Part shown: positions 1 through 64,000 of the stretch, in pieces
How the letters are laid out: each line of letters begins with the position of its first letter
Position numbering within the stretch: the stretch's first letter is position 1
Source of the DNA: Candidatus Peregrinibacteria bacterium
GTDB taxonomy: Bacteria > Patescibacteriota > Gracilibacteria > UBA1369 > UM-FILTER-53-11
Assembly: GCA_016186205.1 (NCBI GenBank)
Contig: JACPMA010000016.1
Span: 30,978 to 94,977 of the forward strand
Length of the DNA stretch: 64,000 nucleotides
Reading direction: 5' to 3'
Program-made: the position numbers and the translations under genes
Notes under the pieces: generated by a model
Database searches by the model: none
What the model saw: the letters and a program-made list of their open reading frames with translations, nothing else
What the model was told of the DNA's origin: nothing

Positions 1-2
1 AG

Positions 3-326
3 ACGAATCACGCGGTTCTGCGGTACCGCGAGCCGGTCTATGATTCGATCCGCGAACTCGCCATGTCGTATTTTCATGAATATTTTACCGATGACGGCAA
101 AAAGACGCTCCGAAGCTACAGCGATCCGGTGGACCTAAAGCGATTCGACGGCCGCGGCTGGACGACTTCGCCAAAAGAAGTTTGGTACATCCCCGAATAT
201 CTTGCTGAAATTCCGCATCACAAAATTCTCACGCGCTCCCAAATCAGCAGACTGCGCAAAGCGGATCCGATTGAGATTAAAGTGGGGAAGATGCTGGAGT
301 TTCCACTTTCTGTTTTATCAAAATGA
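3..326 (+). CDS. C-terminal fragment of a hypothetical protein (5' end lies outside the window)
   Basis: The frame of ORF 63..326 stays open back to the window edge, with no stop from nt 3. No family recognised. Confidence 0.5.
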   Translation, partial: TNHAVLRYREPVYDSIRELAMSYFHEYFTDDGKKTLRSYSDPVDLKRFDGRGWTTSPKEVWYIPEYLAEIPHHKILTRSQISRLRKADPIEIKVGKMLEFPLSVLSK

Positions 327-1209
327 AAAGTCCGGCGATAATAATGAGCATGCCGGCGAGTTGATAAAGCGTGGGAATTTCGTGGAGCAGCGCCACGGCA
401 TACACGAGACTGAAAGCGGGTCCCGCGATTACGATCGCTGTTGATTTGCTCACGTCGAGCCGTTTTAATCCTTCAAACCATAGAAGTTTGGCAATGCCGA
501 GGAGCCCCAGTATAAGCCCTGCAAAAAGCGCGAGCTGTTTTTGATCGATCGCCAAAAACGCCTTCGCCAAAAACGCCTCCTGCGGCCATCCTTCCAAAAT
601 AAAACTTATAACAAGGAGCATGATTCCTCCGATAATTGTGCGTAAAAAAAGAACAATCGAAGGCTGCGCGAGCAAAAGCGCCTGTTTTGCATAATGATTT
701 CCAAATGGATAGAGAGCGGTGCCTGCAATAATAAGGAGATCTCCGAGCCTTAATTCGAACGTTCCATTATAAAGTACAGCGATCGTTCCGAGCAGCACGA
801 TCGTGCCGCCGACAATTTTTTGCCGAGTTATCGTTTCGCCGTAAAATAAGCCGGAAATGAGGAATGCGAAAAAGAGTTCGGTTTGATGGAGGAGCGTGGT
901 GTTGATGGCGGAGGTTTTGCTTGTTCCGACAAAAATGAGCGCAAGCGGCACGACTATATTAAACATAGTATTTCCAAAAATCGGCCCAAAAGCCTTGGCA
1001 TTGAAAATTTCACGTAGCCGGCGGGTCGCCGCGAGTATGAAAAATAACGCTATCGCAGTGATGAGTGTGGTGACGGCGGCCACAAGAATCGGTCGGAAAT
1101 TTTTTGCCGTGTAATTGGCAAGTATCGGCGCGAGCGCGTAAATTACCATGTAGCTCAAAAGGAATTTTTCGCCTATACCTAGCTGCATTTTTTCTTGTTT
1201 AGCTTGCAC
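277..1209 (-). CDS. EamA/DMT-family membrane transporter
   Basis: 310 aa, almost entirely hydrophobic helices in a two-halves arrangement typical of EamA transporters. The 3' end overlaps the convergent ORF by 50 nt. Confidence 0.6.
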   Translation of the reverse strand: MQAKQEKMQLGIGEKFLLSYMVIYALAPILANYTAKNFRPILVAAVTTLITAIALFFILAATRRLREIFNAKAFGPIFGNTMFNIVVPLALIFVGTSKTSAINTTLLHQTELFFAFLISGLFYGETITRQKIVGGTIVLLGTIAVLYNGTFELRLGDLLIIAGTALYPFGNHYAKQALLLAQPSIVLFLRTIIGGIMLLVISFILEGWPQEAFLAKAFLAIDQKQLALFAGLILGLLGIAKLLWFEGLKRLDVSKSTAIVIAGPAFSLVYAVALLHEIPTLYQLAGMLIIIAGLFILIKQKVETPASSPL

Positions 1210-1259
1210 GAACTTATTCTATCGGATAAAGTAATGCCTTAAAATCTAATCTCTTTTTT

Positions 1260-2303
1260 ATGTCTCCTACTACCCCCCCCTCTGAACAATTTGGATATGA
1301 CGATGCGGCGCGAGCCCGAGATCTCGTTATAGATAAATTGCGCGATAGGGGATTAGATGCCGAGAAAGTACAAGACGGGGTTATTCTTGGTTCCGGGCTT
1401 GGCGGTTTCCCGGATGATCACATGCATGCGTCCCGGAGAGGCCATGCGGACGGTCCGCTGGTTATTCCATTCGGGGAAATTTTAGATGCTTTAGAAGCTC
1501 CGACAGCTAGCACCGGCGTACAAGGCCATGCCCATGAACTTGTGATTGGTCCTTTGAGCAATACGGACGAAAGTCGTCTCGTGGTTGCCCAGAGCGGCCG
1601 CGAACATCCATACGAACGCGTTCCCATGCAACGGTCGGTATTTTGGCTGCGCGTTATGCAGCTTTTGGGTGTTAAAACGCTTTTTGGCTCCAATGCAGCC
1701 GGAATTGTAACGCCGCGCACTTTAGGAATTCCTTCTCTCATGCTTGTGAACAGCGACCGCGAAGCTGGAACAGATAATCCGCTTGTCGGCCCAAATGATG
1801 ATCGGTTTGGAGAACGCTTCCAGCACATGAATGATAAATATCCGCAAGCGTCGCGGGATTTGGTAAAAGCGGTTGCTGCGCGGCTTGGCATTCCGCTTGC
1901 AGAAGGTTTGCTTTTCCGCGAAATGGGACCGAGTTATGAAAGTCCGGAAACTATCTTAGAACTTCGAGGGCGTCTCCGGACAATTTGGCGCGAAGCGCAA
2001 GATCAACGCGGCGAAGATCGCTTCAGATATTCCTCGACCGGAGATCCTACTGGAATGGTCGGCATGTCTTCAACATTTGAACATACTGTTGTGCAGCACG
2101 CGGCTTATTCTCGCGTTCATCCTGCTTTTTATAAAGGCAGAGCGCATGTGGGCGTCGCTACAAACTATGCCGCAGGGATGGGGCCTGACGGTTTTGTTCC
2201 TCCGCCGAATCACGAAGAGGTGAAGACAAATGCCAAACTTGTTCAAGATCAATTCGGCCGGCTCGCGCGCGAGGTGATTTTGGAGTGGCGCAAAGCGGCG
2301 TAA
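1260..2303 (+). CDS. Purine nucleoside phosphorylase family protein (PNP/MTAP class)
   Basis: Motifs GSGLGG, QGHAHELVIG, SGREHPYE (cf. GRxHxYEG), GSNAAGI and VGMSSTFE, in the order expected for PNP/MTAP enzymes. Confidence 0.7.
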   Translation: MSPTTPPSEQFGYDDAARARDLVIDKLRDRGLDAEKVQDGVILGSGLGGFPDDHMHASRRGHADGPLVIPFGEILDALEAPTASTGVQGHAHELVIGPLSNTDESRLVVAQSGREHPYERVPMQRSVFWLRVMQLLGVKTLFGSNAAGIVTPRTLGIPSLMLVNSDREAGTDNPLVGPNDDRFGERFQHMNDKYPQASRDLVKAVAARLGIPLAEGLLFREMGPSYESPETILELRGRLRTIWREAQDQRGEDRFRYSSTGDPTGMVGMSSTFEHTVVQHAAYSRVHPAFYKGRAHVGVATNYAAGMGPDGFVPPPNHEEVKTNAKLVQDQFGRLAREVILEWRKAA

Positions 2304-2339
2304 GATTTTTTCGTGTGTTCCGTATTAAAAAGCAGAACC

Positions 2340-3146
2340 ATGAAAATCTTCGCCAAAATTTGTGCGCTTGTAGTTTCGTATTTGAGCCTTGCTGTTTGGG
2401 GCGTGTTTTTGATTTTGCCGCCTGCAGGCGCGAGCGAAGCTAAGGGCGATATCCCGGTGCTTATTGTTCCGCATCATCTTGTGGCCGATCGTCAGATTCA
2501 GGGCGGTTTTGCGGCCATTGCATCTATGCGAAAAAATAATCCGCCCAAGCGCATTATTCTTTTGGGACCAAATCATTATTTTCGCGGCAAGGCGGATGTA
2601 ATTACTGCGCGACATAATTGGAATACAAACGATGGAGATATCATTGCGGACACGGCTTTCATTGATTTCATGGTGAAGAAAAATTTCGCATCGCTTGAAG
2701 ACGGGGTTGCGGAGGGCGATCATTCCATCACAGCTCTTTTGCCTTTTATAGAGCGATATTTTCCGGATGCTGCTTTGGTCCCGCTTATAATGCGCGAACC
2801 AATGCTGCGCAAAAACACTGAAAAGCTCGCGCAGTTTTTCAATGAACAGCTCGGGCCGGAAACTCTTCTCATAGTTTCCGCTGATTTTTCGCATTACTTT
2901 CCGAAAGAAATCGCCGAAGCGCATGACAAAGAATCGCTCGCAGCGCTCCAAACGCTCGACATGGATTTTATAGAAAAGCGGATGGACATAGATGCGCGGC
3001 AAATTCTTATGGTCGTTGCCGACTATCTAAAACTCAAAGGCGGCGCGAAATTTACGATGCTTTTTCATACGAACTCGGCTGATTTGACCGCGAACCCATA
3101 CGAAAAATCCACGACGAGCCATTTTGTCGGGTTCTATGAGCTATAA
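2340..3146 (+). CDS. MEMO1 / AmmeMemoRadiSam system protein B-like, membrane-anchored
   Basis: Start moved to ATG 2340 (MKIFAKICALVV... hydrophobic anchor). Motifs VPHH, GPNH and SADFSHY are typical of the Memo family. Confidence 0.6.
   Translation: MKIFAKICALVVSYLSLAVWGVFLILPPAGASEAKGDIPVLIVPHHLVADRQIQGGFAAIASMRKNNPPKRIILLGPNHYFRGKADVITARHNWNTNDGDIIADTAFIDFMVKKNFASLEDGVAEGDHSITALLPFIERYFPDAALVPLIMREPMLRKNTEKLAQFFNEQLGPETLLIVSADFSHYFPKEIAEAHDKESLAALQTLDMDFIEKRMDIDARQILMVVADYLKLKGGAKFTMLFHTNSADLTANPYEKSTTSHFVGFYEL
2427..2449. repeat. Short (internally deleted) copy of the GGCGCGAGCGAAGC...GGGCGA repeat family, in frame in the Memo-like gene
   Basis: GGCGCGAGCGAAGCTAAGGGCGA matches the two ends of the 49179-49231 copy. 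Encodes GASEAKGD just after the membrane anchor. Confidence 0.45.
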
Positions 3147-3158
3147 TGAGCATTGTGT

Positions 3159-3704
3159 ATGTCGGAATTAAATGAAGAGCTTCTTGTTGAGAAAGCGAAA
3201 ACCGATCAGGCCTCCTTCTCGCAGCTCTACGAAATGTACCTTCCAAAAATTTTCGCCTATGTTACGCGGCGCATTGGCAATAGGGATGAAGCGGAAGATC
3301 TCACATCAAACATTTTTGTGCGGGTGCTCGAAAATATGAAAAAATTCGATCCGAAAAAAAGCAGTTTCAAAACCTGGATTTATACGATCGCCACTCGCAT
3401 GATGATCGATTATTTCCGCACTCATAAGAAAAAACGCACAGAAAGCATTGAAATGGCGGAGACGATTTCCGATCCTCAAAAAAATCCCCATGAACAAGCG
3501 CAGGAAAATCAGCAGCGCCAAAAAGTGCTTTCGGTTATTGATCAGCTTTCCGACCGCCATCAACGCATTTTGATGCTCAAGTATTTCAGCGGCCTTGAAA
3601 CTCCCGAACTTGCGCTTGCGCTCGGCGTTACGGAAAATAATGCCTCGGTGATTGTTCATCGCGCTCTTAAAGATTTTCAAACAACTTATCAACGCTATGT
3701 TTAA
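3159..3704 (+). CDS. ECF-type RNA polymerase sigma-70 family factor
   Basis: ATG at 3159. Region 2 (EDLTSNIFVRV, FKTWIYTIA) and region 4 HTH (LKYFSGLETPELALALGVTENNASVIVHRAL). Confidence 0.8.
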   Translation: MSELNEELLVEKAKTDQASFSQLYEMYLPKIFAYVTRRIGNRDEAEDLTSNIFVRVLENMKKFDPKKSSFKTWIYTIATRMMIDYFRTHKKKRTESIEMAETISDPQKNPHEQAQENQQRQKVLSVIDQLSDRHQRILMLKYFSGLETPELALALGVTENNASVIVHRALKDFQTTYQRYV

Positions 3705-6700
3705 CTTCCTTTCAAAAATTTGGCGTAAGAATCGGCAGATTCCTTCGTATGAGGAGAGTGAAAAACTTCTTATTTCTTCACTCCTTCCTCCTATGAAACC
3801 TACGGATCAATTTAAAGCCGTCCTTAAAGAGCAGCTTTTGAATCGCTTTCCGGAAGCTAAGTCAGCGGTTAAATCGTTTTTCGGCCGCAAATTTATTTTC
3901 TCGGGCGCAGCCGCGCTCTTAATTCTTCTTGCTGTAGGATCGACGGTGTATTTTCTTCCAAAATCATTCGGGCCGCCGCAAGTGCCTATTGTGAGAGCGA
4001 GCAGCCAGTATGTTGCGGTGAATTTTCCGATCAGAGTTGCATTTCCGTATGATATTGCTGCCGAAACTGTTCAAAAATATTTTTCAATCAAGCCGAGCCA
4101 CAGCGAGGCTAAGCAAATAACGCGCCCGCAGGGCGCAACCGCTTGGCCAGAGATAGAAGGAACAGTGTCAGTGGAAAACGGCGTACTTACATTCAGCCAC
4201 CCGAAAAATCTCGAATATGAAACGGAATATACTTTGAAAGTTTCAAAAGAGGCTTCATCGAAAATGGAGCAAGATTTTACGATTTCTTTCACTACGCGCG
4301 CTCGCTTGGTATCGGAATTTTATCTTGCCTCGCGCATAGATATGGCGCATTCCACTGTGAATTTTTATGATCTCAAGCCGAAAGTGTTCATCAATATGCC
4401 GTATGACGGGAACTATACGGCGCGTATTTACAAAACTTCTGCAGATGGACTTTTGGATTATATTGCAGCGACGGAAAAAAATGCTTCACAAGGAAAAATG
4501 AATGACGATAATACGTTTAAAGCTTTGAAGAAGAATTTATTGGAAGAGCAAAAAGTAGTCGTGAAGCCGAATTTTGTGTATGAACCGGGGATTCAAGAAG
4601 CCGGCATGTATTTTGTTGAGATGACCGGCAAGCCCAAAACTGAGTATGACGAAGGCGTATATCGGTTTTTTATCACAGACAGTCGGTATGCTTTGAGCAC
4701 AAAACGCCTCGGAACGAAACTTGTGACATGGATGGTGGATATGCAAACCGGCGCAGGTATTCCGGATGCCAAAGTGACCGGCTACAGCCTTGATCGCACT
4801 GTTGTCTTTGAAGGAAAAACGAATGCAAACGGCATTCATGAGCAGGAAGTCGGACTGGATTTTGAAAAACAGCCAAGCGCGCTTGTGTTTGATACCGGTT
4901 CCGAGCGCGTTGTGAATATGGTGCGCGTAAAATATCGAAGCATCTTCGACGTTGATTGGAGTAATCGGCAGCAGCCGTATCAGGGATATGTTATGTTTGA
5001 TCGACCCCTCTACAAGCCCGGCGATACTGTGCAGTTCAAAACGCTTCTGCGCAAAACAGGCGAAACTAATTATGACGGTTCCATCAAAACCGCACATATC
5101 GAAGTTAGACGGAGCAATTATGGGGAAGCTTCAGACACGCTTTTCAAAAATGATTATAGCGTGAGCAGAACCGGAACTTTTGCCGGCGATTTTCCGCTCA
5201 ATAAAGAATTAAAAACAGGCGAATATAGTCTCACGGTAAAAGTCGGCGACAAGGAAATCATTTCGGAATGGTTTGGCGTGGAGGTTTTTCAAAAGCCGGA
5301 TTTTGAAGTCGCGGTTAAACCGGATCAAGAAGCATATGTTTCCGGCGATACTGTAAAAGTGGATGTTTCGGCGAATTATTTCTTCGGCGCAGCTGTGAAA
5401 AATCAAAAGGTGACCGTTAGCATTGAGGATACTTATTATTATAGAGGTTCGGTTGCTACCAAAGATGGCGTGCTGGACAGCAGCGGGCATTTTAAAGCGG
5501 TTTTTGAAGACTTCCGTTCCTCAAAGGAAAATGATTCTTATTGGGGGTATGGCGCGGAGGGCCAGCCTTTTACGATTCGTGCAACTGTCAACGAAGATAC
5601 CGGAAAAACATTTTCCAAGAGTTCATCGATTTATCTTTATCCATCGCAGTACACGCTTAAAATTGAAGAACCGCAGGCGCTCTGGAATTTGAAGCCGCGC
5701 GAAAAAATTCCATTTACTTTCCGGGTTGCACGCGCGCTCGACAAGAGCGAAATGAACGGTGTGGCAGGCGCAAAAATAAAGCTTGATCTTGTGGACCGGT
5801 CATGGGATCGAACGCTCATGAGCCTGAACGAAAAACACCTTCTTCCAACGGATACGACGATTACAACCGATTCATTCGGCAAGGCAAAATTTGAATTTGA
5901 ATTTCCGGTCGGCGGTTCATATCAGCTTATTGCTTCTTCTCCGGATCCGAAGGGCAATACAGCGGAATTCAAGGAATATTTCTGGATTCCCGATGCGGAA
6001 AATAACATATTTTATGACGCGTCATTGCCGCAAGCCACAGCGCAAATCGCGTTGGTGCCTGACAAAGAGTCATACAAAGCCGGCGAAACCGCGAAAGTAA
6101 AAGTTTATACGCCGCAGGAAGAAGGCGACATGTTTGTGAGCGTTAATACGAAGAGCATGCGCCGGATGTTCGTGCAAAAACTTTCCGGAAGCGATCATGA
6201 ACTCGAAATTTCCGTTACGGAAGATCTTGCGCCCGGTTTTTTCATCTTTGCGGAGGTGTATAACAGCGATACATTTTTTACAGGCACGCGCTTTATTGAA
6301 GTCACTGGCAAAAAGTTGTCTGTGGAAATTATGCCGTCGCAGAAACAATTGTATCCCAAAGATGAAGTTACTCTTTCTGTAATAACCAAAGATGAAAACG
6401 GAAATCCTGTGTCTTCCGAAGGCGCACTGACCGTTGTTGATAAAGCGCTTCTTGCGCTGCGCGCTGCCAATGACAAAACGCTCTTCGATAGTTTTTATGT
6501 GCGGCCGAGCGAATATAACATGAGCCGGTTTACCACGACGGATCCGTTTTCCGTTGGCGCAGCGGAAAAAGGCGGTTGTTTCTTGCCAGGCACGCTCATT
6601 TTGATGGCTGACGGATCGCAGAAACCGATTGAAGAAATCCGCGTTGGCGATGTGATTCTTACGAAAGCAGATGATTTTTCTTCACAGCTTGTAAAAGATA

Positions 6701-9003
6701 CTGTCGTGCGGACATTTGAACATACGGTCGGCGAGTATCTTGTGATTAACGGCTCGTTGAAGGTCACGCCGATCCATCGAATGTTTGCGAATGGCGGCTG
6801 GAAGACAGCCGGCGAAGTTCGTCTGGGCGATTGGTTTTTGGATTACCGCGGCCGGCAAGTTTTCGTCACCTCTCTTGAAAAAACATACAACCGCGTGAAG
6901 GTTTACAACTTCGAAACAGAACGTCTCCACACTTATTTTGCCGACGGCATCTACGTTCACAACGACAAAGGCGGAGACAGCCGGCCGCGCACCGAATTCC
7001 TTGATACGGCTTACTGGAATGCTTTTGTGGAAACGGGCTCGGATGGAAAAGGATCGGTTACATTTAAAGTGCCGGATAATCTCACCACATGGGTGGCGCT
7101 TGGGAAAAATATCACAACTGATACGAAAGTCGGCGAAGGCGAAAACGAATTTATTGTGACAAAAGATCTTTTCATCCGGCCGAATCTTCCTTTATTTGTC
7201 CGCAGCGGCGATGAAATGGAAATCGAAGCGCCGGTGCATAATACGACTAATCGCGACCTCGCCGTGAAGGCTTTGATAAAGGCGACAGGCGCAACTGTTT
7301 TGAATGAAACCCTTCAAGAAATTTCCGTTTCTGCGAATTCCTCAAAATCCGTTCGCTGGAAGGTGCGCGTGGATGAAGTTAAGGAACTTAAATTTGAATT
7401 TTCCGTGAATGAAGTTGGCGGAAAACTCGTTGATAATCTCGTGCAAAAAGTGGCGGTCTATCCTTCTACTTCTCTAGATAACACCGTGCTCACGGGCGCA
7501 GCGCCAAAGAAATTGGATTTTGTTTTTGATGCTGATTCGCCGTACAGCAACGCGACCCTTACTCTTGCTGCTTCCGCGGTCGGCATTCTTCCGGAAATTA
7601 TTGAAAAACTCACAGGTTTTCCATACGGCTGCGTTGAACAAACCATGAGCAAGCATCTTCCGAATGTACTGGTAAAGAAGTACAGCGAATTGCTCGGCGT
7701 TTCATTGCCGTCCGATCTTGATAAAAGTTTAGAAGAAGGATTTGAGCGTTTGCGGAAATACCAGCACAATGACGGTTCATTTGGCTGGTGGGAAAACGAT
7801 AATGCGAGCATTTGGATGACAGGTTATGTTTTGGAAGGATTTTTGGAGATTAAAGACATGGGGCTTTTGGCCGGCCGCGAATCAATGTATCAAAGAACGC
7901 TTGAATATTTGAAAAACGCGCTTCCAAATTTGAAAGCCGATGAACGCATTTATGCGAATTACGTTTTGGCCCGCGCGCTACCTAAAGATTTTCTGCTCGA
8001 AATTGACGAAGAAGAACTTCGAAGTTTACAGCCTGAATTTCTTGGATACGTTGCACTCGCGCATCATTACAACGGCAATAAAGAAGAAGCCCAGCGCATA
8101 GTAAAAGATTATATTTTGAAAAAACTTGAAGATAGCCATTGGGAACAGCCTGATAATTTGTATGATGGTCACGATCTCTCCATGGGCGATAAATATCTTG
8201 CAACCGGCGTGAATCTTTCCGCGCTCCTTACAATCGGCGGCGCGCAGGAATCAGAGATCCGCGAAATCGTGCAATGGCTTATGACTCATCGAAACGGCTA
8301 CGAAGGCTTGTGGGGATCCACGCGCCAAAGCAGCCAGGTGCTTTTCGCGCTCTTAAAATTCATTCAGAAATACAATGAGTTTGATCCAAATTTTGACTAC
8401 GCGATAACGCTTGGCAACGAAAAATTATTCGACGGAAAAGCAAACGGCAAAAACTTTTCCAAGAAAATCGAAATTCCGTCTAAAAAACTTTCCGCAAAAA
8501 ATGCGCTCGAAATTTCTTCCAGCGGGAAAGGAACGCTTTATTACACGCTTTCCGTGAAGAATTATACAGGCGCCGCATCAGCATCGGATGAAATCAAGGT
8601 AAGCCGCAGCTATATGAAGGACGGAAAAGCCGTGAAAGAATTTTCCGTGGGCGATGTGCTCGAAGTGCGCCTTGATGTCGAAAGTCCGAAAGACCTCACG
8701 TATGTGATGGTGGAAGATATGCTTCCGGCAGGATTTGATGTCATCAATGACCGCCTCCAACGCGATAATCAATATGGCTATGATTATTACGAAGGTGGAT
8801 ATTATTGGAGCGATGAAGTTGATATCCGCGACGAACACGTGGCGCTTTTCAGCTCCTATGTTTCCGCAGGCCGCCGCGCTTTCAGCTACCGAGTCCGCGT
8901 TTCCCGCAAAGGAACTTACAGCGCGCCTGCTCCAAAAGTCACGCCAATGTATGATCCGCAGCTTATGGGCGTTGGTACAAAGGAAACGCTTGCTATCCGT
9001 TAA
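3697..9003 (+). CDS. Membrane-anchored alpha-2-macroglobulin family protein with a thioester motif and an inserted Hint domain
   Basis: ATG 3697 overlaps the sigma stop codon (ATGTTTAA). N-terminal segment of about 75 aa, then one TM helix (FIFSGAAALLILLAVGSTVYFL). Repeated MG-like beta domains, thioester PYGCVEQT (CVEQ at 7630-7641), and the post-bait signature TEFLDTAYWNAFVETGSDGKGSVTFKVPDNLTTW. Confidence 0.8.
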   Translation: MFNFLSKIWRKNRQIPSYEESEKLLISSLLPPMKPTDQFKAVLKEQLLNRFPEAKSAVKSFFGRKFIFSGAAALLILLAVGSTVYFLPKSFGPPQVPIVRASSQYVAVNFPIRVAFPYDIAAETVQKYFSIKPSHSEAKQITRPQGATAWPEIEGTVSVENGVLTFSHPKNLEYETEYTLKVSKEASSKMEQDFTISFTTRARLVSEFYLASRIDMAHSTVNFYDLKPKVFINMPYDGNYTARIYKTSADGLLDYIAATEKNASQGKMNDDNTFKALKKNLLEEQKVVVKPNFVYEPGIQEAGMYFVEMTGKPKTEYDEGVYRFFITDSRYALSTKRLGTKLVTWMVDMQTGAGIPDAKVTGYSLDRTVVFEGKTNANGIHEQEVGLDFEKQPSALVFDTGSERVVNMVRVKYRSIFDVDWSNRQQPYQGYVMFDRPLYKPGDTVQFKTLLRKTGETNYDGSIKTAHIEVRRSNYGEASDTLFKNDYSVSRTGTFAGDFPLNKELKTGEYSLTVKVGDKEIISEWFGVEVFQKPDFEVAVKPDQEAYVSGDTVKVDVSANYFFGAAVKNQKVTVSIEDTYYYRGSVATKDGVLDSSGHFKAVFEDFRSSKENDSYWGYGAEGQPFTIRATVNEDTGKTFSKSSSIYLYPSQYTLKIEEPQALWNLKPREKIPFTFRVARALDKSEMNGVAGAKIKLDLVDRSWDRTLMSLNEKHLLPTDTTITTDSFGKAKFEFEFPVGGSYQLIASSPDPKGNTAEFKEYFWIPDAENNIFYDASLPQATAQIALVPDKESYKAGETAKVKVYTPQEEGDMFVSVNTKSMRRMFVQKLSGSDHELEISVTEDLAPGFFIFAEVYNSDTFFTGTRFIEVTGKKLSVEIMPSQKQLYPKDEVTLSVITKDENGNPVSSEGALTVVDKALLALRAANDKTLFDSFYVRPSEYNMSRFTTTDPFSVGAAEKGGCFLPGTLILMADGSQKPIEEIRVGDVILTKADDFSSQLVKDTVVRTFEHTVGEYLVINGSLKVTPIHRMFANGGWKTAGEVRLGDWFLDYRGRQVFVTSLEKTYNRVKVYNFETERLHTYFADGIYVHNDKGGDSRPRTEFLDTAYWNAFVETGSDGKGSVTFKVPDNLTTWVALGKNITTDTKVGEGENEFIVTKDLFIRPNLPLFVRSGDEMEIEAPVHNTTNRDLAVKALIKATGATVLNETLQEISVSANSSKSVRWKVRVDEVKELKFEFSVNEVGGKLVDNLVQKVAVYPSTSLDNTVLTGAAPKKLDFVFDADSPYSNATLTLAASAVGILPEIIEKLTGFPYGCVEQTMSKHLPNVLVKKYSELLGVSLPSDLDKSLEEGFERLRKYQHNDGSFGWWENDNASIWMTGYVLEGFLEIKDMGLLAGRESMYQRTLEYLKNALPNLKADERIYANYVLARALPKDFLLEIDEEELRSLQPEFLGYVALAHHYNGNKEEAQRIVKDYILKKLEDSHWEQPDNLYDGHDLSMGDKYLATGVNLSALLTIGGAQESEIREIVQWLMTHRNGYEGLWGSTRQSSQVLFALLKFIQKYNEFDPNFDYAITLGNEKLFDGKANGKNFSKKIEIPSKKLSAKNALEISSSGKGTLYYTLSVKNYTGAASASDEIKVSRSYMKDGKAVKEFSVGDVLEVRLDVESPKDLTYVMVEDMLPAGFDVINDRLQRDNQYGYDYYEGGYYWSDEVDIRDEHVALFSSYVSAGRRAFSYRVRVSRKGTYSAPAPKVTPMYDPQLMGVGTKETLAIR
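4091..4140. repeat. Copy of the repeat family inside the A2M gene (in frame)
   Basis: TAAGCAAATAACGCGCCCGCAGGGCGCAACC differs at one position from the intergenic copy at 58398-58428. Encodes SHSEAKQITRPQGAT. Confidence 0.7.
6577..6963 (+). other. Hint / bacterial intein-like (BIL) mini-domain, 129 aa, embedded in the A2M bait region
   Basis: Block A CFLPGTLILMADG (Cys1 codon 6577-6579), block B LKVTPIH (TxxH), blocks F/G VYNFETERLHTYFADGIYVHN (terminal Asn codon 6961-6963). The next residue is Asp, not Cys/Ser/Thr. Confidence 0.8.
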
Positions 9004-9044
9004 TAATTAGCATAAATATGAGCATGTATTTTTAATTTTTATTT

Positions 9045-10490
9045 ATGGCTATAACGCATTTACTTGATTTATCTTATCAGGAATTGGAGGAACGGAATTT
9101 GGCTATTAAACAAGAGCGCCAGAAAGGAGTAACAAGCAACGAGATGAAGAAAAAGTTTTTGTCGTATTTGAAAGAAGAAAAAGGGATCAAAGCAATTACG
9201 GTATTTTTTACCGATTTGGAAGGCCGGCTGCACGCGCTCGACTATGACAAAAATTTTCTTATTGAGGCCGAGGAAAATCTTACTTTTGACGGTTCTTCCA
9301 TCCGCGGTTTTACGGCGCAGAAAGAATCCGATCTGCGGCTCAAAATAGACTGGACCTCTTTCCGGTATGCGCCGGCCGATCTTTTCGGTTCCGGAAAAGT
9401 GCTTGTGTTTGCAAATGTATGCGATAAAGATGGCAGTCCTTATGAAGGCGATTTTCGTTCACGCCTTACTCGGCTGTGCGAAGAACTGCATGCATCAAAA
9501 GGCCTCACCGTGAATGTTGCGCCGGAAATCGAAGGATTTTTATTTAAAGGCCAAAAGGCCGAACAGTCATTTGATGAGAAAGTTGGATTTGAACTCGCCA
9601 CAATGAGCGGTTATTTCAGTTCGCTTCCGCAAGATATTCTAAGATTGTTTATCGATAAATTCGCCGAAGTGCAGCGCTGCCTCGGTTTTCAGAACGAGAA
9701 GGATCATCCGGAAGTGGCTCCGGCGCAGTTTGAATTGAATTTTAGATATTCCGGCGCACTTGATACAGCCGATCAAATCCAGCTTTATAAACTCCTCGCT
9801 CGGCAGGTGGCGGGTTCCATGGGGCTCACAGCTTGTTTTTTGCCGAAGCCGGTGCAAGGTTTAAACGGCAGCGGAATGCATACGAACATTTCTCTTTCAA
9901 AAAACGGCAAGAATATTTTTTATGATGCGCAAGGAAAGTATAATATGTCGGGAGCTGCGTATCAATTTGCAACCGGCGTTCTTTTTTATGCTAACGATAT
10001 TTGTCTTGTCATGAATTCAAGCGTAAATGCCTATCGAAGACTTGATCCGGCTTTCGAAGCGCCGAATGAAATTAAAATGTCTGCCACAGACAGGGGATCC
10101 ATGGTGAGAATTCCGATCGGCAATGAAAGGAGCGCTCGTCTTGAGGTGCGCACCGTTGCTCCGGACGCCAATCCATATCTTTGCATTTATGCTTTGATTT
10201 TAGCCGGCTTGAAAGGAGTCGAGGGCGAGGAGAGCGAGCTAAAGAAAATGGAAGCTGCGTTCAGCGGTAATGTGAAAAAATTGTCTGGAGATGTCTATAC
10301 AGCCATCGAACGTTTTGAAAACAGCGGTTTTATGAAAGAAATAATGGGATCGGAAAATCATCTGAAATACGCTGAACTCAAACAGGCCGCTGCGGACCGC
10401 AGTCCGAGGAATCTTGGTAAACGCCTCAAGTCCGGCGAAATTTTGTATCACCACGAAATCACCAATCAGCTGTTGTGGTCGGATTTTTAA
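9045..10490 (+). CDS. glnA: Glutamine synthetase family protein
   Basis: 481 aa. Beta-grasp N-domain (FTDLEGRLH, FDGSSIRGF) and catalytic domain motifs (NGSGMHTNISL, RIPIGNERSARLEVR). Confidence 0.8.
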   Translation: MAITHLLDLSYQELEERNLAIKQERQKGVTSNEMKKKFLSYLKEEKGIKAITVFFTDLEGRLHALDYDKNFLIEAEENLTFDGSSIRGFTAQKESDLRLKIDWTSFRYAPADLFGSGKVLVFANVCDKDGSPYEGDFRSRLTRLCEELHASKGLTVNVAPEIEGFLFKGQKAEQSFDEKVGFELATMSGYFSSLPQDILRLFIDKFAEVQRCLGFQNEKDHPEVAPAQFELNFRYSGALDTADQIQLYKLLARQVAGSMGLTACFLPKPVQGLNGSGMHTNISLSKNGKNIFYDAQGKYNMSGAAYQFATGVLFYANDICLVMNSSVNAYRRLDPAFEAPNEIKMSATDRGSMVRIPIGNERSARLEVRTVAPDANPYLCIYALILAGLKGVEGEESELKKMEAAFSGNVKKLSGDVYTAIERFENSGFMKEIMGSENHLKYAELKQAAADRSPRNLGKRLKSGEILYHHEITNQLLWSDF

Positions 10491-12426
10491 TAAGTTCTTT
10501 TAGCGCATTTTCGATTTCTTCATCGATTTTAGTGTCTTCTTCAAAAGACAGCGCTGATGCCTGTTTTACATCTGCAGGCTGAACGTACTTCCAAGTAAAT
10601 AGCGGTCGAATCGTAATATATCCATCCGCTGCAAAAATGCCGTTCGGAATATGGTATAGGTCAGGAGCGTATTTTTTGTATTCGCGATCGCCAGTATAAA
10701 ATTCCTTGCCGTCAAAAACATTCTTTTTGAGCCAGTTGTATTTTTTCTTGAGTGGCGGTTTGTCTTTCATATAATCGCGAAACACTTCTCCATGGAGAAC
10801 ATACATCGTGACGCTCACGGCAAAATCTTCTCCTCCAGTGGCGTAGCCGGGATTAGCGAGGGATTCCCATCCTTGGGCGTAGCTGAAAAAATTTTGTTTC
10901 ATTTCATCCCATGCCGGATCTTGGGTGTGGTCTTGGCCATCTTCAGGAAAAGTCGGTTTATGAGGTCTCCAACGGTAGACATCATTTATTCTGTCAGAAA
11001 CATCGTAGCTGATGTTATAGAATCCCGTTGTATCTACCATATATGTGTCTATAAAATGGCTGTATTCATGCATGATAGTTCTTATTTCATCATAGTCGCT
11101 CCGCCCGATCATATTGTTGGTTTTGAATTTTAAAAGTTTGCATTGTGATGCATATTGAGGAAAGTAGCCGCTTGAGCAAATAAGTTTCTTTTTTTCTGAA
11201 ATGCTGCTGAACGTTTGTTTATTGATACAGTCTTTTTTTTGTATGCGAAGGCGCTGCGGAAAGACATCAATAGCGGTTTTTTCAAGATAGGCGAGGTGCT
11301 CTTTAGAAACATCTTCATATGGCGTCGGCGCCATAAATTCATAACACGTAAATTTTTTCGCCGCTTCACGATCGCGTTGTTCCATAGCTTTTAATTCATC
11401 AGCAAGTACTTTCAGCATTTTTGCATCGACAATATTGGAATATGGGAGGCCGTGTTCTTTTTGGAACCGCAATACTCCTTTCATAAATCGGGTCGGTCCG
11501 CAAATATGGTCCATGTTGTATCCAAGCTGCCGCAAACCGTTTAAAATTTTTGCGACATACGGGTCTGCAACCGGCTGCGCGACCGGAAGGATGCGAAGAT
11601 CGATATTTCCAACGCCGTGGCCGTAACATCCATTCGGATCATAATCGAAGAGATCAATGGTTTCTTCGCCTCTCAATACTGCTTCCGCTATAGGATCGTT
11701 TTCAAAATAACTCTTAAAATTCTTTGACATTTTTGAGTAAGGATATTTGCCAGCAAGAATTGTTGGCGGAGTAAATGGCGTGGTTCCTGCAGGAAATGGC
11801 GGCGACGGAGGTGGAATTTCTGTTGTCGGTGGTGCAACTTCTGTTTGCGGCGCTTCCCACTTCTGAACTTCATCATATGTGCGGCTTTCAAATATCAGTC
11901 CTGCGCTGATATTCGAAAATCGATAAAGCATTTGAGCGGATTCGCCGCGAGTAAGTTTTTGTTCAAAGCCCGTAATGCTTATTGGGATTGCTTTTTTGCC
12001 AATAAGGATTGAAGCATATTGTTGCGGTCCATTAGTAGAAAACCCGATGGCTTTCACCATAATCTGCGCTGCTTCAAGAAAAGTAATTGGTTGGTTTGGC
12101 TGAAAAGTGCCGTCCGGACGAGCATTGATAATTTCCATATTTTTCGCTTCGCAGACGAATTTCGCAAACCATTGGTTTTTCACATCCGGAAAGCAGTTTG
12201 CTCCAGCAGGTTTTTCATAGTAAAAAACCGGAAAGAGCATGGCGAGGAATTCAGCGCGGCTGATTATTTTATCCGGCTGGAATTTTTTACCCGGTAATTT
12301 TACGCCATTTTTTTGCACGAATTTTATGGCTTCATCGTTTCCGCGTTCCGCAAATTGAGCGCCGGCAAAATGCGCTGCAGCCCCGATGACTAAAAATACC
12401 GCTGCAAATATAAAAAATCTTTTCAT
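10459..12426 (-). CDS. Secreted protein with an SLH-like module, a peptidoglycan-binding-like module and an HExxH motif (putative zinc metallopeptidase)
   Basis: Signal peptide MKRFFIFAAVFLVIGAAAHFAGA. SLH-like ISRAEFLAMLF...DGTFQPNQPITFLEAAQIMVKA. PG_binding-like VLRFQKEHGLPYSNIVDAKMLKVL. HExxH in IMHEYSHFID. Confidence 0.55.
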   Translation of the reverse strand: MKRFFIFAAVFLVIGAAAHFAGAQFAERGNDEAIKFVQKNGVKLPGKKFQPDKIISRAEFLAMLFPVFYYEKPAGANCFPDVKNQWFAKFVCEAKNMEIINARPDGTFQPNQPITFLEAAQIMVKAIGFSTNGPQQYASILIGKKAIPISITGFEQKLTRGESAQMLYRFSNISAGLIFESRTYDEVQKWEAPQTEVAPPTTEIPPPSPPFPAGTTPFTPPTILAGKYPYSKMSKNFKSYFENDPIAEAVLRGEETIDLFDYDPNGCYGHGVGNIDLRILPVAQPVADPYVAKILNGLRQLGYNMDHICGPTRFMKGVLRFQKEHGLPYSNIVDAKMLKVLADELKAMEQRDREAAKKFTCYEFMAPTPYEDVSKEHLAYLEKTAIDVFPQRLRIQKKDCINKQTFSSISEKKKLICSSGYFPQYASQCKLLKFKTNNMIGRSDYDEIRTIMHEYSHFIDTYMVDTTGFYNISYDVSDRINDVYRWRPHKPTFPEDGQDHTQDPAWDEMKQNFFSYAQGWESLANPGYATGGEDFAVSVTMYVLHGEVFRDYMKDKPPLKKKYNWLKKNVFDGKEFYTGDREYKKYAPDLYHIPNGIFAADGYITIRPLFTWKYVQPADVKQASALSFEEDTKIDEEIENALKELIKNPTTTADW

Positions 12427-12435
12427 AAAATACGT

Positions 12436-13305
12436 TTAGTCGCAGTAGGCAACGGCCATCACTCCATTTCCGATTTCAGAATTAAAGAGAGCGCGGTATG
12501 CGCCGCGCTTTGTCGGAATATAGTAGTCGTACGGGCAGTTTGCGCGTTTGTCTTTGTCGGTCGCTCCGCTATACGCCGCCGCATCCGGATCGGGTTTTGT
12601 GCTGTTATAAACGCCAAAATCCCAATTATGCGCTGACGGTGTTCCAGGCGTATATCCGAGCAGCTCCCCGGCTTTGAAAGAAATCGGAGCTATGAAATCC
12701 GTGCGCGTATCTTCTATTTTCGGCGTTGTCGGAAACGCGGTACGGATTTTTTCAATCGGTTCAAGAAAATGATCCAAGCTGAATTCCACTTCGCAACTAA
12801 TTTGAAAAAGCAGCGTATATTGATTGATGCCTTGTTCGTTGTAGTGAGCGCCTCCAATAAGTTTTGCGTCAGCCGGAGCGTAGATCGGAACTTTTCCGTT
12901 GTCTGCAATCCAAAGATACGAATGGGATTTAAACATATTGCCATTTATGAGAACGCCGGGCGGAGTGATTTTTGATATGCGGGAAATATCCGTAACATCC
13001 GCAATAAAAGACGGATTTGGATCGTTAATGCAGCTTTTTTGTTGGTTCTGTGCCGCAGGCGCATTCCGGTCCTTTTGAATTTCGAAAGTCGCTTTTGGTT
13101 TTGAAAATTTTGCTTTCGGTATGGATCGTAAATTCTTACCGATTTTCTTAAAGTTTTTTTTCTTTGTGAATTTTTCTACACTTCTGGCAATACTCTCTTT
13201 ATTTGTATGGGTTTTACCTTTTATTTTGGAGGTTGCTAATACCGAAAATGGTATCACAAAAAGAATAATGAACGCTCCTGCCAAAAGATTTTTGTTTATT
13301 TTCAT
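12436..13305 (-). CDS. Secreted or membrane-anchored hypothetical protein
   Basis: 289-aa ORF with an N-terminal hydrophobic anchor (LLAGAFIILFVIPFSVLA). Sits 9 nt downstream of the preceding gene on the same strand. No family recognised. Confidence 0.55.
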   Translation of the reverse strand: MKINKNLLAGAFIILFVIPFSVLATSKIKGKTHTNKESIARSVEKFTKKKNFKKIGKNLRSIPKAKFSKPKATFEIQKDRNAPAAQNQQKSCINDPNPSFIADVTDISRISKITPPGVLINGNMFKSHSYLWIADNGKVPIYAPADAKLIGGAHYNEQGINQYTLLFQISCEVEFSLDHFLEPIEKIRTAFPTTPKIEDTRTDFIAPISFKAGELLGYTPGTPSAHNWDFGVYNSTKPDPDAAAYSGATDKDKRANCPYDYYIPTKRGAYRALFNSEIGNGVMAVAYCD

Positions 13306-13347
13306 ATATTATTACATTTTAACCCATTTCCTAAAAATCGTCAAATC

Positions 13348-14568
13348 ATGTATAGTAAAGTGGTGATCAATCCTCAATCTGATTTTTCGAGCCTCGGTGT
13401 AGATCAAAAAATTCTTGATCAACTTAAGCGATTAAATATACATACGCCAACGCCGATTCAACATAAGGCGATTCCCGTAGGGCTTGAGGGAAAAGATATT
13501 ATCGGTATAGCACAGACCGGAACAGGCAAAACTCTCGCTTTCGCCATTCCGATTCTTCAGCGCCTTCCGTCACTAAAAGGCAGAGCGCTTATCATACTTC
13601 CAACGCGCGAACTTGCGCTACAGGTCGAGGAAACATTTAGAAAGTTTACAGCGATGTTTGGTCTGCGAATTGCCGTGCTTATCGGCGGGGCATCCATCGG
13701 ACGGCAAATAAGCGATCTTCGCACAAAGCCGCAGATTATTATTGGCACGCCGGGCCGCATCATTGATCATCTTAAACAAAAAATACTGCATTTGAACGAC
13801 GTAAAAATGCTTGTGCTTGATGAAGCGGACCGCATGCTCGATATGGGTTTTGCTCCGCAAATAAGGCAGATTCTCATATCGGTTCCGAAAGACCGCCACA
13901 CCATGCTTTTTTCCGCCACCATGCCGGACAACATCGTAAAAATCGCAACTATGCATATGAAATTGCCGGTTCGCGTGGAAATTGCGCGGTCCGGAACGAC
14001 TCCGGAGCGCGTGGAGCAAGAAGTTTTTATTATAAGAGCGAATGAAAAAAACCGCTTGCTCGAGGCTCTCCTAACGCAATATAAAGGAAGCGTTTTGGTT
14101 TTTTCGCGGACGAAATTCGGCGCGAAAAGAATTTGCGCCGTGCTCAAGCACATGGGATTTACAGCCGCCGAAATTCATTCCAATCGGTCTCTTTCACAGC
14201 GGCGGGAAGCGCTTCAAGGCTTCCAAACGGGGAGGTACCGCGTGCTTGTCGCCACCGATATTGCGGCCCGCGGCATCGACGTGAAAGGAATTGAATTGGT
14301 CATTAATTATGATGTTCCCGAATTTGCCGAAGATTACGTACACAGAATCGGACGTACTGCTCGGGCAGGACATGCGGGCCGCGCCATCACATTCGCAACA
14401 CCGGATCAAAGTCATAAAATAAGACACATCGAACGGCTTATCCGCGGAGTGCTCAAAGTTTCAAAGCTCCCGCTGCTTCCTCCGGATCGGCCTTTTTTGA
14501 AAATGCCGCACGACTTTTCGCATAATCGCGGGCAGCGCCATAATTCTTATCGAAAGCGGAAATTTTAG
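13348..14568 (+). CDS. DEAD-box ATP-dependent RNA helicase
   Basis: Q-motif region, AQTGTGKT, PTRELA, DEAD, SAT and HRIGRTARAG motifs in canonical order. Confidence 0.9.
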   Translation: MYSKVVINPQSDFSSLGVDQKILDQLKRLNIHTPTPIQHKAIPVGLEGKDIIGIAQTGTGKTLAFAIPILQRLPSLKGRALIILPTRELALQVEETFRKFTAMFGLRIAVLIGGASIGRQISDLRTKPQIIIGTPGRIIDHLKQKILHLNDVKMLVLDEADRMLDMGFAPQIRQILISVPKDRHTMLFSATMPDNIVKIATMHMKLPVRVEIARSGTTPERVEQEVFIIRANEKNRLLEALLTQYKGSVLVFSRTKFGAKRICAVLKHMGFTAAEIHSNRSLSQRREALQGFQTGRYRVLVATDIAARGIDVKGIELVINYDVPEFAEDYVHRIGRTARAGHAGRAITFATPDQSHKIRHIERLIRGVLKVSKLPLLPPDRPFLKMPHDFSHNRGQRHNSYRKRKF

Positions 14569-14733
14569 GGACATGCTGAAAAACAAATTTTTGTAGCGAA
14601 ATTTTGCCATTTTGCGCGAAAACTTTGAAATGCGACGAAGGCGTATCAGGTTTGATACGTCGAGGAGCAGTGAAAAGTTTGCAGCCAAAATGGCAAAATT
14701 GCAGCAGAAAAGAGGTTTTTCAGCATGTCCCTA
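14566..14733. repeat. 168-bp imperfect palindrome spanning the gap between two convergent stop codons
   Basis: Terminal arms TAGGGACATGCTGAAAAAC (14566-14584) and GTTTTTCAGCATGTCCCTA (14715-14733) are perfect reverse complements and include both stop codons. Internal complementary blocks ATTTTGCCATTTTG/CAAAATGGCAAAAT and CGTATCA/TGATACG. Confidence 0.85.
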
Positions 14734-15625
14734 GAGAAATTCAGATAACGCTACGATTTCGTTCATTGCAGTTTCATAATCTACCGGCGTTGCTTTTGCA
14801 GGAACTTTTACTTTTGCTTTTCCTAAATTCATTGTGCATGTTTCTTTTACGGTAAACGACAGCACGCCCACGGTTACTTTAGATTTTACCTCGTATTTTT
14901 TGAAATGTCCGGCGCCGGCGATAAAAAGTTTCGTTGAAGGTGGTGTTTGCGTTTTAGCCAATTCCTCGCCAATAAACGGAGTAAGAAGTTTTGTCGTCGC
15001 ATCCGCAGTCAAAGCGCCAAGATATACCGCATTTTTTGATGAATCCGACTCCCATCCGTTTTTGTAGACAAAGGAAGATTTTTCGAGAGGTGTGCTTACA
15101 GGCTCTTTACTAATAGCCGTGAATATTTGTCCGGTAAATTCCGAGTTTTCAAAAGTTTTCCATTTTGCATCACCTCCCTTGTAATAAGTTTGACTGCCTA
15201 TGATGACGATTTGAAGCGTTCTTTTAGAGGCTTCTTTTACAGCTTTAACGGTTTGATCCAGCGTAAGCTGTCCAGCGGCCATAAGATCGAGTATGCCGAG
15301 CGTATTTATTAGTAGCAAGAGAGCGTCCTTCGCTTAAGAGCGTGCCTTTTTCTACATTTTTGTATCGTTTTAATGCTTGTAAGGCAACATTGACAGATGT
15401 TTTTTGTTCAGCTGTGTGCGACGGATCAGCTTGCGCTTTTGCCCCGCTTGCACTGACAGTGCAAGAAAAACTATAGTTGGTTGAATTTGTTGCTTCTTGC
15501 CACGCATTTTCGAAAAAATCCTGCGGCGGTTCAGCTGCCGCAAATGCCGCCGAAGCTTGAAATAAAATAGCCAATGCCGTAATGATACTTGCGAGTGATC
15601 GTGTATTCATGGTCACATCATACAT
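14731..15625 (-). pseudogene. Secreted hypothetical protein split into two overlapping frames (possible frameshift or sequencing indel)
   Basis: ORF 15245..15625 has the signal peptide (MNTRSLASIITALAILFQASAAFAAA). ORF 14731..15318 has none, has no ATG near its start (the track start is TTG), and its frame is open back to a stop at 15334-15336, overlapping the first ORF. Confidence 0.4.
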
Positions 15626-15693
15626 TCAATTGTATGCATTGCAATCTCTTGCGTTTTGGTGGCTTGGACCGTGGGCCCCTACTTATAAATATC

Positions 15694-16218
15694 TTAATTG
15701 GTGATCCAAAACCGTAACTTTTTTGGTTTACCTTTACCTTGTGATCTTGCGTCCTCAAAAACCCCGCCGCAATATTCAATAATTTTCCGCGAAGCAGTAT
15801 TCGTTTCATCGCAGGTAACTAATACCTTTTTAATGCCAAGTTTTCTTGCTTTTGGCAAAGCTAACTCCAAAATCTTTTTTCCATACCCCTTTTTTCTTTC
15901 GGTAGGACGAACTTCATATCCAATGTGCCCGCCAATAAGTCTCAAGTGTTTAGTAAGCCGGTGTCTGATAGAAGCTCTGCCAATGAATTTTTTCCCATCA
16001 GTAAGCCAATATACCGTCTCCGGTACATATCCTTTAACAAGGCCGATGCCCTTTGAAAGGTTTCGTACGCGCCTTACATATGCAAGAAAATTCTTCGCGA
16101 CTTCATCGATTGGCATATTCACTGAAAGCACATACCAATTATTTTCTTTTTTGAATTCTTTCACAGCTTCCAGAAAACTTTTTCTATATTTTGTAGATGG
16201 CAAAACAAGGCGAACCAT
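15694..16218 (-). CDS. GNAT-family N-acetyltransferase
   Basis: Start moved to ATG 16218 (MVRLVLPS...) to avoid overlap with the upstream gene. Acetyl-CoA binding region RKKGYGKKILELALPKARKLGIKKVLVTCDETNTASRKIIEYCGG. Confidence 0.7.
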   Translation of the reverse strand: MVRLVLPSTKYRKSFLEAVKEFKKENNWYVLSVNMPIDEVAKNFLAYVRRVRNLSKGIGLVKGYVPETVYWLTDGKKFIGRASIRHRLTKHLRLIGGHIGYEVRPTERKKGYGKKILELALPKARKLGIKKVLVTCDETNTASRKIIEYCGGVFEDARSQGKGKPKKLRFWITN

Positions 16219-16264
16219 AAGAAAATTATAGCATCGTTCTGCTAGGCTGCTGCTAGAATGCAAT

Positions 16265-17365
16265 TCATTGGTTCGGGCAAATGACTGCTTTAACAATCTC
16301 TCCTCTTGTAATTGCAGCGAGAGCATCGGGCGTTTGAGCAAGTGGAAATTTTTTCTCCGCCATTTCTCTCCATGGCAACCTACCGTGATGCCCCGCCATC
16401 ACACCAATCGCGCGATGAAAATGAGAAAAATCACTTCCCCAGCATCCACGCACTTGAAGATGCTTACGATTGATTTGCTCATGAGGATTAATTATAACAT
16501 CGCCGTTATCCGTGTACTGGCCGGATATTACCACGCGTCCATTGTCACGTGCCATGTCCAGTGCTTGAGATACAGCTCTCGGGTCACCGGCTGCTTCAAT
16601 GACAACATCTGCGCCGCGTCCGCCGGTTCTTTCCCGTACCCAAGCAGCACGATCTTCAGGGGGTATTTCAAGTCCGCACGTCTCAGAAGCGCCCATGCGC
16701 TTGGCAAAATCTCGTCGATTCTCCGGATCTCCGACAGCAAGTACTTGGCCTGCTCCCGAAAGACCGGCAAAAGCAATGATGCTTTGTCCAACAGGACCAA
16801 CGCCGAGCACAACTACTGAATCACCAAGCCGGATTTCTGCGCGGTCGACTGCATGCAGCGCGGTATTTAAACCGCATCCGCCCGCAATGTATGTTTCTGG
16901 ATCAAGACCATCGGGCAAACGAAGCAACTTTGTACCTGCCTTTAAATGAATAGCTTCCGACCATCCCCCCAAAGGAGCATCTGGATCTTGGGCTGAAAAA
17001 GTAATTCCGTACACTCTGCGCTCCGGGCATCGCGTAGTCGCTTTATCTACCAAACAAGTACGACAACTGCCACATGTTCCATGAACATCGAGAAACGCCG
17101 CTTGGTCGCCTTCTTGAAATATATTTCCATCTACATCTTTAATTCGTCCGCGTATTTTTTCAAGGATACCTACTGAAACATGCCCTGGAATAATGGGATA
17201 AGGTACGCCCGCAAGTTTGCCGCGATGAAGATGAACATCGGTTCCGCATACTTCAGAAAATGTAGTATGTAGGAGTGCCGCTCCTTCCCTAAGATTAGGC
17301 TCATCAAATTCTCTCATCTCGAGAGGTTCATTTGGCGCGGGCATTACTACGGCTTGATACTTCAA
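16265..17365 (-). CDS. Zinc-binding medium-chain dehydrogenase/reductase (alcohol/polyol dehydrogenase family)
   Basis: CGTDVH, GHVSVG, structural-zinc Cys cluster CGSCRTCLVDKATTC, and Rossmann motif VLGVGPVG. Visibly more GC-rich than its neighbours. Confidence 0.75.
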   Translation of the reverse strand: MKYQAVVMPAPNEPLEMREFDEPNLREGAALLHTTFSEVCGTDVHLHRGKLAGVPYPIIPGHVSVGILEKIRGRIKDVDGNIFQEGDQAAFLDVHGTCGSCRTCLVDKATTRCPERRVYGITFSAQDPDAPLGGWSEAIHLKAGTKLLRLPDGLDPETYIAGGCGLNTALHAVDRAEIRLGDSVVVLGVGPVGQSIIAFAGLSGAGQVLAVGDPENRRDFAKRMGASETCGLEIPPEDRAAWVRERTGGRGADVVIEAAGDPRAVSQALDMARDNGRVVISGQYTDNGDVIINPHEQINRKHLQVRGCWGSDFSHFHRAIGVMAGHHGRLPWREMAEKKFPLAQTPDALAAITRGEIVKAVICPNQ

Positions 17366-17400
17366 TGGGTTGATTATATCAATGTTTCATGAGAAATCAA

Positions 17401-18564
17401 CTAGCTGTTAAACCGGAATGTTTTTATGAGCATTTTGAATTCTTTTGGAAATTTGTCGGTCAGCAATGTATCGGTCAATTGAATATGAACGAATTCCTGT
17501 CCATCAGATTTGTTGTTGATGAGAAATGCGCCATAATGAAGAGGCGCTGACGGATCGGCATCGCGGAGCGTATAAGTAAATCCAGAAATATTGTATTTAT
17601 TTTTCACTTTTTTCTTTTTCACGCGATACCAGTTTTTCATCACATCATCGACTGTGCCTGAATTTTTGTAGTACGTTATATTGAGTACGTTTACTGGACC
17701 GTCCGGAGATGTCACTTTGAGATCGGCAGTCCATGGCATTATGCCAACGAGGATCGCATCCGAACGGTAACAGAAATAATATGGCTGCTCTTCATTGAAT
17801 TGAAGAGCAGTTTTTTTTGAACAGTTTTTTATTTCAATATTCACATACCCAGTTGTCTCTGTAAAAACTTTTCCGAAAGTGGACTCCGTATCTTTATAAT
17901 AAATTTTGCGCGCAGCTACATCATATCTGGCATCCGGAATAAGCTCGTTGGTTTTTTCGTTATATACTTTGCCTGTCTCCGGATCGAGTCTCGCAGCGGT
18001 TCTATTAGAAGGTACAACATTGTCAGGAATCGACGCGCTCTGAGTTGGTTTCGGGGCTGGCGCATCATCCTGAATATATCCGTACTTTGGATAACATTTA
18101 TTATCCACCTCTATGAGACCGATTTCAGTTTCATCTTTTTGCATCCCTGAATCATCATAGATTATTTTAAATATTTTCTGCGAAGTTTCCGGATAGGCTC
18201 GTATCCCAATAACTTCTTCTTTTGGCGGGCTTAGATAAAAAACTTTTCCATCCTTATCGCGAATCTCCACGCTTCGAGTATTCGTTGGATTTGGTTTCGG
18301 TTTATTGGTACACGGTACGCTCACAGGTGCACTTATTGGAGTTTTTTCCGGAGTTGATTTTGGAGTCGAAACCGTGCCTCCTGTATTACGATTCGTTCGG
18401 CTCGGACTCGTATTGATGGGATTTGTAGGAAAGTAGTCAATATTGCTATTGCTGTACGGATCGTAATAGTCGAACTGTCCAAACGCAAAATTCATCGCAA
18501 CCAACACTCCTATTGCAACCAAAGCTAAAAACAACCCCCATAATTTTATATTTTTGTATTTCAT
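17401..18564 (-). CDS. Membrane-anchored or secreted hypothetical protein
   Basis: 387-aa ORF. N-terminal anchor LWGLFLALVAIGVLVAMNFAF followed by a Pro/Thr/Ser-rich linker. No family recognised. Confidence 0.55.
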   Translation of the reverse strand: MKYKNIKLWGLFLALVAIGVLVAMNFAFGQFDYYDPYSNSNIDYFPTNPINTSPSRTNRNTGGTVSTPKSTPEKTPISAPVSVPCTNKPKPNPTNTRSVEIRDKDGKVFYLSPPKEEVIGIRAYPETSQKIFKIIYDDSGMQKDETEIGLIEVDNKCYPKYGYIQDDAPAPKPTQSASIPDNVVPSNRTAARLDPETGKVYNEKTNELIPDARYDVAARKIYYKDTESTFGKVFTETTGYVNIEIKNCSKKTALQFNEEQPYYFCYRSDAILVGIMPWTADLKVTSPDGPVNVLNITYYKNSGTVDDVMKNWYRVKKKKVKNKYNISGFTYTLRDADPSAPLHYGAFLINNKSDGQEFVHIQLTDTLLTDKFPKEFKMLIKTFRFNS

Positions 18565-18646
18565 CGATGTTTATTATACCATAATTTGAACAACTTTTCA
18601 ATCTGGCCATGCGCGTGCGAAAAATCAGTATTGGTATACTAAAACT

Positions 18647-19135
18647 ATGAATCCATATAAAAAGGTTTTTTCCGAATTGCAAAAATCAGGAGTCAAATAT
18701 TTAGTGGTCGGCGGTGTTGCGGTGAATCTCTATGGTTATAGTCGTTTTACTGGAGATATTGATATTTTGCTCACACTTGATTCTTCGAATTTATCAAAAA
18801 TGGAAAAGGTAATGAAAAAATTGGGATATGTAGAACGTTTGCCGGTTCAACTGCATGAATTGAAAGATAAAAAAAAGGTAAAAAAATGGCTTAAGGAGAA
18901 GGGGATGACCGCATATACTTTTATTTCATCAAAAAAACCGCAGCTTGATATCGATATTTTGGTTGGATATTCGCTGGATTTTAAAAAGTTTTACAAAAAC
19001 AGAACTGTTATAAAAGTGTGGGGAATGAATCTGTCCGTAATTTCTTTTGATGATTTGATTTTGATGAAAAAGAAGGCTGGAAGAGAGAAGGATTTGCTCG
19101 ATCTTCAAGCTTTGCTAGAATTAAAGTCGCTATGA
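18647..19135 (+). CDS. Minimal nucleotidyltransferase-fold protein (MNT-like)
   Basis: 162 aa. N-terminal LVVGGVAVNLYGYSRFTGDIDILL matches the G[GS]-x(9-13)-DxD pattern of the nucleotidyltransferase fold. A TGGTATACT extended -10 lies 6 nt upstream of the ATG. Confidence 0.55.
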   Translation: MNPYKKVFSELQKSGVKYLVVGGVAVNLYGYSRFTGDIDILLTLDSSNLSKMEKVMKKLGYVERLPVQLHELKDKKKVKKWLKEKGMTAYTFISSKKPQLDIDILVGYSLDFKKFYKNRTVIKVWGMNLSVISFDDLILMKKKAGREKDLLDLQALLELKSL

Positions 19136-19266
19136 AGACGAAAATTCCGCAATTTGATAAAGATTATTTGCGGCGATGCAAACACAGTTCGCCAGAGACA
19201 AAATTGAAGTGGCTTGCGGCCGCGCTTGACTTTGCTCAAACAAAAAAGAAAACTGTGAAGAAGTGA
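19132..19266 (+). CDS. 44-aa ORF translationally coupled to the MNT-like gene
   Basis: Below the ORF-track size cut-off. Its ATG overlaps the upstream TGA (ATGA). Product: MKTKIPQFDKDYLRRCKHSSPETKLKWLAAALDFAQTKKKTVKK. Confidence 0.35.
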   Translation: MKTKIPQFDKDYLRRCKHSSPETKLKWLAAALDFAQTKKKTVKK

Positions 19267-19379
19267 AAGCGCGCCATTGATCGGAGATAACTATAGGGGA
19301 GATGAGAGCCAGTATGCCCAGAGTTACCAGAAGCGTGAAAATGTTTGAGCCTAAAGTTTCCGAAACAGCGACCTCGATT

Positions 19380-20771
19380 CTATCCCTCAAATGAACACCA
19401 TTCAATAAGTTTTTCAGGATTTTTTCTCCATTCGCCTTCCCATTTTTCCATGACCCAGCGCCCCGGAGATTTTTCATGCACAAAAACAAATTCTTTTATT
19501 GGCTTGAGGTAGATTGATTCATCTTCATTCTTCTCATTCAATATCTTAAAAGATTGAAGATTTGAAGTTGCAATTTCAAGAATTTGCTTACAATAATCCA
19601 GTAATTTTTTACCACGCAACGCAGCAAACATGCCGTTTTTAGCTATATCTTCTCCAATCATGCAGAAATCCATAAAACTCCAATCTTTGGTTAATTGCGT
19701 TATTAGCCGTTCACCGTCGGGATGGTAGACAAATGCTTTTACGACTGCTTGCAAAGAAGGAATGAGGAACGGCGGCAGACTGTCGCATACGCGCAGTTCC
19801 ATATACTGTTTTATTCTTATATCGGTATAAATAAAACTTACGTGGAGGATCCAGTCATCCAAAGTTGGACGAAATCCTCCGTATCCATTTTTCATAAATC
19901 CAGCGAACGTAGTATTTTTAATTGGTATCCATTTTTCATCACGGAATATCGTCACCATAGGAACTTTTTTACAAAAATCAATCCATTCCTTGAAACCGAA
20001 ATTTTTACTGAAGAAAATTTTTCGAATCCCAAACCGACGGCGATCCAGTTTTCTCAAAATATGAGTCCGATAACTCACGAACCCCGTATTCACCCCGTCT
20101 TTCAGCGGAGAATGGGCATACATGGCGCCTATAAAAGGCGCCAATCGAAGGAGAATATGGCATTTCCGCCTCGCGTCTTCTTCGGAGGTATAGTCAATAT
20201 TTGCTTGGATTGAACAGAGTTTATGCCAAGTTTCCGTCCATAGTTTTGATTTGCGTCTGAAAAAATCTTCCAAAATATTGAATCGATTGAGTGGAGTTCG
20301 TCTATGCTTTACCGGATCACTTTTGAATGGTTGATATCCCATGCCAAACCACACAACATCAAAAATTTGCGACATTTCCGAAAGTTCGTGCTGGTGAATT
20401 CTAAGCTCGCGCGCTAGATCGTGAATTGACGTATGGGTTCTGCCGGACAGTTCGCAAACGTCTTCGCAGTATTCAAGAGTCAAACGGCTTTCCCCCCGGC
20501 TCATTGATGTAATATAGGCACCTTCTTCGCGCTCCGCGACCCAATTAAGCTCCTCAATAAGTTTTTTTTGGATATTCTGAAAACCGTTGGGGTCAAGATA
20601 AGTAACAGGCTGAAGATTATTTCTGCGAATTCCGTGTTTTTCTACTTCCATTCCAATTTTCACTTCTTCCGGTTTTTTACATCCTGCTTTGTAGTATTCA
20701 AGCAGGTCATTTTCGGATATTGGTATTTTTGAAGCGAATTGTTGATATTGTGAATTTGGCTGATAGCCCAT
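19380..20771 (-). CDS. Glutamate--cysteine ligase family protein (GCS2 / plant-type-like)
   Basis: 463 aa. KIGMEVEKHGI (cf. GTEHEKFGF) and LTLEYCEDVCELSGRTHTSIHDL (cf. [21 protein letters not shown]), recalled from plant-type GCL. Not verified by search. Confidence 0.5.
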   Translation of the reverse strand: MGYQPNSQYQQFASKIPISENDLLEYYKAGCKKPEEVKIGMEVEKHGIRRNNLQPVTYLDPNGFQNIQKKLIEELNWVAEREEGAYITSMSRGESRLTLEYCEDVCELSGRTHTSIHDLARELRIHQHELSEMSQIFDVVWFGMGYQPFKSDPVKHRRTPLNRFNILEDFFRRKSKLWTETWHKLCSIQANIDYTSEEDARRKCHILLRLAPFIGAMYAHSPLKDGVNTGFVSYRTHILRKLDRRRFGIRKIFFSKNFGFKEWIDFCKKVPMVTIFRDEKWIPIKNTTFAGFMKNGYGGFRPTLDDWILHVSFIYTDIRIKQYMELRVCDSLPPFLIPSLQAVVKAFVYHPDGERLITQLTKDWSFMDFCMIGEDIAKNGMFAALRGKKLLDYCKQILEIATSNLQSFKILNEKNEDESIYLKPIKEFVFVHEKSPGRWVMEKWEGEWRKNPEKLIEWCSFEG

Positions 20772-20995
20772 ACGAAACGTACCTTAATAAAATAATGGGG
20801 AGGAGAAATCCTTAGGATGTTTTCTTGCGCCGACTTGATTAGAATTTAATTTTAGGTTTTTTTGGAAAAAAAACAATAGACTCAAAATAAATTGTATTTT
20901 TGTCTAATCTGCATTACAGAATAGTCAGAATTAATGATTAGTTTTTGGCAATATTCTTATGATTGCGAAAATTTGTGTATATATTATGATGCACC

Positions 20996-21394
20996 TCATC
21001 CGGATTGTTGTCGGCGCTTTTCAATACGGCGAAGCTCTTTGTCTGTGAATCCAAAATGATGACCGATCTCATGCCAAACAACATCACGCACAAGTTCTTT
21101 GAGCGAATAATCGTCTGTCGCGAGGCTTTCTATGGATTGTTTAAAGATAGTTATCTTGTCAGGTAAGACGCCGCTTTGAGTTTTCCCCCATTGCGTCTGC
21201 GGTACTCCTTCATAGAGGCCGAGCAGCACTCCACGATTCCCAATTGCAATTTCATTAGTGTGTTTTTTTCGCGGGGAATTTTCAATGACAATCGCCACAT
21301 TAGAAACGGCGTCGCGAAGTTTTTTAGGGAGTGATGAGAGCGCGGCAGCAACGAGTTTTTCAAATCGCAATGTATCCACTATGTCATTGTACAT
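20996..21394 (-). CDS. Small zinc metallopeptidase-family protein (Zincin_1/DUF1025-like)
   Basis: 132 aa with C-terminal VVWHEIGHHFGFTD (HExxH). Abuts the upstream tspO-like gene. Confidence 0.6.
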   Translation of the reverse strand: MYNDIVDTLRFEKLVAAALSSLPKKLRDAVSNVAIVIENSPRKKHTNEIAIGNRGVLLGLYEGVPQTQWGKTQSGVLPDKITIFKQSIESLATDDYSLKELVRDVVWHEIGHHFGFTDKELRRIEKRRQQSG

Positions 21395-21793
21395 TTATTT
21401 CCAATTTATAGCCGTAATGGTGAGCTGGAGTACTGTTGCAAAAGACACCCAGAAAAAATAGGGTACATTTATTAATGCTATCCATTTTCTGTGAGGATAC
21501 ATGACAAGCAGAGCCCATATGAGTGTTGCAAGAACTAAGATTATATCGACTGCGGCGAGAATATTATTTTGAAGGCCGAATTGAATTGGCGTAAAAGCGA
21601 AATTAAAAATAAGATTGAGAATAAACGGCAGGATGGTAGAAAATGGGATTTTACGTTTGAGGAAAAGGTATCCGGTAAACCCAAAAGAAACCGCAATAAT
21701 AAAATAAAGCACCGTCCATACGGGACCAAAGAGCCATGAAGGTGGTGCCCATGTAGGTTTTATTAACTGCTGATACCAATCGTAGGTGCTCAT
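21395..21793 (-). CDS. tspO: TspO/MBR family tryptophan-rich sensory protein
   Basis: 132 aa, 4-5 TM helices, N-terminal WYQQLIKPTWAPPSWLFGPVWTVLY signature. Confidence 0.75.
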   Translation of the reverse strand: MSTYDWYQQLIKPTWAPPSWLFGPVWTVLYFIIAVSFGFTGYLFLKRKIPFSTILPFILNLIFNFAFTPIQFGLQNNILAAVDIILVLATLIWALLVMYPHRKWIALINVPYFFWVSFATVLQLTITAINWK

Positions 21794-22024
21794 GATGGTA
21801 TTTTACACTAAAACAACGGCGCCAAAAGAGGCTGGCGCCTTGCCTACCGGCAGGCAGGCGCCACCATGGATTTGCAGAAGTTTTCAACTTGGCTCCCCCT
21901 AGCGGACGATTTGCGAACTAAGTGTTATGAAGCAATTCTGCTTTTAAGTAGGAATTTGAGGTGTAATCAAAATGCAATAGAGCCCGTTCTTTGATAAAGT
22001 AAGAAAGTTCAGTAATCTCTCAGT

Positions 22025-23026
22025 ATGCACTTAAAGGTTAATGAAGTTGTAGATATTAGCGGGTGGGAGTTTTTGGCTATTCCAATTGGTCTTGGAACAA
22101 GAGAAAAAATTGCAGTGCGAAAAACTCAAAAAGCAAAAGTATACTACATGGTAAAATCATATGATAAAGATGTAGGTGAATTGAGATCTGAAGTTTGCGC
22201 CTCGATCATAGGGAAACTTTTTGATTTTTCCGTTCAAAAATCTTTTTTATGTAAAATTCCTGATTATAAAAAACATGGATTTTCTCAGAATTTAGGTGTC
22301 TTAATACGCTTAGACATAACACGTCAACGAGATCCTCGAAATGAATCTTCACAATATAAGGAAGATCTTATTCATGGTGCCGACTTGATTAGTAGGGTAG
22401 CGCCTGATTTTCTTAAAATTCCAATAGGCGAGGAAGGCATGCGGAGGAAAATGTATACTTTGGAAGTGGTCATAAAAGCTCTTAGGGAATATGTTAGAAA
22501 AAATCCCCAAGCAGCGAAAACCATATGGATTGAGTTTTTTGAATTGACGGCTTTTGATGCTTTGATTGGAGGTACGGACAGACACTATCGTAATTGGGGG
22601 ATACTCCTTAATATAGAAAAAAATAAGAGATCATATCGAAAATTAGCACCAGCTTTTGATAATGGTATTAGTCTTCTTTGGAGAGATTCAGTTAGGTTAC
22701 GCAATCTTAATGAAAAATCGGTACGTGCTGCACCGTCGGCTTTTCGTAAGCCTCTAGGTGGACAGTATACGTTATTCGAGGTGTGCGAAATTCTTGGAAA
22801 AATTCCAGAGGTAAGAAAAAATGGTGCTGCAAAATTAGTTTTGGATAAATGTAATTCTGTGTCAGAAAATAAGCTTAAAGATGCAATTTTAAACAAAATG
22901 CCTCGCGATAAAAGTTTTGAATCAGATGAGAAAGTGCTAGCACAAATTTATGAATATGTTAAAATGAGGTTCCGAATATTGAAAGAAATTTTAAATAAAA
23001 TATATGCCCCCGCGGATATACTATAA
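22025..23026 (+). CDS. HipA-family serine/threonine kinase lacking N-subdomain 1 (HipT-like toxin)
   Basis: 333 aa. Catalytic loop GGTDRHYRNWGIL (DxHxxN) and Mg-binding LAPAFDNG, as in the HipA C-terminal kinase domain. Confidence 0.7.
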   Translation: MHLKVNEVVDISGWEFLAIPIGLGTREKIAVRKTQKAKVYYMVKSYDKDVGELRSEVCASIIGKLFDFSVQKSFLCKIPDYKKHGFSQNLGVLIRLDITRQRDPRNESSQYKEDLIHGADLISRVAPDFLKIPIGEEGMRRKMYTLEVVIKALREYVRKNPQAAKTIWIEFFELTAFDALIGGTDRHYRNWGILLNIEKNKRSYRKLAPAFDNGISLLWRDSVRLRNLNEKSVRAAPSAFRKPLGGQYTLFEVCEILGKIPEVRKNGAAKLVLDKCNSVSENKLKDAILNKMPRDKSFESDEKVLAQIYEYVKMRFRILKEILNKIYAPADIL

Positions 23027-23306
23027 TGTAGTTTACAAAAATGGCACCACAACACGTGTTGCCGAGTTTATTAAGGAAGAAAATGGGGAATTCATTTTTA
23101 GGTATTTCCCCGAAAGTAAAATTGAATTCCCAGGCTTTCCATTAAATAAAAATGAATATCGCAGTGCGGTATTATGGGAACCAATTATTTTTCGAATTCC
23201 AAATACATTACGTAATCAATATTCAGACCGTTCCCCTGAAGAGATTTTAGAAATCACTCAAGGTAAATTAGTGACTGATCATTTTGAGTTCGTTAAGCAA
23301 CCTTAG
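23004..23306 (+). CDS. HipS-like protein (resembles HipA N-terminal subdomain 1)
   Basis: 100 aa. Overlaps the kinase gene by 23 nt. The pattern NGTTTRVAEFIKEENGEFIFRYFPE...FPLNKNEYRSAVLWEPIIFRIPN...EILEITQGKLVTDHFEF parallels E. coli HipA residues about 1-100 (recalled, not aligned computationally). Confidence 0.4.
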   Translation: MPPRIYYNVVYKNGTTTRVAEFIKEENGEFIFRYFPESKIEFPGFPLNKNEYRSAVLWEPIIFRIPNTLRNQYSDRSPEEILEITQGKLVTDHFEFVKQP

Positions 23307-23307
23307 G

Positions 23308-25872
23308 CTAAGCTAAAATCTCATTCATATCATTTTCAACATTGGCTTCTTCTATAAATCGAAATTCAGCCATCTTAGGTGTTCGTGGGAAAAGCTGATT
23401 ATCCTTCCAGCTCTTTTGGATTGGCCTTTGATAGAGTCGCGTTAAATGCCGTTTGTAGTTTGTGTCAGCATTTCCAAGTAGGTGACCTCCTTTTGTTTCG
23501 ATGAGGCATATTTTGTCGAAAATTTCGCGCCCATTGCCTAGAGTGATAATAAAATCGGGGTAGAAGCGATTCTTTTTCCACGCTACGAGATAAAAGTCTT
23601 TTTTGGCTTTATTGCGATACCACCAGACAGTTTTTTTGCTGTCTTCCATACGCCATAACGCTTTATCTTCAAGATTATTTAGGTCTCCACCAATAACTGG
23701 ATCGTAGAGGCTTTTTTCGACCGATAGTTTTCTTCTAACTTCTTTTTCAAAGAAGTAATCCGCTTGAAGCACATCCAGGCCAAATTTGGGAACAAAACGA
23801 ATCTCATCACTAGCAAGTTTTTTCACAAATAATTCTCGGGCTAAGCGGTTAATTTCACCCTCTTCTTCACCGGTACCGCTTAAAATTTTACGAAGTTCAT
23901 CCAATAGAAAAATTTGATTTTTCTCAATCTCTTCATCTGAAAAATGCTTTTTTAATAAAACTAAAGCGTTTGAAATAATTTCTTCTGCCACCCAAGGATT
24001 AGGTACCTGCTCAAGGATATTTTGAACCCAAAAACTTTTTCTAATCTTTGTGTGAAATTTGCTCCTAGTGCGCTTTTCTTGCAGTTCAAGAAATTCTTCC
24101 ATATCTTCAGCGAACTCCCGTGTAAAGCCGATGGATACGGTTCTTTCTACAGCCTCACTTTCTGGATTTATGTGTACTTTTTTGAGGTTTTCCAATTTCA
24201 CTTTGCTGTAATCAATTTCTGCAAAAATATCCAAAGTTGGATCTAGCACGCGCGTGCCATCGGGTGAACGCTTATCTTGAACTACAAAAGTAGGAAGCGC
24301 AAAATCTTGCAAGCTTTTCTCAAAACGTTTACGCAAAGTTTGTTTTTTGCGTTCACCAAGTTCTGGATCGAATTTTCCTGAAGCAGAGGAGATACGCTGC
24401 ATAAGGTCTCCCATTCCGTCGTATTCAAACCCTGTCCTGATAGCTTTAATGAGTTCTTTAGATGAATCTCTTAGGCAAAACACATAGCTTTCGTCCAAAT
24501 CTTTAATCTTGGTCTTTCTAGCATACGGCTGACGTAGAACACGGCCTGTAAGCTGCGTTAAGGCTGTTTTAGAGCGAGAGCCACCTAAAACCGTCAAAGA
24601 GTAGGCAAAAGGACAGTCCCAGCCCTCCTGTAGGGCTTGTTTCGTAATTATGAATCGAATCGGGCAGGTGCTTGAAAGCAGGTCTTTGTTTTCAATGTCG
24701 TTTTTAATACTGCTCTTAATAGCTATTTCATCTTCGCGCACAAGTCCAGTGGCAATGAGATGCTCTTTAACATCGTCTGCATGAATTTTGCCTTCCTTGC
24801 GCTGATCCTTGCCCGTTGCTTCAACTTGAATTAAATTGATAGGCCGGATGTAAACGCCGGTATTTTTTTTGTATTTTTCCGCATGTAATTGAAGATTGTT
24901 TAAGTGCTCAATGGAATAATTAACAAGGCTTTTCCATTCAATCGTATCTTTTTCAATTAAATTTAGATCCAGTTTTATCATCTCTTCTTTTTCAAGTTCA
25001 CGGCCAGCAACAGAAAATAACACATTAGCCGTGTCTGTAGGAGTTGCTGTGAGCTCGCAAACGCAAGCGGGGTTACATTCTGTGATAGCACTGCTCGCAA
25101 GTTCGCTTTTTGCCTTATGCCCCTCATCCAAAATAATTAACGGCTCAAGTATTTTAACGACATTTCCAAATGAGGTTTTTACTTTGACCCCGAAGAGTGA
25201 GCCTTCTGTAGTTTCTTGATCGAGGTTTGGGAAGAACTCTAAAAGAGCTTTCTGTTTTTTCTGATCGCTCTCAAGAGGAAAGAACTCATCGAATTTTCCA
25301 TTGTCTTGAAAAAACTTTAGGTCGTCTTTTTTTATTTTATCTCTGGAAAATGATTGAAGAATCATTACGAGGACGACAAGATTTTCCTCGATATCGTTTG
25401 GAGTAAATTTTTCTTTTTTAGTCACAATCTTTACGCGATTGCCAGATATGGCATCTAACCGTTCGCGGTATGGATGTGCTCGATCTTTGAGCGCGGCAAG
25501 CGTTTGAGAGTAAATTTGTTCACTCGGTACAACCCAAAGAACAAAGCCTGTTTTCTTTTTACGAAGATGCTCTAAATAGAACTCTACCGCATAGGTTGCT
25601 AGGAGTGTTTTTCCTCCTCCTGTGGGTATTTTAAGGCAAAAGTTAGGGCATGGTTTGTTGTGTCCGGTGCGCTTATTTCTGCATGTATGATTTTCGTTGC
25701 CTTCGGTAAATAATCTATGCCATGCCTTTTCCGCTGGATTGATTTCATTACCCCATTTTTTTAGCACTTCTTTAGGGATTTTTTTAAAATCATTTTGTTC
25801 ATCGGCAAGCACTTGGAAATATCTATCCATCGCGTTCTTACAGTTGAGCTGATATTCCTTAAGCGTGTGCAT
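23308..25872 (-). CDS. res: Type III restriction endonuclease, Res subunit
   Basis: 854 aa. Helicase motif I PTGGGKT, motif II LDEGHKA, later QEGWDCP, and a C-terminal PD-(D/E)xK-like YPDFIITL...LIETKG. Sits immediately downstream of mod. Confidence 0.8.
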   Translation of the reverse strand: MHTLKEYQLNCKNAMDRYFQVLADEQNDFKKIPKEVLKKWGNEINPAEKAWHRLFTEGNENHTCRNKRTGHNKPCPNFCLKIPTGGGKTLLATYAVEFYLEHLRKKKTGFVLWVVPSEQIYSQTLAALKDRAHPYRERLDAISGNRVKIVTKKEKFTPNDIEENLVVLVMILQSFSRDKIKKDDLKFFQDNGKFDEFFPLESDQKKQKALLEFFPNLDQETTEGSLFGVKVKTSFGNVVKILEPLIILDEGHKAKSELASSAITECNPACVCELTATPTDTANVLFSVAGRELEKEEMIKLDLNLIEKDTIEWKSLVNYSIEHLNNLQLHAEKYKKNTGVYIRPINLIQVEATGKDQRKEGKIHADDVKEHLIATGLVREDEIAIKSSIKNDIENKDLLSSTCPIRFIITKQALQEGWDCPFAYSLTVLGGSRSKTALTQLTGRVLRQPYARKTKIKDLDESYVFCLRDSSKELIKAIRTGFEYDGMGDLMQRISSASGKFDPELGERKKQTLRKRFEKSLQDFALPTFVVQDKRSPDGTRVLDPTLDIFAEIDYSKVKLENLKKVHINPESEAVERTVSIGFTREFAEDMEEFLELQEKRTRSKFHTKIRKSFWVQNILEQVPNPWVAEEIISNALVLLKKHFSDEEIEKNQIFLLDELRKILSGTGEEEGEINRLARELFVKKLASDEIRFVPKFGLDVLQADYFFEKEVRRKLSVEKSLYDPVIGGDLNNLEDKALWRMEDSKKTVWWYRNKAKKDFYLVAWKKNRFYPDFIITLGNGREIFDKICLIETKGGHLLGNADTNYKRHLTRLYQRPIQKSWKDNQLFPRTPKMAEFRFIEEANVENDMNEILA

Positions 25873-25874
25873 AT

Positions 25875-27461
25875 TTATTCGGCCATTCGATAAATTTCAA
25901 ACGGGAGTTGAGCGAAACGGATGTTAAATTCCTTGAGATGGTAGTCTTCCATGAAGCAGGCAGGTGCAAAGACAAGTTTCTGACGAGCGGGGAACTGTTT
26001 ATGGATTCTTTCGGCAAAATCTAAATTGAGTGCCATTTCCTTTAATTTCTTTTTGTCTGGACTGTAAATAAGAAAAACTTCAAAAGTGCTTGATGAGCCT
26101 ATATGAAAAGTTTTTTCATTAAGTTTCTTGGCGTTAAATTTTTCACCAGTTGCAGTAAAGAATGCGTATTTTGACAAGTCTTCAAAGCTCGGGAGTTTTC
26201 TACATTCAAGAAGGTGCTCCATGTTTATTTCTTCTCCTAGTTCGTAAAACGAAAAGCTACCACCAAGGCCAGATTTTAGGGCTTCGTCTGCAGCATTTGG
26301 TATGCCTTTAATTACTCGTCTCATGCGTTCGGCAGTGATTTTGTCTGCATAATCTTCGCATTCAACTAGAATGAATTGACGATTGCCATCATCTTCTTTA
26401 TTTAGAGCTAAAACAGCGTGGCCTGTGGTTCCTGAGCCAGCAAAAGAGTCGAGGATCACGTCGTCTTTGGTCGAACTGATTGAAATTAAATGATAAATTA
26501 ATTCTATAGGTTTTGGATTATCAAATATCTCCGGCTCACCAAAAATTTCTGTTAGCATACTTTGTGCACTATCTGTACTGCCATGGTCGTCTAGTAGATT
26601 TGGCTGTGATGAATAGGTGTCCACGTCCTCGAAATCATATATTTTTAATTTTATGACATTGCCATCAATTATGAATCTTCCATTGGCTTCTAGTCCACGG
26701 GCTTTTTTCTCGCCAATTTGCCATCTTTTACCAGCTCTTGGTTTTTTTCCTAATATTTCAAATTGCATTGTTGCTCTGGCATAACTGCCGGCATTCTTTT
26801 TTTCAATAATTGTTAGTCTATAGTTTCCGAGCTTATCTTTGTGTGGATACTCTCTTGTCTCTTTTGATCTTATTCTTTGCAAAAGTTTTGCATTACCTGA
26901 CTTGCCATATACAAGTGTGTAATCCACCAAAGAGCTAACCGATGCCTCTTTCACATTTGTAGATGTTGCCTTTTTTTTCCAAAGAAAATCAGCAATAAAA
27001 TTATCTTCGCCAAAAATTTCGTCCAGCATTGATCGAAGGTGATGAAATTCATTATCATCGATGCTTATGAAAATAATCCCGTCATCTTTTAGAAGTTCAC
27101 GTAAAAGAGTAAGTCGTGGATACATCATGCAAGCCCATTTGTCGTGTCGCGTAAGATCGTCCCGTGCAACGACTTTTCCGAGCCATTCACGAATCATCGG
27201 GGAAGCCACATTGTCATTGTAGATCCAGTTTTCATTGCCAGTGTTGTACGGAGGATCAATATAAATACACTTAATTTTGCCTGCATGAGTTGGAAGTAGG
27301 GCTTTGAGTGCTTTTAAGTTATCTCCATGAATAATGAGATTGTCGTCTAGAGAGGGAGATTTACTAAGCCCCTTAGTCTTTTGAGTGACCAGATTGTGAA
27401 ATTTAACTGCGTGATGGTAGTTTTGGAGGAATGTTTTTCCCTTGAAGTGAAAAGAAGGCAT
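25875..27461 (-). CDS. mod: Type III DNA methyltransferase, Mod subunit (beta-class N6A/N4C)
   Basis: Motif IV IYIDPPYNTG precedes motif I ILDSFAGSGTTGHA, with a variable region between them. This is the typical Mod order. Confidence 0.85.
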   Translation of the reverse strand: MPSFHFKGKTFLQNYHHAVKFHNLVTQKTKGLSKSPSLDDNLIIHGDNLKALKALLPTHAGKIKCIYIDPPYNTGNENWIYNDNVASPMIREWLGKVVARDDLTRHDKWACMMYPRLTLLRELLKDDGIIFISIDDNEFHHLRSMLDEIFGEDNFIADFLWKKKATSTNVKEASVSSLVDYTLVYGKSGNAKLLQRIRSKETREYPHKDKLGNYRLTIIEKKNAGSYARATMQFEILGKKPRAGKRWQIGEKKARGLEANGRFIIDGNVIKLKIYDFEDVDTYSSQPNLLDDHGSTDSAQSMLTEIFGEPEIFDNPKPIELIYHLISISSTKDDVILDSFAGSGTTGHAVLALNKEDDGNRQFILVECEDYADKITAERMRRVIKGIPNAADEALKSGLGGSFSFYELGEEINMEHLLECRKLPSFEDLSKYAFFTATGEKFNAKKLNEKTFHIGSSSTFEVFLIYSPDKKKLKEMALNLDFAERIHKQFPARQKLVFAPACFMEDYHLKEFNIRFAQLPFEIYRMAE

Positions 27462-27487
27462 ATCGGCTCATTACATCTTTGAACCGA

Positions 27488-27648
27488 GTTCCTTTCGTAT
27501 ACCGCAAGAGAAGGGAACCCAGCTGCCGACTCACATTCAGTTACCAACAAAGGCACCCGATAGCGAGTTGCTGGGTCCCCCTCCTTACCCGTTATCGGGA
27601 GGAAGGGATTTCCCCAGCCTTTGTAAGTAATACGAATTGTGAGTCGGC
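27488..27648. other. GC-rich, highly structured non-coding element inside the island (function unknown)
   Basis: Hairpin 27488-27496/27510-27518. Nested helices follow: GCCGACTCACA(27525-35)/TGTGAGTCGGC(27638-48), ACAAAGGC(27547-54)/GCCTTTGT(27617-24), CCCGATAGC(27556-64)/GTTATCGGG(27591-99). The only ORF here (27479..27745) looks spurious. Confidence 0.5.
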
Positions 27649-27744
27649 ATCGAAAATTCTACCACGCACAACAAATAGAAGCCAAAACCGAATTCATTTT
27701 TATCTCAAAAAACGCTATTATTGGCTTTGTTTAATGAAAAAGTA

Positions 27745-28938
27745 ATGACCGAATTTAATATTAGAAAAATAGATAGTAAATTGCTCTTTCTGGTGAAGTC
27801 CTTAATAGGTGATTATAAAGAATCACAAGAGAAAGACAGCTCTACTCATCGCGGGGAAAAGTTTTTCAGTTTTATCGGTTTTGGCCATACCGACTCTTTA
27901 TGGAAGAAGATGCCCGATGAGGAATGGAGTGCGTATCTCACTAGTTTGTGTGTGGAGTATGGAATAATTAGAGAAATATATTTTGATATTCTTGATGAAG
28001 AGCGGGATACAGAAAACCCGATTAAATCAAAACATTATAAGTATGCTGGATCGGCTGAGTTTGAAGATTTTTTTAATTTTGGCATTTCAGCAGGCCGTGA
28101 CAATACAATATTTTGTTCAATAGATTTGAATTGCGAAAAAGCAAAGAGTTTTTTTGATGAATATTTGTTGAATTGGCTTAACGATAATTTGTTTAAGGAA
28201 AAGAAGAATCTGTTAAAAGCGGAAAAACAAATTGAGAAAATAATTGAAGATATTTATGCGCTTTTAGATCAGCATCCCGATAGAAATTTATTGGTACAGG
28301 AAAATATACTTCACAAAGAAGATATAGATTTTATTGCCGTCATGTACTTTTTAGAAAAAATGAAATACTTAGAAATATTAAATGTCGACGCTGGACAGTT
28401 TGAATATTGGATCATGCGTGTAAATATAAGTAAAAAATTCTATGAAGATTTTGAACGAGAAGGATGGATATTGAGCAATATAAAGTTTGATTTTAACTAT
28501 CTAAAAACAGGTAAAAAAACAACAATGAACAAAAAGGAAGATTTAGGAGAAATTATACAACAAAATAAAAAAGTACAGTCTCGTAAAACAGGTATAGAAA
28601 ATGAAATTGGTTTTTATAAGAACATTTGTACGGATTTTAAAGAAGGGAAGATTTGGATTGCTGGTAAAAGTAAGAAATCAAAAATGGCCGATTCTAAAAT
28701 GAGAAAACTATGGAAACTGCTTTTATTAAATGTAGGCGATGTATTCTCCTACGACAGAATCGCAACTGGATTGAATCTTACCAAGCAAATGGGACTTAAT
28801 CGTCTATCTTGTATTGAAAATTTGGCTCAAACAAAGAAAAATCTTATAGAGAGAATAGCGAAACTAGGTATTGATAGAAGCGTAGTGTCAGATTGGTTTA
28901 TTGATAACAATGGTTATGGATTGAAGAAAGAGGGGTAA
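27745..28938 (+). CDS. Hypothetical protein with a C-terminal OmpR/CadC-like winged-helix DNA-binding region
   Basis: First ATG in frame is at 27745 (the track start 27721 is TTG). The C-terminal segment KMRKLWKLLLLNVGDVFSYDRIATGL...NLIERIAKLGIDRSVV...NNGYGL resembles a Trans_reg_C winged helix. Confidence 0.5.
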   Translation: MTEFNIRKIDSKLLFLVKSLIGDYKESQEKDSSTHRGEKFFSFIGFGHTDSLWKKMPDEEWSAYLTSLCVEYGIIREIYFDILDEERDTENPIKSKHYKYAGSAEFEDFFNFGISAGRDNTIFCSIDLNCEKAKSFFDEYLLNWLNDNLFKEKKNLLKAEKQIEKIIEDIYALLDQHPDRNLLVQENILHKEDIDFIAVMYFLEKMKYLEILNVDAGQFEYWIMRVNISKKFYEDFEREGWILSNIKFDFNYLKTGKKTTMNKKEDLGEIIQQNKKVQSRKTGIENEIGFYKNICTDFKEGKIWIAGKSKKSKMADSKMRKLWKLLLLNVGDVFSYDRIATGLNLTKQMGLNRLSCIENLAQTKKNLIERIAKLGIDRSVVSDWFIDNNGYGLKKEG

Positions 28939-28989
28939 CAAGAAGATAACCAGAACTTAACCGTTGCAATTAGTTAGACTGACTTTGTC

Positions 28990-29008
28990 AGCCGTTCAGC
29001 GGCTTTTT
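28990..29008 (+). terminator. Rho-independent terminator-like hairpin
   Basis: AGCCG-ttcag-CGGCT followed by TTTTT, about 50 nt after the stop of the 27745..28938 gene. The stem is only 5 bp. Confidence 0.4.
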
Positions 29009-29158
29009 GACGTATCTAAATTATGGAAAGCCCCTACGAAAAATTAGTTGGTCGCAAACTTAAGCAGGAAGAGATTAAAAAAATGAGTTCTGATCTCGTG
29101 GGTTATTTCCAACTTTTAATCGCAGTCGACAGACAAACAACTGCCGACCTACTTAATT

Positions 29159-29473
29159 ATGAAAAAGAACGAAATCGTAATAACTGAAATTCAGATTGTG
29201 CCGATAAAGCCACAGGACGGGCTCATCGGTTTTGCAAGTTTCGTCCTGAATGGGTGCTTGTACCTAGGGTCGATCGGCATCCACACACGATTGGATGGAA
29301 GTGGGTTCCGTCTAACGTATCCCACAAAGGGTGCAATAAATATATTTCATCCAATCAACAAAGAAGTTTCCAAAGCAATTGAGGAAGCTGTTTTTGCTAA
29401 AGCTGAAGAAGTAATGAATTTTAACGATACACGTAATGATCGACACCGTGAGGCTGACTTTATTCAAAGATAA
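29159..29473 (+). CDS. SpoVG-like nucleic-acid-binding protein
   Basis: 104 aa. ITEIQIVPIKPQDGLIGFASFVLNGCLYLGSIGIHTRLDGSGFRLTYPTK...IFHPINKEVSKAIEEAV parallels the SpoVG core (recalled B. subtilis SpoVG). Confidence 0.6.
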   Translation: MKKNEIVITEIQIVPIKPQDGLIGFASFVLNGCLYLGSIGIHTRLDGSGFRLTYPTKGAINIFHPINKEVSKAIEEAVFAKAEEVMNFNDTRNDRHREADFIQR

Positions 29474-30578
29474 GTTCCGCATCTTCAAACCAGAGCTTTT
29501 TCATCCCCATGCTCACATTTTAGATGATCACATTCCTTATGGAGTACCCAAAGTCGATTGTTATCAAAATTCATCAAAAGCAGTCATCGCAAAAGGACTC
29601 TGCATGATAAAGCTCAGTGCAGTTAAACGCTTTGTTAAGGGTGGAGTTCAAACGACATTAACCGTGGAATTTTCGGCCCCGAAGCTAGTTTACGGAAACA
29701 ACCTTGATGAGCTTGAGCAAGGAGATTTTATTACAGTGCTAAAGATATTATGTAATCGCTTATCAAATGAAATGGGTGTTGTTGTAAGTGAAGAAGATCT
29801 GAAAGCAGCAACAGTCAGTGCAATACATTTTTCAAAAAACATTTCTTTTGTCGATTACACAACAGTAAATAGCATAATAAATTATACAAGGAAGATCAAT
29901 TTAACGAAAAGATTCGATCTAAATGAAACGAAGTTTCGCAATGAAGGATTAACTATTTATCATCACTCAAAATCTCTTCAATTTATTCTATACGATAAAA
30001 TCCGTGAGATGCAGAAGGTTAACGGAAGGGGAATCGAAGAAAATGTGCAATTGCATCTCGATATACTCGGTGAAGTAGAGAGTGCACACAAAGAACCTCT
30101 CGAAGTTTTACGGTCGGAACTTAGGATTTTGAAAAGACCCAAATTGAGGTCAATGTTGAAAAAAATTGGTGAACCCTACATAGAAACCTTCGAGGAATTT
30201 TTCAGTAAACGGCTTTCTCAAAAAATGCTTCAGCAATATTGGAATTTTATTATTGAAAAATTAAAACCGGTTATTTTTGCGGAAGATTTTACTCCACAAG
30301 AAGTTGTGAAATTAATATTACAGCAAAATCGACGAATCAAGCCTCAAGCTGCGTTGAGCTTGATCGGGATTTTTTACGCCATAAAGCACATAGGAATACG
30401 GCCGCTAAAAACAATGTTAAATACCTACTTTAATGCACGATCATGCAGCAGATTATTAAGCCAAATCAACGACTTTGAATTTCCTCAAAGCAGTCGATTT
30501 GAGCCATTTAACCATATTAGTAAGGCACTTTCAGAGTTTAAACCACTCAAAATGAAAGATTTGACCTTACCATTCTAA
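29436..30578 (+). CDS. Putative replication initiation protein (phage/plasmid gene II / Rep-like)
   Basis: 380 aa. The N-terminus MIDTVRLTLF resembles the MIDxLxL start of filamentous-phage/plasmid rolling-circle initiators. It sits between the SpoVG-like and recombinase genes. Weak assignment. Confidence 0.35.
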   Translation: MIDTVRLTLFKDKFRIFKPELFHPHAHILDDHIPYGVPKVDCYQNSSKAVIAKGLCMIKLSAVKRFVKGGVQTTLTVEFSAPKLVYGNNLDELEQGDFITVLKILCNRLSNEMGVVVSEEDLKAATVSAIHFSKNISFVDYTTVNSIINYTRKINLTKRFDLNETKFRNEGLTIYHHSKSLQFILYDKIREMQKVNGRGIEENVQLHLDILGEVESAHKEPLEVLRSELRILKRPKLRSMLKKIGEPYIETFEEFFSKRLSQKMLQQYWNFIIEKLKPVIFAEDFTPQEVVKLILQQNRRIKPQAALSLIGIFYAIKHIGIRPLKTMLNTYFNARSCSRLLSQINDFEFPQSSRFEPFNHISKALSEFKPLKMKDLTLPF

Positions 30579-30608
30579 CTTTATTATTATAATCTAACAT
30601 CATAATTT

Positions 30609-32147
30609 ATGAATGAAATTATTGAAAAAATATTGGAAAAATTAGCACTCGGATTAGCCCGAGTTTCAACCGAAGAGCAGGAAGATGGGCATACGATTCC
30701 CGCTCAAGTTCAGCGAATAAATGATTATGCAGCACAGAAAGGCCTAACCCTTGAAAAAGTTTTTGAGCTAACGGAATCGTCCACAAAAGCAGACAGGAAA
30801 AAATTCTGCGAGCTCTTTGAAATCATTAAACGCAGTAAAATTCCTGTAATTTTAATTGTTGAAACGGTGGACAGGCTGCAGCGTAGTTTTAGAGAATCCG
30901 TTGAGCTCGATGCTTTAAGAAAAGATGGAAAACTCGAAATCCACTTTTTACGAGAAAATCTTGTTATCAACAAGGATTCCAACAGCGTAGATATTATGCG
31001 CTGGGATCTCGCTGTTTTTGTCGCAAAGACTTACGTATTGCAGTTAAGCGACAATGTAAAACGCAGCTTGGAACAAAAGCTCCGCAACGGTGAATGGATT
31101 GGAAGAGCCCGCGTCGGATATTTGAACATTGATCTTCCGAACGAAAAGAAATCAGTAGTTCTTGATCCAGACAGGGCTCCACTCATAAAAAAAGCATTTG
31201 AATGGTATTCAACAGGGAATTATTCGACGAGCCAAATAACAACAATGCTTAAAGAGGCTGGACTCACCAATAATACGCCTAAGAAAGCCATCCTCAATAA
31301 AAGCACCGTAGCGGAAATGCTACAGGAACCTTTTTACTACGGTGAAATGAGGGTGAAGGGTAAACACTATCCTCATAATTATGAGCCTATTGTGGCACGT
31401 TGGTTATTCGACAAATGTCAGCAAGTACGTGAGGGCTGGCATAAAAAGCCTTTTAAGACTGGAGAAACTTTTTATGCCTTTAGAGGCCTAATTAAACACG
31501 ACTGCGGATGTTTACTCACTCCGTACACGAAAAAGGGAATTGTATATTTGAAGTGCTCGAAGTATCGCGGTAACTGCCAAGGGGTTAGTGTGAATGAAAA
31601 AGATTTGATTAAAGAACTTGCCGAGATTTTTCGTGTTATGCGTCCTCCAGATGATGTGGTGGAGGACGTTAAACAGCAATTACGCAGCAGCCATGAAAAT
31701 GAACAACGATTTTATGAGTCGAACATTCAACGTATCAACAAAGGACTTGCTACGATCAAACAGCGTTTCCAGCCCGCCTATGAGGACATGCTGGATGGCC
31801 GTATTACGAGGGACGAACACGACAAATTGGTGCAGAAATGGAAGCAGCAGGAAAGAGACCTCTTACTTCAACTTGAGGATCATTCAAAAGGGGATGAGCA
31901 GTTTTACATCACGGCTTCTTACCTGTTAGATATTTCAAAACGAGCACAGGAACTTTTCCTGCGTTCGCAACCGGAGCAAAAACGACAATTTTTGAATTTC
32001 GTACTTGCGAACTTAAGTTTGGAGGGCAAAAAGCTCGGCTACAAGCTGAAAGAACCATTTGCGGCTATGCACGAAATGGGTATTCGTATGAATTGGCTCC
32101 GGAGGTCGGACTCGAACCGACAACCCACTGGTTACACGAATCCTTAA
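30609..32147 (+). CDS. Large serine recombinase (integrase)
   Basis: 512 aa. Resolvase catalytic domain with LARVSTEEQ (catalytic Ser), recombinase domain, Cys-rich zinc-ribbon-like segment (CGCLLTPY...LKCSKYRGNC) and a coiled-coil tail. The last 54 nt overlap the tRNA-Asn 3' exon on the opposite strand. Confidence 0.85.
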   Translation: MNEIIEKILEKLALGLARVSTEEQEDGHTIPAQVQRINDYAAQKGLTLEKVFELTESSTKADRKKFCELFEIIKRSKIPVILIVETVDRLQRSFRESVELDALRKDGKLEIHFLRENLVINKDSNSVDIMRWDLAVFVAKTYVLQLSDNVKRSLEQKLRNGEWIGRARVGYLNIDLPNEKKSVVLDPDRAPLIKKAFEWYSTGNYSTSQITTMLKEAGLTNNTPKKAILNKSTVAEMLQEPFYYGEMRVKGKHYPHNYEPIVARWLFDKCQQVREGWHKKPFKTGETFYAFRGLIKHDCGCLLTPYTKKGIVYLKCSKYRGNCQGVSVNEKDLIKELAEIFRVMRPPDDVVEDVKQQLRSSHENEQRFYESNIQRINKGLATIKQRFQPAYEDMLDGRITRDEHDKLVQKWKQQERDLLLQLEDHSKGDEQFYITASYLLDISKRAQELFLRSQPEQKRQFLNFVLANLSLEGKKLGYKLKEPFAAMHEMGIRMNWLRRSDSNRQPTGYTNP

Positions 32148-32407
32148 ATTTCTTTAAGGGGTGGACTATATCTTTATCCGCAAAAGTGTGCACGTGCACA
32201 CTTTTGTGAGGACATCTTGGTATCTAGTCTCTACGGCGCCCCCTCACATTTTGCGATCCCGCAAAAGGCGAAGGGTTCCCACGGTATTACCCGGTCTGTA
32301 CGTACAGACTTTGGGCTTCACCGTTATCCCAAGAAGTTTCAACCTAAGTTGCCTTAGGAAGCTGCGTAATTTCACAGCCAGTTGCTCTACCATTGAGCTA
32401 CTCCGGA
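32094..32407 (-). tRNA. tRNA-Asn(GUU), split by a group I intron (exons 32374-32407 and 32094-32134)
   Basis: The joined exons give a 75-nt cloverleaf: UCCGGAG UA GCUC AAUGGUA GAGC A ACUGG CUGUUAA CCAGU GGGUU GUCGG UUCGAGU CCGAC CUCCGGA G CCA. U1-A72 and G73 match E. coli tRNA-Asn. Confidence 0.85.
32135..32373 (-). ncRNA. Group I intron (239 nt, no ORF)
   Basis: P1: exon GGCUGU pairs with intron GCAGCU, with a U.G wobble at the 5' splice site. P2 is CCUAAG-GCAA-CUUAGG. P3 is CUUGG/CCAAG. P4 is ACGGU/ACCGU. P6 is UUUUGCG-GGAU-CGCAAAA. Core GUAGAGACUAGA with P7 GACUA/UAGUC. P8 is a 13-bp hairpin. P9 is CCUUAAA-GAAA-UUUAAGG. The terminal nucleotide is G. Confidence 0.8.
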
Positions 32408-32464
32408 ATGATACGCACAAGAGGATGAAATCCTATTTGTGCGCTTTTACAATTAAGCGCGGCC

Positions 32465-33706
32465 TTATGGCCGCACCACCTTTACGAATCGTACAATCTC
32501 TCTTCCTACCACTGAATCTGGGCGTTCATATAAAAGAGAGGTCGTTTTTAAAGGAGCAAAAGTGGTTTTACTATAACCAAGACTTTCAATTTTCGCAACG
32601 ACATGCGAGGCGAGACTTTGTCGAGATGAGCCTTTTTTCCAATAAGGGAAAATAAAAACAACGGCTGTTTTTTTCGGCAGCCATTGCGCGAGGTTTTTGA
32701 AAAAATCCAAATATAATTTTTCAAGCTCGTCCATTAATTTTTTAAGAAAATTTTCCGCTGGGAATTGCGAAAGTGGGGGACCGAGAAACGGCTCGGTGAC
32801 CACGGCGAGCGAAAGCGAGCCGTTTTGCTGCTTGCCCCCCACGGGCGCTTTCGCAATAGCATCTGCGGCCGTAAGCGACCTTGCATCTTTTTGAAAAAGT
32901 TTTACATGCGTGTTCCCGGGCACACTTTTCGAAAACGTTTTTTGCAGCCAGTCAATGTTTTGGCGCGCGCCTTCAATGAGCCGCGCATCTTTATCGCTTC
33001 CAATTACTGAATATCCCATGAGCATGGCTTCCATTAAAATCGTGCCTGTGCCGCAAAATGGGTCGAGAATAGTAGCAGCCGAAGCAATCTCATTAGGGTT
33101 TGCGAGGTTTATCATAATTTGCGCTAATTTTGGCGGAAGCATGCCGACCGCAGGATCTCGAAACGGTTTTCCATAATCACGTTTTGAATAAGCCTCAAAA
33201 TCCTGCAGGGCGACCGTAGCGCCGAGCGTAACTTTTCCATCGCCCACATCGAGAATTCCGATATTTGTTTTGCTACCGATGAGCCCTTGTTTTGATGCAA
33301 ACACCGGACTGACATTTTGAAAATTCTTATTCATGAAATTTGCGCTGACGCCTTTCGCACGCAGATTTTTTTTCAGTCGCGTAAGCAAAAATTTCAACAC
33401 TTGTGATTTTTTATTTTCCGGCCAGAGATTGAGCGCAAACGCGCATTTTCCAGTATGCGCGCGAGATTGTTCCAGCAAAAATTTTTCAACATCATTAAGA
33501 ATATCCGCTTGAGGCAAATTTTCCGCAAAAATTTCCAGAATTTCCGTAGTGCCGCCGAGGCGATTCAAAAAATCCTGCGGTTTTTGCGGAAGTTCGCCGT
33601 CGAAAAAAATAGCATAATTTTTGCAAGAGCGAAGGCTTTGAAAAATCGCTCCAAGTTCAGCAATAGAAAGCTCCTGATTTCGCCCTAAGATAAACGCATA
33701 TTTCAT
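32465..33706 (-). CDS. Putative RNA methyltransferase (UPF0020/Trm11-like SAM-dependent MTase)
   Basis: Start moved to ATG 33706 (MKYAFILG...). SAM motif I DPFCGTGTILMEA, DKD acidic loop, and a motif IV-like VVTEPFLG. Lies 58 nt upstream of tRNA-Asn on the same strand. Confidence 0.6.
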   Translation of the reverse strand: MKYAFILGRNQELSIAELGAIFQSLRSCKNYAIFFDGELPQKPQDFLNRLGGTTEILEIFAENLPQADILNDVEKFLLEQSRAHTGKCAFALNLWPENKKSQVLKFLLTRLKKNLRAKGVSANFMNKNFQNVSPVFASKQGLIGSKTNIGILDVGDGKVTLGATVALQDFEAYSKRDYGKPFRDPAVGMLPPKLAQIMINLANPNEIASAATILDPFCGTGTILMEAMLMGYSVIGSDKDARLIEGARQNIDWLQKTFSKSVPGNTHVKLFQKDARSLTAADAIAKAPVGGKQQNGSLSLAVVTEPFLGPPLSQFPAENFLKKLMDELEKLYLDFFKNLAQWLPKKTAVVFIFPYWKKGSSRQSLASHVVAKIESLGYSKTTFAPLKTTSLLYERPDSVVGREIVRFVKVVRP

Positions 33707-33842
33707 ATCAAGTGCCAAAATGACATAAAGGCCAGTCCGGCACAAATCGAAAAACAAAAATTACCCTTCCGCGAATCTTTGATTCTATATATAAATAAAG
33801 CAATTGATAATTCATCATTCGTAATTTATTAATTCGTTCTAT

Positions 33843-34325
33843 ATGGCATTCTCTCTTAATCGCGCTCAACTCATCGGCAATGTGACTCGCGCTCCGGAAG
33901 TGCGTCTTGCCGGCGGCCAGAAAGTCGCCACCTTCGGCGTGGCCACAAATTTTTCATGGAAAGATCAAACCGGCCAGCGCAAGGATAGGGCTGAATTCCA
34001 TAATATTGTGGCGTGGCGAAAACTCGCGGAAATTTGCGAACAATATCTGCATAAGGGAAGCAAAGTATATATAGAGGGACGGATTCAGACGCGCGATTGG
34101 GAAGGGGAGGACGGCGTGAAGCGATATCGGACGGAAATTGTGTTGGACAATATGATTATGTTGGATAAAAAAGGAGATGCCGTTTCTGCGCCTATTTCAA
34201 ATGATGATGAACCGGCGGATCAGCCAGCAGATCGGCCGCAACGTAATATAAAGGTGGAGAAAAAGACCGCTAAAGAAGAGCAGCCACAGGAAGAAGAGGT
34301 TTCTATAGATGATTTGCCTTTTTAG
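33843..34325 (+). CDS. ssb: Single-stranded DNA-binding protein
   Basis: OB-fold N-terminus (NRAQLIGNVTRAPEVR...FHNIVAWRKLAE), acidic tail ending DDLPF. Confidence 0.9.
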   Translation: MAFSLNRAQLIGNVTRAPEVRLAGGQKVATFGVATNFSWKDQTGQRKDRAEFHNIVAWRKLAEICEQYLHKGSKVYIEGRIQTRDWEGEDGVKRYRTEIVLDNMIMLDKKGDAVSAPISNDDEPADQPADRPQRNIKVEKKTAKEEQPQEEEVSIDDLPF

Positions 34326-34392
34326 GAGAAAAGTGATAAAATAAAAGAACGGTAATAAGTAAAAGAAAAATAAAATTTAACAAACAAAAATT

Positions 34393-35760
34393 ATGGGAAA
34401 GCCTGATAAATCAGAGCCTGAATTACGACGAATAGAGCCAGCACCACCTTCTGGAGAACCCGAACCAGGGAGTCCAGAATCTATTGCAGCAATTACCAGG
34501 AGCTTTCCTGATAAGCAATCTGCAGCTGCAAGAGCAAGAGCTGAAGCGGAAGCTAAGCGGCGCGAAGGCGGCAAAGATGTAGCTGCTGCCGCAAAGGCTG
34601 TTAAGCAAGCGGAACAGCTCGGCAAAACAGCGCTTGATAAATTTAGCGGAGGCTGGAAGGATGCAAAAGAAGTTTCTGATCCGTCGTTTCGCGCGGGCGA
34701 AAAACTCGTCCTTACTGGGAATAGCGTAAATTTTAGAAAGGCCGACGAAGGAGATAGTGGCGTTCTAGCCCGTTTAAACAGGAATGCCGAATTTACAGTT
34801 GCCGACGATCCTGCAAAATCCGGCCAGCCGAAGATTCTCGAAAAAAATGGCGAGAGATTTGTTCTTGTGAAAGATACAAAAGACCGGGTCGGTTATGTTG
34901 CAGCTGCTTATCTCAAGCCGTTTCCGGAACGGGTTGCGGCAACGAAGGAACGAAGAGGAAGTATAGAAATTTCTGATGCAAGTATGTTTCGTGAACTTAT
35001 CATACATCAGCTGGAGAAGAAATTTCCCGGCGATGAAAATACTGCAAAGAGAGATCAGCTTTATACGAAATGGGATCAGGGATACCAATGGATTATGCGA
35101 ACTAAGCGCGATCAGCCATCGAGAGATGAGGCGCTCCAGCGGCTTTACGAAAATATGAATATTTTTGAAGAAGGAGCTGCGCCCGATCTTTATGCGGATA
35201 AAGTTAAAATGGAATTGGAATTCGCTTTGGGAGCGCGCCGCGCAGGGGCTACGGTTGAAGTTCCGGCCGGAATCAAAAATCCTGAAGACGCATTAAACGA
35301 CGCTCTTGCAAAGTTAGGATACGAAATCGGGATTTATTACGGGAAGGGGAGAATGAGCGTGGAGCAAATTAGGACGGCATTTAATATTCAAGGTGTAGCA
35401 GACAGTCATGGTAATAAATGGGGCGAGCCCGGATCGCGCGTGGTTTTTAATTACACGGACGGACGGATTTATTTTTATCCTCCGGAAAGCAAAAAAGAAA
35501 TGCGGACCGTTGCGGTGATTCAAGGCGCAGAGCATAGATTGCGGTATACAGAAGAAGCGCCCGGCGGTGTCCGGCAAGAAGAATATGATGCTGTAATGGA
35601 GCGTGCGCGTAAGCCGGAAAAGCAGCTTATGAGGGTGGAGGAAAAAGAACTTGCCATGAGACGTCCTCAAGATCCAGAAATGGCACAGTTATCAGCACAG
35701 CGATCCAGGGAATATACGGCCGCTTTGCAGAAAAAACAAGCAAAAGAAGCCGGCGTATAA
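34393..35760 (+). CDS. Hypothetical protein with an SH3b-like segment
   Basis: 455 aa. Charged low-complexity N-terminus. VNFRKADEGDSGVLARLNRNAEFTVADD...RVGYVAAAYLKP resembles a bacterial SH3 domain. First gene of a three-gene cluster. Confidence 0.5.
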   Translation: MGKPDKSEPELRRIEPAPPSGEPEPGSPESIAAITRSFPDKQSAAARARAEAEAKRREGGKDVAAAAKAVKQAEQLGKTALDKFSGGWKDAKEVSDPSFRAGEKLVLTGNSVNFRKADEGDSGVLARLNRNAEFTVADDPAKSGQPKILEKNGERFVLVKDTKDRVGYVAAAYLKPFPERVAATKERRGSIEISDASMFRELIIHQLEKKFPGDENTAKRDQLYTKWDQGYQWIMRTKRDQPSRDEALQRLYENMNIFEEGAAPDLYADKVKMELEFALGARRAGATVEVPAGIKNPEDALNDALAKLGYEIGIYYGKGRMSVEQIRTAFNIQGVADSHGNKWGEPGSRVVFNYTDGRIYFYPPESKKEMRTVAVIQGAEHRLRYTEEAPGGVRQEEYDAVMERARKPEKQLMRVEEKELAMRRPQDPEMAQLSAQRSREYTAALQKKQAKEAGV

Positions 35761-35795
35761 TTATAATTGTTATATAAAAATAAAACTTCAAGTCT

Positions 35796-36044
35796 ATGGT
35801 CGATCCAGTATTACTCGAAAAACTCAAGCAATTCATCCAGTCTTCCGTCAGTTTGACCGCTGACGCAAAGCAGGAATGGCTCAAGGCGGCTGAAAATTTT
35901 TCTGATGAACAAGCAAACAAGCTCATCGCTATTTTTGAAAATGAGCAGAAAAAAATAAAAGAAGCGGGAGATGATTATCTCCAGGATCAGGACCTCTTAG
36001 CGAATGAATTTTTGATAGTTCTCCCATCACTTACCAAAATATGA
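35796..36044 (+). CDS. Small hypothetical protein
   Basis: 82 aa. Its stop overlaps the ATG of the next gene (ATGA at 36041-36044). Confidence 0.45.
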   Translation: MVDPVLLEKLKQFIQSSVSLTADAKQEWLKAAENFSDEQANKLIAIFENEQKKIKEAGDDYLQDQDLLANEFLIVLPSLTKI

Positions 36045-39000
36045 GTCCAGGATTTGAACAACTGAGGCCATCAATTGAAGGCGCTGATCGACGCATCGAC
36101 GCTGGCAAAACAAACGTAAATTTATCTAAAGTTGAGGCAGAGTTTAAAAAAGTCGAGGGTCACGCAAAGATGCAGACAGATCCAGCGCTCCGCGAAAAAT
36201 ATGAAGCTATACTGCGAGAGCAGCGCGCTAGATTTGAGGCGCTACAAGATGGTAATGACCAAAAGCATCTTGATGCGTTGCGAGCCGCTGTGAGAGGTAC
36301 GCTCGTAGCGCTTGATGATTTTGTTTATGAAAACGGGGATTTTTTACAAATGAATTATTCCAGGCAATATGCGGAAACTACCGGTGTAGCGAGTGTATAT
36401 GCGGCATGGAGAAAAGAAAGTAATGTTGCATTTTCGACATTGGCGCATATTATCAAAGCCTATCTTCCAGGCGTTGGATCATATGGCAGCGAGAAGTACC
36501 GTCAGGCAGTTTTTCTGTTTTTAAACCAACGGCAAGGTGGAGCGCAAGGTCATGGCGCGCCGTATGATATTTCAAGAATCCATGATGCTGCCGAATGGAC
36601 TCGAGCAGAAGCGGAATTGCGTAAAATCAAAGTAGGAGAGGAATTCGATTTTTGGAAAGTTCGCGTGGCTTTGAATCAGCCGATTTCAAGACCTCCGACA
36701 TTGCCGCAAGCGGCCGCTGACGGAGGACCGATTCCGGATCTCGTTCCCCTCGTGCCACCAGTTCGACGTAGAGAAAGATCTGCCGGTGCGCCTGCAGCTG
36801 TACCCACAGCTCGGCCTGCACCTGCACCTGCATCAGCACCTGCCGCTGGGCCTACAGAAGAGGTAGCGCTGACTTCCCATGAACAAGTCGCGCTTAACTC
36901 TTTTTCGCAAGGAATTGAAAAAGCTTTCAGGGCCCTCCAATCCGCAGGAGAAAATGGAGAAGCGATTCAAAGGGCTCTTCGCAATATTAAAGCCCAAGCC
37001 GATGATATTGCTCTTTACGGAAAACAAAATCCGACCTCAAATGCTCTGCCAAAACTGCGCATCATGCGTATGCAGTGCGAAGCGTTTTTAACCCAGGCTG
37101 GCCTTGCACTTCGTGCCGGACAAGCCGATCAAATAGCAAAAGGCGCGCGCGAAGATACGCATGGTTTTTGGTCCAATCTCCGCGTCTTGAATGCCATTCC
37201 AAAAATGTATCGAGCCACAACGGGCGATCAAGATACTTTAACGTATTCCGAAGCTCGCTCCCGAGTTATGGATATGCGAACCCGTGAAGTTTCTCGTGCA
37301 GCAAAAGGCGCTGAAGTCGTATTTACCGCTCTATCAAAAGAGCCGCCAATCACCATGCAGCAAATTCGAGGCATGGGGCCAAAAAGATTGGTTGATGCAG
37401 GACTAGCAACAGCTGAAAAAGCAAATGAAATTCATTCAGCAATCCAAAATTTTTTTACGTCGCCTGAAGGTCGAAGACTTGCAGCCATTGATGAAAATCG
37501 TCTTACGGCCGAACTTGATCAGCGACTTGCCAGAGAAGCGCTTCGAGTTGAGGAAGGAACGGTTTTGGGGGTTTCACAGGCGAAGTGGGAAAGAATGGGA
37601 GACGTAAGTTCATCGCTAGCAAGTCTCGATTTATTTCTCCTTCCAGGAGGCGGTATGCTTCTTGGAAAATTGGCCGCGAGATCGGCGCTTGCTGTGCGAG
37701 CGGCTGCTGCAGCGGCAAAAGGTTTTGAAGCTGCAAAAGCAGTGAGGGGAGCGGGCCTTTTGATTCGCGCTGGAGAAAAATTCGTAACATGGAGCCCCCA
37801 AGAATTTAAAGCTTTGCAAGCAGCGGAAAAAGCCGGCCGCGCCGTGAATGTTGCTAAGGCCCTTGCGCGCGGCACGCTCACGGTTGGAACGTCACTTGTG
37901 AAATTTACCGCTGCGACAGCTGCCGCAGAGGCACTTGTTCCTGGCTCCGGACATCTCGTTCTGGCCTCATGTTTCCTCGTGCCTGGCGCCGTGAAAGGTT
38001 TCAGCGAAGCCGTCGGAAAAAATGTATCAGAAGCTTTTGCTCTAGCCGGCGGAAATATGACAGTAGGTCAAATGCCGGAAATGACGCGGGCCTATTTACT
38101 CTATTTGCGAAACACGCAGACGCAGGCTGCGCTTGCGCGAAATCTTCAAGGTTCTCTGCAAAAAGGCGGTATGGCTGCTGCGGAGGCGGAAAAAGCCGCC
38201 AGCGCATTCTCAAAAGATCTCTTTGAAGGACAAACCGGACGCGAGCTTGAGGGTCTTGCATCGCGAAAAATAGGACTAGCTGGAAGAGTGAAGGAATATG
38301 TCAAAGCGCGGAGAGAAATGGTTCGACCTACGCTAGAACGCGGTATACCAGTGAAGTCGGAAGCATTAAGAAATAGTGATCTTCAAGATGCTGCAGTGAA
38401 ATTAAGAGAGGCTCTTGGACCAATCGGTAAGATCGATAAGCTTCCAGCAGCTATTTGGAATAGATTAAGCGCAGACGCGCGGCAGACAGTTACTGATTTC
38501 ACAAGTGCATGTCAGAACATTTCTGGCGCTGTGCGGAAAGGAATGAATATTTCAGGTGAGTGGATCGCAGCGCGTAGACAAGAACTTACTGCTCTTCGTG
38601 CAAAGATAAATAGTTTACCTCGGGAGGCGCAGCAATGGGCTATTGCACAATGGGAAAGATTCAGCGCTGGATTTGAAAATGTTCTTGCCGCTCGACGAAG
38701 GTATAATACAGTTCGGCGGGCAGCACAGCAACAAGAGGGAGGATTGGCAGGAAAGGTTGGTGGTATTCCTGAGAGATATAGGCCAAGATTAGCAGAAGCA
38801 CGAACTACATTGAGTAAGGATTTAGGGGTAGATAAGCTTTTGAGCGGCGTTGGAGTTGCAAGAAAAGTATTGGCGCCAAAAATTCAAGCAGCCATTGATG
38901 GATTTGTTGCTGCAAGGAGAGGAGTAGTGTTAGTTTTGCAAAGTGGGAAAAAAATCACAGGAGACGCTCTTAGAACAGTCTTGAGTGGCATTAAAACTAT

Positions 39001-40909
39001 GGTGGAACATTTAAACGGTCTTACAAATGGACCGAGACAGCTATGGAAAAATGCTTTTCAAGAGCTCAAGAATGTCTGGCAGGCAGCCAAAGGATATCAT
39101 GAAGCGAGAGGTATATTGCAGGAAGAAGCCGCGAAATTGCGACTTAATACGCCGACAGGATCAACTGTATTATCAGCGCTTTTGCATAACGAAGAAGGAA
39201 GAGTTGCCAAAGCCGCCGCTGAATTACGAAGGGCTCTTGGGCCGATTGGACAAATTGATAAAATTCCTGCGAAAATTCGAGCTATGCTGTCTGAAGACTT
39301 AAGGAAAACTGTTGCAGATTTTGCCGGAGCTTATAATAGAGCTGTTGAGCTTGTTCGTGGTGGAGTGAAAATATCTCGCGAGCAGGTCGGAGGATTTGTT
39401 ACAATGCGAAGAGGCGAGTTAACACAATTATGGAAGAGGATAAGCGGACTTCCTACTGCAGCGCAGGCCTGGGCGAAGACGCAATGGGCGAAATTGAGCA
39501 ACCCACTTGAGCGATTTGCTGATAGCTGGAAAGCGAAAGGCGTACAAGTAGCCGATGCGACAGAAGAATATTTAGCAGCGAGGAGATTACTAAGAGGAGC
39601 GAAGGAAGGTGGAGGGACAGTTGGAATAGCGAGACAGGCACCAGGAGTGGAGGCAGCAGGGAGAGAATTACAAGAAGCATTAGGAGTTCACCGGATTGTG
39701 GCATTACCTGGAAGACTTCGTACTGCATTGAGTGCGGATATCAGAAAGACCGTCGAAGATTTTGCCGGAGCCTATAATAGGGTGGCCGAAGCAATGAGGG
39801 GTGGGCTTAATATATCGAGGGAGAAGGTTGGCGAGTTTATAACAGCCCGGAGAGGAGAATTAATGCAATTATGGAAGAGCATCAGCGGATTACCAGCGGT
39901 TGCGAGAGGATGGGCTCAAGCACAGTGGTTGAAATTGAGCAACGTGGTAGAAGGATTTGTTAGAACAGCGAGAGGACGAGGAGAACGAATTGCGAGAGCT
40001 CCAAGGGAATATTTAGAAGCAAGAAAAGCACTTAGGGCAGCTGAAGAATTTGAAAGACCAATTAGAGAAATGAATCTTGAGGACCGACTCGGTATACCTG
40101 GTCTGGAGAGTGGAGCTCAAAGAAGATTAGCAGCGGCTAGGGTAAAATTTGAGGTAGCGCAATTCAGGCTATGGAGAGCATCGGGTATAGATGCAATTAT
40201 CACGCTTCCTGAAAAGTTAAGAACGAACGTCGGAGAGGCAGGGGCAGCAATTCTCCAAAGACTCAATGCGGTTCGTGAGAGTGTTGGAAAAGGGCTTTCG
40301 GTACCACTTAAAGAGGCTTCGACTTGGATTTCAGCACGCAGGGGAGAATTATCGAGCCTGTGGGGAACGATACAGAGTCTGCCTGGAGGTCTACAGAAAT
40401 GGGCAGCGAGTCAGTGGATGAGGTTGAGTAATGTCGTAGAAGGATTTGCAACAATGGTAAAAGGAAAAGGGGAGAGAGTAGCCAATGCTACCGGAGAATA
40501 TATGTTAGCGCGAAAAGCGGTAAGAGCAGCCGGTAAAGTAGAAGGCGGAGTATTGTCTGGAGGAACTGTTCGACTCGCCGCAGAAAAGAGAGCGCTTGAG
40601 CGTGCGCGCGTTGCATTCGCCGATGCCATCGGTTTAACCCAACTTAAATCTTTAGCAAATACGGCTATTCTCGGATTGAAAGAAGGAACTCAAAAAGCCG
40701 TCCGTGCGCTCGTGACTGACACGAATGCATTTGTTGAAAAATACGCCGGTGTAAAGCAGGCAATAGGTATAAAATCAGCAGCTTTTATAGCTGAAGTAAG
40801 GAAACTCCAGGCTCATATCGGTGAATTAATGGGTGAATTGCCGGACGACAGCCCACTCCGACCTTTGCTTGCAGCAACTGGTGAACGTTTGGGAAATATG
40901 TTGAAGTAG
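36041..40909 (+). CDS. Giant Ala-rich repeat protein (1622 aa), function unknown
   Basis: Long uninterrupted ORF. Pro/Ala linker (ARPAPAPASAPAAGP) and central hydrophobic segments. Five to six divergent repeats of about 125-135 aa (ALGPIG.IDK.PA...DFAGAYNR...ARRGEL.QLW..ISGLP..A..WA..QW..LSN) spanning roughly 38400-40880. Confidence 0.75.
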   Translation: MSPGFEQLRPSIEGADRRIDAGKTNVNLSKVEAEFKKVEGHAKMQTDPALREKYEAILREQRARFEALQDGNDQKHLDALRAAVRGTLVALDDFVYENGDFLQMNYSRQYAETTGVASVYAAWRKESNVAFSTLAHIIKAYLPGVGSYGSEKYRQAVFLFLNQRQGGAQGHGAPYDISRIHDAAEWTRAEAELRKIKVGEEFDFWKVRVALNQPISRPPTLPQAAADGGPIPDLVPLVPPVRRRERSAGAPAAVPTARPAPAPASAPAAGPTEEVALTSHEQVALNSFSQGIEKAFRALQSAGENGEAIQRALRNIKAQADDIALYGKQNPTSNALPKLRIMRMQCEAFLTQAGLALRAGQADQIAKGAREDTHGFWSNLRVLNAIPKMYRATTGDQDTLTYSEARSRVMDMRTREVSRAAKGAEVVFTALSKEPPITMQQIRGMGPKRLVDAGLATAEKANEIHSAIQNFFTSPEGRRLAAIDENRLTAELDQRLAREALRVEEGTVLGVSQAKWERMGDVSSSLASLDLFLLPGGGMLLGKLAARSALAVRAAAAAAKGFEAAKAVRGAGLLIRAGEKFVTWSPQEFKALQAAEKAGRAVNVAKALARGTLTVGTSLVKFTAATAAAEALVPGSGHLVLASCFLVPGAVKGFSEAVGKNVSEAFALAGGNMTVGQMPEMTRAYLLYLRNTQTQAALARNLQGSLQKGGMAAAEAEKAASAFSKDLFEGQTGRELEGLASRKIGLAGRVKEYVKARREMVRPTLERGIPVKSEALRNSDLQDAAVKLREALGPIGKIDKLPAAIWNRLSADARQTVTDFTSACQNISGAVRKGMNISGEWIAARRQELTALRAKINSLPREAQQWAIAQWERFSAGFENVLAARRRYNTVRRAAQQQEGGLAGKVGGIPERYRPRLAEARTTLSKDLGVDKLLSGVGVARKVLAPKIQAAIDGFVAARRGVVLVLQSGKKITGDALRTVLSGIKTMVEHLNGLTNGPRQLWKNAFQELKNVWQAAKGYHEARGILQEEAAKLRLNTPTGSTVLSALLHNEEGRVAKAAAELRRALGPIGQIDKIPAKIRAMLSEDLRKTVADFAGAYNRAVELVRGGVKISREQVGGFVTMRRGELTQLWKRISGLPTAAQAWAKTQWAKLSNPLERFADSWKAKGVQVADATEEYLAARRLLRGAKEGGGTVGIARQAPGVEAAGRELQEALGVHRIVALPGRLRTALSADIRKTVEDFAGAYNRVAEAMRGGLNISREKVGEFITARRGELMQLWKSISGLPAVARGWAQAQWLKLSNVVEGFVRTARGRGERIARAPREYLEARKALRAAEEFERPIREMNLEDRLGIPGLESGAQRRLAAARVKFEVAQFRLWRASGIDAIITLPEKLRTNVGEAGAAILQRLNAVRESVGKGLSVPLKEASTWISARRGELSSLWGTIQSLPGGLQKWAASQWMRLSNVVEGFATMVKGKGERVANATGEYMLARKAVRAAGKVEGGVLSGGTVRLAAEKRALERARVAFADAIGLTQLKSLANTAILGLKEGTQKAVRALVTDTNAFVEKYAGVKQAIGIKSAAFIAEVRKLQAHIGELMGELPDDSPLRPLLAATGERLGNMLK

Positions 40910-41012
40910 AAGAATTGATTGGATGAGATGTGAAAAATTGTGAACAGATAACTTTATTCACCCCTGTTGTTTTTACAATACGGCTTATTTTATAAGACAT
41001 CTGCGCTCGCCT

Positions 41013-41440
41013 CTGAGGCAAGCCATTCGTTTCCGTGACAGGGAGCACTCATGGCTTGCCTCAGGGCTCGCTTGATGTCTATTCAAGAGGCGGTGATCTA
41101 GAGTACACATGCGGTCCGGATAAATCCGGAGAAGTCGCAGAGGTGAGACCACCGCCTCCACGCAATACTCTTTCAGGCCCTATCCGCCAGCGCAGTGAAG
41201 CGCAGCAGAGGACATCAATTGAAAGAGCGATAGAGAAATGGAGTCGACTACGGCTTCCACTTCTTTCTCCGTTGCGAAAGCGGAGAGTCTCCCTACCGTT
41301 CTTCGGTGGATATTTTCGGACCTTGCCCACCATGGTCCTTTGTATTTTTGTTTTGCACTGTGCCTTGCGGCGCAATGAAAATTTTTTCGTTTATTTTGAT
41401 TTTTTCCCGTCACGAAACGAATCGTGAGGGATCTTTTCAA
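41013..41440 (+). ncRNA. Candidate structured RNA or long structured 3' UTR (identity unknown)
   Basis: GC-rich stretch with no credible ORF. Hairpins: CTGAGGCAAGCCAT(41013-26)/ATGGCTTGCCTCAG(41051-64), GAGGCGGTG(41087-95)/CACCGCCTC(41150-58) enclosing TCCGGA-TAAA-TCCGGA, and CTCCG..GCGAAAGC..GGAG. Terminal hairpin 41406-41430 is followed by ATCTTTTC. Confidence 0.25.
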
Positions 41441-41595
41441 TGTTGAGACTGTAGTCGGCAGTCTGCGTTGAAAAGTAGGGAGCAGAGCGAGTCCTTTTGG
41501 CGAGCTCTAAACGGCTTCGTTTTGTTCCCCACTTTTACTTTGTGTTTTAAAAGAGCCGTGAAATTAAATAATTATATCATGGATTTTCGTTTTAC

Positions 41596-42651
41596 TCAAG
41601 CCGCATGCGGTAAATTTATATTTCCTTCCGCAGCGATGAATTTTGCGAGAGCGCTCGAGGCTTTGCCGGTGAAATGTAGGCCGTCTTTGACTCTTCGATA
41701 GCGTGTAAAATCCGCTTCTTTTCCAAGGTCTGCTATTTGAGAAGGTCCGTCCGCAAGCCCGTGCCTATTCAAAATCCATTGATTCACGGCTCGAGTTCTC
41801 GCTTGTAATTCCTCTGCGCTGATCGGATATTTTTTTCCTTTTCTTTCATACCTCGTGATAAACGCTTCTGTATTCCACTGCGGAATAGTGCAGGCAACAA
41901 CTTCAAGGCCAGCTGTTTTAGCTTCCCTATACATTGCATCCAGATTTTTTTGAATCGCTTGCGGTGTTTTTTGGCTTGCAATGTCATTTACCCCTCCGAA
42001 AATTACCACCCGCCTTACGCTAGAGAATTTTCCAGCTGCGCGCTCTCTTAAAAATTCTCTAAAATGAGTCAGCATCCAACCGGTTTGGCATCCTCCTTTT
42101 GCAACGAAATTCGCCCCGCGGAGCGCGCTCTGCATGCCGACCGTAAGCGAATCGCCGACAAAAACAGTTTCGGAAATCGGAACTTCGGCAAGTGCCGATG
42201 GACTTTCGTTTGCGCGTTCAGGCGGCGGAGGAGGTGTCTGCGCAGGAGGTTTTGCTTTAAAAGTATATCCTTCCCACACGGCTACATATTTTCCTTCAGC
42301 ATCATAAAACGATCCGTTCGGTCCGCGCGTTCCTTCGGTAGTTTCGCCGGACGGAGTGGTCACTGTCACGGACGCATATTTTGCCGGAATAATGTGTTTT
42401 AAGCCTATCCATTTTTCATGATTTTTGTTTCTGCGAAAAGTCAATTTTCCCGAAGCGGAGCCGTCGGCATTTTCTTGAAAGTCCGCGACAAACGCTTTTC
42501 TTAAATTTTCTTCGCCAAGCGCGTGGAGCGATTCGCGGCTCAAAGCCAATTCAATCGCCCGATCGAGCGGCGTTTTTTTGAGCGGTTCGCGTTCGGCGGT
42601 TTCGTTATCGCGAGGCGCAGACGGCGAAGGCGGCAAAGTTTCTCTTCCCAT
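41596..42651 (-). CDS. SGNH/GDSL-family hydrolase domain protein
   Basis: Start moved to ATG 42651 (MGRETLPP...). Block I VFVGDSLTVG, block III GGVNDI, block V DGLHFT. Confidence 0.65.
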   Translation of the reverse strand: MGRETLPPSPSAPRDNETAEREPLKKTPLDRAIELALSRESLHALGEENLRKAFVADFQENADGSASGKLTFRRNKNHEKWIGLKHIIPAKYASVTVTTPSGETTEGTRGPNGSFYDAEGKYVAVWEGYTFKAKPPAQTPPPPPERANESPSALAEVPISETVFVGDSLTVGMQSALRGANFVAKGGCQTGWMLTHFREFLRERAAGKFSSVRRVVIFGGVNDIASQKTPQAIQKNLDAMYREAKTAGLEVVACTIPQWNTEAFITRYERKGKKYPISAEELQARTRAVNQWILNRHGLADGPSQIADLGKEADFTRYRRVKDGLHFTGKASSALAKFIAAEGNINLPHAA

Positions 42652-42684
42652 ATAAATCCTTTTATTATAACACAAAATCGGCTC

Positions 42685-42693
42685 TGATATAAT
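42685..42693 (+). promoter_or_regulatory. Extended -10 promoter element (TGATATAAT) 8 nt upstream of the gmk ATG
   Basis: TGATATAAT-GCTTTTTG-ATG. The spacing implies a leaderless or near-leaderless mRNA. A near-identical module occurs at 62765-62784. Confidence 0.4.
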
Positions 42694-42701
42694 GCTTTTT
42701 G

Positions 42702-43265
42702 ATGCCACAAGGAAAACTCTTTCTCATACTCGGTCCGTCGGGTTCAGGCAAGGGAACAGTCATAAATTATTTACGAAAAAAATTTCCGCAGGCAGTGTTT
42801 CCGCTTTCATGCACCACGCGCCCGCCGCGGCCGGGAGAGAGCGACGGCGAGGTGTATCATTTTTTAACTAAGGATGAGTTTCAGAAGAAAATCAATACCG
42901 GTGAATTTTTGGAATGGGCCGTGGTCCACCATGATAATTTTTATGGCACGCTTAAGCAGCCGATTCTTGATGCGCTTGCCGCTGGAAAAATCGTAATACG
43001 CGAAGTTGATATGCAAGGCGTTGAATCGATCCGCAAAATTCTTCCATCCGGCCAAGTTATTGCGATTTTCATCACAGCTCCGTCATGGGAAAATCTAAAA
43101 CATCGCATCCTCGGCCGAAGTAAAATTCCGCAAGAAGAACTGGAACAGCGCGAAAAAAGCTTTGAGCGCGAAATGGAGTTTTCAAAAAAATGCGATTTTG
43201 TGGTGATGAGCGAAGAAGGAAAAATTCAGGAGTATTGTGAAAAAGTCTCTGAAATTATTCATTAG
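42702..43265 (+). CDS. gmk: Guanylate kinase
   Basis: ATG at 42702. P-loop GPSGSGKGT, then TTRPPRPGE..G..Y.F and a typical length of about 187 aa. Confidence 0.85.
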   Translation: MPQGKLFLILGPSGSGKGTVINYLRKKFPQAVFPLSCTTRPPRPGESDGEVYHFLTKDEFQKKINTGEFLEWAVVHHDNFYGTLKQPILDALAAGKIVIREVDMQGVESIRKILPSGQVIAIFITAPSWENLKHRILGRSKIPQEELEQREKSFEREMEFSKKCDFVVMSEEGKIQEYCEKVSEIIH

Positions 43266-44542
43266 GCCGCAAGTAATTCGCGCAAAAAACTTGTTCCTTC
43301 ACCAATTCGATCTTCAACGCCGAAGATTTCAGCAAGCGTGGCCGCAACATCAGCATGACTTTCGCGAACCCCAAGTTCTACAGGCTTAATCATTCTTGGA
43401 CTATATACAAGTAGCGGCGAGCATTCACGCGTGTGGTTTGTGTGATTCGGATGCGTTGGGTCATTGCCATGATCCGAAGTTACCACTAAAAGATCGCGCT
43501 GCCCCATAGCTTGAATAACTGCGCCAATGCCGCGCGATGCCGCCTCAATATGATCTACATAAAGACCAGGTTCTCTTTTATGGCCGGATTTTTCATCAGT
43601 ATATTTCAGATTTGCAAAAACGAAACGGTCATCCGGTTCCTCGCGCATTCGCCGAGCCACTTCCATAATCCGTTCATCATCGGTATCGCCTTTTTTTATT
43701 CGTTTTTCTGAAAAGCCCCGGTCATTGAGCATTTCCGCAGTTTTACCCACCGCAAAGACAGAAATTCCTTTTTCAACCAGGTGATCAATGAGGGTTAGGC
43801 CGTCGGGATTCACGCCCAAATCTTTCCGCAGCTCCGAGACGCGCTCAAATTTTCCAGGCTCTCCTCTCCAGACTCGCAGAATAACACGTGCGACATTCGC
43901 AAATTCGCCAACAAGCGCGCGGGTTCGAATTGCTCTGGCTATTGCCTCCATCATTTCAAGCGGCAGGACGTCAAGGTGGAGCGCGACTTGCACGAGGCTG
44001 TCAGAGGAAGCATAAATGGGGAGAAAAAAAGGTTGAGAAGGATCGCGGCTTCCGTAGTGGACATTTCCGATGGAAGGATGAGTGAAGAATTTTTCTCCAT
44101 TAATATCATCGGTTTCAGGATAGCGAATAGCTTTTACCGGCCGCCCAACAACGCCTTCCACTTTATGTTCGATGCGCGCAATTAGTTCAGGCGGAAAACC
44201 AGTTTTGTTAAAAAGGCGGTATGGAGTTTTGACGCGATGGCCCATAAGGGCTTGATGACCCTCCGGACTCCCGTTGCCTGCGAAACGCGGCTCAATGGCT
44301 CCGACGGCGCCGCGAACATGATTCCATGCGGTTTGCCGAATAAGCTGAAGACCGGTAAGACCCGGAATCTGTTGGAGTCCTATGTTCCGTAGCGCCTCTG
44401 CATCAATAGGTTTTACTTGCGACGCATGCACGAGACTATTGGCGCCAACGTCCTCTGGAAATTCGGTTCCAGTATCCTCAGCTTGCCCGCAGCCAACACC
44501 GTCAAGAACAACGAGCGCAACGCGATCAAATGGACGATCCAT
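43262..44542 (-). CDS. deoB: Phosphopentomutase (alkaline-phosphatase superfamily)
   Basis: N-terminal VVLDGVGCG...GANSLVH and C-terminal VVTSDHGNDPTH motifs resemble DeoB. 426 aa. Confidence 0.65.
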   Translation of the reverse strand: MDRPFDRVALVVLDGVGCGQAEDTGTEFPEDVGANSLVHASQVKPIDAEALRNIGLQQIPGLTGLQLIRQTAWNHVRGAVGAIEPRFAGNGSPEGHQALMGHRVKTPYRLFNKTGFPPELIARIEHKVEGVVGRPVKAIRYPETDDINGEKFFTHPSIGNVHYGSRDPSQPFFLPIYASSDSLVQVALHLDVLPLEMMEAIARAIRTRALVGEFANVARVILRVWRGEPGKFERVSELRKDLGVNPDGLTLIDHLVEKGISVFAVGKTAEMLNDRGFSEKRIKKGDTDDERIMEVARRMREEPDDRFVFANLKYTDEKSGHKREPGLYVDHIEAASRGIGAVIQAMGQRDLLVVTSDHGNDPTHPNHTNHTRECSPLLVYSPRMIKPVELGVRESHADVAATLAEIFGVEDRIGEGTSFLRELLAA

Positions 44543-44617
44543 AGGGAGTTATTGAATCATAAGTTTTATTTTTGGGCAAAAGAAAGTTCTTTTTTATAAA
44601 ACCTGCTTCGCAGGTTG

Positions 44618-44691
44618 TGGTTGGGGAGGAAGGATTCGAACCTTCGGTGGTGCCTCCAGAGGGCACTGCCTTACCGCTTGGCTACTCCCCA
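44618..44691 (-). tRNA. tRNA-Gln(CUG)
   Basis: UGGGGAG UA GCCA AGCGGUAA GGCA G UGCCC/GUGCC stem, loop CUCUGGA (anticodon CUG), T arm GAAGG UUCGAAU CCUUC, acceptor CUCCCCA A CCA. The D arm is identical in style to E. coli tRNA-Gln. Confidence 0.9.
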
Positions 44692-44802
44692 GCGTATTTT
44701 TATTCTATATCTATTATGCCATATGATTACCTCCCAGAAAGCCTGAAAATATGGTAAAATATAAGCAATAAAAAAGACCCAGCAAAATAAAAACAAATAT
44801 TT

Positions 44803-47800
44803 ATGTCGCCTCCGGAAAAGAGAGAAGGCCGAAAAATCCATGAAGGCCGAAGAACGGATTATAAACGCGATACAGAAGAATTGCAGCGCGAGCAGTTTCT
44901 TGATGAATCGCGGCGCGATCGCGAACGCCTGAAAGGCAAGATTGAGCAACCGGAGCAAAAACTTGCCAAGGAAGTCCGGGAATCTTTGGAAACAAGAGTG
45001 CCAGATGCTGTAGATCGCGAAAAAGTCTATCGCCTCATGAGCGTTTATGAATTCATCCCGTCTTCGCAGACTGAACTCGGTTTTTTTCTTCACGACCTAG
45101 AAATTCTAGAATATCAGCCTGCCATGCTTTTTTATGAATTTTTGAGCCATGAATTCGGATATAAATTTGAACTTACTTTTCCGCGAGTAGTCAAAGACCT
45201 CATAAACTATGAGAATCTGCAAATGAAATTTCAGATGGCGGAAATTGAAGTTTCTCTTTCCGGCAGTGATGAAAAGATGCGTGAATTCGATGAAAAACGG
45301 AATACCATTATGAATACTGTATTGACGCGAATTTTCGTCGAAGCGCGCCGTCGTTACGGAACGGGTTTTTTCAAAAACAGCGCTCAAAAATTTCGCGATC
45401 ACTATCAAATTCCGCTTTCAGCATCAGGTCTTTTGCTCTATTTTGGTTTGTTTGATGATAAGGATAAAAAGCCCGATACAGCGTCACTTCTTTCTGTCGA
45501 TCAACATGCCGTTCAGGAAAAAATCGGGCCGCTTTTTCAAGGAAATGAAATGCTGTGTATTTTATATTCCGTCCATAAGCCGAAAGAATTTGAAGCTATG
45601 GTAGCGGTCGCTCAAACCCTTAAGCGCCATACTAAATATGAACCGCTTGATAAGTATGTTTTTGAAGTATTTGGTTCCATAGAAAACCTTCCGGATTTTC
45701 TCGCTTTTTGGAATTGGATTGAGTATGAATTTTTACAGAATGGCCCGCTTACTTTGCGATCCGCTGATGATTTGCTTGAACAGTGGAATAAGCTTAAACC
45801 GGCCAAATGGGATAAAACAACAGCGAACCGCATACGCGACGTTTGGAAGGAATGCGGAATTGCCGCAACGAGGCCGGAGTTCCTTACGCATATCGCCGAT
45901 TATTATTGGTCTGATGAAGAAATGGAAGCTCTGCGTTCCATCAAGAAACAACATTCATTCCGCTGGAACGAGAATCTTTCAGTAAACATGCTCCATAAAG
46001 ATATTCGAGAAATTCTTAAAAAAGGTTTGTTGGCGCGCATCGCGGATCCGCAGAATGCGCCTCTTTACCGCGCTGCGGCAAATTATAAATATGATCCCCA
46101 AGCTCCGCTGGAAAATTTGCATAATTTTCTCGAGACCGAAAAGGGCATAGCGGTGCTTGAAAAAAAAGATCCAAACGCGAGAAATATTTTACAAGTTCTC
46201 GGCAGAACTAATGTGCCACTTAACGCAGTTGCCAGACTTGCCTCTGGTATAACCCAAAAAGTCCTTGAGAATCTCGGCGCCTCTTCGCCGATTTTGACTA
46301 TCGTGCACCGTTTTGCCGAAAAGCCGGATCTCATTCATGCATGGGAAAAACTTTGTCAAAATTACCAGTGGGATGAACTTGAGCTGGGTCATCTTGAATA
46401 TTGGCTTGATCTTCCCGATGAAAAACAGAAGCAGCTTGTAAATTCAGAACATATCGCCCGCGTGCGTATGCTCCGGCAAACGTATCATTTTAAAATCAGT
46501 CCGCCGATACTCATTACTTTTATGAATGATTTTGAATCGGATGAAAATTTCCGAAAACAGATCAGCGTTCTTTCCTCGAAGCCATGTCAGGGATTTTTTA
46601 AAAAGTATGGAACGCTTTTTGCGGAATCCAATTTGATGGATGAAACATGGCAGCAGGATCGCCTCCTTGATATAGTTAAATTTTTTCAAAAACAAAAAAC
46701 CGACAAACGGTTCCTTCGTTGGGCAAAACGGTGGAAGGATGCCGGACAAGGAGTGGACTCCGTTTTTATGGGTGATGAAAGCCAATCTTCTTTGGCTGTT
46801 TTGGATCGTCCGGAATTTCCGCGGCTTGTTGCCGTATGTAAAATTCTAAAAATCGAAATGGGTTCTATAAGCAATCTGGCAAGGTTAGTTAACCATGTGG
46901 CAACTTTGGAGAAAAAAGAATTCTCCGGCTTTCTGGATACGATGGAGCGCATTTATGGCGTGACGCATGAATTTTATATGCTTGATGATCTTGCAAAAAT
47001 CTTTGAAGATACGCAAGCGCGCGCCTTTTTTACAAATCCGGATGTCCAGAATTTTTATCGCAAACTCCAAACATACGGCTATTCATTCGAAGAGCGAAAC
47101 TACATGCCTTTTGAGGAACGTTACAAAAAATTGCGAGGTTTATATGAAACAAAAGGTCTTTTTGAAGCCATTGAGCGGCTTGGAAAAGCTTACGGAATGG
47201 ATGTGCAAAAATTGGCTGGAGAGGCGGAAGAAGAGGAAAATGGAGGAGGAGTCTTCGGGAGAATTTCGAATATGATGATGCCTGGAATTGAGACAAGGGG
47301 ATTTGATTTTATGTCCGAGCTTAAAGTGCTCGTTGAACAAGGCGATTTTGAACTGCTCGTTGCGCCGGAGACCGTCGAATTCGTGAAATTTTGCGAGAAG
47401 ACTTATGGCTATCAATTTTCTCTTTTGAATATGAGTTCCTTGATGACGGTTGTAAAAAGTCCAAGGCTCAAGGCGGCCGTGCGCGATCCTCGACTTCCAG
47501 AGGTTATCAAGCGTTTAGGTAAACGCATCGAACTTAGATTTAGTTTTAATGCACTCGACCTTTTTGTCGATATTATGGATCACGAAAAAGAATTTGAAGA
47601 GACCATGGATCTTTTGGAGCAGCAGTACGCTTATCGTCTTAAAGATCCAGGCGATTTGTTTTTTATCGTTGATCTTTTGGGCAAGGAAGCAGTTATTGAG
47701 AAATTAAAGAGTAAAACATTCCAGGAAATGATCGGGGCGCTTAAAAAAGAGCAGAAGTACAAATTTGAAGTGACGGATATGTATGCGCTCATTTACCTTG

Positions 47801-48951
47801 ATGACCATCGAGGATTAACCGAAAGTATCTATGATTCTAAAATGGAAGATTTTGCAGAGCGGATTTTCGGAAAACGTTTTGGGAATAATCTTGCCGCGCG
47901 CATTAAATTTTTTGAGGTTTATAAAGATGAGACAAAACGCCGCAAACTCGATTCAGAAAATTTCCGAAGCACGCAAGAACAGCTTCGCCGCGAGATCGGT
48001 ACCACGGCTGGAGCGGATGACGCGGACGGCCTCCTTTTGTGCATGAATCATCCGGAAGTTTTTTCTTTTTTGAAAGCGGTAAATTTTAGAATTCGTCTTT
48101 TTGATTATCAAGCCGTGAATTTTTTCGATGCCATGCCGAGCTTAATAACCATGGCTCGTCTCCATGCAGAAAAATATATCGATGTACTTAAAAAAACCGC
48201 AAAAGGGTGGTGGTATGATTTCAATCCTCTTGACGGAGCTGCATGGGAAAAAATCATTGATAAATATCCAAGCTTTTATGGTTTTTCCGTAGATGCGCAA
48301 GCTTTGCAAAAGCGCATCGGCGAGCGCAGCATATCGGCAAACGATTTGTATATCGGTTTGCTTTTGGGCGAACGATTGTCATTCGACCGTTCTGCGCTGG
48401 AGCAGGAGTTAAAGGAACCTTTTAAGGACGATATTCATCGAGTTGATTCGAATTTTGACAGTTATCGTTCATACAATGATTTGTCGAAATTTTCAGTCAT
48501 GCAGCTAAATAAAATGCGGCTCATTAGGCAGTGGCTTGCTTTGGAAAAGGCAAGAAAAGAAGTTGGTACTTTTATCCGCCGCGATGTTCAGCAATATCCG
48601 TATACCGAACTTGGTTCGGTGATAGTTATCAAGCCGAATGGCGACATAGAAAATCATGAATATCCGCCGAAACTCCATTTCCAAAACGGATCGTATGCTG
48701 CTCCGGCCGAGGCGAAAAACGAACACGCGGTGTCGCTCGCAATCTCCCATCTCCACGCTCTAAAATTCAATCAAGGCAATCATGCCGGCCCGAGCGGAAG
48801 CCGATTTTCCATTGGCGGCGACATTTCCGTGGCTCGCATTGAAGAGCGCGATTCGGTCGTCATGACATCTCTTTCCGAAAATCAGTTTGCCGTTCATTTT
48901 TATACGGCCTCCGGCGACGTCGCGTTTCTCGGACGGTTTGAATATAAGTAA
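44803..48951 (+). CDS. Giant hypothetical protein (1382 aa) with a possible C-terminal JAB/RadC-like metal-binding motif
   Basis: Long uninterrupted ORF. Recurring helical modules (..YGY.F.., ..YKFE..). The C-terminal SHLHALKFNQGNHAGPSGSRFSIGGDI loosely resembles HxH...PSxxD of JAMM/RadC domains. Confidence 0.7.
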   Translation: MSPPEKREGRKIHEGRRTDYKRDTEELQREQFLDESRRDRERLKGKIEQPEQKLAKEVRESLETRVPDAVDREKVYRLMSVYEFIPSSQTELGFFLHDLEILEYQPAMLFYEFLSHEFGYKFELTFPRVVKDLINYENLQMKFQMAEIEVSLSGSDEKMREFDEKRNTIMNTVLTRIFVEARRRYGTGFFKNSAQKFRDHYQIPLSASGLLLYFGLFDDKDKKPDTASLLSVDQHAVQEKIGPLFQGNEMLCILYSVHKPKEFEAMVAVAQTLKRHTKYEPLDKYVFEVFGSIENLPDFLAFWNWIEYEFLQNGPLTLRSADDLLEQWNKLKPAKWDKTTANRIRDVWKECGIAATRPEFLTHIADYYWSDEEMEALRSIKKQHSFRWNENLSVNMLHKDIREILKKGLLARIADPQNAPLYRAAANYKYDPQAPLENLHNFLETEKGIAVLEKKDPNARNILQVLGRTNVPLNAVARLASGITQKVLENLGASSPILTIVHRFAEKPDLIHAWEKLCQNYQWDELELGHLEYWLDLPDEKQKQLVNSEHIARVRMLRQTYHFKISPPILITFMNDFESDENFRKQISVLSSKPCQGFFKKYGTLFAESNLMDETWQQDRLLDIVKFFQKQKTDKRFLRWAKRWKDAGQGVDSVFMGDESQSSLAVLDRPEFPRLVAVCKILKIEMGSISNLARLVNHVATLEKKEFSGFLDTMERIYGVTHEFYMLDDLAKIFEDTQARAFFTNPDVQNFYRKLQTYGYSFEERNYMPFEERYKKLRGLYETKGLFEAIERLGKAYGMDVQKLAGEAEEEENGGGVFGRISNMMMPGIETRGFDFMSELKVLVEQGDFELLVAPETVEFVKFCEKTYGYQFSLLNMSSLMTVVKSPRLKAAVRDPRLPEVIKRLGKRIELRFSFNALDLFVDIMDHEKEFEETMDLLEQQYAYRLKDPGDLFFIVDLLGKEAVIEKLKSKTFQEMIGALKKEQKYKFEVTDMYALIYLDDHRGLTESIYDSKMEDFAERIFGKRFGNNLAARIKFFEVYKDETKRRKLDSENFRSTQEQLRREIGTTAGADDADGLLLCMNHPEVFSFLKAVNFRIRLFDYQAVNFFDAMPSLITMARLHAEKYIDVLKKTAKGWWYDFNPLDGAAWEKIIDKYPSFYGFSVDAQALQKRIGERSISANDLYIGLLLGERLSFDRSALEQELKEPFKDDIHRVDSNFDSYRSYNDLSKFSVMQLNKMRLIRQWLALEKARKEVGTFIRRDVQQYPYTELGSVIVIKPNGDIENHEYPPKLHFQNGSYAAPAEAKNEHAVSLAISHLHALKFNQGNHAGPSGSRFSIGGDISVARIEERDSVVMTSLSENQFAVHFYTASGDVAFLGRFEYK

Positions 48952-48953
48952 TA

Positions 48954-49811
48954 ATGTACAATGTTGTTATGAAGAAGCGGTTTTTCATAGTGCTAGGTAT
49001 ATTGGGCGCTCTGGCAATAATTTCCGGATTTTTCTTCCGCGTCGAGATAAAAGAGTCAGTTGAATCTTTTTCAAAGCTCTCCCTTCCAGAGCCGAAAGCA
49101 GTCACGGAATTTCAAAAGCAAGAATCAGCTCCAACAACTACTCCTGCAGAAATTTCCCTCAAAAAACCCTCAACCCTAGGCGCGAGCGAAGCGAGTGCTA
49201 AGCAATTAAATCGCCCGAAGGGCGAAACCTTAAACCCTAAACCCTCAACCCTCGCAATAAATCTTAATATTCCTTTTGCTTCCCAAGCTCCATTCGGCAA
49301 CTGGGATTTGCCGTATCAGGAAGCCTGCGAAGAAGCAGCGGCCATCATGGTGCACCGTTATTTTTCCGGAGAACCGCTTGATCCTGCGACCATGGACGGT
49401 GAACTCAAAAAACTAATCGCATGGGAAGAAAAAACATTCGGCTACTATAAAGACACCACTGCGGAAGAAATTGCCCGCATGCTGCGGGAATATTTTGGGC
49501 ACAGCGAAGTGGAAGTACAGTACGATTTTACGATTGAAGATGTGAAAGCGGCTCTGCAAGAGGGCCATCCTGTGATTCTTCCGGCAGCCGGCCGGCTTCT
49601 TCCAAATCCATATTTTCGCGATCCGGGGCCCGTTTATCACGCGCTTGTAGTAAAAGGGTTTATCGGCGAAAAAATCATCACAAATGATCCCGGTACGCGC
49701 CGCGGCAAAGATTTTCTCTACGATCCGGTAGCACTTCTGAATGCCGTGCATGACTGGAATGAGGAAAATATTTTGAAGGGCCGGAAGGTTATGATTATCG
49801 TTAGAGAATAG
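48954..49811 (+). CDS. Membrane-anchored C39-like cysteine peptidase family protein
   Basis: Alternative ATG at 48969 (MKKRFFIVLG...). TM anchor, low-complexity linker, then PFASQAPFGNWDLPYQEACEEAAAIMV and C-terminal HALVVKGF..ITNDPG, typical of Peptidase_C39_2-like proteins. Confidence 0.6.
   Translation: MYNVVMKKRFFIVLGILGALAIISGFFFRVEIKESVESFSKLSLPEPKAVTEFQKQESAPTTTPAEISLKKPSTLGASEASAKQLNRPKGETLNPKPSTLAINLNIPFASQAPFGNWDLPYQEACEEAAAIMVHRYFSGEPLDPATMDGELKKLIAWEEKTFGYYKDTTAEEIARMLREYFGHSEVEVQYDFTIEDVKAALQEGHPVILPAAGRLLPNPYFRDPGPVYHALVVKGFIGEKIITNDPGTRRGKDFLYDPVALLNAVHDWNEENILKGRKVMIIVRE
49179..49231. repeat. Copy of the repeat family inside the C39-like peptidase gene (in frame), flanked by 14-bp direct repeats
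   Basis: GGCGCGAGCGAAGCGAGTGCTAAGCAATTAAATCGCCCGAAGGGCGAAACCTT. Direct repeats AAACCCTCAACCCT at 49164-49177 and 49239-49252. Confidence 0.75.
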
Positions 49812-49929
49812 AGGCCAAGTGTGCTGCCATGCATTTTTTCAAACATTTTGGCACGCTAGGCCGCGGGATCGATCCCGCGGCCTAGCGTGCCAAAATGTTT
49901 GAAAAAATGCATGGCAGCACACTTGGCCT
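49812..49929. repeat. Perfect 118-bp palindrome (59-bp arms, no spacer) filling a convergent intergenic gap
   Basis: Arms 49812-49870 and 49871-49929 are exact reverse complements, checked base by base. It starts 1 nt after the TAG of the C39-like gene and overlaps the murJ stop codon by 2 nt. Confidence 0.95.
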
Positions 49930-51241
49930 ATAGTTCCTTAATTTTTCGGCGGAGAAATATCGCCAAGAGAATAACTTCCGAGGCGCTGCCTAGAAAAAAT
50001 CCGTAGGGAATTGCGGCAATGCCGAGATTTTTTGATTGATATGAGGCAAACGAAACGCTCACTGCGAGACCGATAGCGCTGAAAATTACCGGAGTGATGG
50101 TGTTTTTTAGCGCATAGAATGAGCGCGCTAGCAGATGCACCAGACTTTCCGTAGGAATAGAAAGCGCAAAAATTGAAAGCACGCCGGCTGTGCGCAGAAT
50201 ATTTTCATCAGAAAAATTTCCGCCGCCAAGAAAAATTCGGATTGGCAGAGCGCTCAAAAAATAAAGCCCGAATGCTGACGGCAGAGTAAAAATGAGAATG
50301 TCGCGCAGGGCTTTCCAGAAATTTTTGAGAAAGTTTTCGCGGTCCGATTTTCCGGCCGCTTCGCATAGTATCGGAAAAATCGCCACGGAAAAAGCAATGC
50401 CAAAAAGGGAAACCGGCACGCTCTGAAAATTCCGCGCGAAGCTCACCGCAGTGACGCTTCCGGCTGCAAGCATAGTTGCGATTCGCGTAAATGAAAGGAA
50501 CGTGAGCTGTTCAACAGGGTGCCCGATCATTTTTGGAATCATGAGTTTTATGACTTGGAGAAAATTTTTGTCGCGCAGATTGATATTAAAGCGGTACGAA
50601 AAAGCCGATTTGCGGATTGCAAAGAAACGCGGCAACAAATGGAGAAATGCACCAAGCACCGTGCCGAGAACAAGGCCATAAACGCCGAACCACGGTTTTG
50701 CAAAAGCGCCTGCGATAATTCCGAAATTATAAAAAATCGGCGAAAGTCCGTACGGGAGGAATGTTTTATATGAAATGAGCATGGCGCCGAAACCGCTGGA
50801 AACAGCCATGAAAATCGGAGAAATAAGCATGAGTCGGCTCAAACGTACCAGCTGTTCGAGTTCTGGAGCGGAAAATCCAGGGGCGATGAATCGCGCCAAA
50901 AAAGGCATAAAAATGGCTGCAAGAATTCCTGAAATAAGAATTATAAAGATCGCCCCGTGCAGAACGGTATTCGCCAGTTCATTTGCTTTTTCTTTCTCGC
51001 CGCCGGTAAACAGACTCGTAAAAATTGGAATGAACGCTGCGGAAAGCGCGCTTGAAACCAGGATATTTAAAAGCAAATCAGGAATGATGAAAGAGGCGTT
51101 ATAGAGATCAAGCTCACGCCCCAATCCAAATTGATGCGCAAAAATTCGGTCACGAATAAGGCCGGTGACATAGCTTAAAAACGTCGTTATAGAAAGTACG
51201 GCCGCGCCAGTCGCGAATTTTTCCGGCAGTTTTTGGATCAT
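49928..51241 (-). CDS. murJ: Lipid II flippase MurJ/MviN family
   Basis: Start moved to ATG 51241 (MIQKLPEKFATGAAVLS...TGLIRDRIFAHQFG). About 12-14 TM helices typical of MurJ. Confidence 0.75.
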   Translation of the reverse strand: MIQKLPEKFATGAAVLSITTFLSYVTGLIRDRIFAHQFGLGRELDLYNASFIIPDLLLNILVSSALSAAFIPIFTSLFTGGEKEKANELANTVLHGAIFIILISGILAAIFMPFLARFIAPGFSAPELEQLVRLSRLMLISPIFMAVSSGFGAMLISYKTFLPYGLSPIFYNFGIIAGAFAKPWFGVYGLVLGTVLGAFLHLLPRFFAIRKSAFSYRFNINLRDKNFLQVIKLMIPKMIGHPVEQLTFLSFTRIATMLAAGSVTAVSFARNFQSVPVSLFGIAFSVAIFPILCEAAGKSDRENFLKNFWKALRDILIFTLPSAFGLYFLSALPIRIFLGGGNFSDENILRTAGVLSIFALSIPTESLVHLLARSFYALKNTITPVIFSAIGLAVSVSFASYQSKNLGIAAIPYGFFLGSASEVILLAIFLRRKIKEL

Positions 51242-51288
51242 ATAAAGAGTATACTGAACATAATATAATTTTATATAACTTTTTTTAT

Positions 51289-51870
51289 ATGGATATTCCT
51301 CAACAAATTCCTCCGGCTGCGCCTTCTTCGCCTTCGCCATCTCCGCCGCCTTCGCCAGCCAGCGGACCGAGCTTACCGAAAATCCCGATTGACCTTGATC
51401 CGCGTACGCTCGCCACGCTCAAATGGAGTGCTGTCTGGAACGGCGTTGGCGCTGCCATAGTCAGCGTGGCCAGCTATTTGAGTTTTTATTTCATTGGCGG
51501 ACTTGCCGGAGATATTCTCCGTACGTTCGGCGGCGTAACCAGAAATTTTCCAGTCGGCCAGCTCATCGGCGATATTCTTTGGGGTGCAGTATACGGCGCC
51601 GTCTTCGGATTTTTGATTTCAAAATTTTACACGCAAATCCAGCAGTGGAATCGGCAGTATCTTAAAGGCTGGCTCAATACGTTTTTTAAGCTTTTGTTTT
51701 ACCCGTCTCTTATCGGTTCGCTTTTGGCTTTTCTTATGACAAGTGTCGCAGGTTTTGGAATCGGATTTATGCCGCTTATCATCATTTTAGCCGGCGTACT
51801 CTTGAAAGGTTTTGTATATGCCAAAATGATGACCAAATACGTCGGCCAGCTTTATGCGCCACCAGCCTAG
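51289..51870 (+). CDS. Integral membrane hypothetical protein with a Pro/Ser-rich N-terminus
   Basis: 193 aa, N-terminal PPAAPSSPSPSPPPSPASGP, followed by four hydrophobic helices. Confidence 0.5.
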   Translation: MDIPQQIPPAAPSSPSPSPPPSPASGPSLPKIPIDLDPRTLATLKWSAVWNGVGAAIVSVASYLSFYFIGGLAGDILRTFGGVTRNFPVGQLIGDILWGAVYGAVFGFLISKFYTQIQQWNRQYLKGWLNTFFKLLFYPSLIGSLLAFLMTSVAGFGIGFMPLIIILAGVLLKGFVYAKMMTKYVGQLYAPPA

Positions 51871-51871
51871 T

Positions 51872-52105
51872 TTAGGCGTGGTATTTGTGGCAGTGCGAAA
51901 AGTTCCAGAGCGCAAGCAGCGCGGCAACAACCAGACCGACGCCGCTAAACCACATCGGCACATCCCAGCCTCCTATTTGCGCTGCCCATCCATAAAAAAG
52001 GCGCAGCACATGGAGTACAGCAACGGCCGCGAAGATCACTCCGGAAACGAGTGAAACAGAAAGTTTCATCAGTTCCAATATATATCGTTTAGATATATAA
52101 TCCAA
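51872..52105 (-). CDS. Small two-helix membrane protein
   Basis: 77-aa ORF (possible internal start at MKLSVSLVS...) with two hydrophobic helices. Convergent with and abutting the previous gene. Confidence 0.4.
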   Translation of the reverse strand: MDYISKRYILELMKLSVSLVSGVIFAAVAVLHVLRLFYGWAAQIGGWDVPMWFSGVGLVVAALLALWNFSHCHKYHA

Positions 52106-52130
52106 GCCTCAAGACTTTTTATACTTTCTT

Positions 52131-52661
52131 ATGTCAGATCCTAAACTCATTGCAGTTGATATCGTTGCCTTAGTGGAAGATCAAGCTAACGGTAGTCCGA
52201 TAGTTGTGCTTCATGACCGTCAGGGCAACCGTCTGCTTCCAATTTGGATCGGCGATCCGGAAGCGCGTGCCATTGCGGTTGCGCTCAACAAAATGCGCAT
52301 GCCGCGGCCGCTTACACATAAACTTCTCATTCATGTTATAGAGGCGCTTGACGGAAAGCTTTCGCGAGTGGTTGTAGATCGGTTAAAAAATCATACCTAT
52401 TTTGCATCTCTTTATGTGCAAACCGCAGCAAAGACCGTTGCCGTGGATGCCCGTCCTTCCGACGCCATCGCGCTTGCGCTTGAGGCGCGCATCCCGATTT
52501 TTGTAGCGAAGCAAGTTATGGATGAAGCCGGCCAGCAAAATCCTTTTCCCGGCATCGCAATGCGTCAAGAAAAGCGAGAGTTCAAGGAAGAGGATTTAGT
52601 GAAATTAAAGGAGCTTTTGGAAAAAGCCCGCGAGCGGGAACAAAAAGCCGGAGGCGAATAA
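52131..52661 (+). CDS. Bifunctional nuclease family protein (DUF151/BFN domain)
   Basis: GSPIVVLHDRQGNRLLPIWIGDPEARAIAVAL...RPLTHKLL...ARPSDAIALALEARIPIFV matches the BFN-domain pattern. Confidence 0.7.
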   Translation: MSDPKLIAVDIVALVEDQANGSPIVVLHDRQGNRLLPIWIGDPEARAIAVALNKMRMPRPLTHKLLIHVIEALDGKLSRVVVDRLKNHTYFASLYVQTAAKTVAVDARPSDAIALALEARIPIFVAKQVMDEAGQQNPFPGIAMRQEKREFKEEDLVKLKELLEKAREREQKAGGE

Positions 52662-52751
52662 CTAAATATTTGCTTCATTAACAGATTAGACATACTATTG
52701 ATCAATTAGGAAAATATGTATAAAATTAATCACCTTTGACAATTTTTATAT

Positions 52752-53486
52752 ATGCCAGAAGCAGCACAAAGATTGGAGGAACTCGTGCATAATCAGTTTG
52801 CAAGTGAGCTAGAACTTAGTAAAGAATCTGGTCTGTATGTGGCCAAAAAAAGTTCACATGACGTGCCTCCGCCAGCCGATGCGCAGGCCGCCTCCCGCTT
52901 GCTTATTACTCGACTTACCACCACGCAGGTAGTTGCTATTCTTGAAAAAGCAAAACAACCTCAACTCCAAATGGAACCGGTTACTTCTTTTAAGCGCTAT
53001 GTAGCTGCGCTTGATGGGAATAAAAGAATGCCAGAACAAGTTGATACTTTCGTGAATTCAGAGCGAAGAGCTGCATGGGCGAGACAAGACATCAACGCAG
53101 GAATCGGTGATAGCGTTTCCGGATGGAATCTTGGCATCATTGATGCTGAACAAGAACTTGATGCTGAACAAGAACTTGATGTTGATCCAAACTTGACTAG
53201 AACTTTGGGACAAAAACATTTTCAAAATGATGCGCAGTGGGGCCACTCCGGTTTGCGTTCACCTCATCCTCGCCGTTATGCGCTTGCACAGCTAAGAGCC
53301 ATTCTTCAGCACGGAAAACCTCTCGATCAAATGAACTGGTCTGCTCTTAATGATGATACAGGTAATACTTCTGTTGTTCCGAGCGGTGATTGGCTTGATA
53401 ATCGGGTCTACTTTAACGTGGGCTTTCCTGACGGTCAGGACGATCTCGTGGGGTTTCGGCCCGAGGTGGTGGTCAAAGCGGCTTAG
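52752..53486 (+). CDS. Hypothetical protein
   Basis: 244-aa ORF. Contains an 18-bp tandem duplication (53142-53177, DAEQEL x2). No family recognised. Confidence 0.45.
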   Translation: MPEAAQRLEELVHNQFASELELSKESGLYVAKKSSHDVPPPADAQAASRLLITRLTTTQVVAILEKAKQPQLQMEPVTSFKRYVAALDGNKRMPEQVDTFVNSERRAAWARQDINAGIGDSVSGWNLGIIDAEQELDAEQELDVDPNLTRTLGQKHFQNDAQWGHSGLRSPHPRRYALAQLRAILQHGKPLDQMNWSALNDDTGNTSVVPSGDWLDNRVYFNVGFPDGQDDLVGFRPEVVVKAA

Positions 53487-53526
53487 GCTTTAAACCTTGG
53501 TATATTGCTGAAAAAATCCTATTTTG

Positions 53527-54054
53527 ATGCGTCTTTTTATTGCCATTGATCTTCCGGAAAACGTGAAAGATTATCTACGCAAACTGCAGGCGGTTTTGCC
53601 GCAGGTAAAAATGTCAAAAACTCATGATTTTCATCTCACTTTGAAATTTTTGGGTTCGTGCGAAGAGCGCCGTTGCAAGAAAATTAAAGAAGAACTCGCG
53701 CATATTCCTTTTCAGCCGTTTGAAAGCTGTTTGGAAAATATTGGAACTTTCGGAGGGAAATCGCCGCGGGTCGTTTGGGTCGGCCTTAAAGTTCCGACAT
53801 GGCTTCAAGAAACCGCGTATGAAATTGAGGATCATATGGAAAAACTTGGGTTTGAAAAGGAGCGCCGTTTTGTTCCGCACATCACGCTTGCGCGGATAAA
53901 ATTCATTGAAAATCCGCAGCAGTTTGTAGAAGATCTCAAAAAAATCTCCGTTGATCGGATTTCGTTTCCGGTTTCACAATTTCATCTTTTTGAGAGTACT
54001 CTGCACGTGAAGCTCGCCACTTTTTCAGGGCAAGGAGCAGGGGAATTCCATTGA
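53527..54054 (+). CDS. thpR: RNA 2',3'-cyclic phosphodiesterase / 2'-5' RNA ligase family (ThpR/LigT)
   Basis: Two HxT/S motifs (FHLTLKFLG and PHITLARI) at the expected spacing. ATG at 53527. Confidence 0.75.
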   Translation: MRLFIAIDLPENVKDYLRKLQAVLPQVKMSKTHDFHLTLKFLGSCEERRCKKIKEELAHIPFQPFESCLENIGTFGGKSPRVVWVGLKVPTWLQETAYEIEDHMEKLGFEKERRFVPHITLARIKFIENPQQFVEDLKKISVDRISFPVSQFHLFESTLHVKLATFSGQGAGEFH

Positions 54055-56038
54055 GCAGGAAACTTAACGCGAGCACGCCGATTGCAATCCAAAGTACGGT
54101 TGAATTTTTTACAGCATTCTGTCCTGTTTGCTCCGGCGCCGGCCGCACATCGTCAATATTTTTCAGCGCGTAGCTTCCATCAATTTCTTTTTCCGCTTGA
54201 ACCGAAATGCCAGCCCCTTCTTTTATGATTGCTTCAGCGGTAAGCGGATCAAGTATTGCTTCATTAAAACGGATTTTTTTAGATTTGCCGTCCGGAGCCG
54301 CTATATCAAAAGACAGATCTCCGCCGGCCAGAAGTTTCGACACGCGGCCGTCGATCTTTTCAAAAACCGGATTTTGCGTTCCGGGCGTCGGCGCATCAAT
54401 CCATTCCCACGCATTTTCATTTTTTTCCCGCAGAGGCAAAGGCTGTGCGCTCGCTACAAGGTCATTTTCATACGCCACGCTGATAAGCGCATAGGAAAAA
54501 TCTTTTTTTGCATCGGCGTACGCAACGGAGTCAAGGACATTTCCCTCAAAATCAGCAAGAAAAACAGTATCGCGGTCATTATTAAGGTTTATTTTCGTAG
54601 CGCCTTTCTGGAATACTGCGTATTTGCCGGGCTTGAGCTCCATGGAATCCGGAATGAGATACGGCGATGAAGTTTTTTTCTCATCCGCAAGCATCCAATT
54701 TCCAAGATTGATTGTTTTGCTTCCGGTATTCTGAATTTCAATCCATTCTGATTGAGGATTTTGCGAAGGAGCAGGAAAAAGCTCCGTGATTTTAATGTCA
54801 GCTGAAAGATCGCCGTTTTTTGATGCATTTTTTTTGGTCCTTTTAGGATTTTTATTTTGCGGATCTTTCTTTGGCGTATTTTTCTTTGGAACAAGTTTCT
54901 GTTTTGTCGGCGGAGCAGCTTCAGAAGGCGCCGACGGTATTGCAAAAACAAAATATCCGCGCAGTTCCGTGGTTCCGGGAGGAAAAATTCCAGGGAAAGG
55001 TAAAGTAGCTGTCTGCTGTGGAAAAGTCGGCGGCAAGGAAAATTGCGGCAAAGGCGTGATTGGAGGAGTTGGTGGCACTGGCGTCATTGGTGCCACGACA
55101 GATTTATTCAGTACTTGTACATACTGGTAATTTTTTCCAGACGCACCGTCTGGGTCTGTTACGGTAAGCGTGACCGTATAAAAACCAGGCACACTGTATT
55201 TATGGAACCCCGGATTTTCCGAATTCGAAGTTGTGCCATCGCCGAAATCCCAGAAAAAATTGAGGCGGTTTCCATCTGGATCAAATGACGCGCGGCCATC
55301 AAAGTTAAGCGTCGTTTCGCCTTGCGCTATGAGCGAACCGCTTTGGATTTGGATAACGGCTTGCGGTGGCGACTGCGGCGTCTGAAGCGGTGGAGGCGGC
55401 GGCGGAGGGGAAGGCGAGGGAGATGGAGATGGAAGTGGAGGCGGCACAGGAGTTGGCTCTGGAAGCGGGACTTCTGCTTCAGTCGATGTTCCTATTTCAA
55501 TAGGAGCCGGTACAGCGGAAATTTCCCTAGCGCGCCCCATGGAATGAGAAGTTGGGTGCGGCGTCCAATTCATCGGTTCGGTCGCTATGCGTTCAAGCGA
55601 TGTGCTAGATCCGGTCTGCGGATAAATGAAACGTTCCAAAAAATTTCCATCAGCATCTTTTATTCCAATTTCTTCGCCTTCTTCTTTAAGCGAACCCCAA
55701 TTTGAATCAAAAAGCGTTCCAATAAATTCCGGATATTTTTGCGCTACGAGATCGGCTTTATTTGCGATGACTGCATATTCATTTGAATCAAGCAAAAAAT
55801 CTCCTCGAAAAACAGAAAGCCCATGATTTGTTTCATCTTCGAAAAATTTCCAGCCGGTTAGATCGATCGACGTTTCACTTTCATTATATATTTCGATCCA
55901 TTCCGTTTCGCTCTGCTCAAACGCGGCGATTTCGGTAATTATAAGAGCCGGCATGGGCGGAACTTCTTCCGCCAGCATAGAAAAAGGATAAAAAATCCAT
56001 AAGAAAAGTACTATAATGGCAAGCAGCTTTTTTTGCAT
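53936..56038 (-). CDS. Secreted lamin-tail-domain (LTD) and PKD-domain protein with a C-terminal TM anchor
   Basis: Start moved to ATG 56038 (MQKKLLAIIVLFLWIF...). Two LTD-like modules (LIITEIAA...EWIEIYNES..IDLTGWKF and IKITELFP...EWIEIQNTGSKTINLGNWML). PKD module (FDGRASFDPDGN..FFWDFGDG...YTVTLTVTD). Poly-Pro linker. The 3' end overlaps thpR by 119 nt. Confidence 0.7.
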   Translation of the reverse strand: MQKKLLAIIVLFLWIFYPFSMLAEEVPPMPALIITEIAAFEQSETEWIEIYNESETSIDLTGWKFFEDETNHGLSVFRGDFLLDSNEYAVIANKADLVAQKYPEFIGTLFDSNWGSLKEEGEEIGIKDADGNFLERFIYPQTGSSTSLERIATEPMNWTPHPTSHSMGRAREISAVPAPIEIGTSTEAEVPLPEPTPVPPPLPSPSPSPSPPPPPPPLQTPQSPPQAVIQIQSGSLIAQGETTLNFDGRASFDPDGNRLNFFWDFGDGTTSNSENPGFHKYSVPGFYTVTLTVTDPDGASGKNYQYVQVLNKSVVAPMTPVPPTPPITPLPQFSLPPTFPQQTATLPFPGIFPPGTTELRGYFVFAIPSAPSEAAPPTKQKLVPKKNTPKKDPQNKNPKRTKKNASKNGDLSADIKITELFPAPSQNPQSEWIEIQNTGSKTINLGNWMLADEKKTSSPYLIPDSMELKPGKYAVFQKGATKINLNNDRDTVFLADFEGNVLDSVAYADAKKDFSYALISVAYENDLVASAQPLPLREKNENAWEWIDAPTPGTQNPVFEKIDGRVSKLLAGGDLSFDIAAPDGKSKKIRFNEAILDPLTAEAIIKEGAGISVQAEKEIDGSYALKNIDDVRPAPEQTGQNAVKNSTVLWIAIGVLALSFLLNGIPLLLALKKWRASRAEYSQKDEIVKPETKSDQRRFF

Positions 56039-56211
56039 AGGAGTGAGAAATTTGATAGAATATAAACGGCAATTGGGAGCGAGTGTAAAACTCCTCTTGG
56101 TAAACAGTTTGTTTGAGACAGGCTGACAATTGCTTGGTGGATCATGCAAGGCTTCAAAAGCCCTGCCCCAGGAGCTCCCCTCAAGAAGAGGAGCTCTTTT
56201 TTTGCCAACAG

Positions 56212-56282
56212 TGGTGGAGCAGATGAGATTTGAACTCATTCAGTCGGATGACAATCCCGACTTAGCTCCTAAGCTCTGCCCC
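56212..56282 (-). tRNA. Atypical compact tRNA-like gene, anticodon UGU (Thr) if the standard 7-nt loop applies
   Basis: GGGGCAG AG CUUA GGAGC UAAG UCGGG AUUGUCA UCCGA CUGA AUGAG UUCAAAU CUCAU CUGCUCC A CCA, 71 nt. Good acceptor, anticodon and T arms, but a 5-nt D loop, A8, and C at position 37. Confidence 0.5.
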
Positions 56283-56759
56283 ACTGTTGGTGCAGCGGAC
56301 CCTAGCACACACTCATGAAATTTTTCTAAACTTTTGATGACACAAAAATCCACCGCAATGGATTTTTGTGCTTCTAGTAAACAAAAACGCCATATCGGAA
56401 TTTAAGAAAAATTTCATTTTTGCTACACTCGTAAATTCCTCTATAAATACGCCCTAAAATGTTTCCAACATCAGTCAACCAAATTTCATAAATTAAATTT
56501 ACAGATCATTTCTCCTTAATCAGCTTCGTTGCCGGTTCCAAGAAAATAAGTTAAACTATAGGTGAACTTTTTATTCTTCTTGAGGTAAGAAATTCGCGAT
56601 TCGTCATCAAGCCCTTATAAAAAATCCCCTTTGATGAAAACTCCATTGGAAAATTGTACGTTCGAAGTTTTGATTTCGAGCTCAAGTCTTGCGCGCTAGA
56701 GCGCGCATTTCCAATGCGGTAAAAATCGCAAACGACCTCAAGGATAACCCTGACTTTCT

Positions 56760-58283
56760 ATGACTACGAATATTATCCTTGTTATTGCTGGACTTGCACT
56801 AGGTACATTCAGCGGTTTTTTCTATCGAAAATATCAAGTTGATACCAAAAATCGCGAGGCGATTGACCGCAGTGAACGGCGCCTCAAAGAAGCAGAAACC
56901 AAAGCGAAAGAAATTTTGCTTGAAGCAAAAAACGCGTCTTTCAAAATTCAAGAAGAAGCGAAACAAGAAGAACGGGCCAAACGCAGCCAGCTCGAAAAAA
57001 TGAGCGAACGCGTCGCTGCAAAAGAAGACCAGCTCGAAAAGAAAATTGAAGCGACCGAAAAACTCCGCGATGAACTTGAGCAGCGCGCGACGCAGGTAAA
57101 ACAGCTCAAACAAGAAGTTGCGGAAATTCATCAACAGCAAAAACTCCAGCTTGAGCGTGTTGCGGGTTTGTCGCGCGAGGAAGCAAAACAAATCCTTTTC
57201 CAAAAAGTTGAGGAAGAATGCAAGGCGGAAATCGTTGAACGCGTGAAAAAGCTTGAAATAGAAGAAAAGAAAATCGCTAAAGAAAAAGCAAAGGCGATTA
57301 TTGCCGATGCGATTCAGCGATATGCCGCGGAAGTGGCAGTAGAATCAACCGCAACCATGGTGCCGCTTCCGAGCGACGATATGAAGGGCCGCATTATAGG
57401 AAAAGAAGGCCGTAATATTAATACATTTGAGCAAGTCACCGGCGTTGATGTTATTGTGGATGATACGCCGGGTTCCATTGTAATTTCCGGTTTTGATTTG
57501 ATGCGCCGCTACATTGCAAAAATAACTCTGGAAAAACTTGTGGCAGATGGTCGCATCCATCCGGGACGCATAGAGGAAATGTACGAAAAAGTGAAAGGCG
57601 AGGCGAATGAATTGATTCGTGAACTTGGAGAAAAAGCCGCATATGAAACCGGCGTAGTCGGACTGCCGGTAAATTTGCTCAAGCTCCTCGGCCGGCTTAA
57701 GTTCCGTACGAGTTACGGCCAAAATGTTTTGAAGCATTCCATTGAGGTTTCATTTTTAGCCGGCGCGCTTGCGCAGGAAATCGGCGCAGACAGCGGAATT
57801 TGCCGGAAAGCGGGGCTTCTTCACGACATCGGTAAAGCGGTTGATCACGAAATCACCGGCAATCATGCGATTATCGGCCGCGATATTTTGAAGAAATTCG
57901 CGATAGCGGATGAAATTATTCACGCGGTCGAAGCGCACCACGGCGATCCGGTTCCGCAGACTATTGAAGCGGCGATCGTCGAGGCTGCAAATATCATTTC
58001 ACGCTCGCGGCCAGGCGCAAATAAAGATAACCTTGATACTTTTATTAAGCGCATGGAAGAAATGGAAAATGTCGTGCGGAGTTTTGACGGGGTTTCCCGC
58101 GTGTTTGCCGTGCAAGCCGGGAACGAAGTGCGCGTGATTGTGAATCCTGAAAAAGTCGATGATCTCGCTATGCTCAAGCTTGCCCATGCAATCGCAAAAA
58201 AGATCCAAACAGATTTGAAGTATCCCGGACAAGTGAAGGTGAGCGTTCTGCGCGAGGTGAGGGGAGAAGCATTTGCACAATAG
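56760..58283 (+). CDS. rny: Ribonuclease Y
   Basis: N-terminal TM helix, long coiled coil, KH domain (GRIIGKEGRNI) and HD domain (LLHDIGKA...EAHH). Confidence 0.9.
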   Translation: MTTNIILVIAGLALGTFSGFFYRKYQVDTKNREAIDRSERRLKEAETKAKEILLEAKNASFKIQEEAKQEERAKRSQLEKMSERVAAKEDQLEKKIEATEKLRDELEQRATQVKQLKQEVAEIHQQQKLQLERVAGLSREEAKQILFQKVEEECKAEIVERVKKLEIEEKKIAKEKAKAIIADAIQRYAAEVAVESTATMVPLPSDDMKGRIIGKEGRNINTFEQVTGVDVIVDDTPGSIVISGFDLMRRYIAKITLEKLVADGRIHPGRIEEMYEKVKGEANELIRELGEKAAYETGVVGLPVNLLKLLGRLKFRTSYGQNVLKHSIEVSFLAGALAQEIGADSGICRKAGLLHDIGKAVDHEITGNHAIIGRDILKKFAIADEIIHAVEAHHGDPVPQTIEAAIVEAANIISRSRPGANKDNLDTFIKRMEEMENVVRSFDGVSRVFAVQAGNEVRVIVNPEKVDDLAMLKLAHAIAKKIQTDLKYPGQVKVSVLREVRGEAFAQ

Positions 58284-58321
58284 TGCAGGAATTTTGTCAA
58301 GTAATCTTTTTTGGCTTTAAC

Positions 58322-58349
58322 TTGACGCTTATTTTGAGATGGCTATACT
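58322..58349 (+). promoter_or_regulatory. Sigma-70-type promoter of the groES operon
   Basis: TTGACG (58322-58327), 16-nt spacer, TATACT (58344-58349). Confidence 0.6.
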
Positions 58350-58374
58350 AGCACTCGCTTATTGAAAGTGCTAA
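58348..58374 (+). promoter_or_regulatory. CIRCE operator (HrcA binding site)
   Basis: CTAGCACTC-N9-AAGTGCTAA against the consensus TTAGCACTC-N9-GAGTGCTAA (2 mismatches). Overlaps the -10 element upstream of groES. Confidence 0.8.
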
Positions 58375-58376
58375 CA

Positions 58377-58430
58377 GGCGCGAGTGAAGCGAGTGCCTAA
58401 GCAAATAACGCGCCCGAAGGGCGCAACCTT
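58377..58430. repeat. Intergenic copy of the repeat family in the groES leader
   Basis: GGCGCGAGTGAAGCGAGTGCCTAAGCAAATAACGCGCCCGAAGGGCGCAACCTT. Contains the hairpin GCGCCC-GAA-GGGCGC. Non-coding here (in-frame TAA). Confidence 0.75.
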
Positions 58431-58463
58431 GTATCCTTAATATCCTTTAACTCTTTAATTTAT

Positions 58464-58805
58464 ATGGCAGACGCAAAAACTACTCTGGATAAAAAGTTTG
58501 AGGATTTCCTCAAAAAACTCCGTCCGATGGATGATCGGATTTTAATTGAACCTGTTGAAGAAGAGACAGCCACCACGTCTTTTGGCCTTGTTCTTCCGGA
58601 TACCGCCTCAAAAGAAAAGCCTCAAAAAGGTAGAGTTGTTGCCGTTGGTCCTGGCAAGTTTTCTGAAGATGGAAAGCGTATGGCCATGAGTGTGAAACCG
58701 GGCGATACGGTTCTTTATACAAAGTATGGTCCGACCGAAGTGAAGATCGAAGGTAAAGAGATTTTCTTCATTCAGGAATCCGACGTTTTGGCGGTCGTTG
58801 CTTAA
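58464..58805 (+). CDS. groES: Co-chaperonin GroES with an N-terminal extension of about 17 aa
   Basis: KLRPMDDRILIEPVEEE...GLVLPDTA...KGRVVAVGPG...GDTVLYTKYG matches GroES. 113 aa, against the usual length of about 95. Confidence 0.85.
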   Translation: MADAKTTLDKKFEDFLKKLRPMDDRILIEPVEEETATTSFGLVLPDTASKEKPQKGRVVAVGPGKFSEDGKRMAMSVKPGDTVLYTKYGPTEVKIEGKEIFFIQESDVLAVVA

Positions 58806-58835
58806 TATCATATAACTTTTAACTTTCTTCATTAT

Positions 58836-59201
58836 ATGAGAGTAGAATTTCAAACTGCGGACCTCGCAAAGCATGTAGGCGGCGAAAAAAAAGGAGAAGC
58901 TGTTGATTTAAAACAAACTTCGGCATGGGTAATTCATTTTGCTGGGCTCCTTACAGCTCAACTAAGAGTTGCTTTAGGTCATCCTAAAGAGAGCGCTCCA
59001 GGATCGGTTTTGGTAACGGCTAGAAAAGAGCAGAGCACTGATGATGCTGCTACTGCTGGGGTTGTCCTTGAAATTGATGCGGAAACAAGCGGCACTCGTG
59101 AAACCGACTGGAAGTTTCAAACCGTTGATCCTCCACCGGCTCAATTAGTAAGTATACTTACCGAAAAATTCGGCGGGAGAATTTTGGACCAAGCCGCCTA
59201 A
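58836..59201 (+). CDS. Hypothetical protein encoded between groES and groEL
   Basis: 121-aa ORF that fills the gap between groES and groEL on the same strand. No family recognised. Confidence 0.4.
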   Translation: MRVEFQTADLAKHVGGEKKGEAVDLKQTSAWVIHFAGLLTAQLRVALGHPKESAPGSVLVTARKEQSTDDAATAGVVLEIDAETSGTRETDWKFQTVDPPPAQLVSILTEKFGGRILDQAA

Positions 59202-60887
<1,686 letters not shown>

Positions 60888-60939
60888 CGCGAGTCCCGCC
60901 GCGGCGGACGAGCGCTTAATTCTTTAGCCACATAAAATT

Positions 60940-61152
60940 ATGCATGGACAAACACCGGCAGAAGAAGCAAATACTTTTGTTCGAGAATATCTCGATGAAT
61001 ATCAGCGACGTAATGGTACAGCAGAAGGCGCTCCTTCATTAGAGCTACATTTAGTGAGAGTACCTTCTCATCTGAGAGATGAAGTGGGTAAAAGTATCAG
61101 AGCAGCCCTTAGAACTAGACACACATGGGGTGATCCAGGTCTTTGCTACTAA
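60940..61152 (+). CDS. Small hypothetical protein
   Basis: 70-aa ORF only. No family recognised. Confidence 0.3.
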   Translation: MHGQTPAEEANTFVREYLDEYQRRNGTAEGAPSLELHLVRVPSHLRDEVGKSIRAALRTRHTWGDPGLCY

Positions 61153-61232
61153 GCCGCCAAAATTTCTGTTCGCCTACGGCGCGGGTTCCGCCACAAGGCA
61201 CAATACGCATTTTGCGTCTCACTTATTGCTTC

Positions 61233-61460
61233 ATGGCAGGCATAGAAAAACACCATAGACCGAGGAAGGGCGACTCAGTAGGCTGGCATGTGCCATTTGG
61301 AGCAGGACATCAGTTTGGCGGACCGAATGCTTTTGGCAGAATAGATTCTATTGATAGAAAAGCCGGAACAGTTCATATCGGTTCTCTTGTTCAGCAAATT
61401 ACTGATTTACGTCGCAGTACTGGACAAACCGCAATGTGGGTTCTGAAAGATCCACAATAA
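61233..61460 (+). CDS. Small hypothetical protein
   Basis: Internal ATG (MAGIEKHH...) of the 105-aa ORF 61143..61460. No family recognised. Confidence 0.3.
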   Translation: MAGIEKHHRPRKGDSVGWHVPFGAGHQFGGPNAFGRIDSIDRKAGTVHIGSLVQQITDLRRSTGQTAMWVLKDPQ

Positions 61461-61605
61461 TGTAAAAGCGCGTCAGGCTACGCAAAGCCGCTAGCTCATA
61501 TTTACAAACGCCAGACTTTTCAACGTACTCTGCGACAATCCGTTTTTTCAGCCAGTTAAAAAACTTGATTTTTACAGGTTGATATGCGAGCCTATACTCA
61601 TATTC

Positions 61606-62703
61606 ATGGAAAATATTGAAAAATTGGGTGACCGCGAACTATACGCAAAATGCCAACTTTATGGCAGTAATGCGCGTCAATGGGCGAAAAAGTTCGCCGC
61701 GCTTTTGCCGGAAGTCGATAAGCGGCAACTCTACAAAAAACACGGATTTTATTCCATTTTCGAATTTGCGGCAAAACTGGCGGGTATGGGACGCGAGACA
61801 GTCGTTGATATCTTATGGGTTGCTCGTAAATTGCAGGACAAACCTATTCTCAAGGCGCAAATGGAGGAGCAGGGATGGGCAAAATTAAGGGTGGTAGCAA
61901 ATGTAGCTACTATAGAAAATCAAAAAATTCTGGCGGAAAAAGTAAAAATTATGTCTAAGCCAACACTTGAAACTTTCATAAAAGAGTTAAGGCAACAAAA
62001 TCATGAGCTCGTCCAAAGTCGTCCTGGGACGGCGAAAAAACATGAAACCTTAGCGATTTCTCAAAATGCAATGAGTGGGGAGGTGCCTACCCCGCCGCGA
62101 ATTTCCGTGCGCATTCCGCTCAAGCCAAAAACAGAGCTTCGATTGCGCGAACTCCAGAAAAAACTTTCCAAAATGGCGCATGGGCCGGTTGATTTTAACG
62201 AAGTCTTGGAAACGCTTTTGGATACTTATGCCGCAGTCAAAACTGGTGCACTGGAGGCAAAAGAGGAGCAGGCACAGAGCCTGTCGCAACTCGAAGAAAT
62301 AGCTAAAGAAAAGGAACAAAGACTTCAGCAGTTCGAGGCACAGGCCAAAGAAAAGGTCTATAAACTCGCAAATTCGCCGCCATCGCGTCACATTCCCGCT
62401 GTTATCAAAAAATTCTTATCAGCAAAATTTAAAGGTCGATGCGCATACAAAGGCTGCATGAAATTGCCGAAAATTTTTCATCATACGCGTCGTTTTGCCC
62501 TCAACCAAAGCCATAATCCAGATTTTCTAATGCCGCTCTGCAAGGAGCATGAGCGCCTTGCGCACCTTGGCCTCATAGATAATGAAGAAAAAACGCCAGA
62601 CTTTTGGCGGACCCAAATTTTTCCAAATACAAATTCCCCAAAATATACGATTGATAAAATTGTAAACAGCTATCGCGGCGCGGTGTGCGCACTAGGTGGT
62701 TAA
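61606..62703 (+). CDS. HNH endonuclease domain protein (DUF222-like architecture)
   Basis: Start at ATG 61606 (MENIEKLGDREL...). C-terminal HNH: CAYKGCMKLPKIFHHTRRFALNQSHNPDFLMPLCKEHERLAH. Confidence 0.7.
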   Translation: MENIEKLGDRELYAKCQLYGSNARQWAKKFAALLPEVDKRQLYKKHGFYSIFEFAAKLAGMGRETVVDILWVARKLQDKPILKAQMEEQGWAKLRVVANVATIENQKILAEKVKIMSKPTLETFIKELRQQNHELVQSRPGTAKKHETLAISQNAMSGEVPTPPRISVRIPLKPKTELRLRELQKKLSKMAHGPVDFNEVLETLLDTYAAVKTGALEAKEEQAQSLSQLEEIAKEKEQRLQQFEAQAKEKVYKLANSPPSRHIPAVIKKFLSAKFKGRCAYKGCMKLPKIFHHTRRFALNQSHNPDFLMPLCKEHERLAHLGLIDNEEKTPDFWRTQIFPNTNSPKYTIDKIVNSYRGAVCALGG

Positions 62704-62764
62704 AGCCAAGGGTCTCGCCATACGACAGGCCTATAAGAATTTTCAGGCGAATGTTTTTCTGTTT

Positions 62765-62773
62765 TGGTATAAT
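62765..62773 (+). promoter_or_regulatory. Extended -10 promoter element (TGGTATAAT) 8 nt upstream of the ATG
   Basis: TGGTATAAT-GGTTTTTG-ATG. Same module as at 42685-42704. Confidence 0.4.
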
Positions 62774-62781
62774 GGTTTTTG

Positions 62782-63126
62782 ATGCATGATATAAAAATTC
62801 CTAATTCTGGATCCGGAAGCGCTCCTAGCAAGAAATCTGATTTTGAGGTGACGCATGTGGGTGCCGCGGAAGCGAAATCCCAAGAACCGGGCGAAAGAGT
62901 GAAAGTGAAGTTTGAGAAATTTGTGCAGCTTGTGGCAACCCACGATTTTGAGGAGGTTATGAAGCGCCACGCGGAGGAGGATATTATTTTGAGTACCAAT
63001 TTGCTTACCGATTTAGCAAATGCACACGAAGAAGAACAGCCCGAGTCCGGAAAGAAGCTTCCGATCGTCCTTATTATAGGCATTATTATCGGGGTGGTGC
63101 TGACTTATCTAGTTATAAGATTTTAA
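62782..63126 (+). CDS. Small tail-anchored membrane protein
   Basis: ATG at 62782. Charged N-terminal part and a C-terminal TM helix (IVLIIGIIIGVVLTYLVI). Its stop abuts the pyrH start. Confidence 0.5.
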   Translation: MHDIKIPNSGSGSAPSKKSDFEVTHVGAAEAKSQEPGERVKVKFEKFVQLVATHDFEEVMKRHAEEDIILSTNLLTDLANAHEEEQPESGKKLPIVLIIGIIIGVVLTYLVIRF

Positions 63127-63840
63127 ATGACAAAACCGAAATATAAGCGAATCATGCTCAAGCTCTCCGGTGAAGTACTCCTCGGGCACCGCGGAAGCGG
63201 CATCGATCATAAAATTTTAGAAGGATTGTGCCGGGAGATTGTGGAGGTGAAAAAATTGGGAGCGCAGATCGTCATTGTTATCGGCGGCGGAAATATTTGG
63301 CGGTATCGCGATTTTAAAGAAACCGGCATAGAGCGCGTTACTTCCGACAATATCGGCATGCTGGCGACGATTATGAACGCTACTGCCATGCAGAGTATGT
63401 TTGAGAAACTCGGCGTTGATTGCAGAGTTGCGAGCGCGATTGATATTCCGCAAATTGCAGAGCCGTATCTTCGCCGGAAAGTTATTCGGCACCTCGAAAA
63501 AGGCCGCATTGTAATTTGTGCCGGAGGAACTGGAAGTCCCTTTTTCACAACTGATTCTGCAGCCGCGCTGCGTGCGCTTGAGACGAATTGCGATGTGCTT
63601 TTAAAGGCTACGAACGTGGAAGGCGTTTATAATAAAGATCCGGATAAATTTAAAAACGCAAAGAAATTCAGCGAGCTTACATACCACGAAGTGCTTGAAA
63701 TGGATCTTGAATTTATGGATCAGGCTGCGGTTTCGCTCTGCAAAGAAAGTTCCGTTCCGATTATGGTGTTTAATTTGAAAAAGCGCGGTAATATTAAGCG
63801 TGCCGTGCTCGGAGAAAAAACAGGAACCATCATCCACTAA
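63127..63840 (+). CDS. pyrH: UMP kinase
   Basis: KRIMLKLSGE, VIGGGNIWR, and GTGSPFFTTDSAAALRA motifs. Confidence 0.9.
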   Translation: MTKPKYKRIMLKLSGEVLLGHRGSGIDHKILEGLCREIVEVKKLGAQIVIVIGGGNIWRYRDFKETGIERVTSDNIGMLATIMNATAMQSMFEKLGVDCRVASAIDIPQIAEPYLRRKVIRHLEKGRIVICAGGTGSPFFTTDSAAALRALETNCDVLLKATNVEGVYNKDPDKFKNAKKFSELTYHEVLEMDLEFMDQAAVSLCKESSVPIMVFNLKKRGNIKRAVLGEKTGTIIH

Positions 63841-63857
63841 CCATTCACTACTGTCCT

Positions 63858-64000
63858 ATGCCAACAACTCAACAACATATCGATGCGGCCAATCAGGAAT
63901 TTCAAAAATCGCTCCAGCACCTTAAAAGCGAATTTTCCCGTCTTCAAATAGGACGCGCTTCGCCGGCGCTTGTGGAAGAGCTTAAAGTGGAGGCTTATGG
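63858..64000 (+). CDS. frr: Ribosome recycling factor, 5' fragment (continues beyond the window)
   Basis: MPTTQQHIDAANQEFQKSLQHLKSEFSRLQIGRASPALVEELKVEAYG is the typical Frr N-terminus. Canonical pyrH-frr order. Confidence 0.8.
   Translation, partial: MPTTQQHIDAANQEFQKSLQHLKSEFSRLQIGRASPALVEELKVEAY

Follow-up and report, generated by a model that had tools for sequence, protein, structure and literature searches.

A Hint domain of the bacterial intein-like kind in the bait loop of a family of Patescibacteria alpha-2-macroglobulin homologs

By current understanding, arming of the alpha-2-macroglobulin (A2M) family proteins, namely A2M, complement C3/C4/C5, insect TEPs and bacterial ECAM, always depends on a protease from outside that cuts the bait region or its equivalent. 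A stretch of 64,000 nucleotides from Candidatus Peregrinibacteria bacterium (GCA_016186205.1 JACPMA010000016.1:30978-94977), referred to here as the window, encodes an A2M homolog in which a preliminary description, made from the sequence alone, had recognized an intein-like (Hint) domain in the bait region. This raises the question of what a domain of an autoprocessing type does in a loop that is otherwise left to proteases. If conserved and self-processing, it would imply one of three things: a new protease-independent maturation, a new protease-independent firing, or a second thioester capture chemistry. Intein research would gain a clear example of a bacterial intein-like (BIL) domain that has been domesticated and serves its host, in a protein that is defined and can be assayed. 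In line with the novelty suggested in the preliminary description, our full-text literature search, in which the BIL side was covered through reviews, found no paper describing a Hint or intein-like domain in an A2M bait and no A2M of such an architecture. A2Ms have been proposed to shield CPR/Patescibacteria epibionts from host proteases (PMC9793634).

The host protein and the domain in its bait loop

We analyzed the host gene, its protein product and its neighborhood, and the coordinates of all features are collected in Table 1. The open reading frame found by program runs from 3652 to 9003 with TTG as its first codon; the ATG at 3697 is the probable start, and the resulting translation is identical to the NCBI entry 'hypothetical protein HYW83_05420 [Candidatus Peregrinibacteria bacterium]'. 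Pfam matched MG2, MG3, A2M_BRD, A2M, TED (TED_complement) and bMG10, and the PDB matches were ECAM, SaA2M, TEP1 and A2M, of which the bacterial ECAM and SaA2M were the best over the full length. With its MG domains, a bait-region domain, a TED carrying CxEQ and a C-terminal MG domain, the protein belongs to the A2M/thioester-containing protein family. The thioester motif lies in GCVEQ (residues 1311-1315), and Cys1312 is one of only two cysteines in the entire protein, the other being Cys961 of the Hint domain.

Table 1. Features of the A2M locus in the window (positions counted from its first nucleotide)
Feature	Coordinates	Strand	Residues of A2M	Basis or remark
Memo-like gene (PF01875)	2313..3146	+		Pfam
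ECF-type sigma-70 factor gene (Sigma70_r2, r4)	3153..3704	+		stop overlaps A2M start by 8 nt (ATGTTTAA)
A2M homolog gene	3697..9003	+	1768 aa	membrane-anchored; ATG 3697 matches NCBI protein
Basic N-terminal extension, predicted cytoplasmic	3697-3891	+	65 aa	precedes TM helix
Predicted single TM helix FIFSGAAALLILLAVGSTVYF	3892..3954	+	about 66-86	read from sequence
A2M bait-region domain (A2M_BRD)	6049..6459	+	785-921	Pfam
N-side bait linker, ends AAEKGG	6460..6576	+	922-960	Gly960 = -1; predicted disordered
Hint domain, A-type BIL kind	6577..6963	+	961-1089 (129 aa)	Pfam, NCBIfam, PDB, AF2 model
C-side flank DKGGDSRPRTEFLD	6964..7005	+	1090-1103	Asp1090 = +1, Lys1091 = +2; predicted disordered
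A2M/MG7 domain (PF00207) with VPDNLTTW signature	7006..7269	+	1104-1191	Pfam
CVEQ thioester motif	7630..7641	+	Cys1312-Gln1315	inside TED match 1296-1388
Bacterial MG10 domain (C-terminal MG)	8605..8961	+	1637-1755	Pfam

The inserted segment translates in frame with the A2M reading frame, from CFLPGTLILMADG through VTPIH to GIYVHN, exactly as the preliminary description had read it. Its best-scoring Pfam model was PT-HINT (PF07591), with 55.1 bits (E = 1.3e-14) for the segment by itself and 48.8 bits for the whole protein, against a gathering cutoff of 27.7; Hom_end_hint, Vint and Hint_2, as well as the NCBIfam model intein_Cterm, also scored above their cutoffs. The top PDB sequence match was 2lwy, a 'bacterial intein-like domain' of Clostridium thermocellum (E = 1.3e-12, full length, ~33% identity), and the two sequences have the motifs VYNF..HTY..VHN in common. 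The AlphaFold2 model of the domain had a pLDDT of 85-95, and in Foldseek 2lwy was again the top Hint match (target-normalized TM-score 0.83, rmsd 1.9 A), with Tetrahymena BIL2 (6y75/6tmm) reaching a target TM-score of 0.76-0.80. These results far exceed chance expectation and confirm that the segment is a true Hint superfamily domain. Its closest sequence and structure match, small size and His-Asn end assign it to the A-type BIL kind, and the BIL character proposed in the preliminary description agrees with 2LWY, an A-type BIL, being its closest solved relative. The predicted catalytic residues are Cys961 (Cys1), Thr1024-x-x-His1027 (block B), VYN...HTYFA (block F) and His1088-Asn1089, and judged from these conserved residues, the domain appears catalytically intact. 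Neither a homing endonuclease nor a remnant of one was found in the domain, whose 129 aa leave no insert, and no second Hint copy was found elsewhere in the 64-kb window. A disulfide redox switch involving Cys1 was rejected, as Cys1 is the only cysteine of the domain and the whole protein has two.

The Hint domain lies between A2M_BRD and the A2M (MG7) domain, with EKGG on its N-terminal side and DKGGDSRPRTEFLDTAYWN...VPDNLTTW on its C-terminal side. Both linkers had a pLDDT below 50 in the AlphaFold2 model, the N-side low stretch being model residues 169-183. Aligned to E. coli YfhM/ECAM with MAFFT, the Hint site corresponds to about ECAM 940-953, and the disordered bait stretch of ECAM has been described as Arg923-Leu942 (PMC4498604). 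The alignment thus confirms that the site is the C-terminal end of this stretch, so the insertion maps to the bait and not outside it, and the domain order and the low-confidence linkers agree with the placement first proposed. The flank at 1090-1103 corresponds to the ECAM 'tether', a segment that attaches to the C-terminal MG domain once the bait has been cleaved (PMC4498604). The thioester Cys1312 follows the terminal Asn1089 by 223 aa, close to the earlier estimate of about 220.

Conservation and inheritance across the family

We next consider the family, which was sampled with a full HMMER scan of A2M cluster representatives (50%-identity clusters). The A2M clade as a whole comprises at least 401 hits. 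At least 130 representatives carry one Hint domain at the same bait site; their clade was assigned to CPR/Patescibacteria from the NCBI names of P0164 and P0170 and the labels of loci L001-L004. Gly-1 (usually preceded by a further Gly), Cys1 and both residues of the closing His-Asn pair were each present in 130 of 130 representatives, so Cys1 and the terminal Asn, the two residues on which the preliminary description had relied, are invariant among homologs. Lys+2 was found in 128. Conservation reaches 98% or more at the block B Thr and His and throughout block F, while surface positions vary, and 118 of the 119 family Hints compared have a single Cys. Residue +1 is Asp in 66, Gln in 29 and Glu in 20 representatives (115 together), followed by Gly (7), Ser (5), Asn (2) and Leu (1). 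A +1 nucleophile is therefore absent from 125 of 130, with Ser in five and Cys or Thr in none, and Asp1090, already noted as a non-nucleophile in the window, is typical of the family. The CxEQ thioester is missing from 59 of 130 members (about 45%), which also lack much of the TED; the Hint domain is still present in them.

The resemblance of the two flanks (EKGG/DKGG, AAAGGCGG) pointed out in the preliminary description exists in the window but is not a feature of the family, whose junctions are characterized instead by Gly-1 and Lys+2. A target-site duplication was rejected as its origin, the upstream flanks across the family being GGG, KGG, MGG or RGG. One nested family member, P0186, precisely lacks the Hint domain. 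It shares 46% full-length identity with the Hint-bearing P0076, looks like a normal thioester A2M and has an unchanged gene neighbor. At the junction, P0186 reads AEMGG/GGDDGPR and P0076 reads AESGG/Hint/GKDGGAR, with Gly in P0186 at the position of Lys+2. In tandem-Hint relatives, the linkers have the form HN/K-G(n)/C, with Lys at +1 rather than at +2 as in the A2M family. Because the Hint-less P0186 has Gly at this position and the tandem-Hint linkers start with HN/K, we assign Lys+2 to the Hint module and not to the host.

Every full-length homolog of at least ~23% identity (BLASTP, at least 76% query coverage) contained PF07591. In a graded series of homologs, the identities of Hint and host to the window copy were 94/87, 84/69, 78/58, 65/46, 54/36 and about 40/26%, and among family representatives the mean pairwise identity was 44.5% for Hint versus 25-28% for 250-aa host flanks. 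The GC content of the Hint segment was 0.483 versus 0.458 +/- 0.024 for segments of the same size from the A2M gene, with GC and GC3 deviating within about 1 SD. Recent insertion and a mobile element were both rejected, as there is no GC or GC3 anomaly and no endonuclease, and Hint and host diverge together. Among deep 50%-identity representatives, Hint and host identities correlated with a Spearman rho of 0.15-0.18, compared with 0.86 between the host flanks. We read this low value as saturation of a short constrained domain because Hint identity falls stepwise with host identity in the closer homologs, and horizontal exchange of Hint was rejected on these pairwise identities. The values indicate that Hint and host diverge in parallel, with the slower rate of change in Hint. 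Going beyond the preliminary description, they point to a large family in which the domain is a fixed, vertically inherited part of the bait loop of a clade of CPR/Patescibacteria A2Ms, about 45% of them with Hint and without the thioester.

A Memo-like gene adjoins the A2M gene in 6 of 9 examined loci of the clade, and the arrangement of sigma factor and A2M genes recurs in L001, L002 and L003. An extension of 65-75 aa before the TM helix was found in exactly four genes among the members examined, those of the window and of these three loci. The positive-inside rule suggests that the N-terminus is cytoplasmic, and no Pfam anti-sigma domain match was found in the extension. Among the sigma-less members examined, the TM helix falls within the first 30 aa in P0177, P0081, P0175 and P0174, the N-terminal region differs in P0173 and L004, and P0182 has no evident N-terminal TM helix. 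L004, an 8.7-kb MAG contig labeled 'Pseudomonadales', may be misbinned. Together, Hint, the Memo-like neighbor and the sigma factor coupling suggest a more elaborate surface system in CPR/Patescibacteria.

Predicted self-excision and alternative explanations

The best explanation overall is a domesticated A-type BIL Hint that would excise itself from the bait without a protease, to which we give a probability of roughly 0.65. After export of the A2M and its folding outside the membrane, Cys961 would attack the Gly960 carbonyl (N-S acyl shift) and form a Gly-thioester. Asn1089 would then cyclize and cut the C-junction, and Hint would leave the disordered bait loop with no protease involved. The Gly960 acyl group would pass to an amine, whose likeliest source is the C-flank. 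One candidate is the alpha-amine newly freed on residue 1090, as has been proposed for A-type BILs; the other is the epsilon-amine of Lys1091, a nearly invariant residue, as has been shown for Tetrahymena BIL2. With either acceptor, both halves would be rejoined into a short Gly-rich bait. If ligation failed, the bait would stay cut, and bait cleavage is what normally fires the A2M trap.

All junction residues are kept in 130 of 130 representatives, and we therefore argue that both junctions probably react. The fate of the acyl group is less certain. Amine-mediated re-ligation as the main outcome is tentative, falling somewhat short of even odds, and cleavage without any re-ligation is rather unlikely. 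A-type BILs have a conserved C-terminal His-Asn and are usually not followed by Cys, Ser or Thr (PMC7765530, PMC5874633). According to one review, the missing +1 nucleophile does not prevent them from splicing, for which they are reported to use a different route, and C-end cleavage is frequent (PMC5874633); according to another, they cleave but cannot ligate (PMC7765530). In Tetrahymena BIL2, an isopeptide is formed between the C-terminus of the N-extein and a Lys epsilon-amine (PMC8616854). In view of both routes, the earlier statement that splicing is not expected was too strong. The invariant Gly-1 also resembles the Gly-Cys of the Hedgehog autoprocessing site (PMC5874633). Lys+2 may serve as a nucleophile, a catalytic helper or a structural residue. 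Ubiquitin-like acyl donors end in Gly-Gly, which the usual Gly-Gly before Cys1 resembles. The invariants Gly-1 and Lys+2 echo the isopeptide-forming BIL2.

Several points weigh against self-excision, among them the disagreement between reviews on ligation by A-type BILs and the different position of Lys in the tandem-Hint relatives. Throughout the family, Hint activity is deduced from conservation alone. If splicing were clean, clade-wide retention in a loop that should tolerate deletion would call for some further advantage, for instance in timing or protection. If Hint were always excised and the ends never ligated, every trap would already be fired, and a role as protease inhibitor would then be difficult to understand.

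The preliminary description had proposed a trap that fires itself, and autocatalytic or redox-dependent activation is possible. Hint would cut at one junction or at both with no rejoining afterwards, freeing an N-terminus at Asp1090 that would be untethered as in protease-attacked ECAM, and the activated conformation would expose CVEQ. The protein would then be a device for covalent attachment, timed or triggered by some condition, and not a protease trap. The position of Hint directly before the segment matching the ECAM tether, the tendency of A-type BILs toward C-terminal cleavage (PMC5874633) and the missing +1 nucleophile in 125 of 130 representatives are all consistent with such a device, as is the argument that retention in a deletion-tolerant loop requires a function beyond clean splicing. 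Complement C3/C4/C5 offer a precedent in which removal of a globular domain at the equivalent position activates the thioester, although Hint would need no convertase. However, C-terminal cleavage by itself needs neither Cys1 nor Gly-1, and N-terminal cleavage by itself needs no His-Asn, yet all are kept in 130 of 130; 59 of 130 members retain Hint with no CxEQ to expose; an unconditional self-trigger would squander metastability; and the sequence, with its single Hint Cys and no extra domain, shows no obvious trigger. We consider this explanation unlikely.

Retention of Hint in the 59 members without CxEQ and much of the TED is consistent with a second covalent warhead of the BUBL/Hedgehog kind. 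In this case a target, for example a protease that attacks the cell or a molecule on the surface of a host cell, would supply a lysine or another nucleophile that resolves the Gly960-Cys961 thioester in trans. The target would thereby be bound to the N-terminal, membrane-anchored portion of the A2M, supplementing CVEQ or replacing it in the thioester-less half. BIL2, a close structural relative of the window Hint (target TM-score 0.76-0.80), needs no ATP to attach its N-extein to lysines in a range of substrates (PMC8616854), and work on A2ML1 (PMC9156758) indicates that monomeric A2Ms need covalent binding for inhibition. The Gly-Gly-like acyl donor is invariant, and in the model, Hint is exposed on flexible linkers exactly where proteases dock. 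Transfer in trans, however, needs neither the invariant terminal His-Asn nor a Lys+2 in cis, there is no adduct-recognition domain akin to the sterol-recognition region of Hedgehog, and the idea is purely analogical, with no target suggested by the sequence. We consider it improbable.

A joint reading combines these elements. Hint would make activation or capture protease-independent, and a lysine epsilon-amine would resolve the Gly960-Cys961 thioester: either Lys1091 in cis, giving an isopeptide-spliced branched bait, or a lysine of a protease or host surface, giving an ATP-free second warhead that replaces the CxEQ lost in ~45% of members. The subfamily of the window might in addition be wired to gene expression through the co-translated ECF sigma factor and an anti-sigma-like N-terminus. 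We regard this combination as doubtful, though not far-fetched.

A parasitic mini-intein that splices cleanly, gives the host nothing and persists because it is hard to delete would also keep both junctions intact, as clean excision requires. P0186 is a normal-looking thioester A2M with the same gene neighbor and precisely no Hint, and the predicted ligated sequence resembles the bait loops of Hint-less A2Ms, for example GGGEDE and GGGGEDQ. On the other hand, a selfish element of only 129 aa, with no homing endonuclease or remnant, would be expected neither in every close homolog, where its occurrence is not sporadic, nor to evolve more slowly than its host and in step with it. The host is secreted and non-essential and the site is a variable loop without order, where imprecise in-frame deletion should be tolerable, quite unlike the places in which inteins usually persist, and +1 is not Cys, Ser or Thr in the window. 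This origin is very improbable. An inactive Hint fold serving as a structural or binding module, such as a folded decoy or bait that does not process itself, has parallels in Hint folds of other proteins that lost their activity, but conservation of the N-S shift and Asn-cyclization residues in 130 of 130 diverged clusters while the surface varies would be unexpected of a non-catalytic scaffold, and it can scarcely be credited.

Comparison with known systems

The family differs from canonical class 1 inteins. The +1 residue is Asp1090 and not Cys, Ser or Thr, the distribution is not sporadic, the site is a variable disordered loop and not a conserved functional site, and there is no endonuclease. 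A mobile or canonical intein was rejected, since all close homologs carry a Hint that co-diverges with the host and lacks a +1 nucleophile. PT-HINT, the best Pfam model, also describes the pretoxin-HINT domains of polymorphic toxins; in the window, however, no C-terminal toxin lies downstream, where the A2M's own MG7-CUB-TED-MG10 is found. The N-junction G/CF equals the Gly-Cys-Phe of the Hedgehog autoprocessing site. Unlike Hedgehog, the family has no sterol- or adduct-recognition region after Hint and keeps the invariant terminal His-Asn.

Among A2M-family proteins, complement C3/C4/C5, which were among the Foldseek matches of the AlphaFold2 model, likewise have a globular domain inserted at the bait-equivalent position. 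This is the anaphylatoxin domain, whose removal leads to conformational change and thioester exposure, and the proteins undergo two-chain processing there. However, the complement insert has no relationship to Hint, and it does not remove itself but is cut out by other proteins, namely furin and the convertases. The host resembles E. coli YfhM/ECAM and Salmonella SaA2M in its MG domains, bait-region domain, CUB/TED with CxEQ, C-terminal MG10 and membrane-anchored monomeric type. In contrast to these proteins, it is anchored by an N-terminal TM helix instead of a lipobox, adjoins a Memo-like gene (and here an ECF sigma gene) instead of pbpC, and has a folded domain of an autoprocessing type in its bait, and nearly half of its clade lacks the thioester.

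The closest counterparts are the A-type BILs (2LWY), which also have about 130-140 aa, no endonuclease, Cys1, block B TxxH, VYNF..HTY, a terminal His-Asn and no +1 nucleophile, and likewise occur in variable parts of bacterial proteins that are secreted or displayed on the surface. Here, however, the host is an A2M and the site a functional bait loop. While A-type BILs are scattered among hypervariable proteins, the window Hint appears fixed and vertically inherited across a large clade, and its family adds the invariants Gly-1 and (128/130) Lys+2. BIL2 of Tetrahymena thermophila BUBL1 (6Y75/6TMM) is more distant, being eukaryotic, located between ubiquitin-like domains, zinc-regulated and only ~24% identical. 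It nevertheless has the Hint fold in common with the window domain, as well as an acyl donor ending in Gly, as the ubiquitin-like donor of BUBL does. By analogy, the Lys isopeptide product of BIL2 (PMC8616854) would fit the Gly-1 and Lys+2 of the A2M family.

Identity and position of the Hint domain

The Hint domain translates to 129 aa (CFLPGTLILMADG ... VTPIH ... YVHN), in frame with the open reading frame of its host. Searched in isolation, it matched the Pfam family PT-HINT (E = 1.3e-14, 55 bits, cutoff 27.7) and also exceeded the Pfam cutoffs of Hom_end_hint, Vint, and Hint_2 and the cutoff of NCBIfam intein_Cterm. Its top match among PDB sequences was 2lwy, a "bacterial intein-like domain" (BIL), over the full length (E = 1.3e-12), with the motifs VYNF...HTY...VHN in common. 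The AlphaFold2 model of the domain matched 2lwy by Foldseek (target TM-score 0.83, rmsd 1.9 Å, 33% identity), as well as BIL2 from the BUBL1 locus of Tetrahymena (target TM-score 0.76-0.80 for 6y75/6tmm). The window Hint contains no homing endonuclease.

The host is a genuine alpha-2-macroglobulin (A2M) of the bacterial type. Translated from its ATG, it comprises 1768 aa and is identical to the NCBI entry [quoted passage not shown] from a 135-kb contig. Apart from the Hint, it matched E. coli YfhM (ECAM), Salmonella A2M, mosquito TEP1, human A2M, and complement C4 among PDB sequences, and Pfam assigned it MG2, MG3, and the domains listed in the table. Its only cysteines are Cys961, which is the nucleophile of the Hint, and the thioester Cys of GCVEQ, the latter 223 aa past the terminal Asn1089 of the Hint. 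A predicted N-terminal transmembrane (TM) helix preceded by basic residues would place the Hint excision site outside the cell.

To map the insertion site, E. coli YfhM was aligned with both Hint-bearing and Hint-less homologs. Between an upstream anchor (VDKALLAL...FDSFY in the window, VDSGVLNI...WQAFF in ECAM) and a downstream anchor in the first MG7 strand (GKGSVTFKVPD and GEGSVTLPIGD, respectively), the site corresponded to approximately ECAM residues 940-953, varying with gap placement. The disordered bait of ECAM spans Arg923-Leu942, and upon activation the bait, once cleaved, contacts the C-terminal MG domain through Arg956, Gly958, and Asn963 (Fyfe et al., PMC4498604). Relative to these residues, the alignment places the Hint at the C-terminal end of the bait, just ahead of the tether segment. 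In an AlphaFold2 model of residues 776-1201, built from an alignment of 17 family sequences (mean pLDDT 80.5), the Hint was compact (model residues 186-314, pLDDT mostly 85-95) and hung between linkers of pLDDT <50 (model residues 169-183 and 317-330 on the N and C sides), and the MG parts matched structures of A2M, complement, CD109, and ECAM by Foldseek. Because the Pfam, NCBIfam, and PDB matches go far beyond chance, the Hint domain that the preliminary description reported inside an A2M homolog is real, and its assignment to the bait region is correct.

Family-wide conservation and inheritance

A scan of genome contigs recovered four further A2M genes, all of full length, that carry a Hint at the equivalent site: in a Patescibacteria MAG (L001, 56% identical), in a Peribacteria MAG (L002), in L003, labeled Gracilibacteria, and on an 8.7-kb contig binned as Pseudomonadales (L004). 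A HMMER scan of 1.84 billion cluster representatives, using the Hint with 60-aa flanks as the query, yielded 401 proteins at E <=1e-30; among the 150 matches listed, 130 were A2M-like with a single ~129-aa Hint and both flanks, each representing one 50%-identity cluster. All 130 had Gly at -1, Cys at position 1, His at the penultimate position, and Asn at the last, and 128 had Lys at +2; both exceptions, as well as the homolog P0173, showed an apparent four-residue insertion displacing the Lys. Position +1 was variable (D66, Q29, E20, G7, S5, N2, L1), and the block B Thr and His and the block F VYN...A residues were conserved at >=98%. The CxEQ motif ~220 aa downstream was present in 71 of the 130, and in L002-L004, which lack it, the TED region was much reduced. 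Like these three, the 59 representatives without the thioester, nearly half of the Hint-A2M family, kept the Hint and every catalytic residue.

Mean pairwise identity among 119 representatives was 44.5% for the Hint, the best-conserved part of the host protein; the host flanks, 250 aa each, reached 25% and 28%. PF07591 was found in every homolog aligning over most of its length, down to ~23% identity; A2Ms without the Hint aligned to only ~38% of the window protein used as the query. Across graded relatives of the window protein, Hint/host identities were 94/87, 84/69, 78/58, 65-70/52-53, 65/46, 54/36, and ~40/26%. The correlation was weak among deep cluster representatives (rho 0.15-0.18), which we attribute to saturation of a short domain because the graded series shows the Hint falling in step with its host. 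The GC content of the Hint (0.483) differed by no more than ~1 SD from that of equally long segments across the gene (0.458 +/- 0.024). These patterns point to an inherited and constrained domain rather than a mobile one.

P0186, a Hint-less member of 1522 aa with a CMEQ thioester, lacks the Hint to the residue (AEMGG/GGDDGPRNVLKD, compared with AESGG/Hint/GKDGGARTIFKD in the Hint-bearing homolog P0076). Its 46% full-length identity to the host part of P0076 nests it within the Hint-bearing clade, and it occurs on three contigs, two of them from NCBI GCA_002754885.1 and a Logan assembly of SRR6011892. A bait matching the predicted ligation product is therefore compatible with the scaffold. A purely selfish intein is unlikely, because imprecise deletion should be tolerated in a disordered loop, yet this was the only loss among the 130 Hint-bearing representatives and the Hint-less matches of the full-length search, and because the Hint is so well conserved. 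Since P0186, having no Hint, carries Gly at +2, the Lys at this position is part of the Hint module and not of the bait. In line with this, the closest Hints outside A2Ms form tandem arrays of 2 to ~11 domains joined only by HN/K-G(1-4)/C linkers (P0016, P0048, P0079, P0162, P0022, P0054, and P0059 among the representative-library matches). If all copies were excised, little beyond (KGGG)n would remain.

Genomic neighborhood

Coordinates of features in the window, the host A2M, and homologous loci
Sequence	Feature	Position
Window	Memo-like gene	2313-3146 (+)
Window	ECF sigma-70 gene (Sigma70_r2, r4)	3153-3704 (+)
Window	Open reading frame of A2M	3652..9003
Window	A2M gene from its ATG	3697-9003 (+)
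Window	N-terminal extension and TM helix of A2M	3697-3954 (+)
Window	Hint	6577-6963 (+)
Window	Glutamine synthetase gene	9045-10490
Window	SLH-domain protein gene	10459-12426 (-)
Window	Large serine recombinase gene	30609-32147 (+)
Window	Apparent tRNA gene	~32094-32407 (-)
Window	Group I intron (Rfam)	32142-32384 (-)
Host A2M	Predicted TM helix	residues 66-86
Host A2M	A2M_BRD	residues 785-921
Host A2M	PT-HINT	residues 967-1090
Host A2M	A2M domain	residues 1104-1191
Host A2M	TED_complement	residues 1296-1388
Host A2M	Thioester Cys	residue 1312
Host A2M	bMG10	residues 1637-1755
L001	Memo-like gene	3515-4336
L001	Sigma gene	4476-5027
L002	Sigma gene	6438-7004
L002	A2M gene	6983-12376
L003	Sigma gene	3514-4128
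L003	A2M gene	4107-9476
L004	A2M gene	2894-8611
L054	Memo-like gene	4140-5981
L055	Memo-like gene	7583-8428
L057	A2M gene without Hint (P0186)	1997-6565
L057	Memo-like gene	6572-7477
P0177 locus	Memo-like gene	

The ECF sigma-70 gene has an 8-nt overlap with the A2M start codon (ATGTTTAA), and the pair recurs in L001, L002, and L003. These four sigma-paired A2Ms carry a 65-75-aa, presumably cytoplasmic N-terminal extension ahead of the TM helix, with the shared motif ...P[ST]xxFKxxL[KR]xQLLN.... Among the sigma-less homologs examined, the TM helix lay inside the first 30 aa in P0177, P0081, P0175, and P0174, followed an unrelated 65-aa region in P0173, and was not obvious at the N-terminus of P0182. 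In L004, >100 aa precede the hydrophobic stretch, and none of the tested ORFs upstream proved to be a sigma gene. No anti-sigma Pfam domain was detected in the extension; the arrangement nevertheless resembles a sigma/anti-sigma pair and suggests the A2M as a putative anti-sigma factor or sensor.

A Memo-like gene (PF01875) adjoined the A2M in six of nine loci (the window, L001, and those of P0177, P0173, P0182, and Hint-less P0186), and it was fused to PGA_cap in the P0173 locus. The partner of E. coli yfhM, by contrast, is pbpC. Some 1.5 kb downstream of the A2M, beyond an intervening glutamine synthetase gene, a 655-aa protein with an S-layer homology (SLH) domain is encoded, which would fit an envelope bearing an S-layer. 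Elsewhere in the window, a group I intron (55.5 bits) splits an apparent tRNA gene (5' TCCGGAGTAGCTCAATGGTAGAGCAACTGG..., 3' ...CCAGTGGGTTGTCGGTTCGAGTCCGACCTCCGGAGCCA), for which ARAGORN made no call; a large serine recombinase gene abuts it with its 3' end, and the two may mark an integrated element.

Possible mechanisms and relation to known Hint domains

The residues for an N-S acyl shift (Cys1 and TxxH) and for Asn cyclization (His-Asn) are invariant in the family, and so is Gly-1, an acyl donor of minimal steric bulk that usually forms part of Gly-Gly. Lys+2 offers an amine close by and is almost always kept; the classical +1 nucleophile is absent. From these residues, we propose that the Hint would cut itself out of the bait loop extracellularly and that the Gly960 thioester would then be resolved by an amine. 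For A-type BILs, Dassa and colleagues reportedly proposed in 2004 an attack on the thioester by the alpha-amine that Asn cyclization frees. A-type BILs lack the +1 nucleophile and readily cleave at their C-end, and some splice by an alternative route (PMC5874633), although an opposing review holds that ligation is not possible for them (PMC7765530).

The two halves may be re-joined, as a maturation or timing step (probability about 0.4). Only slightly less probable is cleavage without ligation, which would leave a cut, self-firing bait analogous to anaphylatoxin removal from C3. Models needing only one cleavage are disfavored because both junctions are invariant. Purely by analogy, a trans-acyl "second warhead" would be an attractive role in the 59 thioester-less members.

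A full-text literature search revealed no report of an A2M containing a Hint, BIL, or intein, and within that search the preliminary view that the architecture is undescribed holds; the only role given there for CPR A2Ms was a putative defense against host proteases (PMC9793634). Judged from sequence, the Hint-A2M appears to be an unreported and mechanistically provocative combination of known modules with strong family-level conservation. The window Hint agrees with A-type BILs in every sequence and structure feature tested. It departs from canonical inteins with respect to the +1 nucleophile, sporadic distribution, and conserved insertion site, and it passes the Pfam threshold of the PT-HINT family without having the architecture that defines that family.

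Follow-up and report, generated by a model that had tools for sequence, protein, structure and literature searches.

A 10.2-kb element at the tip of the tRNA-Asn gene of a Candidatus Peregrinibacteria bacterium and the split reading frame of its large serine integrase

What is the tract of about 10 kb that ends on the tRNA-Asn gene of this Candidatus Peregrinibacteria bacterium, and how might it have come to lie there? The window, by which we mean the whole 64,000-nt stretch that was analyzed, is taken from assembly GCA_016186205.1 (contig JACPMA010000016.1, positions 30,978-94,977, forward strand), and all coordinates below refer to it. A sequence-only reading had proposed a serine-recombinase island bounded by an 8-bp direct repeat, and both copies of that repeat (TTGGCTCC) were located, at 21889-21896 and 32093-32100 on the + strand. 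We consider it very probable that 21889-32100 is an integrated 10.2-kb element, placed at the tip of tRNA-Asn by a large serine integrase. The island belongs to a very common family, and a precedent for it has been published.

The repeat by itself contributes little to this conclusion. The sequence-only reading had named a common 8-mer as grounds against it, and TTGGCTCC is indeed common genome-wide (37 copies versus 42 expected) and occurs three times in the window versus 2.06 expected, the third copy being at 1684. The 3' 60 nt of the tRNA also have 11 further 8-mers in common with the 21 kb upstream. Because of this chance-level frequency and the 11 other shared 8-mers, the 8-bp repeat taken alone carries no statistical weight. 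The two copies do mark attL and attR as proposed, but eight base pairs are not a core of the tyrosine-integrase type. Support for the att boundaries comes instead from the integrase reading frame, the mimic of the tRNA in the left arm, the relatives, the composition and the assembly graph. We regard the boundary as real because the integrase frame is split, the left-arm tRNA mimic is in register and contigs break beside the core.

The target is a tRNA-Asn(GUU) gene containing a group I intron (32094-32407, - strand), identified from its Rfam match, its exons and its orthologues, and it is the sole tRNA-Asn gene of the genome. Rfam RF00028 matched 32142-32384 with 55.5 bits (gathering score 50). 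The intron spans about 32135-32373, and joining the exons produces the anticodon loop CTGTTAA, identical to that of intron-less orthologues in the same syntenic place, where it reads as Asn GTT. ARAGORN missed the tRNA in its default mode and, with introns allowed, called it Thr(tgt); the genome has a Thr(tgt) gene elsewhere. The placement of the second repeat copy on the CCA/acceptor end of an intron-containing tRNA-Asn was borne out: the attR copy takes in one base past the tRNA followed by CCA, G73 and A72-G70 in antisense, and the 3' arm of the tRNA forms the B' half of attB.

The gene next to the tRNA encodes, in its integrated form, a large serine integrase of 512 aa (30609-32147, + strand). 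A Resolvase catalytic domain (PF00239, 3.8e-17, residues 14-163) is followed by a Recombinase domain (PF07508, 4.7e-15, residues 187-275) and a weak zinc-ribbon match (PF13408, Zn_ribbon_recom, 0.0012) that, at 19.6 bits, falls below its cut-off of 25.3. Across 19 homologues, A17, R18, S20 and Q24 were invariant, as were C299 and C316, with C323 nearly so. The protein matched a PHROG integrase family (4.5e-61), and the integrase profile matched the TP901-1 catalytic domain at 1.3e-11; the single protein had no matches in a search of the PDB. These domains agree with the serine recombinase that had been described as abutting the tRNA, and the reading frame in fact runs 54 nt into the tRNA 3' exon, in antisense.

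The last 15-17 codons of the integrated gene are antisense tRNA. When the frame is read instead across the core into the left end of the island, it stays open for 33 codons (WLPLADDLRT...), and the reconstituted frame encodes 529 aa. Judged by sequence, this left-end frame is the native tail of unsplit relatives, which in IMG/VR and the protein set carry WLPNSSNVRT..., WLPLLDSFRTFWK and WGALWDVFRT. Using a matrix built from other loci and scored on the stop-free 12-mers of the window, the tail 12-mer WLPLADDLRTKC ranked 2nd of 81,568; without the two columns encoded by the core it ranked 62-64 of 81,568. For the one frame fixed beforehand, the in-frame tail has a p of about 8e-4. The integrase gene spans attP, as it does throughout the family. 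Peptides of the W-x3-DSN type, which correspond to antisense tRNA, form the C-terminus of nearly all of the approximately 70 homologous proteins inspected.

At attL, a host-side arm (B, 21859-21888, + strand) precedes the core copy at 21889-21896, and the element-side arm (P', 21897-21994, + strand) contains the detached native tail in the integrase frame, ending in PLADDLRTKCYEAILLLSRNLRCNQNAIEPVL and a stop. The P' arm has TGGCTCC and CGGAC in register with the tRNA arm, and GAAC at positions 25-28 versus 20-23 in the tRNA. Intersecting the attL/attR identity blocks across several loci bracketed the probable crossover dinucleotide to GCTC (21892-21895 and 32096-32099, tRNA positions 71-74) and no more narrowly; the remainder of the 8-bp identity is the element's mimic of the tRNA. 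At ten other loci, attL arms lie 8-11 kb upstream of attR with GAAC again at 25-28 versus 20-23, and in the L053/L054 element it is one base further out (26-29, a 6-bp shift). The inner part of the arm covaries with the target, being CGGAC for Asn here and TGGAT for Gln in L054. In the LI integrase, the outer motif is 5 bp nearer the center in attB than in attP (PMC3783163), and the window has the same 5-bp attP/attB shift; there is little symmetry between the P and B arms. The outer-arm DNA motif scores 7.9 at the site, which is outside the top matches and not discriminating alone, and attL calls at other loci, taken singly, have scores no higher than the null maxima.

Composition agrees with the A+T-rich interior noted earlier. 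The GC content of the island is 0.379, compared with 0.450 +/- 0.019 for genome windows of 10.2 kb, which puts the island in the lowest 0.9%. By tetranucleotide distance it ranks in the top 0.8%, and the composition breaks at the boundaries. At the left end, accessory genes give way to cellular ones over a distance of 130 bp. The left flank (17401-21888, 4.5 kb) is low in GC too, at 0.396, which counts against the island reading.

The integrated form was found at 100% identity in all six samples. Contigs from four samples break no more than 1-2 bases from the outer edge of the core, at a node that coincides with the B arm (21859-21888): contig ends lie at 21887, 21887 and 21888, and the starts of other contigs at 21859. 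With a precise empty site, the graph should branch at 21896 rather than 21888, so simple excision does not explain the observed branch. No circular junction or exact empty site was seen on the contigs examined, and no IMG/VR contig had an attP junction. At least 10 relatives have the tRNA-Asn without an integrase, and relatives of other genera have the same tRNA-Asn without the island. No isogenic empty site, with tspO next to the tRNA, was found.

Only accessory genes had been read between the repeats, and the Pfam and PADLOC scans bore this content out. The SpoVG-like, Rep-like and integrase genes form a backbone, and the cargo is made up of a HipA-like pair and the two genes of a type III restriction-modification system. 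The SpoVG-like protein (104 aa, 29159-29473, + strand) matched Pfam SpoVG at 1.5e-5, with 25.5 bits falling below the cut-off of 29.6, and the Rep-like protein (380 aa, 29436-30578, + strand) matched Phage_CRI at 6.5e-5, with 23.2 bits exceeding the cut-off of 21.7; both had been named in the sequence-only reading, as had the type III genes. These lie side by side in the same orientation, as expected of a type III system: Res (854 aa, 23308-25872, - strand; Pfam ResIII 1.8e-14, PADLOC REase_III 3.8e-154) and Mod (528 aa, 25875-27461, - strand; Pfam N6_N4_Mtase 3.5e-37, PADLOC MTase_III 3.6e-141). The other cargo pair consists of a HipA_C kinase-like protein (333 aa, 22025-23026, + strand; Pfam HipA_C 4.1e-10, PADLOC PDC-M03A 1.4e-25) and a 100-aa partner (23004-23306, + strand; PADLOC PDC-M03B 4e-7) that had no Pfam match. 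In PADLOC the pair corresponds to a two-gene candidate defence system, PDC-M03A/B. HipBST comprises the HipT kinase, HipS, which is the N-subdomain of HipA, and the repressor HipB, and no HipB-like gene was seen among the island ORFs and Pfam matches.

Between mod and a gene for a 405-aa protein (27721-28938, + strand) is a divergent intergenic region (27462-27720) with 70% mean column identity to the elements of G007 and L066. The 405-aa protein, a putative winged-helix protein in the sequence-only reading, has homologues at 26-34% identity in the same two elements and had no Pfam, PADLOC or PHROG match. A 54-aa ORF (29023-29187, + strand) was also predicted to be a gene on a Logan contig; its position makes it a candidate small regulator or directionality factor, and it had no family match in the PADLOC and PHROG scans. 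Large serine integrases require a recombination directionality factor for excision. None was recognized among the island proteins using Pfam, PADLOC and PHROG; there are only the unassigned ORFs of 54 aa and 88 aa. Relatives carry HTH_17 genes.

Excluding loci at contig ends, 55 of 73 GTDB homologue loci have a tRNA that converges on the integrase gene and overlaps or adjoins its 3' end. By target, these loci comprise Asn (25), Gln (12), Tyr (4), Leu (4), His (3), Arg (3), Pro (2), Glu (1) and Trp (1). SpoVG-like homologues were found in 39 of 86 integrase loci and Rep-like homologues in 32 of the 86, always just after the SpoVG-like gene. Many loci have the same compact backbone of SpoVG, Rep and integrase, at 8-11 kb. 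In a genus-level relative (G007), an element at the same tRNA-Asn encodes an integrase, a Res and a SpoVG-like protein with 78%, 85% and 82% identity to those described here, whereas the flanking methyltransferase is just 42% identical.

The closest published case, likened by arrangement, would be that of the Dehalococcoides ssrA islands and their integrase DsiB (McMurdie et al. 2011, PMC3146451). DsiB is an integrase of about 540 residues of the serine recombinase family, encoded at the island edge beside a tRNA-like gene. In every case the 3' end of the integrase gene overlaps att, antisense into the RNA gene, and the authors suggested that the gene is perhaps complete only on the circle. 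The far boundary of those islands is a direct repeat of the RNA gene 3' end, and they bear cargo genes and have a low GC content (PMC3146451). Here, too, the integrase 3' end overlaps att and runs antisense into the tRNA, and this holds across the family. The two differ in target (tRNA rather than tmRNA), in insertion point and repeat (positions 71-74 with 8 bp identical, rather than the T-loop with a 20-bp repeat) and in gene content, since the DsiB module has DsiA (a small serine recombinase), ParB, Mom and RecF-like genes, none of which is among the island proteins, whose backbone is SpoVG-like and Rep-like.

The order of resolvase, recombinase and putative zinc ribbon domains and the short att are shared with phage large serine integrases whose att recognition has been solved or modelled (Listeria A118/LI, TP901-1, phiC31, Bxb1, SPbeta), to which relatedness is recognizable by sequence in the catalytic domain only. 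As in LI, the outer motif is 5 bp further from the center in the attP half-site (PMC3783163), and the LI motif TTTAGTATC resembles TTTAGAAC of several relatives in the present family. Phage integrases usually target protein-coding genes and have attP beside the integrase gene; here it lies inside the gene. The island also resembles the tycheposons and cryptic tRNA-associated elements of Prochlorococcus, which are small integrative elements at tRNA genes that combine replication genes and a site-specific integrase with cargo for defence or adaptation; a large serine recombinase occurs in 27 of 937 elements (Hackl et al., bioRxiv 10.1101/2020.12.28.424599). They differ in being overwhelmingly driven by tyrosine recombinases and in their replication genes, which are of primase/helicase types, and no split integrase gene is described in the text consulted.

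We propose that recombination by the integrase took place between an attP located inside the 3' end of the integrase gene and an attB that would comprise the last ~25 nt of tRNA-Asn and about 25-30 nt downstream. In this account integration cut the integrase gene and left the 33-residue native tail (PLADDLRT...) at the far left end, and the integrated gene ends instead in 15 antisense-tRNA residues (RRSDSNRQPTGYTNP); excision would restore the 529-aa protein. The sole tRNA-Asn would stay intact because the element supplies its last few bases. The in-register P' arm with GAAC 5 bp out corresponds to the half-site geometry with which serine integrases distinguish attP from attB. The Rep, of the filamentous-phage gpII type, may drive rolling-circle replication of the excised circle, and the tail swap may have a regulatory role.

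It could be argued that the repeat arose by chance and that the island really begins at another place, as the 8-mer is at chance frequency, 11 others match and the arm matrix is not discriminating. The in-frame tail, the mimic in register, the accessory-to-cellular switch and the contig breaks 1-2 nt from the repeat make this very improbable. Somewhat less improbable, if still unlikely, is that the mobile unit is larger or composite, with 17401-21888 (a 387-aa protein, an AbiEii-like nucleotidyltransferase, GCS2, a zincin and TspO) as an older stacked island whose edge is the 21859 node. The flank has, along with its low GC, an AbiEii match in the nucleotidyltransferase, a tRNA-like fragment (18343-18410) and a TspO copy that is 62-66% identical to copies of other families but 27-39% identical to those of its own, and in G010 Fic/RhuM, RelE and AbiEii/AbiEi lie between tRNA-Asn and TspO. 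However, GCS2, the zincin and TspO are ordinary cellular genes, TspO is downstream of tRNA-Asn in several relatives and may be ancestral there, and the sequence further left showed neither another integrase nor a second tail-coding arm or tRNA-end repeat.

A degraded prophage or phage satellite, rather than an autonomous, integrative plasmid-like element, is suggested by IMG/VR contigs of 34-47 kb that carry family members with 34-40% identity, by the gpII-type Rep and by the PHROG integrase match. We think this quite improbable, given an island with no capsid, terminase, tail or morphogenesis gene, PHROG scans in which five of seven island proteins had no match and none matched a phage structural family, and the recurrence of the 8-11 kb backbone. 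A stronger contender, although we favor it less than not, accepts the boundaries but sees a fixed relic, a stable defence island whose tail-less integrase, lacking a directionality factor, no longer excises. The integrated form alone, at full identity across the six samples, the lack of an RDF-like gene in the scans and the absence of an attP junction from IMG/VR contigs are consistent with this. The left-end tail, however, is still open over 33 codons with the family motif kept, the backbone genes are all intact, and similarity to the element of the other genus far exceeds that of the flanking genes, which points to recent transfer. We judge the chances that the island is mobile today to be about even.

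For the element as an integrase-placed island, the tail swap could be a built-in switch, the full 529-aa integrase with its native WLPxxDxxRT tail being encoded only by the circle. We offer this as a speculative reading with a fairly low chance of being correct. Each change of target tRNA would have had to alter both the protein tail and attP, because the bound DNA arm encodes the tail. If this is true, the family would amount to a naturally occurring set of retargeted serine integrases whose attP arm is readable from the target tRNA, as the tRNA 3' arm, a 5-bp spacer and GAAC.

The 8-bp repeat TTGGCTCC was found at both positions from which an integrated element had been proposed, 21889-21896 (attL copy) and 32093-32100 (attR copy), and a third copy lies in the window at 1684. 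This observation is confirmed, and its interpretation as a serine-integrase element is supported. The sequence-only reading had held that an 8-mer common throughout the genome would make the repeat coincidental, and the 37 copies of TTGGCTCC in the 1.39-Mb genome, against 42 expected, agree with chance; the tRNA end and the 21 kb upstream of it also have in common 11 further 8-mers, a 9-mer and a 10-mer. The repeat alone could therefore be a coincidence by that measure, and we rejected it as boundary evidence. The attL/attR reading is nevertheless upheld by three lines of evidence, none of them dependent on the 8-mer, that place the left end at 21889, namely the tail frame of the integrase, a tRNA mimic and breaks in metagenome assemblies.

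The right copy lies, as claimed, at the CCA/acceptor end of tRNA-Asn, antisense to the 3' end of this minus-strand gene (32094-32407), whose 3' exon terminates in ...GGTTCGAGTCCGACCTCCGGAGCCA on the minus strand, so that CCA is encoded. The gene was undetected by ARAGORN in default mode, and when introns were permitted the tRNA was called Thr(tgt); Rfam identified a group I intron at 32142-32384 (55.5 bits, gathering score 50). Syntenic orthologues without the intron, which immediately follow the conserved SSB and methyltransferase genes, have CTGTTAA and agree with the window tRNA in their acceptor and T arms, and the genome already has a separate Thr(tgt) and no other tRNA-Asn. Asn is therefore the better supported identity. 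The intron contains a 20-nt palindrome, AAAGTGTGCACGTGCACACTTTT (32181-32201), that recurs on contigs C16, C4 and C15, with shorter matches on C18 and C1. In sample SRR12113385 one Logan contig begins at 32375 and another stops at 32403, so that a graph node falls on the 5' exon of the tRNA, no more than a base or two from the junction with the intron, and may represent an intron-less tRNA-Asn allele in the population. Fragments resembling the 3' arm of tRNA-Asn (TTCCGGAG..GGAGTCGAAACCG and TCGGACTCG) are also present at 18343-18410, within a 387-aa ORF on the opposite strand.

The island proteins were annotated with Pfam, PADLOC and PHROGs, and the accessory content previously listed was recovered: a HipA_C kinase-like protein with a 100-aa partner (proteins A and B of the PADLOC candidate system PDC-M03), type III restriction subunit (Res) and methyltransferase (Mod) by Pfam/PADLOC, a SpoVG-like protein (Pfam score under the cut-off), a Rep-like, Phage_CRI (gpII)-type protein (just over the cut-off) and a large serine integrase of 512 aa. 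A 54-aa ORF at 29023-29187 and a 405-aa protein with no match in Pfam, PADLOC or PHROGs complete the list, and no recombination directionality factor was recognised among the island genes. A further small ORF, of 88 aa, lies at 27479-27745. Between mod and the divergently oriented 405-aa gene, the intergenic region (27462-27720) has 70% column identity with the elements of two relatives, G007 and L066, both of which carry there the inverted repeat GGACGGCGTGG ... CACGCCGCCC; this region may serve as an origin or in regulation. The DNA between the repeats is indeed more A+T-rich, with a GC content of 0.379 compared with 0.450 +/- 0.019 for genome windows of equal length, and its tetranucleotide distance is in the top 0.8%. 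Beyond the right edge GC returns to 0.458, but the left flank (17401-21888) is still low at 0.396, and the left end is therefore not fixed by composition alone. This flank encodes an AbiEii-like nucleotidyltransferase and a TspO that is 62-66% identical to copies in other families and only 27-39% identical to those within its own family, and it may be an older acquired segment.

Among the candidates scored, 1809 homologues of the integrase were obtained at E <= 1e-30, and nearly all of the approximately 70 inspected had C-termini like NWLRRSDSNRQP, WLPGSDSNRRP or WCPGQDSNLRP. Such peptides are what a tRNA 3' end encodes when translated in antisense, with W derived from CCA and DSN from the T-loop. 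A convergent tRNA 3' end overlapped or abutted the 3' end of the integrase gene in 55 of 73 loci (those of 80 loci from GTDB genomes that were not at a contig end), and the commonest target was tRNA-Asn, with 25 loci. The hosts are mainly candidate-phyla bacteria, but include Chlamydiota, Alphaproteobacteria, Dependentiae and others; a metagenome scan with the single integrase protein gave only two loci, both distant. A PDB search with the whole protein returned no match, and its relation to a solved integrase is recognisable by sequence in the catalytic domain only. Outside the window, contig C10 of the same genome (5791-7384) carries a second large serine integrase, of 512 aa and 27% identical, whose 3' end convergently overlaps tRNA-Met(cat) and whose neighboring gene has a 68% identical counterpart in the G009 element (L017).

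When the integrase frame was continued across the core into the left end, it remained open for 33 further codons, WLPLADDLRTKCYEAILLLSRNLRCNQNAIEPVL, to a stop at 21992-21994. Comparable tails exist in unsplit relatives, including WLPNSSNVRTVIDLRPYLEKRAEIL... on IMG/VR contigs, WLPLLDSFRTFWK, WLAWRDSFRTFEW... and WGALWDVFRT.... A position matrix was built from tails at other loci and in unsplit proteins, and against it the window tail frame ranked 2nd of 81,568 stop-free 12-mers; without the two core-encoded columns it ranked 62-64th, which corresponds to p about 8e-4 because a single frame at a single position was fixed in advance. Scored with a nucleotide weight matrix that ten other loci gave for the outer attL arm, the window site did not stand out, and the case therefore rests on the protein-level tail test.

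The left end also resembles the tRNA. With position 0 set at the T of TGG (antisense of CCA), the tRNA arm is TGGCTCC GGAGGT CGGAC T CGAAC and the left-end arm TGGCTCC CCCTAG CGGAC GATTTG CGAAC, with the inner motif in register and GAAC 5 bp further out. Candidate attL sites of ten other loci, 8-11 kb upstream of attR, have GAAC at 25-28 versus 20-23 in the tRNA (the shift is 6 bp in L053 and L054), while the inner part of the arm tracks the target, being TGGAT for tRNA-Gln (L054) and CGGAC for tRNA-Asn in the window. This register is the attP/attB geometry of the Listeria LI integrase, whose zinc-ribbon motif is 5 bp nearer the center in attB than in attP (PMC3783163). Since GAAC doubles as the R-T codon pair of the conserved tail, constraint at the DNA level is inseparable from that at the protein level.

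Because attL and attR have to agree in the central dinucleotide, we compared their blocks of identity, which extend over positions -1 to 6 in the window, 2-5 in L054, 2-6 in L067 and L120, 0-5 in L064 and 2-7 in L063. These intersect at positions 2-5, GCTC (21892-21895 and 32096-32099; tRNA positions 74-71), so that the crossover would be GC, CT or TC. The best local symmetry is that of CT, with CC on both sides in all four half-sites, and CT may be the crossover dinucleotide. Whichever dinucleotide crosses, the final bases of the tRNA, with CCA among them, come from the element and the tRNA remains whole. A related element, at 1905-11500 of L053 (a Logan contig of SRR32844787), shares its attL arm exactly with L054, and its right end adjoins sequence that is not a tRNA (TGGCTCGGAACACTGGTTCCAAC); a secondary, tRNA-like integration site is suggested. 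In L117 (about 5558-5584) and L119 (about 5521-5538) the tRNA-Gln end is directly repeated over much greater lengths, 27/28 nt and 18 nt respectively, 5.9 kb upstream of attR, and L119 has two attL-like arms, at 4483 and 5972; stacked or decayed elements are suggested.

Logan contigs of SRR12113424 and -383 stop at 21887 and one of -384 at 21888, while others of SRR12113424 and -422 begin at 21859, the k-1 overlap expected of a branching node in a k=31 graph; contigs of SRR12113385 and -431 span the junction in the integrated form. This node (21859-21888), reproducible in four samples, reveals heterogeneity in the population beside the core. From an exact empty site a branch at 21896 would be expected, and the node fits neither a precise empty site nor a circle junction; the alternative path was not seen in the Logan contigs. 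Contigs from exact-protein look-ups (integrase, TspO, HipA-like protein, methyltransferase and SSB) were all of the integrated form or broken, with neither a circular junction nor an exact empty site among them, and the reconstituted attP junction was absent from IMG/VR. We put the chances that the element is still mobile today at about even.

Across the order the methyltransferase, tRNA-Asn and SSB are conserved, while the region past the tRNA is not. The comparison with related genomes yielded tRNA-Asn without an integrase in at least ten relatives, but the predicted empty allele, with tspO adjoining the tRNA, was not found by synteny: TspO is 4.6-19 kb downstream of the tRNA in four relatives, and others have it on the SSB side. 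In G002 (L019, contig C20), whose tRNA-Asn is unoccupied, about 60 nt right after CCA (about 2799-2860) resemble the integrase gene of G009 at its 3' end (GGCTTTTTGTAGTCTA.AAGCA) and look like a scar that a lost element left behind. In G010, Fic/RhuM, RelE and AbiEii/AbiEi genes lie between tRNA-Asn and TspO; the tRNA-Asn site is a hot spot for accessory genes in general.

In G007, from another genus of the same family, an element adjoins that genome's own intron-less tRNA-Asn, with identities to the window of 78% for the integrase, 85% for Res, 82% for the SpoVG-like protein, 64% for Mod and 47% for Rep, compared with only 42% for the neighboring methyltransferase. Its left end was not recovered, as the contig stops within res, and no HipA-like gene was found in that genome. 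The element of L066, a Peregrinibacteria MAG, has 80% identical Res, 58% identical Mod and an integrase only 45% identical; its left end, at the contig start, is unrecognisable. Since the restriction system is 80-85% identical on elements whose integrases are 45-78% identical, and related elements carry a Dcm/EcoRII-type system in place of the type III system, cargo has been swapped between backbones. The SpoVG-like and then the Rep-like gene occur together upstream of the integrase in 16 loci.

The closest published case is that of the Dehalococcoides ssrA islands, for which the authors raised the idea of an integrase complete only on the circle (PMC3146451). The arrangement was already described in 2011, and the window is a confirmation rather than a discovery. 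It differs in its tRNA target, in insertion at the acceptor end rather than the T-loop, in a repeat of 8 rather than 20 bp and in its companion genes (PMC3146451). A minority of tycheposons have large serine recombinases at tRNA genes, and the text of a large serine-integrase survey does not mention tRNA (PMC10083194). The island represents a cleanly delimited case of defence-gene movement in candidate-phyla bacteria, whose genomes are small and in which few mobile elements have been recognised. Its family provides dozens of natural attP/attB pairs for different tRNAs, consistent with the structural rule for attP/attB discrimination, that could aid the prediction of att sites for uncharacterised integrases, and its distinctive point is an attP arm that is simultaneously coding sequence and tRNA mimic.

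Follow-up and report, generated by a model that had tools for sequence, protein, structure and literature searches.

Two halves of a tRNA-Asn(GUU) gene lie 239 nt apart on the minus strand of a Candidatus Peregrinibacteria contig, and a serine recombinase gene on the opposite strand runs into the 3' half. The question raised by this locus is whether it holds a working tRNA gene interrupted by a group I intron, how such an intron relates to those already described, and what part, if any, the recombinase has had in its making. All positions given below are those of the window, the whole 64,000-nt stretch of DNA that was analysed.

The interrupted gene and the fold of its intron

The gene was divided into two exons and one intron:

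32374 to 32407, minus strand: tRNA-Asn 5' exon, 34 nt, tRNA positions 1-35, with the 3' end ...CUGU
32135 to 32373, minus strand: group I intron, 239 nt, ORF-less (RF00028 match, helices, covariation and MFE)
32094 to 32134, minus strand: tRNA-Asn 3' exon, 41 nt, U36 to G73 plus the encoded CCA (32096-32094)

When the exons were joined in silico, ARAGORN called the spliced sequence as a 75-nt tRNA-Asn(gtt) with a perfect 7-bp acceptor stem, U1-A72, discriminator G73 and the anticodon loop CUGUUAA, in agreement with the canonical tRNA that the earlier note had put together from halves of 34 and 41 nt. Bacterial tRNA-Asn, for example that of E. coli, has U1-A72 and G73. The insertion point is between U35 and U36, after the fourth nucleotide of the anticodon loop (CUGU/UAA); this site had also been proposed in the earlier note, and was supported both by a U.G wobble at U35 and by the tRNA-Asn call for the spliced product. 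Across the 64-kb window the interrupted gene was invisible to ARAGORN run without introns and to the Rfam tRNA model, and the only other tRNA found with these tools was a tRNA-Gln at 44618-44691.

A search of the minus strand with the Rfam group I model Intron_gpI (RF00028), which had been put forward as a check, gave a significant full-length match (model 1-253) to 32142-32384, with 55.5 bits (E = 2e-11) against a gathering score of 50 bits. Intron_gpI was also the sole RNA-family match in a permissive rescan of 27-33 kb. The elements of the intron were placed as follows:

32360 to 32379, minus strand: P1 hairpin, exon GGCUGU plus intron G1 (32379-32373) with the CGCAGCU guide (32366-32360)
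32343 to 32358, minus strand: P2 hairpin, CCUAAG/CUUAGG with a GCAA (GNRA) loop (helix placement, covariation)
32163 to 32334, minus strand: catalytic core, P3 to P8 (helix placement, covariation)
32334-32329 with 32220-32215, minus strand: P3, UCUUGG/CCAAGA
Inside the core (32163 to 32334), minus strand: P4, ACGGUG/UACCGU
Inside the core (32163 to 32334), minus strand: P5, GCCC/GGGU, plus the P5a hairpin
Inside the core (32163 to 32334), minus strand: P6, P6a and P6b
G32231, A32230 (bulge) and 32229-32225 with 32168-32163, minus strand: P7, G plus bulged A plus GACUA/UAGUCC
32212-32177, minus strand: P8, with a long palindromic extension
32142 to 32159, minus strand: P9 hairpin, CCUUAAA/UUUAAGG with a GAAA loop (helix placement, covariation)
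32135, minus strand: omega-G, the final intron nucleotide ahead of the 3' splice site

The 5' exon end GGCUGU pairs with the intron guide GCAGCU in P1, leaving a U35.G9 wobble at the 5' splice site, and P3, P4, P6, P7 and P8, which the earlier note had considered placeable, were all placed, as was P5. Helix placement likewise bore out the GNRA caps claimed for P2 (GCAA) and P9 (GAAA). The intron ends in G, as had been stated, and in homologous introns the last three nucleotides before the 3' exon are GUG or AUG wherever the alignment reaches the intron end. The core string that had been likened to Azoarcus and cyanobacterial introns, GUAGAGACUAGA, was indeed found in the Azoarcus Aol6.Ile2.5Ug and cyanobacterial Ncf2.Leu.3Ug introns of the published seed alignment. 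The thermodynamic fold alone recovered P1, P4-P6, P7, P8 and P9, at -96.8 kcal/mol and z = -5.6 versus shuffles. A weak 3-bp P10 (UAA/UUA) is possible in the window intron; it is 27% paired across a 52-sequence alignment and, being unconserved in the family, was not relied on.

Homologues were sought by a scan of species representatives (one genome per species) for CCGTAGAGACTAGATACC and AAGATATAGTCCA separated by a gap of 20-50 nt, which gave at least 120 loci, and the structure of the window intron was tested on the 52-sequence alignment. This structure was 82% paired, compared with 69.5% in column-shuffled controls, none of 500 shuffles being as high, and with 37-45% in slid registers, and 534 doubly changed cells were observed where 207 were expected. 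The U.G wobble and the three adjoining P1 pairs were kept in all 52 homologues. Compensatory changes occurred in six of the six pairs of P2 (94.9% paired), four of the six pairs of P3 covary (100% paired), and so do six of seven in P9 (89% paired); P4/P5 (89.5% paired), P6a and the base of P8 covary as well. The invariance of P7 and the flanking core carries no covariation evidence, since these were the search pattern. Together with the covariance-model match and the tRNA identity features, the covariation upholds the earlier proposal of a 239-nt group I intron in tRNA-Asn, and a chance origin of the intron features is excluded.

Protein-spliced tRNA introns of the bulge-helix-bulge type are short, usually lie at 37/38 and have the bulge-helix-bulge motif on their flanks. 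Such an intron was ruled out by the length of 239 nt, the 35/36 site and the full group I core. Subgroup IC3 is marked by a compact P1-P9 in which P2 is present and P2.1 and P5abc are absent, and by GNRA tetraloops on P2 and P9 that can dock on P8 and P5. The compact P1-P9 arrangement with P2 and with GCAA and GAAA loops fits subgroup IC3, and J3/4-P4 is unlike that of the classical IC3 seeds; on its architecture the intron may be described as IC3-like.

Splice register: tRNA-Asn or tRNA-Thr

When introns were allowed, ARAGORN returned the window gene as tRNA-Thr(tgt) i(33,239), and it likewise called a tRNA-Thr for 19 homologues; one published seed even bears the name Pgr210.Thr.2Ug. If the gene were a tRNA-Thr(UGU), the intron would lie two nucleotides further 5' (CU/gu...cg/UGUAA), and the two registers are alike in having a U ahead of the 5' site and a G ahead of the 3' site. 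In the tRNA-Thr register, however, the U at the splice site (U33) pairs with an A in P1, whereas the conserved wobble falls at U35 in every one of the 52 homologues. The acceptor end is also that of a tRNA-Asn: the Asn-class genes among the matches listed have U1 in 30 of 30 cases, and G73 wherever the acceptor stem is readable, while genuine CPR tRNA-Thr genes in the same loci (n=47) have G1 in 46 of 47 and a discriminator U. The metagenome-assembled genome (MAG) that holds locus L015 has a separate, intron-less tRNA-Thr(UGU) on L063, and introns ending in AUG (e.g. L048, L065 and L118) fit the Asn register only. A tRNA-Thr identity is thus hardly credible, and the ARAGORN call was rejected as a 2-nt register artefact on the strength of the wobble position, the acceptor end and the AUG-ending homologues.

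Distribution of the intron and its relation to known classes

Among the matches listed from the species scan, nearly all were MAGs of Patescibacteria/CPR, including Saccharibacteria, Parcubacteria/Paceibacterota lineages, Peregrinibacteria, Gracilibacteria, Daviesbacteria and others. A few MAGs among the matches listed are labelled Bdellovibrionales or Gammaproteobacteria. The introns of this subfamily have in common the core strings GGGAUAACGGUGAA, CCGUAGAGACUAGAUACC and AAGAUAUAGUCCA, a GCAG guide, GNRA loops on P2 and P9, and a length of 185-274 nt. The host tRNA was reconstructed in 88 of the listed loci, and in all 88 the intron follows CUGU, which is matched by the invariant GCAG core of the guide. 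These hosts were tRNA-Asp(GUC) in at least 47 cases, tRNA-Asn(GUU) in at least 30 and tRNA-Tyr(GUA) in at least 11. One of the 30 tRNA-Asn genes is on a contig identical to the window, leaving at least 29 further species genomes with an interrupted tRNA-Asn; the listed loci in which no host was called have mostly Asp-type or Asn-type 3' exons, and would add about nine more tRNA-Asn genes. A tRNA-His host was not found among the matches listed, the single ARAGORN call of this kind (L029) being rejected on account of its Asp-type 3' exon.

The closest intron among the matches listed is that of L015, from another Peregrinibacteria MAG, with 63% identity overall and 79% over core columns. In 69 of the 88 listed introns the nearest neighbour has the same host tRNA, where 36 were expected and the shuffle maximum was 54, and the subfamily therefore appears to have been inherited mainly with its host tRNA, with some exceptions. 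A blastn search of phage records gave no match for the locus, and the core pattern occurred in only two viral contigs. The genes on the upstream side of the tRNA are conserved neighbours:

32465 to 33757, minus strand: methyltransferase gene (Pfam), directly upstream of the tRNA
33843-34325: SSB gene

The gene order SSB, methyltransferase, intron-bearing tRNA-Asn and serine recombinase is common to the window and L015, and the order intron-bearing tRNA-Asn, methyltransferase and SSB is common to the window and L058. The interrupted gene is therefore older than the split between these lineages. The window itself was assigned to Candidatus Peregrinibacteria through its GroEL, which has 100% identity to an NCBI protein under that name.

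The earlier note knew of no tRNA-Asn host for a bacterial group I intron. This did not hold, both in view of the further species genomes counted above and because the seed alignment of Williams 2020 (bioRxiv 10.1101/2020.01.27.920355), from which the class name is taken, already has an Asn.4Ug class at the same site. That work raised the number of bacterial tRNA/intron classes from the classical four to 21, with seeds such as Pam37.Asn.4Ug, Mba143.Tyr.4Ug, Wba81.Asp.4Ug and Pgr210.Thr.2Ug, and remarked on their high frequency among metagenomic assemblies of unnamed phyla. The window intron is an Asn.4Ug intron, with a spliced tRNA-Asn, insertion after loop nucleotide 4, U(-1) and omega-G; host isotype, insertion point and the U(-1)/omega-G pair are all those given for the class in the seed alignment. 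The Pam37.Asn.4Ug seed itself has additional helices, with an insertion that follows GACUA and a more extended P1-P2 region, and its J3/4-P4 sequence is different.

Over the length of the window intron, the fraction matched was 0.72 for Pgr210.Thr.2Ug and 0.66 for Mba143.Tyr.4Ug, compared with 0.54-0.58 for the Azoarcus and cyanobacterial IC3 introns. The Tyr.4Ug, Asp.4Ug and 'Thr.2Ug' introns of uncultured bacteria are equivalent to the CPR-wide subfamily and have core strings as in the window. The Tyr.4Ug and Asp.4Ug introns differ in their host tRNA (Tyr or Asp, rather than Asn), and compared with all three, P1 is longer in the window intron (6 exon pairs) and both P5a and P8 are extended by long palindromes. 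In Pgr210 the wobble is displaced by 2 nt to the 3' side of the site given in its name, and 'Thr.2Ug' may therefore be the Asn class read in a different register, which we offer as a lead.

Like the introns of Azoarcus tRNA-Ile(CAU) and cyanobacterial tRNA-Leu(UAA), the window intron is a small ORF-less ribozyme in the anticodon loop, with the same GUAGAGACUAGA core, helices P1-P9, no P5abc, and tetraloops on P2 and P9. Those introns occupy other host tRNAs and other loop positions (5Ug and 3Ug), their J3/4-P4 is unlike that of the window (CAAAUUCGGCGAAA in the window vs GAUAACGGUGAA), and self-splicing has been seen in them experimentally, whereas the window intron is known from its sequence. 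Full-text literature searches turned up no paper devoted to CPR tRNA group I introns; what they did turn up was Williams 2020 and a passing remark in PMC8172020.

The serine recombinase and the working state of the gene

The gene that overlaps the tRNA from the other side is the following:

30609 to 32147, plus strand: large serine recombinase ORF, 512 aa (Pfam Resolvase and Recombinase; PHROG integrase over aa 13-475)

Where it overlaps the tRNA 3' exon and 13 nt at the intron 3' end, this ORF reads antisense to them with its final 17 codons, and the tail reads ...WLRRSDSNRQPTGYTNP up to the stop codon. The same tRNA-antisense tail (...LR..DSN..P.G/RY) was found at the tRNA-Asn genes of L015 and L069, which have the intron, and of L157, L173 and L205, which are intron-less; in L090 a homologous recombinase overlaps tRNA-Asn with a different C-terminal tail. 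As the recombinase lies beside tRNA-Asn with and without an intron, its association is with tRNA-Asn and not with the intron. The flank at 18-32 kb is low in G+C and encodes a type III restriction-modification pair, a HipA-like kinase, an AbiEii-like nucleotidyltransferase and a Phage_CRI-like replication protein. With a 22-mer and an 18-mer of the tRNA 3' end, and as many as 3 mismatches allowed, no second copy was found in the window, and no direct repeats were found across 10-36 kb. The earlier claim that this tRNA is the apparent integration site of a mobile element is thus borne out in part, as far as the overlap with the 3' exon and the recurrent pairing of recombinase and tRNA-Asn go; the att repeat and empty site that would go with it were not found.

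It may be that the 3' exon, possibly with the intron 3' end, was brought in by the serine-recombinase element, so that the gene would be a hybrid of host and element across an att junction. The recombinase ORF remains in frame through the entire 3' exon, the shared tail of the homologous recombinases recurs at tRNA-Asn in five other loci, and the flank is low in G+C. However, neither a displaced piece of the tRNA 3' end nor a direct repeat came out of the searches of the window, the empty-site search recovered none, the recombinase domain stops at about aa 475, and the open frame may just have been passed on together with the conserved tRNA sequence that it crosses. We consider a hybrid gene unlikely. 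It would be compatible with the intron explanation given here.

A broader proposal would join two claims: that the subfamily spreads, or spread, among the tRNAs with G34-U35 (Asp, Asn and Tyr) by GCAG-guided reverse splicing, with ribozyme folding gating three essential tRNAs, and that serine-recombinase elements independently use the 3' half of tRNA-Asn as attB, the recombinase frame being completed on the tRNA antisense strand. That both should hold together seems quite unlikely. If they did, folding would gate the supply of essential tRNAs, because tRNA-Asn, and probably tRNA-Asp and tRNA-Tyr, would be single-copy in these tiny genomes.

Our preferred explanation, which we regard as very probable, is that this Peregrinibacteria (CPR/Patescibacteria) tRNA-Asn(GUU) gene carries an ORF-less group I ribozyme between U35 and U36 that belongs to a CPR-wide subfamily inherited mostly vertically with the host tRNA. 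The locus might instead be a decaying or silent copy that has lost intron splicing or is unused, with another intact tRNA-Asn serving the cell. The 64 kb of genome visible here leaves room for another tRNA-Asn gene, free of introns, outside it, the interrupted gene is bordered by a mobile element, and metagenomes do contain near-identical intron-less tRNA-Asn genes (that of L132 has 2 mismatches, compensatory in the acceptor stem). These near-identical genes have no synteny with the window. The neighbouring proteins were used to look for contigs of the same strain that lack the island or the intron; none was found, and every contig recovered was identical to the window. A single series of Logan-assembled runs is the source of these identical contigs; one of them ends within the tRNA 5' exon at 32375, and reading it needs the assembly graph.

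Against a silent copy, all helices and family-invariant core positions are intact and the acceptor stem is perfect. The interrupted gene is kept in the same synteny in diverged relatives with compensatory changes, which indicates purifying selection on the fold. In addition, no intron-less tRNA-Asn or tRNA-Asp was found in the 120 listed 8-kb genome loci, and according to the remark in PMC8172020, CPR genomes reach a full tRNA set only if intron-bearing tRNAs are counted. A decayed or unused gene is therefore highly improbable. The window intron is probably functional, and we infer from its sequence that it splices and that the interrupted gene is the working, probably the only, tRNA-Asn of the cell.

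The splicing steps proposed here follow the established group I pathway. In the folded precursor, P1 would form between the exon end GGCUGU and the intron guide GCAGCU, and an exogenous guanosine bound in P7 would attack after the wobble-paired U35. The omega-G (32135) would then replace the guanosine in the G site, and the freed 3'-OH of U35 would attack after omega-G, ligating the exons (CUGUUAA) and releasing the intron.

The window intron does not extend the known tRNA hosts and insertion sites, and is an ordinary example of a common CPR class. Its main value is practical: standard tRNA finders overlook the gene, and ARAGORN with introns labels it tRNA-Thr. Because tRNA finders miss or mislabel it in this way, the MAG would seem to be without tRNA-Asn or to have a spurious tRNA-Thr. 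Beyond that, a large and little-studied family of CPR introns gains a clean, short member without an ORF, which is a candidate for self-splicing tests.

Low-G+C stretch and a putative small element

The G+C content of window positions 18000-32100 is 0.34-0.41, versus about 0.45-0.49. Genes encoding an AbiEii-like nucleotidyltransferase, a GCS2 ligase and a HipA-like kinase are located in this low-G+C stretch, as is a type III restriction-modification pair (23308-27461). Contig L126, assembled by Logan from a different sample, stops at approximately 21.9 kb of the window, and there may be a variable boundary at that position. A long imperfect hairpin was predicted in the interval separating the type III methylase gene from an ORF at 27721-28938:

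27465-27700, intergenic: long imperfect hairpin of approximately 130 nt (predicted fold)

Folding of this region gave MFE z-scores of -5.1 (minus strand) and -6.4 (plus strand), and no Rfam match was found for it. The region might be an origin or an end of a small element spanning 27.5-32.1 kb, with genes for a SpoVG-like protein, a Phage_CRI-like replication protein and the serine recombinase.

Gene calls and assembly at the interrupted tRNA

The 17.5-kb Logan contig L001 matches the window exactly and terminates at 32375, within the tRNA-Asn 5' exon. This end would be consistent with a branch in the de Bruijn graph where another, co-occurring tRNA-Asn has the same 31-mer (32374-32404). The Logan annotation of contig L002 includes a gene call antisense to the intron and the 5' exon:

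32161-32655, plus strand: 164-aa ORF

The ORF and the methyltransferase gene overlap, and Pfam gave no match for the ORF; the call is therefore probably spurious.

ARAGORN labelled 19 of the 30 intron-bearing tRNA-Asn(GUU) genes identified in the analysis "Thr(tgt)". In the published seed Pgr210.Thr.2Ug (supplement of bioRxiv 10.1101/2020.01.27.920355), the P1 U.G wobble falls after cugU, which is 2 nt 3' of where the seed's name places the splice site. Because of this shift and the ARAGORN label, the Thr.2Ug class may be Asn.4Ug in the wrong register.

An unusual T arm (GGGGTCAGCACCC) is found in many CPR tRNA-Asp genes carrying the group I intron, including those at loci L007, L011, L019, L024, L028, L036, L070, L084, L094, L109 and L124, among others; ARAGORN with introns allowed made no call for these genes.

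Serine recombinases adjoining tRNA-Asn

Large serine recombinase ORFs adjoin tRNA-Asn, with the intron in some cases and without it in others, at the following positions:

Window, 30609-32147, plus strand: large serine recombinase, tRNA-Asn with intron
L015, 3574-4845: tRNA-Asn with intron
L069, 7405-7998: tRNA-Asn with intron
L157, 3921-4898: tRNA-Asn without intron
L173, 495-902: tRNA-Asn without intron
L205, 7555-7962: tRNA-Asn without intron

All six ORFs extend in frame into the antisense of the tRNA-Asn 3' half, and all have a similar C-terminal tail (…LR..DSN..P.G/RY). Given this shared in-frame run and tail, recombinases of this family may repeatedly use tRNA-Asn as their attachment site, both in CPR and in other uncultured bacteria.

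Follow-up and report, generated by a model that had tools for sequence, protein, structure and literature searches.

A 54-nt hairpin repeat read through in a C39-like peptidase gene of Candidatus Peregrinibacteria, a probable copy of a lineage-restricted dispersed family

How does a peptidase gene come to carry a 75-bp segment, bracketed by a perfect 14-bp repeat, that its closest orthologues lack? The gene lies in a 64-kb window (the whole stretch of DNA analyzed here) from a Candidatus Peregrinibacteria genome, and its translated ORF is 100% identical to MBI2639031.1. A preliminary description of the locus had proposed that a short repeat element was inserted in frame, in the manner of Rickettsia palindromic elements (RPEs). 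We conclude, with a probability of roughly 0.7, that the segment is a copy of a lineage-restricted family of ~54-nt dispersed repeats acting at the nucleic-acid level. The locus comprises the following features.

48954..49811, + strand: host gene, encoding a C39-like peptidase with a membrane anchor (Peptidase_C39_2; NCBI start at 48969)
49164..49177, + strand: left copy of the 14-bp direct repeat AAACCCTCAACCCT, encoding KPSTL
49178..49231, + strand: 54-nt repeat element, an A-type copy, inside the C39-like gene
49232..49238, + strand: extra AAACCCT heptad separating the element from the right repeat copy
49239..49252, + strand: right copy of the 14-bp direct repeat, formed by the last two units of a heptad array

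Sequence search placed both 14-mers exactly where the preliminary description had them, and the ORF translation agreed with its account of a 75-bp, in-frame addition framed by KPSTL. The added segment (49178-49252) consists of the 54-nt repeat, one extra heptad, and the right 14-mer; at 25 codons, it keeps the frame, and the protein reads ...SLKKPSTL-GASEASAKQLNRPKGETLNP-KPSTL-AINL... across it. The 53-nt string that had been quoted as a consensus is located at 49179-49231. Within the protein, the insertion spans residues about 76-100, in the linker that leads from the N-terminal helix to the catalytic domain. Given that this linker is hypervariable and that AlphaFold models residues 55-97 as low-confidence coil (pLDDT <50), the insert sits in a tolerant region: a disordered linker past the membrane anchor, where the copy is read through and adds 25 residues. 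The source is a metagenome-assembled genome (MAG), and repeats can mis-join contigs, so a chimeric insertion arising in assembly or binning had to be considered. Five independent Logan assemblies, built from different runs, contain the identical gene with its insert, three contain the copy in an A2M-like ORF (see below), and no frame break occurs across the insert. These independent recoveries make an artefact scarcely credible.

The window contains three full copies of the element, in the C39-like gene, the groES leader, and the A2M-like ORF, together with one short match. The features outside the C39-like gene are listed here.

2426..2440, + strand: 15-nt match AGGCGCGAGCGAAGC to the 5' end of the element (E about 0.003), at the signal-peptide end of a Memo-like gene
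4090..4146, + strand: B-type copy in the A2M-like ORF 3652..9003 (1783 aa); element by homology, 4090-4140
58348..58374, + strand: CIRCE operator CTAGCACTC-N9-AAGTGCTAA, adjoining the groES copy
58376..58430, + strand: groES leader copy (5' UTR, non-coding), which combines a 5' hairpin of A type with a 3' half of B type

Near-identical DNA had been reported in a non-coding context around 58377-58430, and this proved to be a full copy (58376-58430) with 89% identity over 55 nt (E 3e-10). It lies 1 nt past the CIRCE operator and 35 nt ahead of the groES ATG, and the left arm of the operator is also able to pair with the element's AAGCGAGTGCC. The A2M copy is 97% identical to the groES copy in its 3' half and carries a variant 5' hairpin. 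Two further exported-protein genes had been reported as carriers. One of them, the A2M-like ORF, indeed holds a full copy; the other, the Memo-like gene, has only the 15-nt match, which the family profile did not recover at E<=100, leaving that part of the claim weak. The match may be a decayed remnant or a chance resemblance.

Orthologues lack the element at all three sites, as the proposed insertion implied. The closest C39 orthologues (72-75% identity) are 241-261 aa long compared with 285, which makes them 20-44 residues shorter. They and 15 more distant orthologues are without the element peptide, which occurs in 0 of 19 aligned C39 orthologues. For the A2M-like protein, an exhaustive search of representative proteins gave nine representatives (54-30% identity), all of which read gaplessly through FSI[T/E/N]-PExEG where the window protein has exactly 18 extra codons. 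The corresponding 54 nt (4093-4146, PSHSEAKQITRPQGATAW) fall between FSIK and PEIEG, and the alignment marks this gene as a crisp empty site. The groES leader of one relative (L010) is likewise empty, with ...AAGTGCTAAT followed by TTAATC... straight after CIRCE, and in another relative (L012) an insert with two hairpins, distinct from the element, occupies that position. No empty-site allele from the same species was found, and movement is accordingly deduced from comparison between species.

Counting copies and their contexts, as had been suggested at the outset, gave nine, in coding and non-coding DNA, from three sources: the window genome, the MAG of Patescibacteria group bacterium H32-bin004 (JBBTWV01), and the contig OBEQ012265814. 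A pattern scan of 185,579 species-representative genomes returned four copies beyond those in the window, all in H32-bin004, and a scan of 241 million metagenome records returned one more; viral contigs yielded none. The ninth, a decayed copy in the H32 MAG, emerged from a profile search of all retrieved sequences. Copy density is thus 3 per 64 kb in the window, with five copies found in the H32 MAG. Allowing up to six substitutions, no copy was present at the syntenic loci of the closest relatives; none was found at the P0107 locus (Hainich groundwater) or in 3.2 kb added to the left of the window via Logan contigs. At the protein level, a 57-column profile (the 19-aa peptide tripled) searched against a 5.8-billion-protein database produced 8000 candidates, none at E<=10. 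The family is real, rare, and narrowly distributed, and owing to this rarity, the statistics given below rest on nine copies. Full-text literature searches turned up no account of elements like these from Peregrinibacteria, Patescibacteria, or CPR.

Copies share a common order of parts: a variable 5' hairpin, the linker CTAAGCAAWTAA, a second hairpin of the form GCGCCC-GNA-GGGCGC (6-7 bp), and the tail AACC. Their length is about 51-64 nt, typically 54 nt (18 codons), and reaches 91 nt in the composite copy of the rpsP leader (L014). The outer stem of the 5' hairpin is GGCGC/GUGCC or GGCC/GGCU, and most copies display a symmetric tandem G.A/A.G mismatch, which the composite copy replaces with Watson-Crick pairs while intercalating extra hairpins. 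Inner stem-loops vary and always pair (GC-GAA-GC, GC-CACA-GC, GCCCCCGC-TCA-GCGGGGGC, and UCCCC-AAGC-GGGGG). Between the hairpins, the single-stranded linker is invariant (CUAAGCAAWUAA in RNA letters). In the C39 copy, the 5' hairpin occupies 49179-49199 (outer stem GGCGC/GTGCT, tandem G.A/A.G, inner GC-GAA-GC), the linker is TAAGCAATTAA, and the 3' hairpin (TCGCCC-GAA-GGGCGA) covers 49211-49225, followed by the tail AACCTT.

The second hairpin indicates where the constraint acts. Five copies have G:C as its outer pair and three have U:A; the six core pairs contain no unpaired cell in the alignment. In coding copies, the switch from G:C to U:A alters two residues (T/N and A/E); since pairing is kept although the residues change, the constraint falls on pairing, not on the peptide. 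The covariation is thin, amounting to one compensated pair that may reflect a single event. The swapped, self-complementary inner stems of the 5' hairpin, predicted to pair in every version, are the stronger structural argument. In A-type copies, G.U pairs make folding of the + strand better by 3-7 kcal/mol; B-type copies fold equally well on both strands. The Rfam 15 covariance models gave best hits to the element at E 0.5-8, far below the gathering threshold, and a ribozyme, riboswitch, or other known RNA was rejected for lack of Rfam support. Elsewhere in the window, the Rfam scan reported one tRNA and a group I intron only. A template/variable-repeat pair of a diversity-generating retroelement was also rejected, as differences among copies are neither adenine-specific nor located at C-terminal lectin folds.

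These observations bear on whether the segment might be a protein-level feature, namely a duplicated or convergent linker peptide (KPSTL..AKQLNRPKGET..KPSTL) with DNA similarity as a secondary effect. The coding copies do have a common motif, AKQ[IL]xRPxG[AE]T, and the C39 linker is itself repetitive, with Pro, Ser, and Thr abundant. However, four of the nine copies are non-coding, one of these antisense, which already contradicts such an origin, and the 3' half of the C39 copy is identical over 32 nt to an intergenic copy from another genome. With paired substitutions that keep the hairpin while changing residues, and with the peptide missing from all aligned C39 orthologues, we regard a linker peptide as very improbable. 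The earlier claim that conservation acts at the DNA level held up, both in the spread of copies over coding and non-coding DNA and in the pairing retained across residue changes.

Genomic context was informative as to how copies are tolerated. Five of the nine are coding, three lie in 5' UTRs, and one, placed antisense, takes up exactly the trpB-trpA spacer; the other eight are in sense orientation. Coding hosts are the C39 linker, a loop in the N-terminal domain of the A2M-like protein, a YfiH/PgeF-like enzyme, a UvrD/PcrA-like helicase, and TrpGD, where the copy forms the C-terminal tail and stop directly before the trpC ATG. The last three hosts belong to the H32 genome, and a restriction to exported proteins was rejected on their account. 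In the leaders of groES, purF, and rpsP, sense copies end 35, 9, and 3 nt ahead of the ATG, respectively. Sequence comparison shows copies added at unrelated places in the genome, spanning coding loops, linkers, 5' UTRs, and gene junctions within operons.

All five coding copies are read in the same sense frame, ..(S/H)EAKQ[IL]xRPxG[AE]T... Of the element's three open frames, one is sense and the other two are antisense; assuming that open frames are equally likely, the probability of five copies in one frame is (1/3)^5, about 0.004 (the value computed for the first four coding copies was 0.012). The sense-frame peptide is hydrophilic and Pro/Gly-rich, whereas the antisense frames encode hydrophobic, Cys-containing peptides, and selection on peptide properties is the simplest reading of this single-frame use. 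Non-coding sites are over-represented: four of the first eight copies were non-coding, compared with a window that is about 87% coding (P about 0.013).

The same contexts would fit a functional RNA module, whether a 5'-UTR or intercistronic stabilizer, a processing site, or a terminator-like hairpin on the opposite strand, that was recruited repeatedly and whose coding copies are tolerated by-products. Favoring this are the sense orientation of eight of nine copies, the three 5' UTR copies within 3-35 nt of an ATG, the two copies at trp operon gene junctions, and the G.U pairs and tandem G.A mismatches that favor structure on the sense strand. On the minus strand, the second hairpin together with the UUAUUUGCUU that follows it receives the score of a weak intrinsic terminator, and the relative in which the groES position holds another kind of two-hairpin insert is also suggestive. 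Peregrinibacteria are classed as Shine-Dalgarno (SD)-scarce (PMC10783764), meaning that a structure beside the start codon need not displace a ribosome-binding site. However, no Rfam family matches, the orthologous genes of close relatives do without the element, the hosts are functionally unrelated, and the sense bias of coding copies is explained equally well by selection for a hydrophilic, stop-free frame. A module of this kind would account for retention but not for arrival at new sites, and we consider it an unlikely origin of the segment. An RNA-level role is nonetheless a live alternative, given the sense bias, the copies beside start codons, and the SD-scarce translation of the phylum, and it is compatible with a dispersed repeat.

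The 14-bp direct repeat is the most conspicuous feature of the C39 site. AAACCCTCAACCCT was found at its two positions only in the window, with none expected (100 dinucleotide-preserving shuffles), and a heptad-shifted copy with one mismatch occurs at 49232-45. Tandem Repeats Finder identified 49225-49252 as a four-unit AAACCCT heptad array, its first unit supplied by the 3' end of the element itself; because the array begins inside the element, slippage may have contributed to the 14-bp repeat. The linkers of the two closest orthologues (L012 and L013) contain the motif CTCAA[CT]C once, at the same offset, where the window has it twice, and removal of 49178-49252 makes the window colinear with both. 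At the two other window sites, the A2M copy added exactly 54 nt with <=2 nt of flanking identity, and the groES copy has no flanking repeat relative to the empty site in L010. None of the remaining six copies is flanked by a repeat. The repeat thus resembles a target-site duplication at the C39 copy only and is not a signature of the family: the earlier suggestion of such a duplication fits the C39 site, where the repeat is entangled with the heptad array, and fails at the A2M, groES, and other copies.

Whether a transposase made the repeat is the issue that this pattern raises. The segment could be the remnant of a MITE-like transposon, with AAACCCTCAACCCT duplicated upon a staggered cut. Casposases produce 14-15-bp duplications, and the length observed here matches theirs. 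The two 14-mers flank the element exactly, and the single CTCAA[CT]C motif in L012 and L013, with colinearity restored upon deletion of the segment, is what a duplicated target would leave. Against a transposon remnant stand the exact 54-nt addition at the A2M site, the seven further copies devoid of a flanking repeat, the extra heptad that precedes the right 14-mer within a slippage-prone array starting in the element, and the lack of terminal inverted repeats and of a transposase in the window. We judge a transposon remnant possible but rather unlikely. The odds that the 14-bp repeat was a product of the insertion event are about even, and the odds that it marks a transposase with a fixed stagger are low.

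Returning to a dispersed repeat as the preferred reading, we searched for a mobilizer and for target preference. Pfam annotation of 30 window ORFs, with homology and synteny covering most others, revealed no Y1/HUH transposase, RAYT, reverse transcriptase, or Cas1. The window also holds a weak Phage_CRI-like Rep and a serine recombinase within an island. In the H32 MAG, the flanks of the copies resemble housekeeping genes. The element has no terminal inverted repeats, its 5' end (AGGCGCGAGC) not being complementary to its 3' end (..GGGCGAAACC). No flanking target is fixed among the copies; left flanks end in CAACCCT, CTAAC, CAATC, CAACCATG, CTACC, TTTCC, and ACTTT, a loose CAACC-like tendency, recalling the CAACC at the end of the element itself, that was noticed post hoc. 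AACC as a duplicated target was rejected because it is invariant in all copies and the left flanks resemble it only loosely. The three window copies all lie on the strand of positive GC skew, the lagging-strand template, a bias that is not significant at n=3 and is confounded with gene orientation.

From these data, we infer that the element would have spread as selfish or near-neutral DNA, with purifying selection keeping genic copies only if they are a multiple of 3 nt and are read in the single stop-free sense frame. Under such a filter, surviving genic copies would be found in surface loops, linkers, or tails, and the excess of non-coding copies would fit as well. The likeliest substrate for mobilization would be the hairpin form of the strand that is sense at eight of nine copies. 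A mobilizing enzyme would act in trans from outside the window, as for REP/RAYT or IS200/IS605-derived elements; alternatively, insertion could have been mediated by repair or template switching. The 14-bp flanking repeat would then be a by-product of one insertion event or of heptad slippage. A bolder version, which we consider speculative and quite unlikely, casts the element as an active, ultra-small (18-codon) mobile hairpin module of CPR bacteria, of a class not described before. It would move through a single-stranded, sense-strand intermediate via template switching or an HUH or casposase-like enzyme, the latter suggested by the one 14-bp duplication; after domestication it would serve as an RNA structure in 5' leaders or between cistrons of SD-poor genomes, and it would also remodel surface loops of conserved proteins.

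We compared the element to known short repeats. RPEs are interspersed in intergenic and protein-coding DNA and include in-frame coding copies (PMC1779305; PMC10969869). The element is similar to RPE-1 to RPE-10 as a short, hairpin-forming repeat interspersed in coding and intergenic DNA, and in its lineage-specific proliferation with no known transposase; its in-frame coding copies likewise extend unrelated proteins by a conserved peptide that does not destroy them (PMC1779305; PMC10969869). In contrast, an RPE is a single long palindrome of 100-150 bp, whereas the element is ~54 nt with two unlike hairpins joined by a single-stranded linker. It resides in Peregrinibacteria/Patescibacteria rather than Rickettsiales and has been seen in far fewer copies so far. 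In behavior, RPEs are nonetheless its nearest counterpart among known elements; given the host, homology to the RPE family is not expected. The preliminary comparison to RPEs therefore captures behavior (five coding copies in one frame and four non-coding), but size and architecture speak against membership.

REP, BIME, and REPIN sequences offer a second comparison. REPs are short (20-40 nt), GC-rich, imperfect hairpins in operon gaps and UTRs; their orientation matters, and their proposed mode of action is as single-stranded hairpins, with an influence on mRNA stability, all of which recalls the element. Unlike the element, with five of nine copies inside ORFs, REPs are extragenic by definition. 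A conserved 5' GT[AG]G also typifies REPs, which number in the hundreds and are often arranged as inverted pairs beside a RAYT (Y1 HUH) gene, whereas the element starts AGGC(G)CGAG and shows neither GTAG nor inverted doublets. Its intragenic copies and missing GTAG place it outside the REP definition. MITEs (ERIC, Correia/NEMIS, Coxiella QMITE1, and Anabaena MITEs) are similar as non-autonomous dispersed repeats with stem-loop transcripts and occasional in-frame fusions with host ORFs (PMC10969869), but they are usually 100-400 bp and have terminal inverted repeats and a fixed-length target-site duplication. With no terminal inverted repeats and no consistent duplication, the element falls outside this class too. 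PATEs, derived from IS200/IS605, share sub-terminal hairpins at both ends in place of inverted repeats, the absence of a target-site duplication, and strand-specific behavior; however, they recognize a fixed tetra- or pentanucleotide, integrate on its 3' side, and require a TnpA, which was not found in the window.

The element is a new small family of dispersed hairpin repeats, tolerated in frame and behaving like RPEs and REPs, and thus represents a known phenomenon in a new lineage rather than a new category of system. Its occurrence signifies that small-genome CPR bacteria, like Rickettsia, carry selfish or semi-domesticated hairpin repeats that are tolerated within genes and that add loops and linkers to conserved proteins. 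For genome annotation, the repeat explains lineage-specific inserts of 18-25 residues and odd structured leaders in Peregrinibacteria genes. More broadly, a 54-nt family with a modular 5' hairpin provides a compact test case for how transposase-less repeats spread, as well as for whether such repeats become co-opted as mRNA leaders in organisms without SD-based initiation.

Insertions of the element, a dispersed repeat of ~54 nt with two hairpins, are not confined to the window. The trp operon of H32-bin004, a second MAG carrying the element, contains two copies, both at gene junctions (locus L002 coordinates):

4917-4966, decayed sense copy, providing the final ~17 codons and stop of trpGD
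7773-7838, intact antisense copy, occupying the trpB-trpA spacer

Across copies, the left flanks tend toward a CAACC-like terminal pentamer (CAACCCT, CTAAC, CAATC, CAACCATG, CTACC) resembling the element's own 3′ end; both the tendency and the resemblance were noticed post hoc. A further post hoc observation is that short tandem duplications lie 3′ of both A-type window copies, as heptads at 49225-52 in the C39-like peptidase gene and as TATCCTTAA/TATCCTTTAA at 58434-58453 beyond the groES leader copy.

The window also encodes an A2M-like ORF, which hosts the second element copy, and two very large ORFs:

3652-9003 (+), A2M-like ORF, with a Hint/intein-type domain (PT-HINT; CFLPGT...VHND)
36041-40909 (+), 1622-aa ORF
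44803-48951 (+), 1382-aa ORF immediately upstream of the C39-like gene

Because the A2M-like ORF carries both the element and the Hint/intein-type domain, it is host to two unrelated insertions. No Pfam domains were found in the 1382-aa and 1622-aa ORFs. At the syntenic locus of a relative (L010), the 1382-aa ORF is absent and an OTCase gene stands in its place.

On the other side of the C39-like gene, the entire gap between its stop and that of the convergent murJ is filled, in an exact fit, by one feature:

49812-49929, perfect palindrome of 118 nt, 57-nt arms around TCGA

Relatives lack the palindrome, and their C39-like and murJ genes overlap by 23 nt. Five independent assemblies (Logan contigs) that carry the C39-like gene with its insert all end inside the palindrome, four after 30 nt (k-1) and one after 25 nt, as a genuine palindrome would be expected to behave in de Bruijn graph assembly. 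No second copy was found in the DNA examined. The palindrome may be a second palindromic insertion, unrelated to the element, or a bidirectional terminator.

A separate stretch, ~18600-34300, has a GC content of 0.37-0.41 versus ~0.45-0.48 elsewhere and looks like an integrated mobile island. Its features include:

29436-30578, weak Phage_CRI-like replication initiator
30609-32147, large serine recombinase
32142-32384 (-), group I intron (Rfam RF00028, 55.5 bits, full length)

The intron sits between the serine recombinase gene and a methyltransferase gene and not within an rRNA or tRNA gene. Also encoded are an AbiEii-like nucleotidyltransferase, a HipA-like kinase, type III restriction Res and Mod, another methyltransferase and an SSB.

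In the groES leader of a relative (L012), the post-CIRCE position that the element occupies in the window holds a different sequence:

8122-8171 of L012, insert made up of a pair of hairpins with GNA loops, AGCTGC-GCA-GCAGCT and AGCGGC-GTA-GCCGCT, both with TTTCTCC directly after them

The insert is a hint of a hot spot at this site, or of several hairpin-repeat families in the clade. Within the A-type 5′ hairpin itself lies a CIRCE right half-site, which reads GAGTGCTAA in the copy at 49178 and GAGTGCCTAA in the groES leader copy. In the predicted fold of the leader (58348-58398), the CIRCE left arm pairs with the element rather than with its own right arm, forming a 10-bp stem (-36.7 kcal/mol, z -3.3). 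Such pairing, if not a coincidence, could alter HrcA control.
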